Shown piece after piece: positions 1-64,000 of a DNA stretch of 64,000 bases. Position numbers and translations under genes: made by a program. The DNA is taken from positions 16,928,001 through 16,992,000 of the forward strand of contig CM075989.1 in assembly GCA_038087875.1 (NCBI GenBank), written 5' to 3'. A model generated the notes under the pieces. It was not told the DNA's origin, did no database searches, and was given only the letters and a program-made list of their open reading frames with translations. Within the stretch, counting starts at the first letter, position 1. Each line of letters begins with the position of its first letter. The DNA comes from Malacoraja senta. Its lineage: Eukaryota.

Positions 1-735
1 CGCCACCTCCAACGTGACCCCACCACTTGCCACATCTTCCCATCTCCTCCCCTGTCCGCTTTCCGCAGAGACCGCTCCCTCCGTAACTCCCTGGTCCATT
101 CGTCCCTTCCCACCCGAACCACCCCCTTTCCGGGCACTTTCCCTTGCAACCGCAAGAAATGCTACACTTGTCGCTTTACCTCCCCCCTTGACTCCATGCA
201 AGGACCCAAGCAGTCTTTCCAGGTGCGACAGGTTCACTTGCACCTCCTCCAACCTCATCTATTGCATCCGCTGCTCTAGATGTCAGCTGATCTACATCGG
301 TGAGACCAAGCGTAGGCTTGGCGATCGTTTCGCCGAACACCTCCGCTCGGTTCGCAATAACCAACCTGATCTCCCAGTGGCTCAGCACTTCAACTCCCCC
401 TCCCATCCTGAATCCGACCTTTCTGTCCTGGGCCTCCTCCCATGGTCAGAGTGAGGACCACCGGAAATTGGAGGAGCAGCACCTCATATTTCGCTTGGGC
501 AGTTTGTACCCCAGTGGTATGAACATTGACTTCTCTAATTTCAGGTAGTCCTTACTGTCTCCGCACCTTCTCAGCTCTCCATCTAGCCCTCTGGCTCCTC
601 CTCTTCCTTTCTTCTTCCCGCCCCCTCACCCTCACATCAGTCTGAAGAAGGGTTTCGGCCCGAAACGTTGCCTATTTCTTTCGCTCCATAGATGCTGCCT
701 CACCCGCCGAGTTTCTCCAGCATTTTTGTCTACCT
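1..735 (+). mobile_element. Penelope-like element 3' fragment (GIY-YIG endonuclease) with terminal repeat
   Basis: Translation FTCTSSNLIYCIRCSRCQLIYIGETKRRLGDRFAEHLRSVR...PVAQHFNS...LEEQHLIFRLGSLYPSGMNIDF is the typical Penelope GIY-YIG C-terminus; frameshifted; followed by the CTGAAGAAGGGTTTCGGCCCGAAAC motif. Confidence 0.9.
642..670 (+). ncRNA. Minimal hammerhead-ribozyme-like motif at Penelope 3' end
   Basis: CTGAAGA (CUGANGA core), GGG-TTTCGG-CCC stem-loop, GAAAC, then GTT. Stem I is only 2-3 bp. Confidence 0.5.
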
Positions 736-1143
736 GGCATTTTGCAAAGAGGCTTTTATCAAACATGTCTTAATGATTGGATGATAGCCGGCCCCAACAA
801 GTTCACACATTGTGTGTCGGTTTATTAGTTTGACAATGACTGATAACCATTGGTAGTCCTCCTCTCAGGAATTAGGCAGGTCAATTTGTATTATTGATTG
901 ATCCCATTTATGCAGTTTTTGAAAATGTAGAGTTTACAGGGAAATGCTGTCCAAGAAATCAAAGGGGAAATCAATCCAATTATATTTGCTGTCGTTGTCA
1001 GTGAAGGTGATTTAGTTGCCATTTTGCAGACTCAAGCAGAAACAAGTGAGCCCACTGGTTAACATTGTCCCAATTAATCTCTCACGGAACATTTGCATGT
1101 CACTATGGTTAACTTAGTCAAGTCCTGGCAGCAGCAGAGACCA

Positions 1144-1343
1144 NNNNNNNNNNNNNNNNNNNNNNNNNNNNNNNNNNNNNNNNNNNNNNNNNNNNNNNNN
1201 NNNNNNNNNNNNNNNNNNNNNNNNNNNNNNNNNNNNNNNNNNNNNNNNNNNNNNNNNNNNNNNNNNNNNNNNNNNNNNNNNNNNNNNNNNNNNNNNNNNN
1301 NNNNNNNNNNNNNNNNNNNNNNNNNNNNNNNNNNNNNNNNNNN
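1144..1343. other. Assembly gap (200 N)
   Basis: Run of N. Confidence 1.
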
Positions 1344-2483
1344 GCAGGTTAATTGTCGACTGTAATTGCACCATGAGTAGGTGGGCAGCAGGAGAACCAT
1401 TGGGGAGTTGTTGGACAGGTGAAAGAGAATAGGTTACATGGAAATAAATGAGTGAATTGGATTAATGGACTACTTATAGTGTCGGCATAGACTTGATGGG
1501 CCGAACGGCCTGCTATATTATAAATATGAAAGCTCATATGGACGCATGCACCCACAATGGAAATTCAAGCATGTGAAGCGTTCACAATTTTGTCCATTGC
1601 CTGTTTTGGAATTTCTTATCTGTGCAGCTTGCAAGTTGCAAATTAGTTGATTTCAGCAACGCTTGATGGGTGAGAAAAGTAGCAGATCTAAAACTGCTGA
1701 TTACACTGCCAGTGCTATTTTAAACCAGGTCACATTTGTTCATTTCGCTGGATTGGGTAAGATGTTAACAGTATAGATTGAAGTGTCACATTGTACTGTG
1801 TGAACGACACATTCATAGTTTCCACTCTCAAGATCAATTTATTTCCTTGGTCGCAATGTCACGCAGTGTATTTTTTACTGTAGTAGACCTGTGGTCTGGA
1901 CCTCGTCCCTGAGTCTTAGCTTCTTCTGGTCTTTTTGACCAATTTAAGCCCTCATCTTTGAAACTTCCCCTCTTAATACTTATTGCTTTGTGTGCTCAAG
2001 TTTGATAGAATCATAGAGACTTGCAGTGTGGAAAGAAGCCCTATGGCCCAACTTGCCCACACGGGCCAACATGTCCCATCTACTCTAGTCCCACCTACCT
2101 GCATTTGGTCCTTACCAGTCCCTCTAAACCTGCGCTATCCATGCACCTGTTTAAATGTTTCTGAAACATCCATGTTACTTTTATGGAAGGAATTTCACAA
2201 TTATTCCTGTTAGAAATTTCTCTTCAGAAGAAACTAGGTACAATACAATAATACTTTATCAGCCAAGTATGTTTTGCAACATACAAAGAATTTTATTTTC
2301 CAAGTCAGACATACAAATAAAAAGCAACGGAACACACAAAATGCATTTTAACATAAACATCCACCACAGTGAATCCTCCACATTCCTCACTGTGATGGAA
2401 GGCGAAAAAAAAAGTTCAATCCCTTCTCTTCTTTGTTCTCCCACGGTCGGGGGCCTCAAGCCTTCCGTTGACGGGACGATCTT

Positions 2484-2672
2484 GTGGGTTTTCTCCGGGT
2501 GATCCAGTTTTCTCCCACATTACAAAGACGTGCATGTTTGTCGGTTCATCGGTTTCTGTAAATTGTCCCTAGTGTGCAGGGTAGAACTAGTGTATGCGGT
2601 GATTGCTGGTCCGTGTGGACTCGGTGGGCCGAAGGGCCCATTTCCGCGCTGTACCTAAACTAAACTAAACCA
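2484..2672 (+). mobile_element. 5'-truncated V-SINE (HE1-like) with (CTAAA)n tail
   Basis: Core TTTCTCCCACA...AAAGACGTGC; 3' GGGCCGAAGGGCC; tail CTAAACTAAACTAAAC; homologous to 9443-9752. Confidence 0.7.
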
Positions 2673-4589
2673 AATTGGAGCAAGGCATCTCAAAAACTAG
2701 TTGCACAGCAACGCCAATATTTGGGAAATGCTTGTCAGATATGTCCTAACTTCACCACTGTGAATACAATTGTACATCCTGTATTGAGGACAGTTCGCAT
2801 CTTGTGTTTGTCATTTGAGCTTCACCCCAACCGTGGCTGGGTGATCAACATGGCCCTGTAATTTGAGTCGAGTCACCTGGCTGCATTTTTTGGAGATACT
2901 GCATGGAAACGGGCCCTTCGGCCCACCAGGTCCACACCATCCATTGATCCGGGTTGCTCCTCAGTGATGGGGCCTCAGAGAAGAACCTGGAGATCACGAT
3001 TTCATCTTCCAATGAAGCGGCTGCATTTTGCACTTTTTTGACTTTTCACAGAAAGGAATAACCTCAATCGGTCACCTTCCCACTGCCTGTTCCATGGGAG
3101 ATAAATGCACCTCAAAGGAGGTGATGTCACGTCTCTCATGACCTCTGCATTGACCTTTGGGCCAGTAGTCAATATAAAGGACATTAAAGTGGCGTCAATA
3201 GGTTTGATATCCATGACGTACTCTGTGCACAATCCTTGCTCAGCCTTTTGAAACTGAAATCTTCCACTCAAATTATTTGCAAATTAACAAAAGAAGATTT
3301 GTGCAGCAGAGTAAATCGTTCTCATTATGGTTGCACATACATGATTATTGCAGTGAGGTAGCACTAATCACGTTAGTGGTCAGTGACAGGTTAATGGACT
3401 CCAGTAAGTTAAACTGACCAGTGTGACAATTCAATTAATACCGAAAATCTGCTTTGTTTACAGTGATCAGGCTGCCTTTGAAAGTATGTTATCAGTACAT
3501 TCAGAATAAATGTAGTATTGAGCATCACATTTCATTTGTTTTCCTCTAAATGTATGTTATTTGTACGTTCAGAATAAGTGCAATATTGAGCAACATATTT
3601 CATGTGACCTTTCCAACCTGCTCCTGATCACACAGCTGTTACACCGAGCAATGTGAGCTCAAAATACCCTCTGCCTTTATAGACAATAGACAATAGGTGC
3701 AGGAGTAGGCCATTTGGCCCTTCGAGCCAGCACCGCCATTCAATGTGATGATGGCAGATCATCCCCAATCAGTACCCCGTTCCTGCCTTCTCCCCATATC
3801 CCCTGACTCCGCTATTTTTAAGAGCCCTATCTAGCTCTCTCTTGAAAACATCCAGATCGGAATGATCGGGAAAAATCATTGGTATCGGAAGATAATTTCA
3901 AGTCCACATTACTGCTCTGGTTATAATTTTGCAGGTTTGGCATAAAGTTGTAGCTTGTTTGCTTATGAAAAGATCACCATGGGCTGGCTAAATTGCTTTT
4001 ACTCTGATCTTGATAGAAGAGCAGGTTTAAACTATAGCAGTGGCTGCTATTTTACAGCCAATTTGCAGTTGCTGAATCTTTGCCTTTGGAAAATGGATTT
4101 GCATAAATCTGCAATAACAAGAGACATTTTAGAAATGTACTTTGTGTCGCAAATCCGTGGAAAACATGAAGTGCGTTCCTTTGTTCAGTATATTATTGGA
4201 AATGCATTGAGTCAAAACATTAGTGACAGGATGGATATCCTGGGTGATCAATTGGTTAGTTTACAACATTTATGATGGGACATGCAGCTTTATCTCTTAA
4301 TTCAATCCACGTGATATTCATGTTGTGATGCAAACCATGACAGAAAATATGAAAATATATTCAGGGACGTGTTATAATGCTGAATAAGGATATTCAAATA
4401 CGTTGTAAAGAATCATATTTTAATTTGTTTTTTTAATTATTCATTTTTTGGTATCTGTACACTGCTCACAAGATCACCATTTGTTGTCTGTCTATAAATA
4501 TATAGAATTATGATAGGACAGGCAATTGTTTTGCCCCACCTACCAACCCCATCTCACGCAATTATCCTCCTATACCAATTAGGAGAGGC

Positions 4590-5370
4590 ATGGGTAGAGT
4601 AGACCAAATGTTTCCCCCAAGATGGAAATATCAAAGATAGCTTTAATGTGAGAGGGGCAAAGTTTAAAGCAAATATGCAGGACAAGTTTTTTGACACGGA
4701 TGGTGGCGAGTGCCTGGAACACACTGTCCAAGGTGATGGTGGAGGCAGATTTAATAGTGGCATTTAAGAGGCTTTTAGATAGGCACATGGATATGCAGGG
4801 ACTGGGGGGATATAGACCATGTGAAGGCAGTTTGCATGCCATCGAAACAGATCAGATATTCCATGCATAAATCCAATCATCAAACTCAAGTACAATAGTT
4901 AAAGGGGAGGAAACAGAGTGCAGACTATAGTTCTACTGTATACTTACAGGTAGAAATGAGATTTAAAAGAGTAGAGTGATTGGATCGAAGGTACACAAAA
5001 ATGCTGGAGAAACTCAGCGGGTGCAGCAGCATCCATGGAGCGAAGGAAATAGGTAACGTTTCGGGCCGAAACCCTTCTTCCCTGGATCAGTTGGTACTAA
5101 TCCTTCTCTGAGAAGTACATGCAGAGAGTCACCATTCTCTGGCGCCAGAGGAGTATAAAATCATCATTATTAAGAACCAGTGGGTGTAAGTTTAAGGTGA
5201 GAGAAGTAAGAGTTAATCAGAACATGAGAGGTAACATTTTCACATAGGGTGGTGGGTATATGAAACGAGCTGTCTGATGAAAGCTGGTTCAATAACTTTT
5301 AAAATACATTTGGATAGGTACATCGATAGAAAGCTTCAGAGGGCTTTGGGTCAAAAACTGGCAAGGTTTT
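4590..5370 (+). mobile_element. Decayed CR1 LINE 3' fragments interrupted by a short palindromic-family element
   Basis: CR1-type text TTTAAGGTGAGAG..., TTTT..ACAC..GGTGG, GCATTTAAGAGGCTTTTAGATAGGCACATGGAT. Confidence 0.6.
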
Positions 5371-5444
5371 AGGCGTCAGGAAATAAGACAATCACAGTTA
5401 TCCCTGAGCATCAACAGCTTCTTCTGTTTATTTTTGTAGAGCTT

Positions 5445-5488
5445 GAGAGAGGGAGAGGGAGAGAGAGAGGGAGAGAGAGAGAGGGAGA
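5445..5488 (+). repeat. (GA)n/(GGAGAG)n microsatellite
   Basis: Seen directly. Confidence 0.9.
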
Positions 5489-6008
5489 AAATGATTGTGT
5501 GAAACGGCGTTGGTAATGAATAGGTTGTCATAAATTCACTGACAGTCGGTTAATACGTCAAAACAGTATTAATAGAAAGTAAGTGCCATATATTAGTCAA
5601 ATTTCTCAATATTCAACTATTTAATTAGAGCACATCAAGATACTTAATTTCTTGGGAATGTTGATTCCCTGACGGTTTTAAATACTCTTAAACATTTTTA
5701 AGGTTTGTTCTGTTTAGTTTTTATTAACTCCTGAAGCTGCGGAGTTGCTTAATATTATCTATCTTACGGAAGCTTTCACTATTCACCAGCAGCATTTCTA
5801 TATGCTGCAATTTCCGATGTTTTTCTTTTTCACTTTCTATTTTCTTTACTAAATATCTTATCTATTTTTATTAATGCACATTTTTCTTGGAGATATCTCC
5901 GGGGGGTAGGGGAAAAGGGGATAGGGCTCACCTACCCAGCATTTAAAGGAAATATTTCAAAGAATGTGTCGGACAATTTAAATCAAAAGAGACCATGTAA
6001 GCTTTAAA

Positions 6009-7260
6009 ATGCAAGATGATGTAGCTAGGAAAATAGGAGGAATTACATTTTGTAGTTGGAATGTTAAGGGCGTTAATGAGCCAATTAAAAGGGGCAAAAT
6101 AGCCCACTTAAATTCTATTAATATTGATATAATATTTCTACAGGAGATGCATCTCAAAAATGGAGCTCACAACAGGCTGAAGGGTAGCTGGATTGGTCAA
6201 TTATATCATTCTACATTTTCATCCAAAGCAAGATGAACAGCAATTCTAATTCGTAAAGGTATACCATTCAAACACAAATCCACTATAGCTGATAAGGAAG
6301 GCAGGTACATTATAATATCTGGGGAATTATATTCAACCCCATTGACTATGGTGAATATTTATGCTCCTAATTTCGATAATCCCCCAATTTTTAAATAAAA
6401 TATTTAATATAATCTCAGACTCTGGTCAGCAGAATTTGATAATTGGAGGAGATTTAAATTGTGTATCTCCAGCGTTGTTGTGGGAAACTTTTAAAGCCTA
6501 TGTTAGAGGCTGTATTATCGCATACCAAGCATTTCAAAACAAGAAAAATAAGACTGAACATTTGGAATTAGAAAAACAGATTAAACAGTTAGACTTAGAA
6601 AATGCGGTTGACCCAACCACTGCAAAACATAATAAGATAGCTGCATTAAAATTTAAATTAAATCAGATTCTTTCTGCAAAAATTATTAGGGTATTTCATT
6701 ATACTAAGCAAAAACATTTTGAGTTTGGTGATAAACCACACAAGCTACTGGCACATCAACTCCCCAAATTAGAGAATGACAGTACAATACACAAAATGAG
6801 ATCAGAAAAAGGAGATCTGCTTACATTGCCTAAAGATATTAATGAAAGATTCTTACAATTCTTCCAAACACTATACTCATCAAAAACAACAGCAGATCCC
6901 GCAAAGATGAAAAGTTTTCTTGAGAATTGCAATCTCCCATCCCTTAATGAGGAGGAACAGGATGAATTAGGAGCAGAGATAACAACAAAAGACTATTAAA
7001 TCATTGAAAAGTGGAAAAACTCCGGGTCCGGACGGGTTTAGTAACGAATTTTATAAAAATTTTAATGATTTAATGTCCCAACGTTTACAAGCCCTTTATA
7101 TTCAAGCATTTAAAGAACAGACTTTACCACAAACCCTTGCTGAATCAACTATTACATTGATTCCAAAAAAAGAAAAAAATCTCGAGGAGCCTGGATCCTA
7201 TAGGGCAATAGCCCTTTTAAATATGGATCAGAAGATACTAGCTAAGACTTTGGCTCACAG
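6009..7260 (+). mobile_element. L1-clade LINE ORF2 fragment (APE endonuclease to start of RT), decayed
   Basis: SWNVKG, IIFLQEMHL, IIGGDLNC, LLWETFKAYVRG, GKTPGPDGFSNEFYK, SYRAIALLNMDQKILAK; stops, frameshifts and an internal deletion near 6462. Confidence 0.9.
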
Positions 7261-7275
7261 ACTTTGGCTCGCACA

Positions 7276-8708
7276 TTCTTTCTTGCTGGGAGAGGACTGC
7301 TCATCCGCCCAGCTTACCCTTGAGCAAAACTGTGCAATGCAGATGGCACCACTCAACCTCGGTTAGAGTGAAAGCCACTTAATGTTAATGTAATGCTAAT
7401 GTATGTGCTTAGGTATGGCAATACTCTACTGGACTGTTTGTAAGAAATTAATTTCACTGTGCGTTTGCACTTCGCACTGTGACAATAAAAGTTCCATTGA
7501 ACCATTGAACCACTGCTTCTGCAGGTCAAATCCTCTCCATTTTGATGACTTTGTGTTTATCTTCTGCTTTGACTCAGAGGGCTGAGGGATTTTGCTTTCT
7601 CGCCCTAACCTTGGTTGCAAAAGTAACATATAAGGTGGCTGCTTCAATTGCCATCTTCACAAAATCATGTTGTTTTGTTGACCGTTGTGGAACAGCGTTA
7701 CTGAATCGCAAGAGGTTTCCCACCTCAGTGTTGTGAATTCTTGAAATTGTAAGCACGTCGCCCAGCAAGTGTGACCTTTGCAACCAGATCAGACGGAGAC
7801 ATGCTGCACAGTATATATCTGATCCATATCTCTCTATTCCCTGCATTTCCACATAAGTGTTTAAGAAGGAACTGCAGATGGTGGAAAATCGAAGGTACAC
7901 AAAAATGCTGGAGAAACTCAGCAGATGCAGCAGCATCTATGGAGCGAAGGAAATAGGCAATGTTTCGTCCCGAAACATTGCCTATTTCCTTCACTCCATA
8001 GATGCTGCTGCACCCGCTGAGTTTCTCCAGCATTTTTGTGTGCCTATGCATAAGCTTCTTAAACGCCACAAGGAGAAAAACATTGGAGTTTTTCTTTGAA
8101 ACATAAATTTTATTCAGCATAAAAAATATATACAAAACAAGAACATTGCAAAAGCTCTACCAACATTCGCCGAGTCTATACATTTTTTTGTGCCATATTC
8201 GGAAGTGTTCACAAACTAATCTTAAACCTCGTCACTCATGTGGGCCCCTGGGGTGATATCCCTTCCCTTATTTGAGGGGTGTCTCCACTGGACTCTACCC
8301 CTCAATGTCCCACAGCAGATGGACCCAAGACTGCGGCCCTCCCCCACAGAGCCTTGGTGTTGGCTGCACCGAGCTTCAGCCAGTCCCTCAACACAAACTC
8401 CTGTTGGCTGGACTGGAATGTTACATTTCTGAATGTTTATTGTTCTACCCGTCATGCCTGAATGTTTTTTATTCCAGTGTGTTGCAGTAAATGGAAGTAT
8501 TGTAAAAACACTGGTACCATCTATGCCTGCTCACCTGCAGTTACTGAACACGAGGTTTGGCAAAATCTGTTTATTCTCCTGAGGCTGAGGTCTACAGCTT
8601 GGTATTGCTGCAGCAATTCACACAGATTACCTCTTTTGAATTTCACAGCTATTTTATCCATTCTGTACTTGACAATCTATGTTAGCCGGTGGACAAATGA
8701 ATATTACT
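7276..8708 (+). repeat. Copy A of local direct duplication
   Basis: Colinear and highly similar to 10465-11713 from TTCTTGCTGGGAGAGG to AATGAATATTACT. Confidence 0.95.
7898..8040. repeat. Near-perfect palindrome (70-bp arms, 3-nt loop) of Penelope-terminal-derived element
   Basis: CACAAAAATGCTGGAGAAACTCAGC...GTTTCG-TCC-CGAAAC...GCTGAGTTTCTCCAGCATTTTTGTG. Confidence 0.9.
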
Positions 8709-9442
8709 CCCTTGACCAAACTTTTGCTTTGTGTTCTCGTGTCTCTTTCTGTAGCTTGGTGTGAAATATTTTCTGAAGCACATGTTTTACTATGAAAGAG
8801 CCACAATGTAAAGACATTAATGTTGGGAGCTGGTGGAGGAGAGATATTGTTAGATTCTCTTTTCCATTTCATCAGAAAGAAAGAGATGGGCCACCAGTGC
8901 TCCGGTTTCCTCCCACATCCAAAAGACGTATGGGTTGGTAGAATTATAGAGTATTGTAAATTGTTTCAAATGTAGGTGCGTAGTAGAATCTGGAGTAAGT
9001 TGATGGAAATACAGGGAGAATACAATCTAGGATTAATGTAGGAATCATGTAAATGGATAGCTAATGATTGCTGTGTACTTCATATGCTGAAGGGCTTGTT
9101 TTTGTGTTGTATTGCTCTTTCTGTCTCTAAACTGTGGAAGCACCCAGCACTTTCTTGGTCCTGGAATGTTAACGCATTCTCTTTCAGAGAGATACGACAG
9201 ACTGCAGATATGTTGAGCAAAAAACAAGGTTCTGGAGGAACACAGCAGGCCAGGCAGCATCTGTAGAACAGGAGAGCAGTAAGAATCACAGAGGGGGAAC
9301 ACCACGAGAGGGTCTCACAGAACTCCTACAGATGCCGCTGGGCTGCTGAGTTACTCCAGCACTTTTATTTATTGCTCTGTTCCTCTTTCCACAGAGGCTG
9401 TCAATCTGCTGAGTATTTCCAATGTTTCTGTATTCATTTAAT

Positions 9443-9752
9443 CTTTAGACTTTAGAGATATATAGTGTGTAAATAGGACCTTCAGACCCACCGAGTCTGC
9501 ACCGACCCGCGATCACCCCGTACACTAGCACTATCTTTCACACTAGCGACAATTTACAATTTACAGAAGCCAATTGACCTATAAACCCGCACGTCTTTGG
9601 ATTGTGGGAGGAAACCGGAGCACATTGGGAGAAGCCACGTGGTCACAGGCAGAACGAGCAAACTCCGTACAGACAGCACCCATAGTCAGGATCGAACCCA
9701 GGTCTCTGGTGCTGTAAGGCAGCAACTCTACCGCTGCGCCACTGTGCTGCCC
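9443..9752 (-). mobile_element. Full-length tRNA-derived V-SINE (HE1-like)
   Basis: On minus strand: A box TGGCGCAGCGG, B box GGTTCGATCC, core CTCCGGTTTCCTCCCACA, short tandem tail TCTAAAG. Confidence 0.8.
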
Positions 9753-10464
9753 AACACACATCATTGAGAGTTGTGCAGTCTTCAGAACCATTGGCAGCAT
9801 TCGGTGCTCAAGGAAGAGCAGCAACAAGGCCCATGAAGCCGAGCCTGGAGAGAGGAAGGAGCAAGTGGAGGAGGAGGCGGGGATGGTGTTACCATCAATC
9901 CCATAGTCCCAATTATTGAATCATAGACACAGAGGTGGCCATTCTGCCCATTGCTGGTCAAGAAACAGTTTAACTTAATTCCACCTTCCAACTGGTACAG
10001 TCGCAATAGTTCAACGTTGGCTCAAAGGGGGACAGGCAAGGAGAGGATGTCGGTTCGTTGGTCAATCCACGTGTCCAAGGAAATGTGATGGCTGGAGGCT
10101 TGCAGCAGCCTGTGGCTCACCAAGAACGGGCTCCACTTATAACAACTAGAGCGTGGACTGGAGTTTGAAAATGGCGCCAAAACATGTTGCCTCTTACATG
10201 CGGGCTCAGTGGACTATTTCTGTACAATTTGATCATTTTGTATGTGCTTAGGTTCCAACGTTCCCAACGTCAGAGTTTCCATCGTCCCGGCAAGAGGGCC
10301 TGTACATCGGGCCGTCCGTAGCGGTGACTGCGGAGGGTTCAGGGCCCCGACCACGGGTCCACAGAACAAGGAGGACTGACTGGACTTTTGTTCCTTATAT
10401 CACAGTGGGATAGATCCACTGTGGTGGATGTTTTATGTTTAATTTTTGTTGTGTATTGTGTTCT

Positions 10465-11713
10465 TTCTTTCTTGCTGGGAGAGGACTGCTCATCCGCCCA
10501 GCTTACCCTTGAGCAAAACTGCGCAATGCAGATGGCACCACTCAACCTCGGTTAGAGTGAAAGCCACTTAATGTTAATGTAATGCTAATGTATGCGCTTA
10601 GGTATGGCAATACGCTACTGGACTGTTTGTAAGAAATTAATTTCACAGTGCGTTTGCACTTCGCTCTGTGACAATAAAAGTGCCATTGAACCATTGAACC
10701 ACTGGTTCTGCAGGTCAAATCCTCTCCATTTTATTGACTTTGTGTTTATCTTCTGCTTTGACTCAGAGGGCTGAGGGATTTTGCTTTCTCACCCTAACAT
10801 TGTTTGCAAAGGTAACATATAAGGTGGATGCTTCAATTGCCATCTTCACAGAATCATGTTGTTTTGTTAACCGTTGTTGAACAGCGTTGCTGAATCGCAA
10901 GAGGTTTCCCGCCTCAGTGTTGTAAATTCTTGAAATTGTAAGCACGTCGCCCAGCAAGTGTGAACTTTGCAACCAGATCAGACGGAGACATGCTGCACAA
11001 TACATATCTGATCCATATCTCTCTATTCCCTGCATTTCCACGTGCCTATCCATAAGCCTCTTAAACGCCACATGGAGAAAAACATTGGAGTTTTTTTTTG
11101 AAACACACATTTTCTTCAGCATAAAAAATATATACAAAACAAGAACATTGCAAAAGCTCTACCAACATTCTCCGAGTCTATACATTTTTTGTGTCATATT
11201 TGGGAGTGTTTGCAAACTAACCTTAAACCTTGTCACTCATGTGGGCCCCTGGGGTGATATCCCTTCCCTTATTTGAGGGGTGTCTCCACTGGACTCTACC
11301 CCTCAATATCCCACAGCGGATGGACCCAAGACTGTGGCCCTCCCCCACAGAGCCTTGGTGTTGGCTGCACCGAGCTTCAGCCAGTCCCTCAACACAAACT
11401 CCTGTTGGCTGGACTAGAGTTTACATTTCTGAATGTTTATTGTTCTACCCATCATGCCTGCATATTTTTTATTGCAGTGTGTTGAATGAAATGGAAGTAT
11501 TGTAAAAACACTGGTACCATCTATGCCTGCTCATCTGCAGTTACTGAACACGAGATTTGGCAACATTTTCCCTGTTGATTCTCCTGAGGCTGAGGTCTCC
11601 AGCTTGGTATTGCTGCAGCAATTCACACAGATTACCTCTTTTGAATTTCACAGCTATTTTACCCATTCTGTACTTGTCAATCTATGTTACCCGGTGGACA
11701 AATGAATATTACT
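10465..11713 (+). repeat. Copy B of local direct duplication
   Basis: Matches 7276-8708 but lacks the ~185-bp palindrome-containing segment. Confidence 0.95.
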
Positions 11714-12289
11714 TGTTCAAGTTAAATTCATCTATTAGTGTCACCAGTGCTACCCAGTTTCCAAATCCTTGTTCTTCCCACATCCCTTCCTAATTCATCT
11801 CTGAGGGTCATCCCGACAATGGCTAACTCTCCCTAAAATATATTATCCCTTTTCCCGGTATCGTCCTTGTCTTGACATTGACCTTTGTTAGATTATTTAG
11901 TGAAGCAGATGTTATGGGGAGAAGGCAGGAGAATAGGGTTGGGAGGGAGAGATGGATCAGCCATGATTGAATGGCAGAGTAGACTTGAAGGGCCGAGTGG
12001 CCTAATTCTGCTCCTCTCACTTATGAACTGACGAAGCACTTTTGAGTTCCATTGCATGTACAGTGTTCAGTTGGTAAACACATGGAACTTTATTTTTGAT
12101 GTACAGGAGCATTATTAGTGAAGAGAATAAATGACAAATATGAGCCAGTCCTCCAACAAATGTACATATTGGAGAAGTATTAATTTTCAGGGCATGGTAC
12201 CTGGGAAGTAGGTCAAAGACGGACAATGTTGAAAGTCTGGGAAAGGCGGAGGGGGTGGGGTGGAGGGGGGAGGTAAGAGACACAGAAGA

Positions 12290-12700
12290 AAGGACTCAAA
12301 GATAGAAAGCCAATTGAGCCATCTCCCTCAGAACATGAGGCCACTACTTCCCAGACAGCCACTGACTTAAATTCCTTCGGAGAATTTCCCTCCAACCTCT
12401 TCGCCTTCCTGACCTATCCAGCCCGCTTCCAACTCCTCACCAGGATTCACAAGCAGGATAGTCTGAACCCAGCTCTTACTCCACCAAACATGGTTCCTCC
12501 TTCATTTCAAACTTATTTCCCAGGTCCAGCACCTTCCCACTGACATTCCTGTCACCTCTGTCACTCTCTGCCATTTTGGTAGTTTCCGGTTTCCTGGTCC
12601 CAACCAACTCATCTTCACCTTGAACGTACAATCCCTCTACAACTTCAGACGGGTCTAATTTAATTCCTCCTCACTTAACCCCCTCAACCACCACACGTAT
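12290..12700 (+). mobile_element. Highly decayed Penelope RT fragment
   Basis: Residual ARF-LL-RIHK motif (GCCCGCTTCCAACTCCTCACCAGGATTCACAAG) and later TTGAACGTACAATCCCTCTAC (D/NVQSLY). Confidence 0.45.
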
Positions 12701-14879
12701 TTACTCTGAACTCATGTCCATGCTGGCTGCATGTGCCTATTTATACTGATCCTAGCACACTTGTTATGCCACGGCATTTCAGGTGCTTATCTAAGTTCTT
12801 TTGAAAGGTTGTGAGGACCTCATTTCACTTTCCTTCCAGCAGTATGCTCCAGATCCTAACCATCTGGTTGAAAGACATCCTTCCTCAAATCCCCTCTAAA
12901 TCTCCTCCCCCTCACCTTAATCCAGTGCTCCCTGATTATAGACACCTTTAATGAAAGTTTCTCACTGTCTACTTTGCGTACATTATTTCCCCTCATAATT
13001 TTGTTTACCTCAGTCTGGATCCCTCCTCAGCCATCACTACTCCAAGAAAAACAAACAAATATAATATAATAAAATATAGTATAATTTTTAAATTAACAAA
13101 AATATGTTTATATCCGGACTTTCCTCCTTGTTGACACACTACCAATGAATCCCCTCTAGCACCAAAGATCATAGAGCGGAGCTGGCGTCCTCTGAACTTC
13201 GCACGTAGTGGAGTTCAAAAGTAGTGACAACAAATGTGTTTATGGGAAGTATTGGAGGTATAATGGTAATGTAATGACAGTGGGTATGTTAAATAGTCTA
13301 AACTAGCTAGTGTCTTATGAACACCGCATGGAGTGGAGTTGAAAGGTAGGGAAAATGAATATGTTAAAATACAGATACTAACTGGCAACTTGATTTAATG
13401 CATTAATGAATTGTACATTACACCGACAGCTTTTGGGACTTCCACACTATTTTTGTATCATGACCAATCAAATTCCTTTTTTATTTGAAAAATCTCCATC
13501 TAGAATAAAGTCCTGCATTGTTTAACCTCTTTTGTTAAGAATATCTTTGTAAATCTTATTTGCATCTTTCCAGAGCATCTGTAACATTTATTTACAGGCA
13601 GTGTACACAGTAATCCACAGGTGTGGTTTTACTGAGGTTGGACACAAATTTAACTTTCCTGTTGCTTAGTTCATCCCACTAGAAATGAACCCCAGTGCTT
13701 GACTTAATTGCCTCGTTAAAAATCATTAACTGGCATTTTAATTAATTTGTGCATCTACTTCCAGATCCCATTCCTCTTCTACTTTAGAAGGAATATGTCA
13801 ATTTCTATCTACCTAACTGCACGCCATTTACAGTATAATTAAATTCATTGCCTATAGGGATGGGGGAGGGGGAGGGGGGGAGAGGGGAAGGGGAGTCAGT
13901 CCACCCCATGACAGAATTTATGAAAATATAGAGCAACTCCAAGTGAATGGTGCAATAAGTTTAAACAGTACACCTATGCGTAAAATAACAGTCCTGTCGT
14001 TTATGAAATTAAATATAAAAATTTGTTAATTGTATGTTCCTTTCTGACACCATCCCCAAATTCTGAATGGTTTTTCTGCCTACGGAGTACAGATTATTAA
14101 TTATGAACAAAAATTGCTTCTAGCAACAATCCATGTGGCACAATATTTCACAAGCATGGGAAGTCCTTAAAGTCACATTGAACATTTGGGCTATGAATGT
14201 TGTTTTGCCAGTTTGCTGCCCATTTGCTGCCTGGACCCAATTGTACACGTTTTAAGTAGACACAAGGAATTGCAGATGCTGGTTTACAAAAAAAGACACA
14301 AAGTGCTTGAGTAACTCAGTGGGTCAGGCAGTATCTCTGGATAGGCGGCAATTTGTGTTGGGACCCTTCTTCAAACTGAAGAAGGGTCCTGATCCAAAAT
14401 GTTGCCTGTCCATGTTCTCAAAGAATGCTTTCTGACTCACTGAGTTACTCCAGCACATTGTGTCTTTTTATATACATGTTTTGATCCTGTTTGTGATACT
14501 TCCTCAATGGAGTATCTCATCAATGTTAACTTCTTACGTGTCAAAAACGCAGCTCCGCAGTGCATATTTTGTGGGTGCAATGGAAACTGGGAATTGGTTC
14601 TAAAATAGCACTGATCTGACTGTGGTTCGTTTGGGGCCCTGGGACTTAATCCACACCAAAGATACTGATCCACACTGTTGAAATGACATCACATGCACCG
14701 TTTTCATTGGAAATAGCACCCTCTAGTGCGTGGAGAGAAATTTAAGAGCAATGATGCAAAAGATGGCCACTCATAGACCTTACACATGTTGGATGATCTC
14801 ATAATGAATTAGGTCAATCATTGTGTGTCCAGAGCAACTGAACGATGCTATTATGATTGTGGCGTGCTCATTTGTGGTG

Positions 14880-15830
14880 TGGGTTGCCCTTCAGCCCAGC
14901 TCCTCAGTGTCGACCAAGATGTCTATCTGAACTAATGCCATTATATCCCATATCCATCTAGACCCTTTTTATCCATGTAACTGTCCACATTTTTAAAACA
15001 TTGTAAGCATATGATTTCCTCTGAAATCTCATTCCATATACCCACCATTTACCCTGTGTGTAAAAAAAGTTGTTTTTTAAAGATCCTTTAAGATACCTTT
15101 AAACATGTTTCCCTGTCAGCTTAAACCTATGCCTTCTAGTTTTGGACTCACCTACTTTTATGATAAAAGACTGTGAACATCCACCTTATCTGTAGTCTTC
15201 ATGATTTTTTTATATTCTATAAGGTCACCCCCTCAATCTTCTATCCTCCAGAAAATGAAGTCCTTGCCCATCCAGCCTCTCCTCACAACTCTAGTCCTCC
15301 AGGCCTGGTAACATCATCGTGAAATTTCACTGCATCCTATCCAATGTAATGACATCCTTCATAAAGCTTTGGAATTACGCCAAACACTCCAAGTGCAGTT
15401 TCTACAATAACTTGTATAGTTAAAACATGATATTGCAACCACTATACACAATGCACTGACCAATGAAGGCAAGCATGCCAAATGCCTTATTCACTACCCT
15501 GTCACTTTCAGGAATATATGTACCAGTACTTCTAGTTCTCTCTGTTCTACAATACTCTACAAGAACTTACCATTTACTGTGTAAACCCTGCCCTGGGTTA
15601 ACTTATCAAAATGCAACAAACTTGTCCAAATTACATTCCATCTGCTATTCCTTGGTCACTTCTCCGGTTCATCTAGATTCTGCTCTAATCATAGATAACC
15701 TTCTTCAATGTCCCATACAAAGCCTATTTTGGTGTCATTTGCAAACGTATTAACTGTGTTAACAATATTTATGTAGATGAACAAAAAACAAAAGTTAACC
15801 TAGCATCGATCTCTCTGGCACAGTTCTCCA
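14880..15830 (-). mobile_element. Decayed CR1 LINE 3' part
   Basis: Reverse-strand similarity to the CR1 at 19031-21057 (GGTGTCATTTGCAAAC = FADDT-like; AATGAAGGCAAGCATGCCA). Confidence 0.65.
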
Positions 15831-15849
15831 ATCTGAATCATGACCTTCC

Positions 15850-16170
15850 AGTGCTATCCTCTGGCTCTTTCCACCAAGTTCACTTTTCATAGAGACCATT
15901 CCTTCAACAATCCATGGTTCACTCATCCCTTCCCACCTAAACCGGCGTCTCCCCAGGTACTTTCCTTTACAACCGCAAGAGATGTAACACCTGTCCCTAC
16001 TCCTCCTCCTTCATCTCCATCCAGAGGCCCCAGCAACTCTTCCATGTGAAACAGAAGTTCACAGGCACCTTTTAATTTCATTTACTGCATTTGGTGCTCC
16101 CGATGTGGCCTCCTTTACGTCGGCGAGACAAGAGTAGACTCGATGGCTGTTTTGCTGAACACTTGCTAGG
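15850..16170 (+). mobile_element. Decayed Penelope GIY-YIG fragment
   Basis: Homologous to 60-350 (TACTGCATTTGGTGCTCCCGATGTGGCCTCCTTTACGTCGGCGAGAC). Confidence 0.75.
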
Positions 16171-16709
16171 TCCCAATGTGGACTCAGTAGGCTGAAGAGC
16201 CTGTTTCCATACCAACTTCTATGATTCTGTGACTCTATGCGATGCCTGCTGCAGGTAAACCATTTGTTGGGAGTGTCTTGGTGCTAGGGATTGCAGTAGT
16301 CTGCTAACTATGAGCTGTGTGTGTTGAGTTTAGTCTCATGTAGATAGAGAGTGTGGAAACAGGCTCTTTGGCCTATAGAGTCCAGGCTGACCATCAATCA
16401 CCTGTTCACTCAAGTTCTTTGTAATTCCACCTTCTCGTCGACAAGCTACATACAAGAGGCAATTTTGCAGATGCCAATTGACCAACAAACCCACACATCT
16501 TTGGGATGCGGAAGTCAGGCCCTCTGCCTGAAATGCCGAGTTTCCCCAATACTTTGTGTTTTGCTGAAGGATGGGAGGAAGCTTGAGTGGAATATAAATG
16601 CCTGCAAGGACTGAACAGAACTAAATATCCCCTTTCCATTGTATATGGCACAGAATTATATTTAATTCTCCGTTGACCTTTTCCTGCTTCTGAAAATCTT
16701 CTGAAAATG

Positions 16710-17290
16710 TAAGAACATAAATAAAAGCAGGAATAGGCCCACGAGGCCCCTCAAACTTGTTCTACCATTCGATAAGATCTCGGCTGATTGATCTCGACCT
16801 TATCTCGATTTTTCCACCTGATTTCCTTGCTTCCCCGTAGACCAAAAATTTGTCTATCTCGGGCCTTAACATAGTCAGTGGCTCAGCTTCCACAGTTCCC
16901 TGGGGTAGAGAGTTCCAAAGATTCATAGCCCTCTGAGAGAAGAACTTCCTCTGCATCTTTCTTTAATTGGTCATCCTTTATTCTAAAGTCGTGCCCCTGT
17001 ATTTCTAGATTCTCCCCTTGAGGAGAAACATCTTCTCAACCTGTATTCATTCAAATCCCCTCAGCTTCCTTTAAGTTTCAATAAAATCACTTTGCCTTCC
17101 TCTGAACTCCAATGTGCACAGGCTCATTCTCACAATCACTCCTCAGAAGATAACCCTTTTCATCCCATTTCAAATCTTCTCTGGGCTGCCTCCATTGGAA
17201 ATATTTGTACAGGTGCAGTGAGTTTTCCGACCTTTATTACCCATTACCTTTATAATAAAGGCTAATATTCCATTTGCCTTTTTAATTATC
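16710..17290 (-). mobile_element. Decayed CR1 LINE 3' end
   Basis: Minus-strand [20 protein letters not shown]. Confidence 0.75.
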
Positions 17291-17420
17291 TGTTTCCGAA
17301 CTTTCTCAAAGTTTAAAAAATGTTATCCATCTTCTGGCCTAGTGCAAATCTTCACATAATTTGATCCTTCTCTCAATCTGTAACTTGGCCACAGATGGAT
17401 CATCGTTTTCAAACTGAAGC

Positions 17421-17603
17421 TAGACACAAAAAGCTGGAGTAACTCAGCGGGACAGGCAGCACCTCTAGACGTCCGAAGAAGGGTCTCGACCCGAAACGCC
17501 ACCCATTCCTTCTCTCCAGAGATGATGCCTGTCCCGCTGAGTTACTCCAGCTTTTTGTGTCTATCTTCGGTTTAAACCAGCATCTGCAGTTCCTTCTTAC
17601 ACA
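17421..17603. repeat. Palindromic Penelope-terminal-derived short element
   Basis: Arms TAGACACAAAAAGCTGGAGTAACTCAGCGGGACAGGCA / TGCCTGTCCCGCTGAGTTACTCCAGCTTTTTGTGTCTA; related copies near 14270, 31730, 37140, 44770, 49605, 51510 and 62580. Confidence 0.8.
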
Positions 17604-17660
17604 TCCTTTATCAAACTCTTTATTTCTCGATGGAAAATGCCTTTACTAGGGACTGTGAAA

Positions 17661-18158
17661 TCTATATAATTAAAAGTCTCATTTTGACCACTTCCTGTCT
17701 GCGCTGTATATTGATTTTATAAAAAACGCTATCCTATATCGCTATGATTTTTGGCCATCTTACTCACAGTCCTCCTCCGCTGAGGCAGCCCCGAGGATTT
17801 TTCCGATCGATGAAAAATAAAACAGTTATGATTGCTTAAAAAATATTGACATCAGCTGATTGGCCCTCTTGTCTGTCAATCACCGAGATGAAGGTAACGC
17901 CCCTTCCAGGGGGCAGGACTATAAAACCCAGTCACTCTGGAAGATCATGAGGAAGAGGCCACAACTCTGATTCTGTTGTGTCAACTGAAATGGCAAAGGA
18001 AATGAAATGAAATGAAAATGAGATGAGTTGTTTGGCCTTTCCTTTGCCTGAAACAGAAATGGCAATGAAATGAAATGAAAATGAGATGAGTTGTTTGGCC
18101 TGCCCTGTGCCTGAAACTGAAATGGCAATGGAATGAAATGAAATGAAAATGAGATGAG
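17661..18158 (+). mobile_element. Non-autonomous Helitron 5' part, truncated by an L1 5' end
   Basis: A|TCTATATAATTAAAAG start; shares head motifs (TTTTTGGCCATCTTACTCA, CGATCGATGAAAAAT, GGACTATAAAACC) with the elements at 25203 and 38484; ~67-bp GAAAT-rich repeats at 17985-18158. Confidence 0.7.
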
Positions 18159-19030
18159 AGTCACTTCCGGTAGGCAGCAGAGCATGGCGGCTGATTAGAC
18201 AGAGAGCTCTGTACTGTTGGATAAATAAACCTCCCCAAAATTCAAAGTAAGCGAGTATTTAAGTTTTAATGAGTACAGTATGAGTGGGGGAGTCAAAACA
18301 AAGAGCAGAAAGATGCAAGAAATGCAAGAAACAGGACAGGCTTGAAGTTACACAAACAAAGATAAAAACAAACAAGTTGGTGGAGACGACGCAACAGAGG
18401 CCCTTCATGAGGGATTAAAAAGCACAAGTACACAAATCAGCAACTTGAGAAGAGAATTAAAAGCGGACTTCATGAATTCAAGTGGGATATGAGAGAAGAG
18501 CTGGCCGAACTTAAACATGAAACAGATCATCAGATGGCGGCGAATGCACAAGACCAAAAAAAAATGGAAGCCGCCGCCCGAATAGAGGAGCTGGAAACAT
18601 GGAGTGTCGCTGCAAACACCGTACTCGAAGAAACACTGAAAGATCAGAAGTTACTTGTTGACAAACTGAAAGATCTGGAGTCCAGATCCCGAAGAAATAA
18701 TCTGAGGATATATGGTGTGCCAGAGGGTGCAGAAGGCAGCTCAGTACCTCAGTTTGAGGAGAAACTGCTCAGAAGTGAAATGTCAATCCTTGAAACGACG
18801 GATTTACAGATTCAACGAGCACACAGAGCTCTGGCACAGAAACCAAGCCCCAGCTCCCCTCTGAGATTCATAATTATCCATTTTCTCCAGTTTAAAGTTA
18901 AAGAGATGGTTCTCAAACAGGCATGGCAAAAGAAAATCCAGCTTGGAGAACGAATGTTCTTTTGACCACGACTATACTACCGCTGTAGTACAACAACGTA
19001 AGGCATACAAACATGTTAAAAGCATCCTAA

Positions 19031-21057
19031 ACATAGAAACATAGAAACATAGAAAATAGGTGCAGGAGTAGGCCATTCGGCCCTTCGAGCCTGCACCGCC
19101 ATTCGATATGATCATGGCTGATCATCCAACTCAGTATCCCATCCCTGCCTTCTCTCCATACCCCCTGATCCCTTTAGCCACAAGGGCCACATCTAACTCC
19201 CTCTTAAATATAGCCAATGAACATGGCCTCAACTACCTTCTGTGGCAGAGAATTCCACAGATTCACCACTCTCTGTGTAAAAAATGATTTTCTCATCTCG
19301 GTCCTAAAAGACTTCCCTCTTATCCTTAAACTGTGACCCCTAGTTCTGGACTTCCCCAACATCGGGAATAATCTTCCTGCATCTAACCTGTCCAACCCCT
19401 TAAGAATTTTGTAAGTTTCTATAAAATCCCCCCTCAATCATCTAAATTCTAGCGTGTACAAGCCGAGTCTATCCAGTCTTTCTTCATATGAAAGTCCTGC
19501 CATCCCAGGAATCAGTCTGGTGAACCTTCTCTGTACTCCCTCTATGGCAAGAATGTCTTTCCTCAGATTAGGAGACCAAAACTGTACGCAATACTCCAGG
19601 TGTGGTCTCACCAAGACCCTGTACAACTGCAGTAGAACCTCCCTGCTCTTATACTCAAATCCTTTTGCTATGAATGCTAACATACCATTTGCTTTCTTCA
19701 CTGCCTGCTGCACCTGCATGCCTACTTTCAATGACTGGTGTACCATGACACTCAGGTCTCGTTGCATCTCCCCTTTTCCTAATCGGCCACCATTCAGATA
19801 ATAGTCTACTTTCCTGTTTTTGCCACCAAAGTGGATAACCTCACATTTATCCACATTATATTGCATCTGCCATGCATTTGCCCACTCACCCAACCTATCC
19901 AAGTCACCTTGCAGCCTCCTAGCATCCTCCTCACAGCTAACACTGCCCCCCAGCTTCGTGTCATCCGCAAACTTGGAGATGTTGCATTCAATTCCCTCAT
20001 CCAGATCATTAATATATATTGTAAATAACTGGGGACCCAGCACTGAGCCTTGTGGTACCCCACTAGTCACTGCCTGCCATTCTGAAAAGGACCCGTTTAC
20101 TCCTACTCTTTGCTTCCTGTCTGCCAGCCAGTTCTCTATCCACATCAATACTGAACCCCCAATACCGTGTGCTTTAAGTTTGCATACTAATCTCTTATGT
20201 GGGACATTGTCGAAAGCCGTCTGAAAGTCCAGATATAACACATCCACTGGTTCTCCCTTATCCACTCTACTAGTTACATCCTCGAAAAATTCTATAAGAT
20301 TTGTCAGACATGATTTACCTTTCATAAATCCATGCCGACTTTGTCCAATGAATTCACCACTTTCCAAATGTGCTGCTATCCCATCTTTAATAACTGACTC
20401 CAGAATTTTCCCCACCACCGATGTTAGACTAACTGGTCTGTAATTCCCCGTTTTCTCTCTCCCTCCCTTTTTAAAAAGTGGGGTTACATTAGCTACCCTC
20501 CAGTCCTCAGGAACTACTCCAGAATCTAAAGAGTTTTGAAAAATTATCACTAATGCATCCACTATTTCTGCGGCTACTTCCTTAAGTACTCTGGGATGCA
20601 AGTTATCTGGCCCTGGGGATTTATCGGCCTTTAATCCATTCAATTTACCTAACACCACTTCCCGGCTAACCTGGATTTCATTCAGTTCCTCATCTCATTT
20701 AACCCCCGGTCCCTTGCTATTTCCGGCAGATTATTTATGTCTTCCTTAGTGAAGACAGAATCAAAGTAGTTATTCAATTGGTCTGCCATGTCCTTGTTCC
20801 CCATGATCAATTCGCCTGTTTCTGACTGCAAGGGACCTACATTTGTTTTAACTAATCTTTTCCTCTTCACATATCTATAAAAACTTTTGCAGTCAGTTTT
20901 TATGTTCCCTGCCAGTTTTCTTTCATAATCTATTTTCCCTTTCCTAATTAAGCCTTTTGTCCTCCTCTGCTGGACTCTGAATTTCTCCCAGTCCTCTGGA
21001 AGGCTGCTTTTTCTGGCTAATTTGTACGCTTCATCTTTTGTTTTGATACTATCCCTG
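19031..21057 (-). mobile_element. Young 5'-truncated CR1 LINE (RT) inserted in L1 ORF1
   Basis: 406-aa ORF with [36 protein letters not shown]; 3' tail (TTTCTATG)n at 19031. Confidence 0.95.
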
Positions 21058-22389
21058 AGGAAAGAGGAAGGAATACGCTTTCAGACACCATTTACCAAGA
21101 AACATATTCACTGGGACAGCGGACACCAAACCTACAACGCAAGGGAAGCCGTGCGAGAGATACAATGGAGAGGCTACAAAGTGGAAGAGCCGCGGGGAGA
21201 CACGGACATGCCGCCGCTGCATGAACAACTCCGCCAAACGTTGCTGTGGCAGCTCGTCAAGAGACAAGGAGAATCAGACAGTCAGACGGGCACGGGAGCG
21301 TCTTCTAGAATTCCAACGAAAGACTCATGCTTGAACTGATTCTATGTGCATAGATATGTATATTCATAGACAAAACCGTTTATAAGCCAGGTTCTAAAAA
21401 TATCATCAAGCATCAAAGACCTCATGTGAGTGTAATTAATGTTAATTTAATACAACTTTCTGTATTAGATAAATCCGACTGTTAGGGAGATTAGCGAAAT
21501 ATTAGAGCTAGAATGAATGGAGGAACCCATAGAGAGTTATCCCGCTTATCTGGGAGAGGGCTCTTTCTTAGTGTTAGGCTTCCCCCCTCAATTTACAAAG
21601 GGATTCGGTATCTATGGTGGAGAGAGAATACCCTTTTTTGGGAGTCCATATATGTTTTGATGTTTTGCCAGGCAAAACCCTTGTTTGTTGATATATTTTG
21701 GTTTGTTGTTCAGAATGGTTCTTGTGTTGAGGTGAGGGGATACAGTGAAATCAATCGCACTAAGTATAATGATGTAATGTCAAGGACTTAAGCTGATGTC
21801 TCTAAATGTTAATGGTTTGGTAATCCAATTAAGAGGGCTAAAGGCATGACTAAATTGAAAAAAGTGAAGATGCATATTACTTTCTTACAAGAAACTCATT
21901 TATCGCGACAAAAGCACGAGAAGTTGAAAAGATTTGGATATAAAAACACATATTATAGCTCACATACTTGTAGTCATAAAAGAGGAGTGGCAATCTTGAT
22001 ATTAAACTTAGTTAAATTAGAAATTTGTAAAGAAATCAAAGACAAAGAAGGGAGGTATATCATAGTAACGGGCAAAGTTGATAATAATATCCTGACACTG
22101 GTGAATATCTATGCTCCCCCAGATGGTGATAAACATTTTTTCAAATCCCTATTTGATATTATTGCAATGGAAGTGGAAGAAATTTGTATATGTGGGGGGG
22201 ATCTGAATGTTGTACTGAATCATCGGCTTGATACGACAAGTAAAAAGAAGAATAAGAACCAGTTAACAAAACTAATAAATACTACCTGTGAAGAATTTGG
22301 TTTTCTTGATGTCTGGAGGCATTTTCACTCTCCAGAAAGAGACTATACACATTACTCAATACCGCACTCAGTTTACTTCAAAATAGACT

Positions 22390-23199
22390 TTTTTTTTTTT
22401 TTTTTTTAATTTTATTTATTAGAAGTACATTAAATTACAAACAATTACATTAGTGCACATCACGTATATCTTATTACAATTAATGTACTCCTTCATTTTT
22501 TAAAGCTATTAAAAAAAAAAGTTGAAATTGAGAAGAAAGAGAAAGTGAAAGAAAATAGTGTTAGTGTAAAAGCATGTCAAAAGGCAAGAATAAAGACCCT
22601 GTAGATGAGAAATTAGAGAAAAGAGATTAAGAGATAGACCCTAGGAAAGAAAAAAGAGAAAGAAGAAAAAAGAGAAAAACAGATACTCTATTATGAACAT
22701 CGCGCAAAAGGGATATACCAACTCGCCACCTTTCATCCCCCTTTACCAAGTCCTGACATCGGTACCTTTTTAAAGTACTGTTGCACCTTATGATTGTAGT
22801 AGTTCTATAAATGAAGACCACGTCCTATAGATGTGATCTGATTTGCCTGCCAGGAGGAGTCTTATCTCTTCCAACATTCAAACATTCAAACATATTTGAA
22901 ATCCACATGTTTATAGTTGGTATAGGAGCATTTTTCCTGAATTTTAGGATAAGCTTTTTCCAGTTATTAACCCGTAATCAAATACGTTACTTTGAAACAC
23001 ATTTAGTTCAGGGCTACCTTCCGTTGTTCCAAAGATAATCCATTCTGCTTTTGGTATCAGTTTTATTTTAAATAATTTTGTAAAGATTTCAAAAATTTCA
23101 ATCCAACATTTTTGAATTTTTGTACAAAAAACAAATGAATGCGCTATAGTAGCTTCTTGAGACTGACATTTATCACAGATAGGTGATACGTTGGGAAAG
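22390..23199 (-). mobile_element. L1 3' fragment with poly(A), nested in the L1 endonuclease
   Basis: Poly-T at 22389-22407; AATAGACT repeated at 22382 and 23200 (TSD). Confidence 0.75.
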
Positions 23200-23280
23200 A
23201 ATAGACTATTTCTTAATACAGAAAGAAGACTGTTATAGGGTAACGGATTGCAGAATTGGTGTGGCAGATGTATCAGACCA

Positions 23281-24283
23281 TAATAATAATAATAATAATA
23301 ATCATTTTATTTACTGGCGCCTTTCTAAAACCCAAGGACACCTTACAATGCATAGAATCACAACAAAACAAAAAAACACATAATCGGAATAAATTAAATA
23401 TAAAAACACCACAGTACACAAATCAAGGACAGAATTCAATTTCAAGAGCACCAAAAGAAAATAAGAAACACAATTTGAGGAGAGAGCAGCGACGACCAAT
23501 TTGCGCCAGCGTCCACTCTCCCCTCCGACCGCCATCTTGTACACGGACTGACAGGCACAGGCACAGGCACAGCACAGCACACAAAATCATCCCCCCACAA
23601 TGACCACCACTGTGGGGGAAGGCACAATGTCCAGTCCCCAACCCAGTTCTCCCCAGAGTCAGGCCGAATGAGGCCTCCACAGTTGCCTCTACAGAGGCCC
23701 AATGTTCCTGGCCGTCGGGAGAGTCCTCGGAGCGGCTGGAACGGCTGGAACGGCCGGTTTCCCAGCGGAGTCGATGGCACCTGAAGCCGACAGGGCCGCG
23801 CTGATTTGGAGCCACGAGGCTCCCGATGTTGGAGTCGGCGCCGCCGCCCGCAGCTGGTCGCTCCGCAGTCCCGCAGCCCGGAGGTGTTGAAGTCGGCGGT
23901 CCAGCTCACCGGAGCTCCAGCGCGTCGATCCAGCGCGGCGACCCAGGCAAGGCATCGCCCGCTACGCTCCACGATAGCGCTCCAGCGCTGTGCCGCCACC
24001 GAAGCTGAAGGTGCTGGGCGGTCCCCGTCAGGAAACGGCGCTCCATGCCCGCTGGTAGGCCACGAGGATGGTCGACGAGGCAGCCTGGAGAAAAAGCTGC
24101 CTCACCGACCAGGTAGGGACCTAGAAATAGTTTCCCCCTTACCCCCCCACATTAAAAGTCAAAAAACCCCAAACAAACAAAGAAATAAAAAACACTAAAA
24201 CTAAAGAAACAGTGAATTTGACGGACGGCTGCTGTTTAGCAGCCGTTCCCCCAAGATGGCGGCTCCCACCTTTAAGTATTAAG
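23281..24283 (-). mobile_element. GC-rich non-autonomous retroelement with L2-like 3' end and (ATT)n tail
   Basis: Minus-strand end GTGTCCTTGGGT...GAAAGGCGC...TAAATAAAATGATTATTATT; it splits L1 codons SDH|NAIYL. Confidence 0.65.
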
Positions 24284-25414
24284 TATAATGCCATATACTT
24301 AACAATTCAATTGGACTGTAGAAGGAAAAACAGTGTGGCGATTAAATATTGGAATACTGAATGATAATACAACCGTTAATGACATTAAATTGGAAATCAA
24401 AAGGAATCTAGAGGAGAATGTTAATGGGGAGGTGGACCCATCCATACTATGGGACTCATTGAAGGCTGTAGTACGAGGTAGGTTAATAGCTAGGGCATCA
24501 CATATTAAAAAAGGCCAGAAAGAAAACATATAATAAGTTGATACTAGACATGAAGGATTTAGAACAGAAGTGCGAAAATAATAAGGACCAGAGAACTTAT
24601 AAACAAATAGAAGATTTGAGAGGACAAATGGATGGAATATTGGGTCAAGAGGTGGAGAAAAAAGCAAGATTTGTAAAACAGGCACATTATGAGCTAGGCC
24701 CTAAATCCACTAAAATACTTGCCAGGAGGCTACGCAAACAACCGGCTGACAACACCAGACACAAAATTAAGGACCCCTGTACACAGAAATTGTAGAGTGA
24801 TCCAAAAGAAATAGAACATATCTTCCAGGAATATTATAAAGAATTATATACACAAACCTCTACAGTAGATGGGGAATCAATGAGGACTTTTTTAAGTAGA
24901 ATAGATCTGCCCTCTATTGGAGAGACACAAAATAAAATAATCACAGCAGAAATATCACTGGAGGAGATGGAGAAGACAATTGGTAGGATCAAAACAAACA
25001 AGGCCCCAGGCAGCGACGGTTTCCCTATAGAATGGTATAACATATTTCGGAATGATCAGAACATACTGCTTTGAAGAACCTCTAACTGGATTATCACAGA
25101 AGGCAAGACAACCCCGTCATAGAAAGAGGCAATTATAATATTAATCCCCAAAGAGAATAAAGACAAGGAAAATTGTACCAACTACAGACTGATATCTATC
25201 TATCTATATTACTAAAAGTAAGATCTTGACCGCTTTTGACTCACTGCGATGTGATTTCCGAGAGAACGCCGCCACTTACAGCCGTTATTTTTGGCCACCT
25301 CGCACAGAGCCCCCCTCCGCCAGACTGGACTGGAGGATTTTTCCGATCGATGAATAATCAGAGAGATATTAATGTTTTAAAATGTTTTGCCATTCTTCTG
25401 CTGCCTGTGCTGGT

Positions 25415-25560
25415 GGGAGGGGGGAGGGACTATAAAACCCGGAAGTGGTGTGCCTCACTCAGTCTCTGCAAGATGGAGGAAGCGAGAGGGTCACGTCACG
25501 TCACGCCACGTCTCTCTGAGCTCTGAATAACACTGAACACATGTCTACTCAACTGTGAGT
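25415..25560 (+). promoter_or_regulatory. Pol II promoter/first-exon-like cassette in Helitron head
   Basis: G-rich box, TATAAAA 25431, CCGGAAGT 25439, Inr-like TCAGTCT with A at 25461 (30 nt after TATA), GTGAGT donor at 25555. Confidence 0.45.
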
Positions 25561-25589
25561 GCCCTTAATTTGGTTTGAAAATGAAAATA

Positions 25590-27200
25590 TGGTTGGTTTG
25601 AAGTAAAAAGGCACTGCAAATGGTTGTTTGGGGGTTTCGGGTTGAGGTAAAAAGGCACTGCAAATGGTTGTTTGGGGGGTTTGGGTTGAAGTAAAAATGC
25701 ACTGCAAATGGTTGTTTGGGGGGGGTTTGATTGAAGTAAAAAGGCACTGCAAATGGTTGTTTGGGGGGTTTGGGTTGAAGTAAAAAGGCACTGCAAATGG
25801 TTGTTTGGGGGGTTTGGGTTGAAGTAAATAGGCACTGCAAATGGTTGTTTGGGGGGTTTGGGTTGAAGTAAAAAGGCACTGCAAATGGTTGTTTGGGGGG
25901 TTTGGGTTGAAGTAAAAAGGGACTGCAAATGGTTGTTTGGGGGGTTTGGGTTGAAGTAAAAAGGCACTGCAAATGGTTGTTTGGGGGGTTTGGGTTGAAG
26001 TAAAAAGACACTGTAAATGGTTGTTTGGGGGTTTTGGGTTGAAGTAAAAAGGCACTGCAAATGGTTGTTTGGGGGTTTTGGGTTGAAGTAATACCGCACA
26101 ACAAATGGTTGTTTGGGGTTTTGGGTTGAAGTAAAAAGGCACTGCAAATGGTTGTTTGGGGGGTTTGGGTTGAAGTAAAAAGGCACTGCAAATGGTTGTT
26201 TGGGGGTTTTGGGTTGAAGTAAATAGGCACTGCAAATGGTTGTTTGGGGTTTTTGGGTTGAAGTAAAAAGGCACTGCAAATGGTTGTTTGGGGGGTTTTG
26301 GGTTGAAGTAAAAAGGCACTGCAAATGGTTGTTTGGGGTTGAAGTAAAAAGGCACTGCAAAGGGTTGTTTGGGGGTTTTGGGTTGAAGTAAAAAGGCATT
26401 GCAATTGTTTTTTGTTTTTTTTGGGGGTTGAAGTAAAAAGGCACTGCAAATGGTTGTTTGGGGTTGAAGTAAAAAGGCACTGCAAATGGTTGTTTGGGGG
26501 CTTTTGGGTTGAAGTAAAAAGGCACTGCAAATGGTTGTTTGAGGGCTTTGGGTTGAAGTAAAAAGGCACTGCAAATGGTTGTTTGGGGCGTTTGGGTTGA
26601 AGTAAAAAGGTACTGCAATGGGTTGTTTGGGGGTTTTGGGTTGAAGTAAAAAGGCAGTGCAAAGGGTTGTTTGGGGGTTTTGGGTTGAAGTAAAAAGGCA
26701 GTGCAAAGGGTTGTTTGGGGGTTTTGGGTTGAAGTAAAAAGGCAGTGCAAAGGGTTGTTTGGGGGGGTTTGGTTGAAGTAAAAAGACAGTGCAAAGGGTT
26801 GTTTGAGGGTTTTGGGTTGAAGTAAAAAGGCAGTGCAATGGGTTGTTTGGGGTTTGGGGTTGAAGTAAAAAGGCAGTGCAAAGGGTTGTTTGGGGGTTTT
26901 GGGTTGAAGTAAAAAGGCAGTGCAAAGGGTTGTTTGGGGGTTTGGGGTTGATGTGAAAAGGCACTGCAAAGGTTTGTTTGGGGGTTTTGGGTTGATGTGA
27001 AAAGGCACTGCAAAGGGTTGTTGGGGGTTTTTGGGTTGAAGTGAAAAGGCAATGCAAAGGGTTGTTTGGGGGTTTGAGGTAGAAGTGAAAAGGCACTGCA
27101 AAGGGTTGTTTGGGGGTTTTGGGTTGAAGTGAAAAGGCATTGCAAAGGGTTGTTTGGGGGTTTTGGGTTGAAGTGAAAAGGCACAGCAAATGGTTGTTTG
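25590..27200 (+). repeat. 44-bp minisatellite, ~36 copies
   Basis: Unit GGGTTGAAGTAAAAAGGCACTGCAAATGGTTGTTTGGGGGGTTT. Confidence 0.97.
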
Positions 27201-27589
27201 TCTAAACTTGACAACTTCCAGTTTTCACTATATTGATTTTAGATAAAACGCTACCTCTTACGGCTGTGATTTTTGGCCATCTTACTCAGTCCCCCTCCTC
27301 TCATCAGGTGCAGAGGATTCTTCCCATCAATGAAAAATAAAAGTGTTATTAGTGTTTAAAAAATGTTGAGAATCTCTCTCCTGTCATTCACGTCATGAAG
27401 GCCACACCTTTTCCGGTGGGAGGGGGAGGGATTATAAAACCCGTAAGTGTGGGTGTGGCTCAGTCTCTGCATGATGGGGGAGGGAGAGGTCACGACGGTC
27501 TGAGCTGTGAATCAACTGAACACACTGAATGTCTACTGAACTGTGAGTGTGGTGTTTTGTGTGGTTTTATGATGGTTTTATGGTGGTTT

Positions 27590-28040
27590 CACCCTGCTTG
27601 AAATGGTATGAAACTGCATTTGAATGTGGTGGCCTTGCACCCTGCATGAAATGGTATAAAACTGCATTTGAATGTGGTGTCGTTGCACCCTGAATGAAAT
27701 GGTATGAAACTGCATTTGAATTTGGTGATCTTGCACCCTCCTTGAAATGGTATGAAACTGCACTTGAATTTGGTGGCCTTGCACCCTGCTTGAAGTGGTA
27801 TGAAACTGCACTTGAATTTGGTGGCCTTGCACCCTGCTTGAAGTGGTTGGAAACTGCACTTGAAATCAGTGGCCTTGCACCCTGCTTGAAGTGGTAGGAA
27901 ACTGAACCTGAATTTGGTGGCCTTGCACCCTGCTTGAAGTGGTATGAAACTGCACTTGAATTTTGTGGTCTTGCGCCCTGCTCGAAGAGGTGAGAAACTG
28001 CACTTGAATTTGGTGGCCTTGCACTCTGCTTGAAATGGAA
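27590..28040 (+). repeat. 48-bp minisatellite, ~9 copies
   Basis: Unit CACCCTGCTTGAAGTGGTATGAAACTGCACTTGAATTTGGTGGCCTTG. Confidence 0.95.
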
Positions 28041-28332
28041 TTTCAAGGAATACCCGTGAGTCAACTGCCAGCCCACCAGCCGTGAGTGAGCTGCCAGCAC
28101 ATCAGGCTTGAGGGACTGAGCTGCCACCCCAAGAATCCATTTGGCCCACAATGTCCATACTAGCCCCCTGGAGACCAGTAGTCCCTGCAGTCAACAACAC
28201 CCATACCAGCGCTCCAGAAAGCCCCCCCCCCCACTGGCCACCTATATTGGAATTGGTGGAGTGGTGGAATATTGCCTTGGGGACCAGCCCTCCAGTGTGA
28301 ACATGGGACCCAACGGGTCCCACTTAGTCTAG

Positions 28333-29570
28333 TATATATATAAATGACTTGGTCGTAAACATAGACGGGTTTGTTGGTAAGTTTGAAGATGACACCAAGA
28401 TTGCTATGTAGGTATGTTACAAATCTTACCTTCAGTCGCGCTGTAATTCTGCCACTGGCCGTGTGCGCGATTTGGGCGCCTTTAAGGGGGGGCGGGGTTA
28501 AAACGTGGGTTTCTCCTCCCTTGTCCTGAATTATATTTCTTTGGAGTACAAGCGTTGGCTGAAGAATCGTTCCTAGTGGCGTTTTGTGAATTTTTTATTT
28601 TTATTAAATCGTCAATGTCAGCGCTAGAGTAATTTTAAAAGCAGCTCCTGAAGCGTCAACGCCGATAACGGGGACGGATTTCACACACGGGACAGGTAAA
28701 CGAAAGTGGTTTCTTTAAATGTATAAAAGTGCTTCTTAAGAAGCCATTAATTCACATTTTGACATGCGACATGGTGATTTAATTCCCCGAACTAACGGCA
28801 GTATTTTTCATGCCAATACGGGGTTAAATTCACCGCAAATGAACGTTCCAAAAGATTGCGTTCCAGAAATCCTCACTCACAAGATGATTTAAATGACCAT
28901 TAATTTACAGGTATTAAACATTCAATTCCTTCCATTTGGCCTGTAAATTCATGACAATGAGATTTTAAAATTATGTTATATTGTGAATTATTGTGTGAAT
29001 GTTATTTGGACACTTAGGCTATTTAAAAATGTTAATCTACTCTTAAGAAATTGGTAGATGTTTAGATTTAGTAATTGAATTTTGTAATTAGCTACAATTA
29101 GGTAACTAACTAATTATATGCTTTACTTTCATGTCTTCTAAGTAAGATTGTTTCATATTTGTTTCAGAATGCTTCAATCTATAATAACTGAAAATTTCAT
29201 TCAGTTATCTTAATTTTTAAGAAAGTTATGGGCTTTTAACTGTCCTCGATCACAGCTTTTGTGTTAGGTCAATGGAAAAGCAATAGGGAACAAGATGCTA
29301 ATTTCCGAGTATGAAAATGGCCATAACTTCTTTAATACTGAAGATATGAAAGTGAATTAGGTGTCAAATTAAACTTCTTTTTATGCTTTATCTGATGGGA
29401 TAGATTGCAGACTTTATTTTTAAAATCTCAAAATGTTGTAACATTGCTATGCTATGGTCGTGGACTGTGAGGTAGGCTGTGAAAGTATATAGCCGGATAA
29501 TAGATCGGCAACAGAAATGCGCAGATAACTGGCAGAGGATCCGAGCAAGTATGAGGTGTTGAATTTATAC
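28333..29570 (+). mobile_element. Decayed CR1 RT fragment split by a DNA transposon
   Basis: ATATATATAAATGACTTGG...AAGTTTGAAGATGACACCAAGATT (YINDL...KFxDDTKI) resumes at 29457 with GTCGTGGACTGTGAGG...ATAGATCGG. Confidence 0.7.
28409..29449. mobile_element. Non-autonomous DNA transposon (hAT-like TAG termini), 7-bp TSD
   Basis: TIR TAGGTATGTTACAA / TTGTAACATTGCTA (12 of 14 match); TGCTATG at 28402-28408 and 29450-29456. Confidence 0.75.
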
Positions 29571-29773
29571 GTCATGTTGAATGTCGAAAATAAACGTCAG
29601 TGCGTAAGCTGCGGGGAAACACTGGCGCGGTAGTGAGCAAAGATCCTATAGCGAGCAAGGTAGTCCACTCCGCTATAGGATCTTTGGTCGTGAGCAGAGA
29701 ATAAATATAATGAGCCGAGGATGTGATGCTTGGGTCGTCGCTGTTGTCTGAGATGCAAGCGCCTGGAAAGATT

Positions 29774-30214
29774 ATGGGCTGCGAACATCCAAACTCGGAG
29801 GGGTTCTGCTACTTACTGGCGTTGGATTATTTCCGCTTTGTGCTAGACGGCTCGGAGTCGCAGCCGGCGGCCAACAGAGCGGCTGAAACTCTGCGCCGCT
29901 CCGGCTCCTCGTTGCCTGCAGACGGCCAGGAATTACAGCGCTGCGTCGACACATTAAACCTGGGGTCCGTGGAAGAGACGAAGCGAGTGCTCCCCGACTT
30001 AATGAGAGAGGTCTACTCGGACGGGATTGATAACTGGGACAGGATTGTAACTTTGTACACTTTCTGTGGGGACCTGGTCAGGCACTTGATAGAGAAGGGC
30101 GTACTTTATCGAGTGCTGATAGAAGAGGTAGCTCAGTTTGTCGCCCAATACACTTGGACTCACAAAGCTGCGTGGATCAAGGAGAATGGAGGCTGGGTCG
30201 GAGGAAGATTTTGA
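29774..30214 (+). CDS. BCL2A1: Bcl-2 family protein, BCL2A1/Bfl-1-like (exon 1 or single short ORF; may be non-functional)
   Basis: LALDYFRFVL, AETLRR, EVYSDGIDNWDRIVTLYTF (BH1), AWIKENGGW (BH2) align with recalled human A1; same-strand position upstream of MTHFS matches human 15q25. In-frame ATGs also at 29726 and 29753. GT at 30197 is the conserved post-GGW intron position; unspliced reading stops at 30214. Confidence 0.8.
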   Translation: MGCEHPNSEGFCYLLALDYFRFVLDGSESQPAANRAAETLRRSGSSLPADGQELQRCVDTLNLGSVEETKRVLPDLMREVYSDGIDNWDRIVTLYTFCGDLVRHLIEKGVLYRVLIEEVAQFVAQYTWTHKAAWIKENGGWVGGRF

Positions 30215-32059
30215 TCAAAAGTGTTCTGGAAGTCCATGTCCTTCTTCGAAGGCAGTCCCTCGGAATTGAGGATGACTTGCTAACACTCTGGTTTTGTGGT
30301 TGTGACGTAGTCTGAGAACTGCTGTCTCTATGCAAGAGGGAGCTGATGAGGCAGGTAGATAATTTATGTCATGGTATGATCCCTCTGCCTCATGCACAGT
30401 GCCTCTGTGTGCTCCTGATCCATACCCTTGAGGTTCTCACTACCAATCCAAATACTGCTTCTCTGCTTTGGACAGCCATGGGTCAGAGGCATCTAAGAGT
30501 CGGTGCAAATGTTGCACTTCCTCAAGGATCCCTGAATCTACCCCTCTGTATGTTTGGTACATCACATCTACTTTATTATCTTCACCAAATCCATGTTTCA
30601 CCACATCAAACATAATTAAGCCTGACCTGGCTTGTTTAATGCATTTCCCACAGGCAAAAAATAATCCATATCATGGATTAATGCCTCGAATTGAAGACAG
30701 ATGGAAAGTTCTCATTTAGTACCTTAGCACATTTGTGCACAGGTTTTCATTTATATCACAATATTTAGATTATCAAAGGAAAAGGAGACAAAAATAATGA
30801 GCAATAAACCAAGGTGCTGGAGGAATTTAGGGAGGAACTTAGCAAGCCACACATCTTCTGTGCAGTGGAATGATAAATGATGTTTCGGATCAGGATCCAT
30901 CTTTAGTTCCTACAACGCTATGTTTTTAGCTCAAGATTCCAGCAACTACAATCTCTTGTGACTCCAGATGCAAAATTAATTATTTGAGGGAGATCAATTT
31001 GCAGTGGGATGAGAATGCAAATTGTAATCAAAAATTGACGGGAAAACTTTGGCCAAACAATGGGCTGTCTTTTAAGCCATAGATAGTTCAGGTAAGGTCG
31101 AGATGCCACCCCTCCCCATTCCTATCTTTCCATATCCTTCCCGAACACAAAGCGGAAATGTATGCACTGACCAGTTCTGCCTCTTTTGGAGCCAAGTTTC
31201 TGTTACTGTAACCATATATTTCCTCTTGAATGTCTATGCCGAAAGTTCCCCAACTTAATTTCCCATACTCTACGGTACATATCAAATTTGTTTTTATTTT
31301 CATTTTCACTAAACCCAGCAAAATTCTTAGGTTCATGTAATCTTATGTGAGTTGTCTTTTGTTTCCTTGCTCTTTTAAATCCTATTATTTCTCCTTACAC
31401 TCATTCAATTTCCTGCTGCACTCTTATGCTTGTACACTCTTTGTTAGCCTTGGCTGACGTAACAGAAGACTGGAGGTAGTAAATATTTTCCCTTATTCCA
31501 AATAGCAGTGGGAATAGATCATAATTCCCCTTATACTGATCTGAGGCTCAACAGCCCGCAATAGGGGAATTACAGTGAAAAATCTTATACGTGTCAGGTT
31601 TCATGATCTTTGGAAAGGCGGGGACTATGATTTGGTGGAGGCAGCATTGTTTATTGCTGGAGAATTTTGCTCTCACAAATCTGTTTGAATATTTGAGGAA
31701 GTCATTAAGAAAATGTTAAAGGCAGCGCTGGGGTAACTCAGCCGGTCAGGCAGCAACTATGGAGAGAAAGAATGGGTGAGGTTTCGGGTCGAGACCCTTC
31801 TTCAGACAGAGTCAGGGGATTGGGAGACGAGAGATATGGAAGGGTAAGGTGTGAAAATGACAGATCAAAGCAGACGTTTTCTGTTTGGTGTAAATCAGCA
31901 TTTGCAGTTCCTTCCTACACTTTAACTTATTAGTTGTTCTGAAATGCATCTCCATTTCTTTTCAGAATTAAATTCCACATGCCAACCCTCAACTTCAATA
32001 TCACTAGTGTATAGTTCAAGATGATCCTCCTTAATGTCAACACATAAGATTCATTTCTT

Positions 32060-32540
32060 GACAAGAAATTGTAGACAATTGTGGACGCAGCCCAGACCAT
32101 TACACAAACCAACCTCCCTTCCATTGACTCCATTTACTCCTCACACTGCCTGGGCAAGGCCACCAGCATAATCAAGGACGTCCTACCCTGGTCACTTCCT
32201 CGTCTCCCCTCGCCCATCAGGCAAGAGGTATAGGTGTGAAAACGCACACCTCCAAATTCAGGGACAGTTTCTTCCCAGCGTTATCAGGCAACTGAACCAC
32301 TGTACCAACAACCAGAGAGCAGTCCTGAGCTACGATCTGCCTCATTGGAGACCCTCAGATTATCTTTAATTGGACTTTACTGGACTTTATCTTGCATTAA
32401 ACGTTATTCCCTTTACCGTGTCTCTGTACACTGGATGACTCGATTATAATCATGTATAATCTTTCCGCTGACTGGTTAGCACTCAACAAAAAGCTTCTCA
32501 CTACCTCGGTACACGTGACAATAAACTAAACTAAACTTAT
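32060..32540 (+). mobile_element. Rex1-like LINE 3' end/derived SINE
   Basis: AACCTCCCTTCCATTGAC...ATCAAGGAC...CCATCAGGCAAGAGG...AGTTTCTTCCCAG, similar to 53950-54125; (CTAAA)n tail. Confidence 0.6.
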
Positions 32541-32989
32541 TGGACCAGGTATAGATTAGTAAAGGTCGGCAAAAATGTAAGTATGGGTGTGGTGGGCCAA
32601 AGGGCCAGTTTCTGTGCTCGCCTTCTGCTTGGCTCAATGAAGTTCACTATACTTCCTGTATTCTGTGCAATTACCCGAGCTGTCATGAGTAAGAAAGATC
32701 AGTTTCCCCTAATCACTATCCGTGTAGCCTGCAACTAATTTTTCTCCTTGTGGCGATACTTTTGTGATACAAAATATGAATTTGCAGTAATATGAATACA
32801 TCACAATGATGCAGCCTGGAGTAAGATTGTTTAAACTGATGCTGGTGTTCAAAGATTGGCATTGCAGATAAAGTTATAAATGGAAATTTTGGAGTGATTT
32901 TCTTATTGACCAATAAAGATTATGTATCTTCCATTGTGATCATCATGGTCTGTTTGCCTGTAAGTACAAAAAGAAAGGCACCAGTTCCT

Positions 32990-33590
32990 ATAATTGCTCC
33001 CTCACCTCCATCCAGGGTCCCCAGCAATCTTTCAAGGTGACACCTGTACTTATACTTGCTCCTTAACCTTCATCCAGGGACCACAGCAGTCCTTCCAGGT
33101 GAGACAGAGGTTCATGTGCACTTCCTCTAACCTCATCTACTGCACCGGTGTTCCCGATATGGCCTCCTGGACACTGGCTTGGCTGAGACCAAGTGTAGAC
33201 TTGCCGACTGTTTTGTCGAACACTTGCGCTCTATCTGCCAAGGTCTACTGAATCTCCTGTTGGTTAACCTTTTTAATATCTCTTCCAATTCCCAGAGCAA
33301 CTTTTCTGTCCTGGACCTCCTCCAATCCCCCACCCCCACACCCCCTACTTGGCACCTATTCCCCTCCCCCCCCCCATCAGCTTAGACCTACATTCCTTCT
33401 TTAGCATCACAATTTGCAACTCTTAAATCCTTTTGTCTTAACATCTTCTGTCTTTTCATCTCTTCCCTTTGTCCAATCATCTGCAACTTTTTATCCAGCA
33501 TCATTTCCACCAGCCACATGCTCCTCCATGGTGTAGGAAGGAACTGCAGATGCTGGTTTAAACTGAAGAAGGGTCTCGACCTGAAGTGTC
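32990..33590 (+). mobile_element. Decayed Penelope GIY-YIG fragment and terminal repeat
   Basis: QGPQQSFQVRQRFMCTSSNLIYC, ETKCRLADCFVEHLRSI. Confidence 0.8.
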
Positions 33591-33801
33591 CTCCGTGGTT
33601 CTGCAGTTTTCTATGTAATTATTCCATTCCCTTTTGAAAATTATTATTGAATTTCCATCCACCACCCTTGCATTCAGAACATTTCCAACCAGGACAACAT
33701 GGTGACTTCTGCAATTATCAAATTAGTTGATCAACTTAAATTAAAACCTTTTATGTGCCTTTCTACATCATTCCAATTCATTACCTCTTTTTTTCTTTCA
33801 G

Positions 33802-34061
33802 TTACTGGCTCATACCAAGTACAAGAACTGCCAAAGAGTTGCTGTCTTTCTGAGCATGTCTGATGAAATTCAGACAGAAGATATAATAAAAGATGTGCTC
33901 CAATGTGGAAAAGTGTTTCATTCCACGGTACAAGACTAGAAGCAACCACATGGATATGGTAAAGCTCAGCTCAGCTGAAGAAATCCACAACCTGCCCCTG
34001 ACTTCCTGGAACATTCATCAGCCTGCAGAAGATGTGTTGCTGGAAGAGGCTCTAACCACAG
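33802..34061 (+). pseudogene. MTHFS: MTHFS (5-formyltetrahydrofolate cyclo-ligase) exon 2, frameshifted
   Basis: Polypyrimidine+CAG acceptor, G|GTTGGT donor. Reads [37 protein letters not shown], then in a shifted frame [49 protein letters not shown]. Two bases missing near 33913 give TAG at 33937. Confidence 0.92.
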
Positions 34062-37000
34062 GTTGGTAATTAACGGGATTTATTGCTTTTGGACTTTAAA
34101 CATCTTATTCTTGAGGATTTTACTTAGGCATGGGGCTCTAACACTTGGTTCTCCGCATCACAAAGACCTTGAACTCTGTATCACCTCATATCTTTGCATT
34201 GCCTCAGTCCAAGTTGAGCTGAAATCTTTACCCATGGGTTTGTTCTCTTTAAATTTCGTAACTCCGATGCTGCCTTTGCTGGCCTCCCATCCTCCACCCT
34301 TCATAAATACCTGTACTTGGTGAACTGCGTGTCGACTACTAAAGCAGCAACACCATGATTTTAAAATTTCAACTATGTTCAAATATCCCTTCCTGCAATT
34401 CCCCTGTTCGCAATCAAGCAACATCCATTCCTCCAACTCAACTTCTGCTGTTAAAATCTTTAGTCTTAAAATATGTGAATTTTTCCCAATACTGGTTCAC
34501 TTGCTTTAGCAACTGTGATGAAAACGTGGCTTCATAAAAAGCAGCAAAGAACTTATGTTTTCAAATGGTAATTTATGGTTTGCATCTTTTTGTCTTTTTT
34601 TTAAGATGCTCTTGCTGGTATTGTGCAGTGTGCTTCCAGCCTTTTCATTAAATATTTAACTAGGTTATATATTCACCAAAATAGACGTTGGTCAATATAA
34701 TCTTCGGATGCTTCAGAAACGAACTAACTAAAATTTGTATGTGTTTGCAACATCAATTTTACCTCATTGTTCCAATAACACAGTATTATATTTAAATCTA
34801 CTAATTCTGACCATATTTACAATGCCAATTGATCATACAAGTGCAGCTTGTAACTATTTCCCTTAAGGACCAACACTCTGATTCTGTTTTATTGTTTGCC
34901 ACGTTGACCAGTTTGAACTTGATGTAAAATTGACTAACTCTGCTGTGAATGTTTGCTGAAGCTAAGAATGCACTTCAAACAATGACACAGCAAAACAGGA
35001 GGTTACTGACTGCAATTGTGATTGTTAGCATTTAAAACTGCTATAAGGCCGTGCATAGAGTAGACGCAAACTTAATTAGATTATTTATCTGAGAGATAAA
35101 AGGGCTAAATGTGTACTTATTTTCAAGCCTGAAGTGAAACAATGGCAAACTTTGTTTGTGAAATCCCAAAATGGTGATATTTACATCTTGGTTCCAATGG
35201 AAGCTGTTCACCAGCTTGCGGAATATCAGCTGAAATAGGAAATATTTACGCTTGGTGTCAATTTAATGGTTCATTTTTGCATAGCACCACTCAAATACCA
35301 TCTGTGCATTATATACTGCACTTGGTATTTGATGGCTGTCTGATTTACCGTAACATATAGCCCAACTTTGCTCTCGAGGATAAAATAAACCTATACAATT
35401 GAGATTGAACATTCCTGGGTCATTTACTGTCACTAAAAATTAGCCAGGCACTTCCTGGCCTGAATCACATTGAACATCTAATATGATTTCAGCTGCAGGC
35501 AGGTATAACATGATGCCATTCCCATGCACTGCTCCTTTTCATGGGAAGCATTCTCCACATTGAAACACTCACAGTTCCAGCTGTGGACTAGAAGTGGAAC
35601 TAGCCTAAATAGCTTTGTAATCCCCATTTTCCATTTATATTTTTCCAGGTCTAATCTTGCGCTATTGCTCCATTCACATTTCCTTTAATATCTCACAGTC
35701 TAAACTCAGTCTCTCACTTGTTCCCCATTCCCTCCGACATTTAACTTGGCCTAACCCCACTTTGCCACCTGATACTTATGGCTTTCAAAATTTCTCCTCT
35801 GCGCAAAGCAGGCAAAAAATATAAACAATCTCTTGGGGATCTGCAAGGCTCTCCTCTCATTTATAATTAAGCGTAAACAATTTGAATGATATCAAACAGC
35901 CAAGATTGAAATCTGCTGACGAAGCAAAATGGGCTTTGAAAAGCACATTCTAATCTCCCTCAGTGTTTACTTCATTCTAAACACTCTTTGAACTGTCTTT
36001 ATGCCATTATAATAAGGATACCAATAATATAAACAGTACTCTAGATGTGATCTTACCAGTGCCCAGAACAGCTGCACAAGACTTCTTTACCTTTATAGTT
36101 CACCTGCTTTGCCATAAAGGCCAATGTTCCATTTTTGTTTGTAATTATTTGCTGCACCCACATGTTACCATGTTAATACGATGACGGCCAGATCAGTCTT
36201 CATCACAGCCTTCTGCAGTCTCTCCATCTGCTCAATATTCTGCTTTTCTATTCTTGATGTGAAAGTGAATAACTTCTAAATCCTAACTGGCAACGTTACT
36301 ATTTATGACCTCAATCGAACCTAACCTTGATAACAATCGGTTCTTGTACTTTCCTGTGATGAGATGCTCAAACGTGTCTCTAGATGAGACGGCTAAAATC
36401 TTGTGTACCTGTGTTTCTAAATTAATCCCAACCATCTTCATTTTCTTATGTCACTAAATGACCTGCATATCAACATCTGCTTTCAACAATTTTGACCTCT
36501 TTAAATGTTTCATTTATCTGGTCTTGTGTGCTAAATTGTTATTTCATATTTACCCAATGTGTCAATCTGCCTAATTGTCCTATTAGGATTCTTTCTATAG
36601 TCTTTTCCAATCCACCTAATAATTTGAAGTGCCACTGATCTGGCTTTGTCAGAAAATTTCAGTATTGATCTCTTGCTTCTAAAATCCAAATTGTTTATGT
36701 TGGATTATAAATGAGGTTATAATTACAGGAATCCCCTTGAGAATGTCTTTATTCTTTGCCTTCCTTCTGTAAGGGTGATGCGGTGCCTCACACACATTTG
36801 GTTACCACATTTGCATTACCCTATTGACTTGTATAATACTGGGTGTATTTTTGAATTATTTGTTTTACATTTTTTTTTTTTTTTTTAATTTTTATTTATT
36901 AAAAGTACATTACATTACAACCAATTACATTAGTACTCGTCACATATATCTTATTATAATTAATGTACTCCGTTTATTTGTTTTAAATTAAAGCACTAAA

Positions 37001-37755
37001 TTAAATTAAAGCAAATTACTTAAGTCAAACATCATTTTCAAATTGTGGCTTAGAACTAATGTAGAAACATTTAATTTATTTTATAAGAATACTTAGAGTT
37101 ACGTCATGACAACATCCTATTCAGTTTACCCAAGATAGCCACAAAATACTGGAATAACTCAGCGGGTCGGGCAGCATCTGTGGGTCAGATGCTGTCTGAC
37201 CCGTTGAGTTACTCCAGCACTTTGTGTCTATCTTTGGTCTAAACCAACACCTGCAGTTCGTTCCTACACATTCAGTCTACCCAGTTCTGTTGATATTCAA
37301 TTTTCACACAAGGAAATACTCCTAATCCTAAATACCCATATATTCTCATAGCCCATCAGTTTATTTTCTCACCTTCCCCATATTTACATATTTACTTATC
37401 AAATCAAATCTTGACCCAGTTTTTGCCTTTTTTTGTCAAGCCTCATTGGATTTACAAACAGTATCTGTGCTAAGATTTTCCCCAACCCATTTATCTAATG
37501 CCACATTCTAAACCCTGCATCTTGCCAGTCTTCTCCTTTTATTATAATGTTTTTTGTCACCATCCATTATTCTGCATTATTTTATACGATAAATATTTAA
37601 ACAAAAAACCCTGTAATGCTGGAAATAAAAATAAAACAAAAATGTTGGAAAATTCTGCCAGCTCCAACAGGATTCCACCAGCAGACACATAGTCAGACTT
37701 TTGGATTGAATGATATGTTGGGAGCTTGTTTGTTTGTATGTATGGGTGTCCTTAA

Positions 37756-37970
37756 AGGGCCTGTCCCACTTGGGCGTTATTTGTGCGTCATTTACGCAAC
37801 ATCATTTACGCGTCACGCGCGCATCGTGACCCGCGCATGGCGCGTGGTGAGATGTGGTGGCGTAGACAGTGACGCACGTTCGCATTCCGCACCCCAGGAT
37901 TTTGGGATTCACAAAATCTTCGCGCACCACCTGCGTGACGCGCAAATGACGTCCAAGTGGGACAGGCCCT
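37756..37970. mobile_element. PIF/Harbinger-type MITE (215 bp)
   Basis: Perfect 18-bp TIR AGGGCCTGTCCCACTTGG; TAA on both sides; CpG-rich interior. Confidence 0.85.
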
Positions 37971-38840
37971 TAAGTCATCTGTTCACAACTCTGGGGTAGC
38001 CTGTAACTTAGTGCTCTTTGATATGCAAATTGTCTTGGTTGCTTTAAGCTCTAATTATTTTGCCTCTTCCATTCTTTGAAACAAGCCTCTCTATAGATTC
38101 CCTCCTTTACAATTTTGCCATAGCATCTTTTTATTTTTATCTTCTAAATAAGTGAAATCTTGTTGCGTTTCCTGAACGTGTTTGATATGCAGACAGGTTT
38201 CTGTTAAATATGAATCTTTCAGTAAACTATTTCCTTGTCAGCACGTCTCAATTGATAACATTCTCACCTGTCACTCGGAAGATAGTGGATTCAAATTAAA
38301 TTTTGTCCCACTTGAGGACACAGATTAATCCAACTCTTGGGTAAATCTATCTGCCAGTCGATGCTTCTCCATGTCAAATTAGAAGTTAGATTGAGGTCCC
38401 ATATGCCTGGAGGGCGGGAGGTAAAATATTACATGGTTTTATTTTGAACATGAGCAGAATTGTGCCAATTGTGATAACCAATATCTATATTACTAAAACT
38501 AAGATCTTGACCGCTTTTGACTTACTGTTATGTGATTTCTGGGAGAACGCCGCCACTTACGGCCGTCATTTTTGGCCACCTCGCTCAGAGCCCCCCTCCG
38601 CCGGACTGGACTGGAGGATTTTTCCCATCGATGAAAAATCAGAGAGATATTAATGTTTTTAAACAATTTCGCCATTCTCTCTGCTGCCCCCGCTGGCGGC
38701 AGGGGGGAGGGACTATAAAACCCGGAAGTGTCGTGGCTCACTCAGTCTCTGCCAGACGGAGGAAGCGAGAGGGTAACGGCTCTCTGAGCTGCGAATAACA
38801 CTGAACGCACGTCTACTCCACGATGAGTCCCCGGGATGTG

Positions 38841-39192
38841 GTTTTCAGCAAATGTGTATTGTTGGCTTGCAAAGTGTTTTTGCCCAATTGGCTTTTTGGC
38901 TTTTTAAAGGGCTTTCAGCAAATGTGTATTGTTGGCTTGCAAAGTGTTTTTGCCCAATTGGCTTTTTGGCTTTTTAAAGGGCTTTCAGCAAATGTGTATT
39001 GTTGGCTTGCAAAGTGTTTTTGCCCAATTGGCTTTTTGGCTTTTTAAAAGGGCTTTCAGCAAATGTGTATTGTTGGCTTGCAAAGTGTTTTTGCCCAATT
39101 GGCTTTTTGGCTTTTTAAAGGGCTTTCAGCAAACGTGTTTTGTTGGCTTGCAAAGTGTTTTTGCCCAATTGGCTTTTTGGCTTTTAAAGGGC
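38841..39192 (+). repeat. 70-bp tandem repeat, 5 copies
   Basis: Unit starts GCTTTCAGCAAATGTGTATTGTTGGCTTGCAAAG at 38841, 38911, 38981, 39052, 39122. Confidence 0.97.
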
Positions 39193-39294
39193 TTGCTTGC
39201 AACAGTTTTCGGATGGATAAAGCGTTAATAAACATTTTATTTGATCAGGACTGCGTTTAATTTCAAAATTGGCGCTCATTCTGTGATTTTCGCT

Positions 39295-39460
39295 TAGTTG
39301 CAAGATGGCGCTGATGACGTCATTTCCGGTTAGCGGCATGCTGGCGCTGAGTGAGTCATTTCTGGTTCGTGGCAAGAAGCGAGAGGGTGACATCAAGATG
39401 GCGCCGAGTGCAGATGCCATTGAATAATTCAAGAGAGCTGCTCTGTCTATGGTGAGTGTG
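39295..39460 (+). promoter_or_regulatory. Housekeeping-promoter-like module inside Helitron
   Basis: CAAGATGGCG (YY1-like) at 39301 and 39394, TGACGTCA (CRE) 39315-39322, TTTCCGG (ETS) 39323, G|GTGAGT donor at 39452. Confidence 0.45.
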
Positions 39461-39586
39461 TTTGTTGGACGTTATTTAAAGCACATTTTTGCTTCAGCAC
39501 CAGCAGCCTCTACAGGGGGCTTTAAACATTCATTTTACACACTGTGTATTCACCACGTTCTGAAGTTACTTTGCATTTTTGTATTG

Positions 39587-39995
39587 GGTGAGTGTGTGTG
39601 AGTGAATGAGTGAGTGTGTGTGAGTATGTGTGAGTGTGTGTGAATGTGTGTGAATGAGTGTGTGTGTGTGTGTGAATGAGTCTGTGTGAATGAGTTTGTG
39701 TGTGTGAATGAGTGTGTGTGAATGAGTCTGTGTGTGAATGAGTCTGTGTGAATGAGTGTGTGTGTGAATGAGTGTGTGTGTGTGTGAATGAGTCTGTGTG
39801 TGTGTATGAGTCGGTGTGTATATGTGAATGAGTCTGTGTGTGTGTATGTGTGTGTGTAAATGAGTGTGTGTGAGAGCGAGTCTGTGTGTGTGTCTGAGTG
39901 TGTGTGTCTGTGTGTGTGTGTGACTGAGTGAGTCTGTGTGTGAGTCTCTGTGTGTGTGTGTGAGAGTCTGTGTGTGAGTGCCTGTGTGTGTGAGG
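39587..39995 (+). repeat. Complex (TG)n/TGAATGAG microsatellite
   Basis: Seen directly. Confidence 0.97.
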
Positions 39996-41279
39996 TGGAG
40001 GGTGTTTGTGATCAACAAATAACAAATAGTACAAATAATATAGTCTTTTGTAGTTCAGAGCTTATTTGTTATGTTTAATAGCCTGATGGCTGTCAGGAAG
40101 AAGCTGTTCCTCAATGTGGATGTTACAGTTTTCAGTTTACAAAAGTCGGACCTGACTCCAGAAGTCGGGCGTCAGTCAGTCCGCAAGTCCAAAGGCCATG
40201 AGTTAATCCCAAGGCAGTGAGTGAGTCCAGAGGCCATGAGTAAGTCGCTCACCGCCCCCTCCCCACCACTGACATCCCCCACCTCAAGACGCTGCCCTCC
40301 GCCTGGCTATAGGATGCGCCCCCTCCTGCCCCCTACTGAAGCCGCCCACATCCCCCGCTGGAGGACACCCCCCCCCCTTTCTCATCAGCTCACGAGAACC
40401 CCTGCCTGAAGCTGTCCCCCTCCCTTGACTGCATGACGTTTGCCACCCCTTCCCTCCCCCCCCACTGGCCAACAATATTGGAATTGGTGGAAAGGTGGAA
40501 TATTGCATTGGGTGACCAGCCCTCCCGTGTGATGCTAAGACCCAACGGGTCCCACTTAGTCTAGTTTAACCCTGAATTCATATCCTTAAAACAGATTGTC
40601 CCCACAGTTTGTTAACATAGTCTAATGCTGTTGTGTTGCTGCATAAATGAATTTGATCATTTGAACTTGATAATTCATTGTATGACTTGTTTATCAATGG
40701 ATTGCTTTGAGTACTCTGGGGATATGCTGCACTTGTGTTTGGAAGTGCCCGAACAGACATTTGTCAGCGAATCATACAGCATGGATACAGGTCTTTCAGA
40801 CCAACTTGTCCACCAGTGGGCACCTTTCCTTACTAATCCCATCTGCCAGTAAGTGGTCCATGGCCTTCCATGCCTAGTTTTCAGTGCTAGCAACTTCTTA
40901 AATTCTGTCAGTGACCTAGCTTCAGCTATTCTCCCAAGCAGCGCATCAACATTACTCAATGCTCTCTTGACATTTCCACTAAATTCAGTTACATACTAGA
41001 CTAAGTTGGGTCCCATGTTCACACTGGAGGGCTGGTCCCCGACGCAATATTCCACCTCTCCACCAATTCCAATATTGGTGGCCAGTGGGGGGGGGGGGGG
41101 GGGCTTTCTGGAGCGCTGGTATGGGTGTTGTTGGCTGCAGGGACTACTGGTCTCCAGAAGGCTAGTATGGACATTGTGAGCCAAATGGATTCTTGGCGTC
41201 GCAGCTCAGTCCCTGATGTGCTGGCAGCTCTCTCACGGCTGGTGGGCTGGCAGTTGACTCACGGCTATTCCTTGAAATT

Positions 41280-41730
41280 CCATTTCAAGCAGAGTGCAAT
41301 GCCACCAAATTCAAATCCATTTCACTACCATTTCAAGCAGGGTGCAAGGCCACCAAATTCAAGTGCAGTTTCTTACCTCTTCGAGCAGGGTGCAAGGCCA
41401 CAAAATTCAAGTGCACTTTCATACCACTTCAAGCAGGGTGCAAGGCCACCAAATTCAGGTTCAGTTTCCTACCACTTCAAGCAGGGTGTAAGGCCACTGA
41501 ATTCAAGTGCAGTTTCCAACCACTTCAAGCAGGGTGCAAGGCCACCAAATTCAAGTGCAGTTTCATACCACTTCAAGCAGGGTGCAAGGCCACCAAATTC
41601 AAGTGCAGTTTCATACCATTTCAAGGAGGGTGCAAGGCCACCAAATTCAAATGCAGTTTCATACCATTTCATGCAGGGTGCAACGACACCACATTCAAAT
41701 GCAGTTTCATACCATTTCAAGCAGGGTGAA
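41280..41730 (-). repeat. 48-bp minisatellite, ~9 copies
   Basis: Reverse complement of 27590-28040. Confidence 0.95.
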
Positions 41731-42107
41731 ACCACCATAAATCCACACAAAACACCACACTCAGTTCAGTAGACATTCAGTGTGTTCAGTTGATTCACAG
41801 CTCAGACAGAGTCGTGACCTCTCCCTCCCCTATCATGCAGAGACTGAGCCACACCCACACTTCCAGGTTTTATAATCCCTCCCCCTCCCACCGGAAAAGG
41901 TGTGGCCTTCGTGGCGTGATTGACGGGAGAGAGATTCTTAATATTTTTTAAACAGTAATAACACTTTTATTTTTCATTGATGGGAAGAATCCTCTGCACC
42001 TGATGAACGGAGGGTGACTGAGTAAGATGGCCAAAAATCACAGCCATAAGTGGTTCCGTTTTATCTAAAATCAATATAGTGCAAACAGGAAGTTGTCAAG
42101 TTCAGAC

Positions 42108-44575
42108 AAACAACCATTTGCAGTGCCTTTTCACTTCAACCCAAAACACTCAAACAACCCTTTGCAGTGCATTTTCACTTCAACCCAAAACCCCAAACAA
42201 CCCTTTGCAGTGCCTTTTCACTTCAACCCAAAACTCCCAAACAACCCTTTGCACTGCCTTTTCACTTCAACCCAAAAACCCCAAATAACCCTTTGCACTG
42301 CCTTTTCACTTCAACCCCAAACCCCCAAACAACTGTTTGCACTGCTATTTCACTTCAACCCATATCCCCCAAACAACCCTTTGCACTGCCTTTTCACTTC
42401 AACCCAAAACCCCCAAACAAACCTTTGCACTGCCTTTTCACTTCAACCCAAAACCCCCAAACAACCCTTTGCACTGCCTTTTCACTTCAACCCAAAAAAA
42501 ACAAACAACCCTTTGCACTGCCTTTTCACTTCAACCCAAAACCCCCAAACAACCCTTTGCACTGCCTTTTCACTTCAACCCAAAACCCCCAAACAACCCT
42601 TTGCACTGCCTTTTCACTTCAACCCAAAACCCCCAAACAACCCTTTGCACTGCCTTTTTACCTCAACCCAAAACCCCAAACAACCCTTTGCACTGCCTTT
42701 TCACTTCAACCGAAAAACCCCAAACAACCCTTTGTACTGCCTTTTTACCTCAACCCAAAACCTCCAAACAACCCTTTGCACTGCCTTTTTCATTCAACCC
42801 AAAACCCCCCAAACAACCCTTTGCACTGCCTTTTTACTTCAACCCAAAACCCCCAAACAACCATTTGCAGTGCCTTTTTACGTCAACCCAAACCCCCCAA
42901 ACAACCATTTGCAGTGCCTTTTTACTTCAACCCAAACTCCCCAAACAACCATTTGCAGTGCCCTTTTACTTCAACCCAAACCCCACAAACAACCATTTGC
43001 AGTGCCTTTTTACTTCAACCCAAACAACCATTTGCAGTGCCTTTTTCCTTCAACCCAAAACCCCCCAAACAACCACTTGCAGTGCCTTTTTACGTCAACC
43101 CGGACCCCCCAAACAACCATTTGCTGTGCCTTTTTACGTCAACCCAAACCCCCCAAACAACCATTTGCAGTGCCTTTTTACGTCAACCCAAACCCCCTAA
43201 ACAACCATTTGCAGTGCCTTTTTACGTTAACCCAAACCCCCCTAACAACCATTTGCAGTGCCTTTTTACGTCAACCCAAACCCCCCAAACAATCATTTGC
43301 AGTGCCTTTTTACGTCAACCCAAAACCCCCAAACAACCATTTGCAGTGCCTTTTTACGTCAACCCAAACCCCCCAAACAACCATTTGCAGTGCCTTTTTA
43401 CTTCAACCCAAACCCCCCAAACAACCATTTGCAGTGCCTTTTTACTTCAACCCAAACCCCCCAAACAACCATTTGCAGTGCCTTTTTACTTCAACCCAAA
43501 CCCCCCAAACAACCATTTGCAGTGCCTTTTTACTTCAACCCAAAATCCCCCAAACAACCACTTGCAGTGCCTTTTTACGCCAACCCAAACTCCCCAAACA
43601 ACCATTTGCTGTGCCTTTTTACGTCAACCCAAACCCCCCAAACAACCATTTGCAGTGCCTTTTTACGTCAACCCAAAACCCCCAAACAATCCTTTGCACT
43701 GCCTTTTCACTTCAACCCCAAACCCCCAAACAACACATTGCACTGCCTTTTCACTTCAACCCATATCCCCCAAACAACCCTTTGCACTGCCTTTTCACTT
43801 CAACCCAATACCCCCAAACATCCCTTTGCACTGCCTTTTCACTTCAACCCAAAACCCCCAAACAACCCTTTGCACTGCCTTTTCACTTCAACCCAAAAAT
43901 CCCAAACAACCCTTTGCACTGCCTTTTCACTTCAACCCCAAACCCCCCAAACAACCATTTGCAGTGCCTTTTTACTTCAACCCAAACAACCATTTGCAGT
44001 GCCTTTTTACGTCAACCCAAACCCCCCAAACAACCATTTGCTGTGCCTTTTTACTTCAACCCAAACCCCCCAAACAACCATTTGCAGTGCCTTTTTACTT
44101 CAACCCAAATCCCCCAAACAAACATTTGCAGTGCCTTTTTACTTCCACCCAAACCCCCCAAACAACCATTTGCAGTGCCTTTTTACTTCAACCCAAAACC
44201 CCGCAACAACCACTTGCAGTGCCTTTTTATGTCAACCCAAACCCCCCAAACAACCATTTGCTGTGCCTTTTTACGTCAACCCAAACCCACCAAACAACCA
44301 TTTGCAGTGCCTTTTTACATCAACCCAAACCCCCCAAACAACCTTTTGAAATGCCTTTTTACGTCAACCCAAACCTCCCCAAACAACCATTTGCAGTGCC
44401 TTTTTACGTCAACCCAAACCCCCCAAGCAACCATTTGCAGTGCCTTTTTACATCAGCCCAAACCCCCCAAACAACCATTTGTAGTGCCTTTTTACATCAA
44501 CCTAAACCCCCCAAACAACCATTTGCAGTGCCTTTTTACGTCAACCCAAATCCCCCAAACAACCATTTGCAGTGC
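42108..44575 (-). repeat. 44-bp minisatellite, ~56 copies
   Basis: Unit AAACAACCATTTGCAGTGCCTTTTTACTTCAACCCAAACCCCCC. Confidence 0.97.
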
Positions 44576-45849
44576 AAAGGGAACAGGCATCAGGCATCAG
44601 GCATGCATTAATCTACAGTGAACTGGAGAGAGTTGTCAGAGGCAGAACAGACTTAGTGACCAAGTGTTGTATCCAGCCTGTGGGTCAAACAATTGGGTTT
44701 TAGTGTGTTAAGTGCATTCCATTTAATTTCATATTTAGGCAGACGCATCAGATGTTCAAGCCCCAATTCTGAAGAAATGTCTTGACCCGAAACGTCACCC
44801 ATTCCTTCTGTCCAGAGATGCTGCCTATCCCGCTGAGTTACTCCAGCATTTTGTGTCTACCTCCCATTTTTAACCATTGGGATCCTTAAGTCTTGTTTAT
44901 GGCACATTCTTCTCTCTAAATGATATTGTCATAAACAATTATCTTACATTTATAACATAACTATATTTAATTGTTCATATTTATTTTGCCTCCATTTGGG
45001 TACTTTAAATCTCCAGCTACTATTAGCATTGAAAATGCCCAATTTACCCAGCAGATGGCAGTGCACTACAAATCTTTGCGAGTTGTTCAAAGTGCTGACC
45101 TCCATCAAGTGGCCTGCCTTTGCTAATACCTTTACCTCTGCTTCTTTGTAGAAGTCCTGATGTTGAATGAGTGTAGACCTGCTCTTAAGCTGTTAATTCA
45201 AGTTCCATCTGTCGATTTTTGAACTGACCTTTCTTACGCTGTGACATTGAGTTCTGTGAGACAGCATAGACTTTGTCGTGCTACATTACTGTGAGCTTAC
45301 TCTAAGCCATTAATGTTGGTGCTGGTTGAATCATTGTAACAATGTTCATATCAGTGGATATTGTCAAGAAGATGATGCATTTTTGAGTTGCACTGGTATG
45401 AAAGGGGATTTGTTTATGTTTTGTCTAAATCAAATTGAACCTGCACATGAGTCAAATGTCAGGGGAATACGATGACTATAGTTACAACACTGGCATCTCC
45501 CCAACAGTGTGGAAAACTGCATAATACATAAATTGCTGGATTGTTCAAATTCTGCCTTGCATTTAAATATGATTAACCACTTCCATCGAGCATCCTTCAG
45601 GCTTAAAAAGCTGCTTGAATCAACAATGAATTAAAGGCCAGGCATTTCTTGAATGTTTACTGTGGAGACCACTTGAGAACTCCCATCTGAAAGCCAGTGA
45701 AATCAGCTGACTGGGCTAAAGTTATTTGAGTTTTCAAAATATGGTTTCTGTACAACAGATTTCAGAGTGTGGGTAGCTGTGAGTGAAGGGGCTTTGGTAA
45801 GCACAGGGATGACAGAGTAAAAGGGGGTCATTTTATAAATTAGAATGAT

Positions 45850-46270
45850 GGCAGCGAGATCAGTCCATGTGTTGTAAATGACCACTTCTGCAGCCAGTGT
45901 CATCAGCTTGATCTCTGGGTGATGGATTCAATGCCCATTGGAGACACGACAGTGCTAAGAGGTACGTTGGGAGCACTTTTAGAGTTGGCCTCTCTGCAGC
46001 TTAAGGAAACAGTGTTAGAGGGAACGCGTGATCGCCAGGGAGAGGAAGAAAAGTAGTCGAGTAGTTGGGGAAGTCCCAGAGTACATGCCACTCTGGAAAC
46101 ACTTCCGATGTTGGAAAACAGTCGGGATGCATGCTTCTTTGTGGAGTACAACTGAACCAAAATCGTGGTGAGTGATTCAGCTGCACAAGGGAAAGAACGG
46201 AGCACAAGGGCATTAATGGTAGGAGACTTGATAGTGATACCTGAAATTTGATATTGACCCTGGAAGGCTG
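45850..46270 (+). mobile_element. Decayed CR1 ORF1 fragment (esterase-like)
   Basis: AGGGCATTAATGGTAGGAGACTTGATAGTG = RALMVGDLIV, resembling the CR1 ORF1 RAxVxGDSIV motif. Confidence 0.45.
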
Positions 46271-47354
46271 CACTGTGTTCAGAAGGAAGATGAGGCACTG
46301 AACATCTTCAGAGATGCTGCCTGTCCCGCTGAGTTACTCCAGCATTTTGTGTTTACCTGAGGCACTGAAGTGTTCAGTCTCCCCATTACTGTAGTCCCTG
46401 AAGCCCCGATGTCCGTTGTAACGCAAAAACAATGGCTATTGTACATTTTAATTTCATCGTATCCATTCCATGCTTTATCATACCCAACATCTATTCCCAC
46501 AGCCTGATATTTTTCAGGGCTGTAGCAATTGATATTTAATATTGTGGTTAATCTTGCGCACACTTTTCAGGATGGATACGGATCTGGTTAGAAGAGGAAA
46601 AGTTGATTGATATAGTCTGTTGTTCGTAGGTTTTATCTCCTGGAGAAAGTCTATTCATGAATTATGCTGCAAAGAATAATGAGGTCTAAGATAGAGGATT
46701 AGTGGCAGCTAGTTTGTGGATAATCTGTCTCAGTGTTTGACTAAAAGCAGAAACAGCTGGAACTGCTCAGCGGTCAAGGAGCACGATGAAGAGAGAATAG
46801 AGTTCTAATTTTCATTAGAAATGTGTATTTGGCGGGATTTAAGTACCCAATCATTGTAACTTAGCTACGATTGGGTACAAAATGATATCAGAGAGAAAGA
46901 AAGAAATAAGGAACAGTAAGATAATATTAATGTGCAGTGAGAGGCATTGCTCTCATTTTCCTGTAATGCAGGTACCTAATGTGGATTAAAGGGACATAGA
47001 ATTCATTTAGATATTAAGTTTAGGTGCGAAACTGATCCCACATCAGGGAGATGTGGAAAGTGAAATCCATTATTCACTTAAGAGTGTTTGTTTTCCTTCC
47101 AGGGGATTGCTGGGGAGTGAGACCTGGGGGTCTAGGGTATCAGTGCTGCCTGACCCACTGAGTTACTCCAGGATTTTTGTCTACATCATTTAGTAAGATC
47201 ATATTTTGCCGCCATGCCACTGTGCTCACTAACCCAATATCTTTGATTGCCTAAATATCTAAAATCCTATTGATCGCTCTATCGAACACACTCAGCATCA
47301 TCCCAGTTGGTTGAAAATTTCAATTGTCCCCAAACCACTGGGTAAACCTCGAAA

Positions 47355-48012
47355 GCTAATGGAATGTTGGCGTTCATAACAAGAGGAGTTGAGTATAGGA
47401 GCAAAGAGGTCCTTCTGCAGTTGTACAGGGCCCAGGTGAGACCACACCTGGAGTATTGTGTGCAGTTTTGGTCTCCAAATTTGAGGAAGGACATTCTTGC
47501 AATTGATGGAGTGCATTGTACGTTCAAGAGGTTTATTCCCGGGATGGCGGGACTGTCATATGTTGAAAGAATGGAGCGACTGGGCTTGGATACACTGGAA
47601 TTTAGAAGGATGAGAGGGAATCTTATTGAAACAAATAAAATTATTTAGGGATTGGACACGCTAGAGGCAGGAAACATGTTCCTGATGTTGGGGGAGACCA
47701 GAACCAGGGGCCACAGTTTAAGAATAAGGGGTAGGCCATTTGGAACGGAGATGAGAAAAATCTTTTTCACCCAGAGAGTTGTGAATCTGCGGAATTCGCT
47801 GCCTCAGAAGGCAGTGGAGGCCAATTCTCTGGATGCTTTCAAGAGAGAATTAGATATAGCTCTTAAAGATAGCAGAGTCAAGGAATATGGGGAGAAGGCA
47901 GGAACGGGGTACTGCAGATGATTGCGGATGATCAGCCATGATCACAGTGAATGGCGGTGCTGGCTCAAAGGGCCGAATGGCCTATTCCTGCACCGATTGT
48001 CTATTGTCTACT
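47355..48012 (+). mobile_element. CR1 LINE 3' fragment
   Basis: MLAFITRGVEYRSKEVLLQLYRAQVRPHLEYCVQFWSP; tail (CTATTGT)n. Confidence 0.9.
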
Positions 48013-48271
48013 AAAGAGATTTATTCTCATGTCAGTCCTTCATGGCTAACTCCTTTGTTTGAGACTGTGATCACTGGTTTTGGACATCCCAGCAAAGGAT
48101 TTGTCTTTATTTCACTGAGAACACGTCCCATTATCTTAGCTCAAAAGTATGGGCCCTAATTTCTCTTCAGTCATCAATCTGCCATCTCAGAATTTAACTT
48201 GCTGCACCTTTGTTGTGCTCCCTCCTTCACATAAAGGAAGGAGAAACCTGTACAAAATATTCTCGGCATGT

Positions 48272-48850
48272 CATAGAAACATAGAAAATAGGTGCAGGAG
48301 TAGGCCATTCGGCCCTTCGAGCCTGCACCGCCATTCAATATGATCATGGCTGATCATCCAACTCAGTATCCTGTACCTGCCTTCTCTCCATACCCCCTGA
48401 TGCCTTTAGCCACAAGGGCCACATCTAACTCCCTCTTAAATATAGCCAATGAACTGGCCTCAACTACCTTCTGTGGCAGAGAATTCCACAGATTCACCAC
48501 TCTCTGTGTGAAAAATAAGACTTCCCCCTTATCCTTAAACTGTGACCCCTTGTTCTGGACTTCCCCAACATCGGGAACAAAGTGGATAACCTCACATTTA
48601 TCCACATTATACTGCATTTGCTGTGCATTTGCCCACTCACCCAACCTATCCAAGTCACCTTGCAGTCTCCTAGCATCCTCCTCACAGCTAACACTGCCCC
48701 CCAGCTTCGTGTCATCCGCAAACTTGGAGATGTTGCATTCAATTCCCTCATCCAGATCATTAATATATATTGTAAATAGCTGGGGTCCCAGCACTGAGCC
48801 TTGCGGTACCCCACTAGTCACTGCCTGCCATTCTGAAAAGGACCCGTTTA
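48272..48850 (-). mobile_element. Internally deleted CR1 fragment, same subfamily as 19031-21057
   Basis: [10 protein letters not shown]...FADDTK...CEVIHF joined directly to the 3' end; near identity to the 19031 copy. Confidence 0.9.
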
Positions 48851-50251
48851 CAGTGTTACCCTCGATAATCAGAACATGATGTCTTTACTCTTCTTTATTC
48901 TTCTACTCAGATCTTCCAATGAAGGCAATGTACCATTTGACTTCCCAGTTGCTACTGAATCTGCTTAATCCTTTAATCTTTAGTGCTTTGTGTACAAGGA
49001 CACTCTGGTCCCTCTGAACACCGACACCTTTTCATTTCTCGCCATTCACAAAAGTACTCTGCATTTCTATTTTCTGCTCGTCCGAAAGCTCAAAATTCTA
49101 CTGTTCCCCTGAATCTGGATTTCCTTTTCTTCTCCACTTGTATCTCTCTCTCATTATTCCATCTCCCCACTTAACCTTCCCCACTACCTTCTACTTAGTC
49201 TCCCCACCCCGCCCCCCTCTGACCAACTGCTCATTCTCTGCTGGTGTACAGTTTCTCCTTGGCATAATGCTCACTTCCCCGGAGAGATTTCTGATCCTGG
49301 CCTAATCTTATCATTACCTTCCAACCTCAACTTATTGTTGTAAAGTGGAATGCTTTAATCAACATTTAAAAGGCATTCATCATATTGGTGATGTTTTAAT
49401 TAAAGTCATGTCATTATTTGTTTTACTACCAGCTGTGAGAATCAATACACAAAAGTCCAATGCTGATGCTTTAGTCTTTATTGATAAATCTGCAAACAGC
49501 GGTAGCTACTGACTACATTCTATAAAATACAGCATGCGTGCATTATCTTTGCACCTTTGAAGTTGCATTTGCTTTGTTTTGCCGAGCAGGCCATGATTTA
49601 ATGTGCAGGAAGGAACTGCAGATGCTGGTTCAAACTGAAGATTGACACGAAATGCTGGAGCAACTATAGTTAAAGGAAAAAGGGAAACAAGAGATATAAC
49701 GAGCTCTATCTCTCATTTCCCTTCCCCTGACTCTTAATTTAAAGATGGGTCTCGACCCGAAACGTCACCCGTTCCTTATTTCCAGCAATGCTGCCTGTCC
49801 CGCTGAGTTACTCCAGCATTTTGTATCTATCTTCAGGCCATGATTTAACTTCCATTCAGACACGGTCTTCAATGATCCGTGCCTTTGGCTCCTCTGCACG
49901 GTACTTCTTACTTAACTTCTAATTCTTTTGGTCTTGTTCAACATTTATCTATGAACTGGATTAATTATTGGAGCACATTCTGCAACAGCCCAAGCAATAA
50001 GCATTTTTTTAAAGTGAAAACACACTTGAAATCATCTGTGATTTCCAGGGACAATCCACTCTCCTTTTTGGTGTCTGGACATGTGAGATTGGTGGGACAA
50101 AACCTTTGTCTGTAAAATTGAGCACGTTATTTTCTGACTACTGAAATGAGTATTCAGCAGGTTCTACTTGAAACTTCAGATTCTATCCCACCAAGCTCTT
50201 ATGTTGCAACATTGAAGATAAGAATGAACCCTGACATTTCACGCTGACTTC

Positions 50252-50649
50252 TTAGTATAAAGGACTTATTAGAAATCCCTGGAAGCTGATTGATCCATCC
50301 CGGCTCCAGAGTGTTCCTTTTTCAAGCATGACCCACACAGAGTCGCACGGGCTGAGTTTCAATATGGCATTCTTGACAGCGAGCTGGCTGGTACCACCTC
50401 CCAGCACACTGTGGATGTTACTGATTCTTTTATTATTCTTCATCAGGACCACGTCAGTCTGAACCCCTTTCATTGGCAGAGAAGTAAAACTGAAGAAGCA
50501 AAAACCAGCAAGAGGGCTTTGGAACTTCCCAGTGTTGTTGTTGTAACCTCCGGCTTTGTTGAGATTGACCTTATCATAAATAATGATCACGTTGGACTTT
50601 CTCAGATGATTCTGTGAGGTACGCTCTACATCAAATAAAACGTTTTTGC
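50252..50649 (-). CDS. Globular C1q domain protein, exon 4 (C1q domain)
   Basis: Acceptor TTTACTTTCACAG|GC (phase 1). KNVLFDVERTSQ...IIYDKVNLNKAGGYNNNTGKFQSPLAGFCFFSF...VVLMKN...AILKLSPCDSVWV...SFQGFLISPLY* follows the gC1q pattern. Confidence 0.88.
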
Positions 50650-52199
50650 CTGTGAAAGTAAAAATCGTAGATTGATCCTAATGGCAATATGACTACTTTT
50701 ATTATCTCTCCTTATTGATGAGGTAAAGGTTAAAGTGTAGAGCACAATCCACCTTGTATATAAGCAAACAAAATTCAAACAATTTGAGGCAATTGACTTG
50801 GATTGGAAATGGAAAAGTGCAAATCACATTCTAGAGCATTTAATTATAGGGAGTTGTGGGTTATTCAAAGGGAAGGCATTGAATACTGAGAGAAAAATAA
50901 AAATGGGCAGCTTTTATAGAGTCAATAGCCCGGGCAGCGTTTAGCTGCATTCCTGTAACAGACCACAGAATTGCATTTCAGAACGGCAAAGTTGGTGTTT
51001 CCTGAGGAACCAAAGGGTGAGAGTAGGTGAATCAGCAAGGGAGAGAAGTGGGCGTACGACAGATGTTGGGTTAATAATACAGGTGAAACCAGGTTGAATA
51101 TGAAAAGATTAGAGGGGAAAATGAAAAAGCATATAAAAGATAATACATGGACAGTCAACATAAATGAAGCTTCTATAGAGTAAATTAAGAAAATTCCCCT
51201 TGGTTGAAATGTCAGGATCCAGAAAAAATATAAACTTCTTAAATGCAGAAATTAGTGATGACCTGAAATACATTATCCTCAATAACGTGCGGACAGAAGA
51301 TTTGGTCATGTTTATCAAAAAAGAATTGGAGAACTACTTGAAGGAACAATGTTTCCATGCCCAAGAAAGGAGCCAATTGATCAATCTATCTCAAGTACTC
51401 CTTGAAGAATTTGAACTGGATTGGATGGATTAAATGCCCTTTTTGTGCTGGAATGAGTTACTTCCAGTTTATGGAACTGGCAGGTTGTTGCAGAGTAAAT
51501 CTACTCCTAAAAAAGACACAAAGTGCCAGATTAACTCAGTGGATCAGGCAGCATCCCTGGAGAACATGGGTACGTGACATTTTGGGTCGGGACCCTTAGT
51601 ACTAATTGTAGGTTTATCATCTCTGGCCTTTGTCCAACTATCTGCCAATCAAAACCCCGCCTCGCCTATGTTTACCAATTACTGACCGTGATTTGTCATT
51701 TCCCCTCCGCTCTTCCAGGTTTCCCTTCCTCTCCCCCACCCTAAAAAAAGTCAGTTTGAAGAAGAATCCCGAGAGTTACTCAACCCGCTGAGTTACTCCA
51801 GCACTTTGTGTCTTTTTCTATAGACCAACAACTTGTTTCTAAATCTACTCCTTTTCCCACCCTATTACAACAATCAGCCTGTTTCCTAATCTCATGAAAG
51901 CATCCTCTTTACTTATTCCAGTGTTAACATTCAGTCTATTTGCTACCATTTAGTCTTACCTCTGTCTGCTTGGTCTTGCATTTAGGTGCATTAGATTAAA
52001 TGTGGAACTGGACTGAAACTAACCAAACATCACACCCCAACAGCTACACGAGGCTTTCATTCAATTTATTTGGGGTTGAGTCAAACACCAAAATGAAAGG
52101 AAACTTATGTCCTCTAGCAACATTCAGTTTCCATTTCGGGTTTAATACCCAAGTGTGGAAAGAAGTAAAATGGGCCGTGGACTGATCCCATTCCACATT

Positions 52200-54343
52200 T
52201 TCACAGAACTGAGACAGCTCCGATAGTCTAAAGAGGAAGCCTACAGGAGCGGGGATGCAGACCGCTACAGACAGGCGAAGTACAAGCTGAGATGAGAAAT
52301 CAGAGCTGCCAAGGAAAGATACTCTGAGAAGTTGAGGAGCAAGTTCTCAGTTAGTGACTCTTTTTCAGTTTGGAAGGGGTTACAAGAAATCACCAGCTCC
52401 AAGAGGAACGCCCCCCACCCCCTCTCTTTGGACAATTGTCAGCTAACCAATGACCTGAATTAGTTCTACTGCAGGTTTGACAAGCAGAAATGTAACCCTG
52501 GTACCACCTCCCCCACTCCCCAACGAACACAGCCAGACCCCCTTCCACACCCACTCCTCCCCAATCACCACTTCACACCTACTTAAAGCAAGACTCCAGT
52601 CTGAAAAGACTGGACCCTTTCCCACCCCAACCAACACTTCACACCCACTCACAGCCTGACCCCAGCCTGCAAAGACTGGACCCTTTCCCACCCACCCCTC
52701 TCCAATCACCACTTAATACCCAATTACAGCCTGACTGCAAAAGACTGCTGCCTCGTCCACTACCCACCCCCTCCGTGCTGCACAACGTCACTTCTCCATC
52801 ATCAACAATAAAAATAGAGGTGGACAGGCTGTTAAAAGACAGTAAAGCCAAAATCTCCAGGACCGGACAATGTTTCTGCCTCTACACTCGAGCTCTGTGC
52901 CGAACAACTGGCACCGGTCTACACAGACATTTTCAACCAGTCCCTGCAAACCTGTGCTGTACCTACCTGCTTCAAAGTCTCCACTATTGTCCCTGTACCC
53001 AAAAAGGGAAAGATTACTGGTCTTAGTGACTACAGGCCTGTCGCACTGACCTCTGTAGTCATGAAGACCCTTGAAAGGCTTGTGCTGGCCAAGCTGAAAA
53101 ATATCACAAACGCCCTGCTGGACCTTCTGCAGTTTGCATATCGGGCCAATATATCTGTGGATGACGCAGTCAACCTGGGCCTGCACCGCATGCTCCAGCA
53201 CCTAGACTGCCAGGGAACCTATGCGAGGATTTTGTTTGTTGATTTTAGCTCTGCATTCAACACCATTGTGCCAGAGCTACTACACTCCAACGTTTTGAGT
53301 TGACTGTGCCTGAACCCCTCTGTCAGTGGATCACCAGCTTCCTGACTGACAGGAAGCAGCATGTGAGGCTGGGAAAGCACATCCCAGACCCGCAGATCCT
53401 CGGCGTAGGAGCACCGCAAGGCTGCGTACTCTCCTCTCTCCTCTACTCTCAACACCAATGACTGCACCTCCACTGACTCCATCTCAACCTTGCAGATGAC
53501 ACAACTGTGATTGGACCTACAGACAGGAAGTGACACAGCTGGAGTCCTGGTGCCATCGCAACAACCTGGAGCTCAATGTTCTTAAGACCGTGGAATTGAT
53601 TGTAGACTTTAGGAGTGTTCCCACTCCCCTCACACCACTCACCATCAACAACACCACAGTCACATCTGTGGAGTCTTTTAAGTTCCTGGGAACCATCATC
53701 TCCAAGGACCTTAAATGGGGGGGGGGGGGGGGGGCCACCATTGACTCCACAGTCAAAAAGGCACAACAGAGGATTATTTCCTGCGGCAGCTTAGGAAGCA
53801 CAATCTGCCACAGGCAATGATGGTCCAATTCTATATGCCATCATAGAGTCTGTCCTCAGCTTCTCCATCATGGTCTGGTTTGGCTCAGCCACCAAGCGTG
53901 ATATGCGGAGGCTGCAGCGAATCGTCCGATCAGCTGAGAAGGTTATTGGCTGCAACCTTCCCTCCATTGACGAACTGCACACTGCAAGGGCCAGGAAGCG
54001 AGCGTGTAACATCATCTCTGACCCCTCTCACCCTGGCCAGAAACTCTTTGAATCACTTCCCTCTGGAAGGCGACTCCGGACTGTCAAAGCTGCCACAGCC
54101 AGACATAAAAACAGCTTTTTTTCCATGAGCAGCAGCTCTACTCAATAACCAAAAATCTGTAGCCTCATTTTGCTCTGGTATTTTATTTAATTCCCACGTT
54201 TAATCGATAATGTTTTATTAATAATGTTTTATGTGTCATTCCTAACTTTCACTCTATGTCATGTTGTCACTTGCGGGGGGGGGGAGCACCAAGGCAAATT
54301 CCTTGTATGTGAATACTTGGCCAATAATCTTATTCATTCATTT
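52200..54343 (+). mobile_element. Rex1/Babar LINE, 5'-truncated and decayed
   Basis: [66 protein letters not shown]; (ATTC)n tail. Confidence 0.9.
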
Positions 54344-54563
54344 ATCATCTGGAGTAGGGCCAATGGCCACCAGTTAGAAAGTGGAATGGAATGGATTTCC
54401 TCCCATTCTAACCTGGAATTAGTTATGGTGTCATTATTATTATTGACACACGACGAATATGTTTTATTAACTCATGAATTAACTCATGGTTGAATTACGT
54501 GGCCATCATGGCAAGCAACAATTCGCTATACCCACAACTTTTTTTTCACAAAAGAAAACTCAC

Positions 54564-54654
54564 CTCTGCACTGAATATTATCCTTTCTCATTTTGGGATT
54601 TGGCATTTGAGCCTCGTGCAGTGGTTTCACATCCATTTCTTCATCATGTGTTTC
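54564..54654 (-). CDS. C1q-domain gene exon 3 (linker)
   Basis: TTCAG|GAA...AGAG|GTGAGT; 91 bp, phase 0 to 1, ETHDEEMDVKPLHEAQMPNPKMRKDNIQCR(G); in frame with exon 4. Confidence 0.7.
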
Positions 54655-55374
54655 CTGAACCATTCAAATAATTGGAAGAAAACTCATCAATTGTTCAGGC
54701 CATTCATTCATAAAGAAACAAGCAATTAATTAATTAATTAATCCCTAATAGTTTTTTTTTGCCAAAAGTCATTTTGGAAGATCTTAACACTTTAAACCGT
54801 ACAATGCAAAATTACTTTTGAAACTTTAACACAAGATATATTTGGCTTCTGTGATGGTTTATGTAAAACGTATATTGCAGAGGAAATGATGTGAACTGGA
54901 AGGGACACGACCATGAAGAAATTCAAATAATAGAATGATAACTTAAATGGAAGATGTTGGGGATCCACAGTCAATGAACAAGGATAGGATTGGTGGGGGA
55001 GTTAGAGTAGAGGGTGAAATAAGATGTATAGATAAAAAGAGAGTGAGAGAGGAAGAAAGAGTAGCAGTAAGGCGCAAAAGGAGAATAAAGATGTAGAAGG
55101 AAGGAAGGAGCATAGGAACAGATGCAAGGCAAGAGAAAGGACGGGATGAAACAGTAAAAGATCATGAAGCAAACTAATCAGATACAGAACGGTGATATCA
55201 GAGCAAAGATAAATAATTGGACAATCAAAGAATAGCTGGAACAGAGAGATGAAGGGAAAGAGTACAAAATGAACTGGAATATTGTGACCATAAGGGGGGG
55301 AAGGCAGAGAAAGAAATAACTGGTGTAAATCAAATGGTATTAGAAAATACATATAATTAATTTTCTATCCTTAC

Positions 55375-55461
55375 CAGAAAATATTCCAAATATTCCTGAT
55401 GATCGTCCAAAGTGCTCGATTGATAGATACAGTAAAAGAGGATCAAATACAGCAGGTTTCC
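55375..55461 (-). CDS. C1q-domain gene exon 2 (signal-peptide-like)
   Basis: TTTTATTTCAG|GGA...CTG|GTAAGG; 87 bp, GNLLYLILFYCIYQSSTLDDHQEYLEYFL. Confidence 0.7.
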
Positions 55462-55540
55462 CTGAAATAAAATAAAACATCCTTTCACTTGGGCAAAAAG
55501 AACCACATTTGTTAAACGTTGCCAATGCAACTTCACGTAC

Positions 55541-55543
55541 CAT
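55541..55543 (-). CDS. C1q-domain gene exon 1 coding part (ATG only)
   Basis: AAAATG|GTACGT donor, 79-bp intron to exon 2, A at -3. Confidence 0.6.
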
Positions 55544-55612
55544 TTTGATCACAGCAGCTTTCTTCTCTCCAACTTCTTGTTCAGCCAATGTGTTTGGTCT
55601 TCAGGTCGTTGG

Positions 55613-55618
55613 TTTATA
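55613..55618 (-). promoter_or_regulatory. Candidate TATA box of C1q-domain gene
   Basis: TATAAA on minus strand ~70 nt upstream of the ATG. Confidence 0.45.
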
Positions 55619-56546
55619 ACTCCTTCTGTTTCACACATTTGAAGCATCGCCAAATGAGATTTGATCATATTTTGGTGCTTCCTCCAAATATGTCGTAAGT
55701 CCAGCCTCCAAAGTAGCAAACCCAGAGTCAGTATCATTCTTTTTTTTAAATAATATTTTTATTAGAAGCAAAGACATATTATGGTAAAAACATTTCATGT
55801 ATATCAATCATATATTATTAATATTATCAATTGTGGATTGATTCTGCTTCTAGTTTTTTTTTTAATAGATAGAAAGTGAGAAAGAAAGAGAGAAGAAAAA
55901 ACACAAATGTCAAGATAAAAAAAAAAGAGTGGAATAATTTACTAATAATACATCATTGGAGATAGGTTCATAGGTCATAAAGTATAACTTTTCATCTAAT
56001 CCTAAGTTCAAGCTTCAGTTAGGTTCCCGTGCCGAACCGATCTACCCCTTCAAATAGTCAATGAATGGAGACCATATTCTAACAAAAAGTTCTTGTTTGT
56101 CCATTAAGACAAGTCTGATTCTTTCCAGGTGTAGGGTCTCCGACATTTCCATAATCCACATTTTAATTGTGGGGTTATAGGACCTTTCCAAAATTTTAAT
56201 ATTAATTCTTTCCCAGTTATTATACTGTAGTCTAGGAAGTTTCTTTGGCTTGTTGTGAATGTTAGACTTTGTTCTGATATTCCAAGTATTATTAGTTTTG
56301 AGTCGGGATCCAATTTAGTATTGACAACTTCAGAAATTATTCTAAAAATATCAATCCAGAATTTTTTAATTTTTATACAATTTGCAAAAGTATGTGTTAA
56401 GGTTAGCCTCTAGATGCTGACATTTATCACAAATAGGAGAGATATGTGGGAAAATTCTATTTAGTTTTGCTTTAGAATAATGTAATCTGTGTAATATTTT
56501 AAATTGTATTAAAGCATGTCTGGCGTTTAACGAGCATTGATGTATA

Positions 56547-58154
56547 CAGTGGCTTGCAAAAGTTTTCATACCCCTTGAACTTTTCCACATTTTGTCACGT
56601 TACAACCACAAACGTAAATGTATTTTATTGGGATTTTATGTGATAGACCAACACAAAGTGGTGCATAATTGTGAAGTGGAAGGAAAATGATACATGGTTT
56701 TCAAATTTATTTACAAATAAAAAACTGAAAAGTGTCGCGTGCAAAAGTATTCAGCCCCCCTGAGTCAATACTTTGTAGAACCACCTTTCGCTGCAATTAC
56801 AGCTGCAAGTCTTTTGGGGTATGTCTCTACCAGCTTTGCACATCTAGAGACAGAAATTTTTGCCCATACTTCTGTGCAAAATAGCTCAAGCTCAGTCAGA
56901 TTGGATGGAGAGCGTCTGTGAACAGCAATTTTCAAGTCTTGCCAGAGATTCTCAATTGGATTTAGGTCTGGACTTTGACTGGGCCATTCTAACACATTAA
57001 TATGCTTTGATCTAAACCATTCCATTGTAGCTCTGGCTGTATGTTTAGGGTCGTTGTCCTGCTGGAAGGTGAACCTCCGCCCGAGTCTCAAGTCTTTTGC
57101 AGACTCTAACACGTTTTCTTCCAAGATTGCCCTGTATTTGGCTCCATCCATCTTCCCATCAACTCTGACCAGCTTCCCTGTCCCTGCTGAAGAAAAGCAT
57201 CCCCACAGCATGATGCTGCCACCACCATGTTTCACAGTGGAAATGGTGTGTTCAGGGTGATGTGCAGTGTTAGGTTTCCGCCACACATAGCGTTTTGCAT
57301 TTGGGCCAAAAACGTCAATTTTGGTCTCATCTGACCAGAGCACCTTCCTCCACATGTTTGCTGTGTCCCCCACATGGCTTGTGGCAAACTGCAAACGGGA
57401 CTTCTTATGGCTTTTTTTCAACAATGGCTTTCTTCTTGCCACTCTTCCATAAAGGCCCGATTTGTGGAGTGCACGACTAATAGTTGTCCTGTGGACCGAT
57501 TCTCCCACCCAAGCTGTGGTTCTCTGCAGCTCCTCCAGAGTTACCATGGCTGCTTCTCTGATTAATGCTCTCCTTGCCCACCCTGTCAGTTTAGTTGGAC
57601 GGCCATGTCTTGGTAGGTTTGCAGTTGTGCCATACTCTTTCCATTTTCGGATGATGGATTGAACAGTGCTCCGTGAGATGTTCAAAGCTTGGGATATTTT
57701 TTTATAACCTAACCCTGCTTTAAACTTCTCCACAACTTTAACCCTGACCTGTCTGGTGTGTTCCTTGGGCTTCATGATGCTGTTTGTTCACTAATGTTCA
57801 CTAACAAACCTCTGAGGCCTTCACAGAACAGCTGTATTTATACTGAGATTAAATGACACACAAGTGGACTATATTTACTAATTAGGTGACTTCTGAAGGC
57901 AATTGGTTGCACTGGATTTTATTTAGGGGTATCAGAGTAAAGGGGGCTGAATACTTTTGCACGCGACACTTTTCAGTTATTTATTTGTAAAACAATTTGA
58001 AAACCATGTATCATTTTCCTTCCACTTCACAATTATGCTCCACTTTGTTTTGGTCTATCACATAAAATCCCAATAAAATACATTTACGTTTGTGGTTGTA
58101 ACGTGACAAAATGTGGAAAAGTTCAAGGGGTATGAATACTTTTGCAAGCCACTG
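56547..58154 (-). mobile_element. Full-length Tc1 (DD34E) transposon, Passport-like
   Basis: TA|CAGTGGCTTGCAAAAG...TTTGCAAGCCACTG|TA; ~210-bp IR/DR-type TIRs; 1608 bp. Confidence 0.97.
56765..57775 (-). CDS. Tc1 transposase, 336 aa, uninterrupted
   Basis: WSDETK, QQDNDPKH, SPDLNPIE with 34 residues between D and E; GRP-type hook; VARRKPLL. Confidence 0.95.
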   Translation of the reverse strand: MKPKEHTRQVRVKVVEKFKAGLGYKKISQALNISRSTVQSIIRKWKEYGTTANLPRHGRPTKLTGWARRALIREAAMVTLEELQRTTAWVGESVHRTTISRALHKSGLYGRVARRKPLLKKSHKKSRLQFATSHVGDTANMWRKVLWSDETKIDVFGPNAKRYVWRKPNTAHHPEHTISTVKHGGGSIMLWGCFSSAGTGKLVRVDGKMDGAKYRAILEENVLESAKDLRLGRRFTFQQDNDPKHTARATMEWFRSKHINVLEWPSQSPDLNPIENLWQDLKIAVHRRSPSNLTELELFCTEVWAKISVSRCAKLVETYPKRLAAVIAAKGGSTKY

Positions 58155-59709
58155 TATATTGTAGACTTTTGTCCCAAATATCTTTTGTTATAGGTTGGCC
58201 TAATTCATTTTCCCATGTGTGTCTATATGATTCCATCGATGGGACCTCATTATCTAAGAGGGTGTTATAAATATAAGTTATTAATTTTTCTGTATTAGGA
58301 TGTTTATTCAAACATTCGTCAAGGATTTCTGGTTCCCTAGTCCTATAATTTTGTGTATTAGATTTAACATAATCTCTAAGTTGTAGATATCTGAAAAAAT
58401 TATTTGAGTGTAGTCCGTAGATCTGTTGTAACTCCTGAAATGAAAGAAAAGTGCCTTTCCTATAAAGATGTCCCATCTTTTTAATTCCATAATTTTTTCC
58501 ATTGTGTGAAACCTTTATCCATAGTCAGTATCATTCTTGCTGATGAATCATCCCTAAATGTTTATGAACATGTTGCTGAGTTTGCCAACTCGAGGCACTG
58601 TCCTGAACAAAACGAGGCCACACGGGCATCTGAGAAGAATGGTGTTGTTGTCACTTCACACATGCACAAACAAAATAATCCTCGCATCTTCATCCCGAGT
58701 CCTAGCTTCCAGTTCTCGGTACTTCCATTTTCGTTGGTACTTCTGTAGTTTTTGCTTTTCTGACCACTTCTGTTATATCACAAACAGGAGCAGGGGTAAA
58801 CCATTTGGGCTTTCAATCCTGCTCCACTATTCATTCAAAATAATGATTGGTCTTTTTCATTATGATAATGATTGATCTTTCTCCTGCATTAGGTCAATAT
58901 CCCTTAATATCCAGAAATCTATTCTCTGAACACAAGTAAGCAACGATTAAGAAAATAATTAAACAATGAAGTACATTAAAGTTAATTAAAATGTTATTTC
59001 CACAATTTTGTTAATAGTAAACTTGATGTTCCCTTGATCTTTATACATTATAATAATGTTTCATGAAGTATGACGTACTGTTAAACATCTTGAGATTATG
59101 AAAAGCCCTCTAATTCCAAGATATTTTCTTTAATACTTTTTTAACTACACTTTATCTAGAACCAATAAAACTCACTTCTTGCTTGCCTTAGAAAAGCTTG
59201 TATTGGCCTGAAATGTGTGCCTTTTCTGTTTTTATTGCAGCTTTACAGTATCTGCAGTTTCTTACTTTAAGAATAGAGGACAAGGCTTTGTTGGATTATT
59301 TTTTTAAGTTGTGTGGAGCCTCTTCTATACGGTCCCGTTAAATGCTTCCAGATCATCATCATGGTGAAAGGAGTCTATTTGAGGGCAACAATACAAACTT
59401 TTGTTATTCTTAACCTTAAACAACTCCTGAAATATTTCACAACAGCTTTATTAAACAAGACTTAATATTTATATTACTACCTTAAACCTATTCTTTTGCA
59501 TTCAGTAAAAGTCACACAGATGTAGTACAAAAATATTTGATATCAACCCATGCAACAAATGAAAAAAGAAAGACAGGAGTTTGCTTGTTAAAGTTCCTCA
59601 GCTGGACACTCTCTTCTGACATGTAGTTCGGTGTTTTTTTTAACCTTCATATGGTTATCTACTTGATATTCTTTCTCTTTCAACTTAATATTCTTGCTCT
59701 TTCAAACAG

Positions 59710-59900
59710 GAGGCCTTGATCTGATCCTGATGCCTGGAAGAGGGAAGGGTTACTATGACACTTACCTGGAGCGTTGTCTTAAGCATCCAAAGGGCAAACC
59801 CTACACAATTGCCTTGGCCTTCCAGGAGCAGATATGTGATCTGGTGCCTGTGACTGAAAGTGATAAGCTAATTGATGAAGTATTTTATGAGACATCGTAG
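59710..59900 (+). pseudogene. MTHFS: MTHFS last exon with in-frame 11-codon deletion
   Basis: Acceptor AAACAG|GA (phase 1, fits the exon 2 donor). GLDLILMPG^[53 protein letters not shown]; conserved LGFDxxGNRLG is absent. Confidence 0.92.
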
Positions 59901-59945
59901 ATGAGTTCATTGGATCCTGGTGAATTGGACAGGAAGATCATTCTA

Positions 59946-60162
59946 AATAAAGGACAGCAATTATCCATGAACATTGAAAAGAATAATCATTTATGAAGAG
60001 GAAAATAATTTAATTTGACTTTCTGCTAATCAGTGGTGAAGAACATTAATGACAACAATTATGAGAAATAGATTTTACCCATTGAACTGTTTCATAAAGT
60101 TGGAAACACAAGTATTGGCAATTTATATATTTTTATGCAAAAAAACTTTTTAATTTAATAAA
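59946..60162 (+). terminator. Candidate polyadenylation signals of MTHFS
   Basis: AATAAA at 59946 and 60157, the latter followed by T-rich sequence. Confidence 0.5.
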
Positions 60163-61389
60163 GATTTTTATTGTAACATGTTCAATTATTTATTTGTTCT
60201 CACAAAACAACAAAGTTCATTCTTCAATGCTCTTTGCAATTTTACATCATGGTGTAGTCTGGTCCTGCCCTCCACTGCCTTAGGCCTCCTGTTCCTGCAC
60301 AGACATACTAAGGTTTTGGATGGAGCGCATTCTGCTGTGGAATGGAATTGACACTATTTTGCCACTTCTTCTTATGAACCATTGGCAATTGGACCTCTTT
60401 CATTATATGAAAGCATTTGTTGTCATGTCTGTTGTGATCTTTGTACGTCAAGCCAGTTCAGCTGCACACACAGGAGAATAAATGAGGAGGAAACTGAGAA
60501 CATTTTATCATTATCAAGGTATTAGATGACTTAGCTGGCATAAAGTGGATAAATCCCCATGGTCTGGTAGGATGTATTCTAAACTGTTATGGGAGGCAAG
60601 GGAGGTAATTGCTGGGGCCCTGATAAACTTCTATATCTTCATTGGCCACAGGTTAGTGCTGGGTGCCTGGAATAAATCAAATGCAGTACCCTTAATCAAG
60701 AAGGGCAGCAGAGAGAGGTAAGCTTGGTAATTGCAGGTCAAGACAGTAGTAAGGAAGATATTAGAAAAAAATGTGTGGGATGGGATTAATCTGCATTTTT
60801 GAAAGGCTGGGGTTAATCAAAGATGACAACGTTTTATCTAACCCCATTTGACTGAATCACTCATGATCTTTTGAACAATATGCTGCACACAGTACAGTAC
60901 CTTGACTGATAATTTAAGTACTTGTCGCTCTTTTCATAACCTCATGGTAAAATAATATGTCTATGTAGAGCTACATTGCTAGTATCACACTCCTTTCTTC
61001 CTTCCAAAAGAATGGCAGTATCAATACATCATTTCCATTAAACATTTTCACCGATGAATCTTCTAATACTGGCAATTCCTGTATCACCGCATGCTGGGGA
61101 ATCTTGAGGACCATTAAATGCCATGGAAAGAGCTTTGAATGAGATGCTAAATTACTAACTAAAAAAAAACCTTAATCCAACCCTAGGAAGATGCATTATA
61201 GTCAAGAAATGTTTTCACAAAATGGTGGTGCTCTATTTGGAAAATGCAGAACAATATCTGAATGTCACTAGGGGAAGCTAAAGGCCCAAACACCAGAGAC
61301 ATTGATGCAGTTATTTACAAATAGCACATCCCAAATAGCAACGCCCAAGCTAACACGTGAGGCATTGTTTTGTGAAAACATACAATTCC

Positions 61390-61790
61390 TGACTAAAATG
61401 CATCCATCCACATTTCTTTGCCAGTCTCTTTGGGATCAAGGATCTTTTGCTTCCAATCGGTAGGCTCTGAAATGGCTGCTGAGGCCAGAGACTGCCACAG
61501 GTGAGGCAGGAAGTCTTTGACAGAACTGGTAGAAGGAATAATTGATTGTTGCAACTTTCTGTGTTGTATACTCCTGATGTTTGGGTGCTTCAAAGACACA
61601 AAGTTTTCAATGCCTTTACAGATGCGTCATCCTTGAGTGAACTTGGGCCATGTGTTAGCGAGGGTGCTATATTTCTTCAAAGCGGCGTTAAGAACATTCT
61701 TGAAGTGTTATTTCAGTCCTCTGTGAATGGTTTGCCCTGCCAGCTCTGAGTGATTGCTTCAGAAGTCTAGTGTTGCCAATTCAAGGCAGC
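61390..61790 (-). mobile_element. Highly decayed RTE-like LINE 3' end
   Basis: Minus-strand remnants resemble the RTE C-terminal EL..G...RG...FKxVLxAxLKK...W pattern. Confidence 0.4.
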
Positions 61791-61973
61791 CCACAGTAAA
61801 ATACACCGGACAATTACTTTGCCCAACAATTAGATTTATTTATTAATAATCGTTAATCGCAACTATCCATTAGATACACTATCCTTCAGTTATCAGTTAA
61901 ACATCTTGCAAAACTTAATATCTTAATCTAGATTTTATCCACTTTAAATTTAACTGGCTTGACTTGCCGAGTA

Positions 61974-62072
61974 CTTCTTCTTCTTCTTCTTCTTCTTCTT
62001 CATCTTCTTCTTCTTCTTCTTCTTCTTCTTCTTCTTCTTCTTCTTCTTCTTCTTCTTCTTCTTCTTCTTCTT
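61974..62072 (+). repeat. (TTC)n microsatellite
   Basis: Seen directly. Confidence 0.98.
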
Positions 62073-62694
62073 TCGCGTGGCGTGCACAGCCTAAAGTTGT
62101 TGGACAACTTGTTCTAGTATTTGATCTTCCGTTTGTGCACGTCGAGTTGATTGCATTAGTCGAAACAGGGCGGACCACGTGAAGGTTGCAATCGTCCACT
62201 CCGCCGAGATCTTCTCTGAATCCCTGACTCAGGACTATTTATGTCAATGGCTATTCTCCAGAGTTGGCACCACGGTTTATCCTGCAAGGCACCTTTGATA
62301 GCAAAAAACAAAGTGCTTGAGGAACTCAACAAGTCAGGCAGCATCAGTGGAGGAAAATGAGCCACAATGTTGTGTCCCCTTTCACACTTCACCATACCTC
62401 TTTGTTCCAAATATTTCTCTTCAAATTTGTTTGAAATCTTGTTGTGATCAGAGCCCCAATGCTGGGAATGTTGGAAGAGGAGTTGGTAGATTTGCATACC
62501 CTGCACGATTGATGGATTTAGCGCAGATAGCATTGACCATAACTCCCCAGTACTCTTGAGATGCCTGATGTATATGGTAGGAAGGAACTGCAGATGCTGG
62601 TTGATGCCGAAGATAGACACAAAATGCTGGAGTAACTCAGCGGGACCAGCAGCAATACTGGAGAGAAGGAATGGGTGATGTTTCCGGTCGAAAC

Positions 62695-62726
62695 CTGAAG
62701 AAGGGTCTCGACCTGAAACGTCACCC
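62695..62726 (+). ncRNA. Minimal hammerhead-ribozyme-like motif
   Basis: CTGAAGA-A-GGGTC-TC-GACCT-GAAAC-GTC-ACCC. Confidence 0.45.
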
Positions 62727-63209
62727 ATTTCCCTCCAGAAATGTTGTCTGTCTGGCTGAGTTACTCCAGCATTTTACGTCTATCTCTGATGTATATAGTC
62801 CTTGGTTCTGAAGTGTATGAGACAGCAGGTAACCAGTGACCATGTTTTTTTTAGATTTACGTGATTTTTGAAGAAGCATTTTCTCAGATTGGCAAAGCTG
62901 AATCTGGTGAATCTTCTCAACCTTGTCTTCATTGACGGGTGGGTTCCTGAGAAATGGGAGGTGATCCATATTTACCAGGATCTCAGCATGGATCTTGAAT
63001 TGAAAGGAACGGTTTTGTGTGGAAAGGGGAGGTTTGTGAAGGACCAGTTGTCTTCTGAATATTTTATGCAGAATTCACTCAATTGTTTACTTCAATAAAG
63101 ATTTGAGCAATGACTCCAAGCTTGGTCTCTATGTATGCATAAAAGCAAATGTCAACGCATACTGCACCTGAAGCTATATATGTATTACTACCTAGAAGTG
63201 TAGCTAAAA

Positions 63210-63965
63210 AAATTGATGAAGTGAAGCAGCAGGCGTGGTGTACATGGACATTAGTAAGGCTTTTGACAAGTCCCACAGGGTAGATTGGTCCAGAAAGTGA
63301 ATGCACAAATAATCCATGACATGTTGGAAAACTGGATTTAAAATTGGCTTGTTGAAGGGAGAAGGGGGGTAGTTGTGAATGGGTGTTTTTGTAACTGGAA
63401 ATCTGTAACAAGTAGTGAACCTCAGATCAGTGCTGGGACCTTTGTTTATAATATTGGATGAGAATATAGGGGTATGATCAGTATATTTGCTGGTGGGGTT
63501 ATAGATAGCAAAGAAAGTTGTCTGATGATACACCAGGATACAGATCAACTGGAAATCTGGATGGAGAGGCCACAGGTGGATTTTAAATCAGGAAAGTGTG
63601 CAGGAGTACACTTTGGGAGTGCAGAGATGTTAAGAGCATTGATGTACTGAGAGACCTTGGGTCGCAAGGCCATAGTTACCTGAAAGTGGTAACACAGGTG
63701 TGGAAAGGATTTAAAAAAAAACAGCCTTTAGTATGGTTACCTTTATAGGCCAAGACATTAAATATGAGTTTGGACGTTAGTTTGCAGTTGTACAAACCAT
63801 TAGTTAGACCGCAATTACAATGAAAAGGCATTTAGTCAAGTCGACGGATAGCAAAGGCATAGAGAGATATGTGTCAAAAGCAGGCAAATGGCATCATGAT
63901 CAGCATGGTTGAGGTGGACTGGAAGGGTCTCTTTCTGTGCTGTACGTTTCTATGATTCTATGTCT
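63210..63965 (+). mobile_element. Decayed CR1 RT fragment
   Basis: GTGTACATGGACATTAGTAAGGCTTTTGACAAG (VYMDxSKAFDK), CCTCAG-ATCAGTGCTGGGACC; tail TCTATGAT. Confidence 0.75.
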
Positions 63966-64000
63966 CACCTGTGGCAGAGTCTGGTATCGCACCTTGGCCT

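Follow-up and report, generated by a model that had tools for sequence, protein, structure and literature searches.

The window analysed here, a stretch of 64,000 nucleotides of Malacoraja senta DNA, contained the third unit of a tandem triplication, in which each unit comprised a BCL2-family gene, MTHFS, and a C1q-domain gene nested antisense within MTHFS. The features, in window coordinates, were:

1-29685, no strand assigned: tail of unit 2, preceding unit 3
29686..64000, no strand assigned: unit 3, continuing past the window end
29710..30196, plus strand: remnant of BCL2-family exon 1 (BCL2A1 position), at the beginning of unit 3
33802..34061, plus strand: duplicate MTHFS exon 2, frameshifted by a 2-nt deletion
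49482..50251, minus strand: likely 3' UTR of the C1q gene, with the first AATAAA at 49482 and ATTAAA at 49602
50252..50649, minus strand: coding part of C1q exon 4, holding the entire gC1q domain; fast-evolving
51848..54411, no strand assigned: retroelement-derived 2.6-kb insertion in C1q intron 3, absent from copy 1 and partly shared with copy 2
54564..54654, minus strand: C1q exon 3, encoding stalk with one Cys and without a Gly-X-Y collagen run
55375..55461, minus strand: C1q exon 2, encoding a hydrophobic signal-peptide-like segment and the start of an acidic stalk
55541..55543, minus strand: coding end of C1q exon 1, the ATG alone, with the 5' leader upstream
55613..55618, minus strand: putative TATA box (TATAAA), 75 nt before the ATG and present in all three copies
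55741..58519, no strand assigned: 2.8-kb insertion, private to the window copy; its distance upstream from the TATA box is about 120 nt
59710..59900, plus strand: duplicate MTHFS exon 3, with a 33-nt deletion

The four C1q exons joined to 579 nt (192 codons plus stop), all three introns were GT-AG, and the interval between the TATAAA at 55618 and the start codon held no other ATG. A preliminary description of this DNA had proposed such a four-exon, 192-aa gene with TATAAA at 55618, lying antisense in MTHFS intron 2, and each element was recovered, the gene being situated between MTHFS exons 2 and 3. In copies 1 and 2 the splice sites were retained and the frames open, indels being of only 3 or 9 nt; one of the differences was a 9-nt extension of exon 2 private to the window copy. 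Splice junctions were inspected in contigs of run X10, which derives from a relative and not from Malacoraja senta and whose run type is not on record. Intron 1 was joined there (55460-55541, 80 nt skipped with 1 letter between, giving a 79-nt intron; 30 letters on the short side), as was intron 2 (54653-55388, 734 nt skipped with 5 between, corresponding to a 720-nt intron plus the 9 copy-private nucleotides of exon 2), but intron 3 was absent among the 15 of 200 X10 joints listed and was supported by RefSeq models. Contigs of runs X10 and X2 covered 49802-50531, and cover of the gene in runs X1 and X3 was low and patchy. RefSeq proteins from three skates and one stingray shared the N-terminus and extended across all four exons, and the C1q locus is almost certainly a real gene. 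The existence of these annotated orthologues also means that it was not "hidden" as first described.

The RefSeq relatives, which may be orthologues or paralogues, were XP_032906509 (Amblyraja radiata), XP_055517140/142 (Leucoraja erinacea), XP_078283244/346/359 (Rhinoraja longicauda), and XP_059808585 (Hypanus sabinus). They had 186-203 aa with domains 57-72% identical to the window copy, were multi-copy in two of the named species, and carried automatic names only ('CTRP3-like', 'CTRP4-like', and 'cerebellin-4-like'). In all four named batoid species found, their accession numbers adjoined that of MTHFS on a same-sized contig, and these numbers suggest that linkage to MTHFS extends across skates and a stingray. 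Six family members were present in the genome, the three copies at this locus and three sister genes on another chromosome. The lineage-specific expansion first mentioned was borne out. A literature search, with most subscription journals outside its scope, returned no paper on the gene or its subfamily; shark proteome papers mentioned C1q only in general and one supplement held no match. The gene thus seems to be annotated elsewhere but unstudied.

The C1q copies were spaced 64-77 kb apart and all three were open. Unit 1, about 140 kb upstream of the window unit, had its own nested C1q copy, no fourth unit was found in 17.039-17.092 Mb, and the 5' exons of the C1q gene had only three matches genome-wide. 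Mis-assembled haplotypes were rejected as the source of the repeats by the three copies, their 4% divergence, and their different insertions, and also by DNA contigs that matched copy 1 and copy 3 separately. The intron 3 insertion included an RVT_1 match (52836-53300) and the 2.8-kb insertion was flanked by a short direct repeat and contained a Tc1-type element (56543-58158); a 290-codon frame downstream had no Pfam match.

The host gene was broken in the window, as previously claimed, by the deletions in exons 2 and 3 (run X6 also had a DNA contig with the former) and by an exon 1 that could not be found. This state arose because the window holds a redundant duplicate: MTHFS exons 2 and 3 were intact in unit 1. 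The C1q gene, which had been suggested as a possible functional unit of the locus, is the intact part of the window block. Loss of MTHFS in the species was rejected, since the extra base in unit 1 MTHFS was missing from the contigs of two relatives as well as from a DNA contig that otherwise matched at 0 substitutions. Exon 1 was not detected within 5 mismatches in 264 kb, within 2 mismatches genome-wide, or by protein search, and most likely sits in a gap of 200 N (C13:16,824,124-323) that precedes unit 1 exon 2 by 1.4 kb. BCL2-family exon 2 had been removed from unit 3 by a 3,125-nt deletion, and the copied MTHFS and BCL2-family genes were broken at 1-6% divergence. The BCL2-family exon of unit 1 had a one-base break, which may likewise be erroneous. 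Two cautions follow for similar loci: a host gene that is broken in a single window may be redundant through duplication, and a break of one base may stem from an error of assembly.

Exon 4 matched Pfam C1q (PF00386) at 71.6 bits (E 9e-20, positions 2-127 of 127) against a curated cut-off of 23.7 bits. The predicted domain model, aided by an alignment, had a pLDDT of 82 and a pTM of 0.78 and would adopt the all-beta jelly-roll fold of gC1q. Residues 1-15 showed a hydrophobic core followed by small polar residues (9-residue hydropathy 1.8-2.6, judged on hydropathy only), so that the protein is likely secreted. A stalk of about 40 residues, acidic and containing Pro, separated this segment from the domain, whose calculated pI was basic (9.4-9.7); the single stalk Cys was missing in one Rhinoraja copy. 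No Gly-X-Y run of three or more occurred in any of the 10 full-length proteins, in agreement with the collagen-less gC1q gene first proposed.

The RefSeq labels raise the alternative of a cerebellin- or CTRP3-type signalling ligand, and Cbln1 chains were indeed the best structural matches of the model (TM 0.83). Nevertheless, all listed solved gC1q chains matched about equally (TM 0.78-0.87 at 21-27% identity), and the lack of a collagen run and the one stalk Cys fit such ligands poorly. A 43-row tree, which left out split-exon cerebellins, separated the subfamily as a clade of its own (22/43 rows, SH-aLRT 97) from the other C1q domains encoded on single exons in the genome. Cerebellin- and CTRP3-type ligands are conserved, unlike the fast-changing domain described below, and this alternative is highly improbable.

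Comparative analysis of the three units revealed a sharply localized excess of change. Outside the C1q exons the units differed by 4.0% (1569/39321, 1129/27900, and 908/22873 columns), compared to 12.8-18.2% in exon 4 (71/391, 51/398, and 70/394), which is three- to four-fold the divergence of the surrounding DNA. Exon 4 exceeded every 390-column window in the three comparisons (100, 71, and 58 windows; maxima 8.5-8.7%), the excess dropped at its edges, and exon 2 differed at 2-3 of 78 columns, equal to background. Second codon positions varied at 32 of 126 sites against a 5.7% background (P 7.5e-13), and 47 of 126 residues were variable compared to 15 expected (maximum 31) in 5000 neutral simulations. 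Private exon 4 changes numbered 42, 19, and 22 per branch, the last being the window copy, against about 7.4-7.6 expected. Codon tests, performed on three sequences only and with our own implementation, favored M2a over M1a (p 7e-7; p 0.03 with multi-base changes allowed), while the one-ratio dN/dS of 1.6 was not significantly above 1 (p 0.135), pairwise counts versus synonymous sites were not significant (P 0.09-0.32), and second positions against four-fold sites gave P 0.078. Variable residues were not significantly enriched in loops (25/58 versus 22/66 in strands, P 0.18). Whole-domain dN/dS was 1.2-1.9 because amino-acid change was accelerated far above the flanking rate, and the earlier proposal that a dN/dS near 1 would speak against the gene was thus misleading. 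From skates to stingray, 16-20 of the first 20 residues were identical compared to 53-95% of the domain; since one between-genera orthologue pair was 95% identical, the acceleration was episodic. Diversifying selection on the C1q domain is, on these substitution patterns, very probably the best reading, although the codon tests alone are modest.

The same pattern could arise if exon 4 preserved paralogue lineages of greater age, having been spared the gene conversion that homogenised the flanks, in which case selection would have acted as maintenance and not as rapid change. Consistent with this, four-fold sites varied at 12% (4/33) compared to 5.7%, model dS was 0.06-0.11 versus 0.04, and several differences fell in 10-20 of the 35-42 changed codons. 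In addition, copy 2 clustered (82/80 support) with orthologues from other genera, and the units had mosaic features, copies 1 and 3 sharing exon 3 length and copies 2 and 3 structural changes. Yet the synonymous excess was not significant (P 0.12), second positions varied twice as often as four-fold sites, and the flanks, compared over 18,303 columns, showed even, near-star divergence (339/342/354 private changes) and different insertions, making this scenario rather unlikely.

A different concern is that the window copy, once under selection, is now decaying, being silent or misfolded. The aromatic motif of gC1q domains is GxYxF, and the GFCFF of the window copy had been read as a sign that the domain is divergent; the Cys is real in this copy, but it is no family trait, as Tyr was present in 12 of the 13 family members compared. 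The change weakens the case for the window copy but leaves its assignment to the gC1q family untouched. Neither this Tyr-to-Cys change nor the longer exon 2 was found in the RefSeq relatives. The 2.8-kb insertion parts the TATA region from upstream sequence, and it and the motif change are private to the window copy, which may be weakening. Against decay, the frame, splice sites, and TATA box were intact, whereas neutral simulations without indels gave at least one copy a stop in half of the cases. The 22 private exon 4 changes on the window branch compared to 7.6 expected, and a domain predicted to fold with the help of the alignment, also make it quite improbable.

We favor, as the probable explanation, an intact secreted-type C1q gene that was triplicated with its host, whose domain was driven apart by positive selection, and which encodes an innate recognition protein. 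Given its position within MTHFS, the gene could presumably have been amplified by unequal crossing-over only together with the host block. The MTHFS and BCL2-family passengers would then have lost promoters or exons and decayed, while the C1q copies would have been retained and diversified by selection. By family knowledge, the protein would be secreted and form trimers that the one stalk Cys might link further, and its basic domain would bind anionic surfaces or glycans. As a lectin or opsonin it could keep pace with microbial surfaces, microbes being the probable opponents in the arms race. That immune recognition is what drives the divergence is, by analogy, somewhat better than an even bet. 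The same gene and selection could instead reflect reproduction or another secretion, the product being an egg-case, oviducal, seminal, or skin-gel protein with a fast-evolving partner. Reproductive proteins, too, typically combine a conserved signal exon with a mature domain that is hypervariable, as seen here. Of four runs, one showed high exon depth and the others low, which could indicate tissue restriction, although genes cannot be ranked by contig depth. The nearest parallels on record are immune, and a reproductive driver is unlikely but credible. More speculatively, and with a low probability, skates and rays would possess a germline-diversified C1q-head family amplified by repeated housekeeping-block duplication, its heads mixing into heterotrimers of different specificity; if true, antibody-bearing animals would in addition have a diversified innate sensor of the invertebrate type.

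The locus points to a fast-evolving, likely secreted, and unstudied protein family of cartilaginous fishes that is now mislabelled CTRP3- or cerebellin-like. It also offers a clear example of nested-gene amplification along with the host, in which the broken MTHFS and BCL2-family copies (1-6%) provide an internal neutral control for the domain exon (13-18%), and its three same-age copies make the variable residues directly testable for changed ligand specificity.

Among known systems, the cerebellins (CBLN1-4) and CTRP3 (C1QTNF3) have the gC1q fold in common with the window protein, and the cerebellins likewise lack collagen. Identity to Cbln1/4 chains was 22-26%, and cerebellins have a two-Cys N-terminal motif and a domain split over exons, compared to one stalk Cys and a single domain exon here. 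Collagen was present in 99% of members of the Atlas CTRP3 cluster and absent from the window protein; the ESM Atlas neighbours by features were mollusc C1qDC clusters of the same size. The GlcNAc-binding lamprey lectin LC1q also combines gC1q with one N-terminal Cys proposed to link chains but has 28 Gly-X-Y repeats and recruits MASP, in contrast to the window protein without a collagen stalk (PMC6015906). Oyster C1q-domain genes are reported to occur as tandem copies with episodic positive selection on the C1q head (PMC6835236), and a scallop C1q-domain protein is reported to combine PAMP binding with opsonisation (PMC3419688). Bivalve sghC1q/C1qDC proteins have a signal peptide followed by gC1q, lack collagen, and show tandem expansion and a head under positive selection; the window gene resembles them, with a signal-peptide-like N-terminus and a head probably under positive selection, and a lectin or pattern-recognition role is proposed for it by analogy. 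The window gene differs in its vertebrate lineage, in six genes versus hundreds, in its nesting within a housekeeping gene, and in a 40-residue acidic stalk where sghC1q is defined by a domain immediately after the signal peptide (PMC6835236). Its exons also diverged more than its introns, whereas the intron was the faster part in the oyster example given there.

Four runs were compared with positions 49800-55800 around the four-exon C1q gene put forward in the preliminary description. All four exons were borne out in sequence, giving three GT-AG introns (79, 720, and 3914 nt) and 192 codons plus stop, as was the antisense nesting in MTHFS:

33802-34061, strand opposite to the C1q gene, MTHFS exon 2
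50252-55543, minus strand, C1q gene (copy 3)
50252-50649, minus strand, exon 4 of the C1q gene, the gC1q domain exon
59710-59900, strand opposite to the C1q gene, MTHFS exon 3

A Pfam search found a complete C1q domain in exon 4. Against solved gC1q chains, a structure model (pLDDT 82, built on an 11-row alignment) scored TM 0.78-0.87 with 21-27% identity, favoring no subfamily. Contigs of run X10, from a relative and with no run type on record, joined the predicted intron 1 junction at its 79-nt length and that of intron 2 at 720 nt plus 9 nt unique to the window's copy. X10 depth was ~60-580 per bin across the C1q exons and fell to 0 in several bins of unique intron sequence; the intron 3 joint was absent among the 15 of 200 joints listed.

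Pfam searches identified three C1q exons, three copies of MTHFS exon 3, and three BCL2-family exons, all within 170 kb, and a 264-kb self-comparison resolved these into three tandem units of a BCL2-family gene, MTHFS, and the nested C1q gene, starting near contig positions 16,817,059, 16,893,196, and 16,957,686, with the window spanning the end of unit 2 and the beginning of unit 3. Upstream lies a zf-A20 gene on the opposite strand, matching the position of ZFAND6 next to BCL2A1 and MTHFS in mammals. The unit 1 BCL2-family gene has two exons in the BCL2A1 position (G000:C13:16817083-16820231, loci L041-L042), and its exon 1 lacks one base that units 2 and 3 have, possibly through an assembly error; exon 2 is gone from units 2 and 3 by a common deletion. 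A bird protein model (P0052) fuses a Bcl-2 domain to MTHFS, as would fit this gene order with both genes on one strand. Unit 3 ends with two long open frames of 765 and 1240 codons (G000:C13:17040576-17046600, L057-L058) that resemble an intact non-LTR retroelement.

The host gene had been described as broken, and the window's MTHFS indeed carries a 2-nt deletion in exon 2 and a 33-nt deletion in exon 3; the break is most likely that of a redundant copy. Unit 2 lacks MTHFS exon 2, and the assembly shows a single additional A in exon 2 of unit 1. This A was absent from a run X7 DNA contig (depth 34) with 0 substitutions versus unit 1 and from the contigs of two relatives, which run on into exons 1 and 3, and a run X6 contig (depth 3) carried the 2-nt deletion along with the other unit 3 changes; either run may derive from the source sample. 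The working MTHFS is therefore most likely that of unit 1, and the window's copy most likely a redundant passenger. Assembly searches did not find MTHFS exon 1, and a 200-N gap with G/A-rich flanks occupies its expected site (G000:C13:16824124-16824323, L042).

All three C1q copies maintained open frames (189, 188, and 192 codons in copies 1-3) with in-frame indels only, and excess change was limited to the domain exon. The columns outside C1q exons, which include short MTHFS and BCL2-family exons, differed by 4.0% in each pair of units, passenger exons by 1-6%, and 5.7% of 18,303 three-way columns were variable. Pairwise differences between C1q copies were 2.6-3.8% in exon 2, 4.5-10% in exon 3, and 12.8-18.2% in exon 4, the exon 4 values exceeding those of all 229 comparable windows, with acceleration on all three branches. 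Excluding the final six alignment columns, 32 of 126 second codon positions (P 7.5e-13) and 4 of 33 four-fold sites (P 0.12) of exon 4 varied, as did 47 of 126 residues versus a neutral mean of 15; these were densest in the first loop (7/10), with no significant enrichment in loops overall. The strong test is the one that sets exon 4 against its flanking DNA. Codon site models in our own implementation preferred M2a over M1a (p 7e-7), weakening to p 0.03 once double and triple changes were allowed, and neither the one-ratio test nor the pairwise tests against synonymous sites reached significance. Exon 4 lineages older than the flanking DNA retain some probability as a source of this divergence, and both readings, fast change or older lineages, require selection for different domains.

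Two features speak against the window's copy, and in the assembly both are confined to it: the Tyr to Cys change in the GxYxF motif (GFCFF) and a 2.8-kb insertion ~120 nt upstream of the TATA box. Nested in the insertion is a young-looking Tc1/mariner element (56543-58158), whose inverted repeats measure 224 nt and are 96% complementary; its transposase frame of 340 codons (56765-57787; Pfam Tc3 HTH, HTH_SB, and DDE_3) is open. Long short-unit tandem arrays at 25545-27238 and 42022-44621, with repetitive open frames of 550-850 codons, are likely minisatellites.

A search with exon 4 retained four proteins among 20 candidates, all skate RefSeq models, and an alignment search six among 869, adding one stingray protein and one sister-clade member. 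All MTHFS-linked RefSeq proteins share their N-terminus, and as the nearest named proteins they suggest that the window derives from a skate. Accession numbers adjoin those of MTHFS in Amblyraja (506-508/509), Leucoraja (140, 142/143-144), Rhinoraja (243/244), and Hypanus (584/585), and from this adjacency we infer linkage in these species. The RefSeq names (CTRP3-like, cerebellin-like) are unsupported by the architecture because the proteins have no collagen, one stalk Cys, and a single-exon domain. Three sister genes on C9 (38.90-39.12 Mb; L015, L017, and L020; 69-75% mutual identity; Leucoraja counterpart XP_055486167) are 35-41% identical to the window's copy and resemble it in how signal, stalk, and domain are laid out over exons. 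A profile search at E 0.001 over 1.84 billion representatives yielded 6871 proteins. A quick tree, built without split-exon cerebellins, combined 17 single-domain matches among the 150 listed with 13 family members and a further 13 C1q domains from the same genome. In it, 22 rows formed a single clade (SH-aLRT 97), within which two unnamed proteins sharing the signal-peptide motif adjoin the batoid group. Four unnamed related proteins (P0154, P0158, P0175, and P0192) have a His-rich stalk ahead of the C1q domain, and no close counterpart was found in the window's genome (best 39% identity). Further C1q-domain exons, paired with identical scores at G000:C6:9.83-10.32 Mb and C8:33.99-34.03 Mb, suggest recent duplication or duplicated assembly. 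The gene is real, of a known kind, annotated elsewhere, and apparently unstudied; a literature search, with most subscription journals outside its reach, returned no paper on it or its subfamily.

What makes the locus interesting is its triplication and the strong divergence limited to one exon, rather than the fact that the gene is nested or its host broken. Unequal crossing-over would have amplified the whole block because the C1q gene is nested, and the C1q copies may then have been retained through selection. By family knowledge, the protein would be secreted and form trimers, and its basic domain (pI 9.4-9.7) could bind anionic or glycan surfaces. The main rival is a reproductive or other secretory role; we lean slightly toward a protein of innate recognition engaged in an arms race, by analogy with the oyster C1qDC genes (PMC6835236), scallop CfC1qDC (PMC3419688), and lamprey LC1q (PMC6015906).
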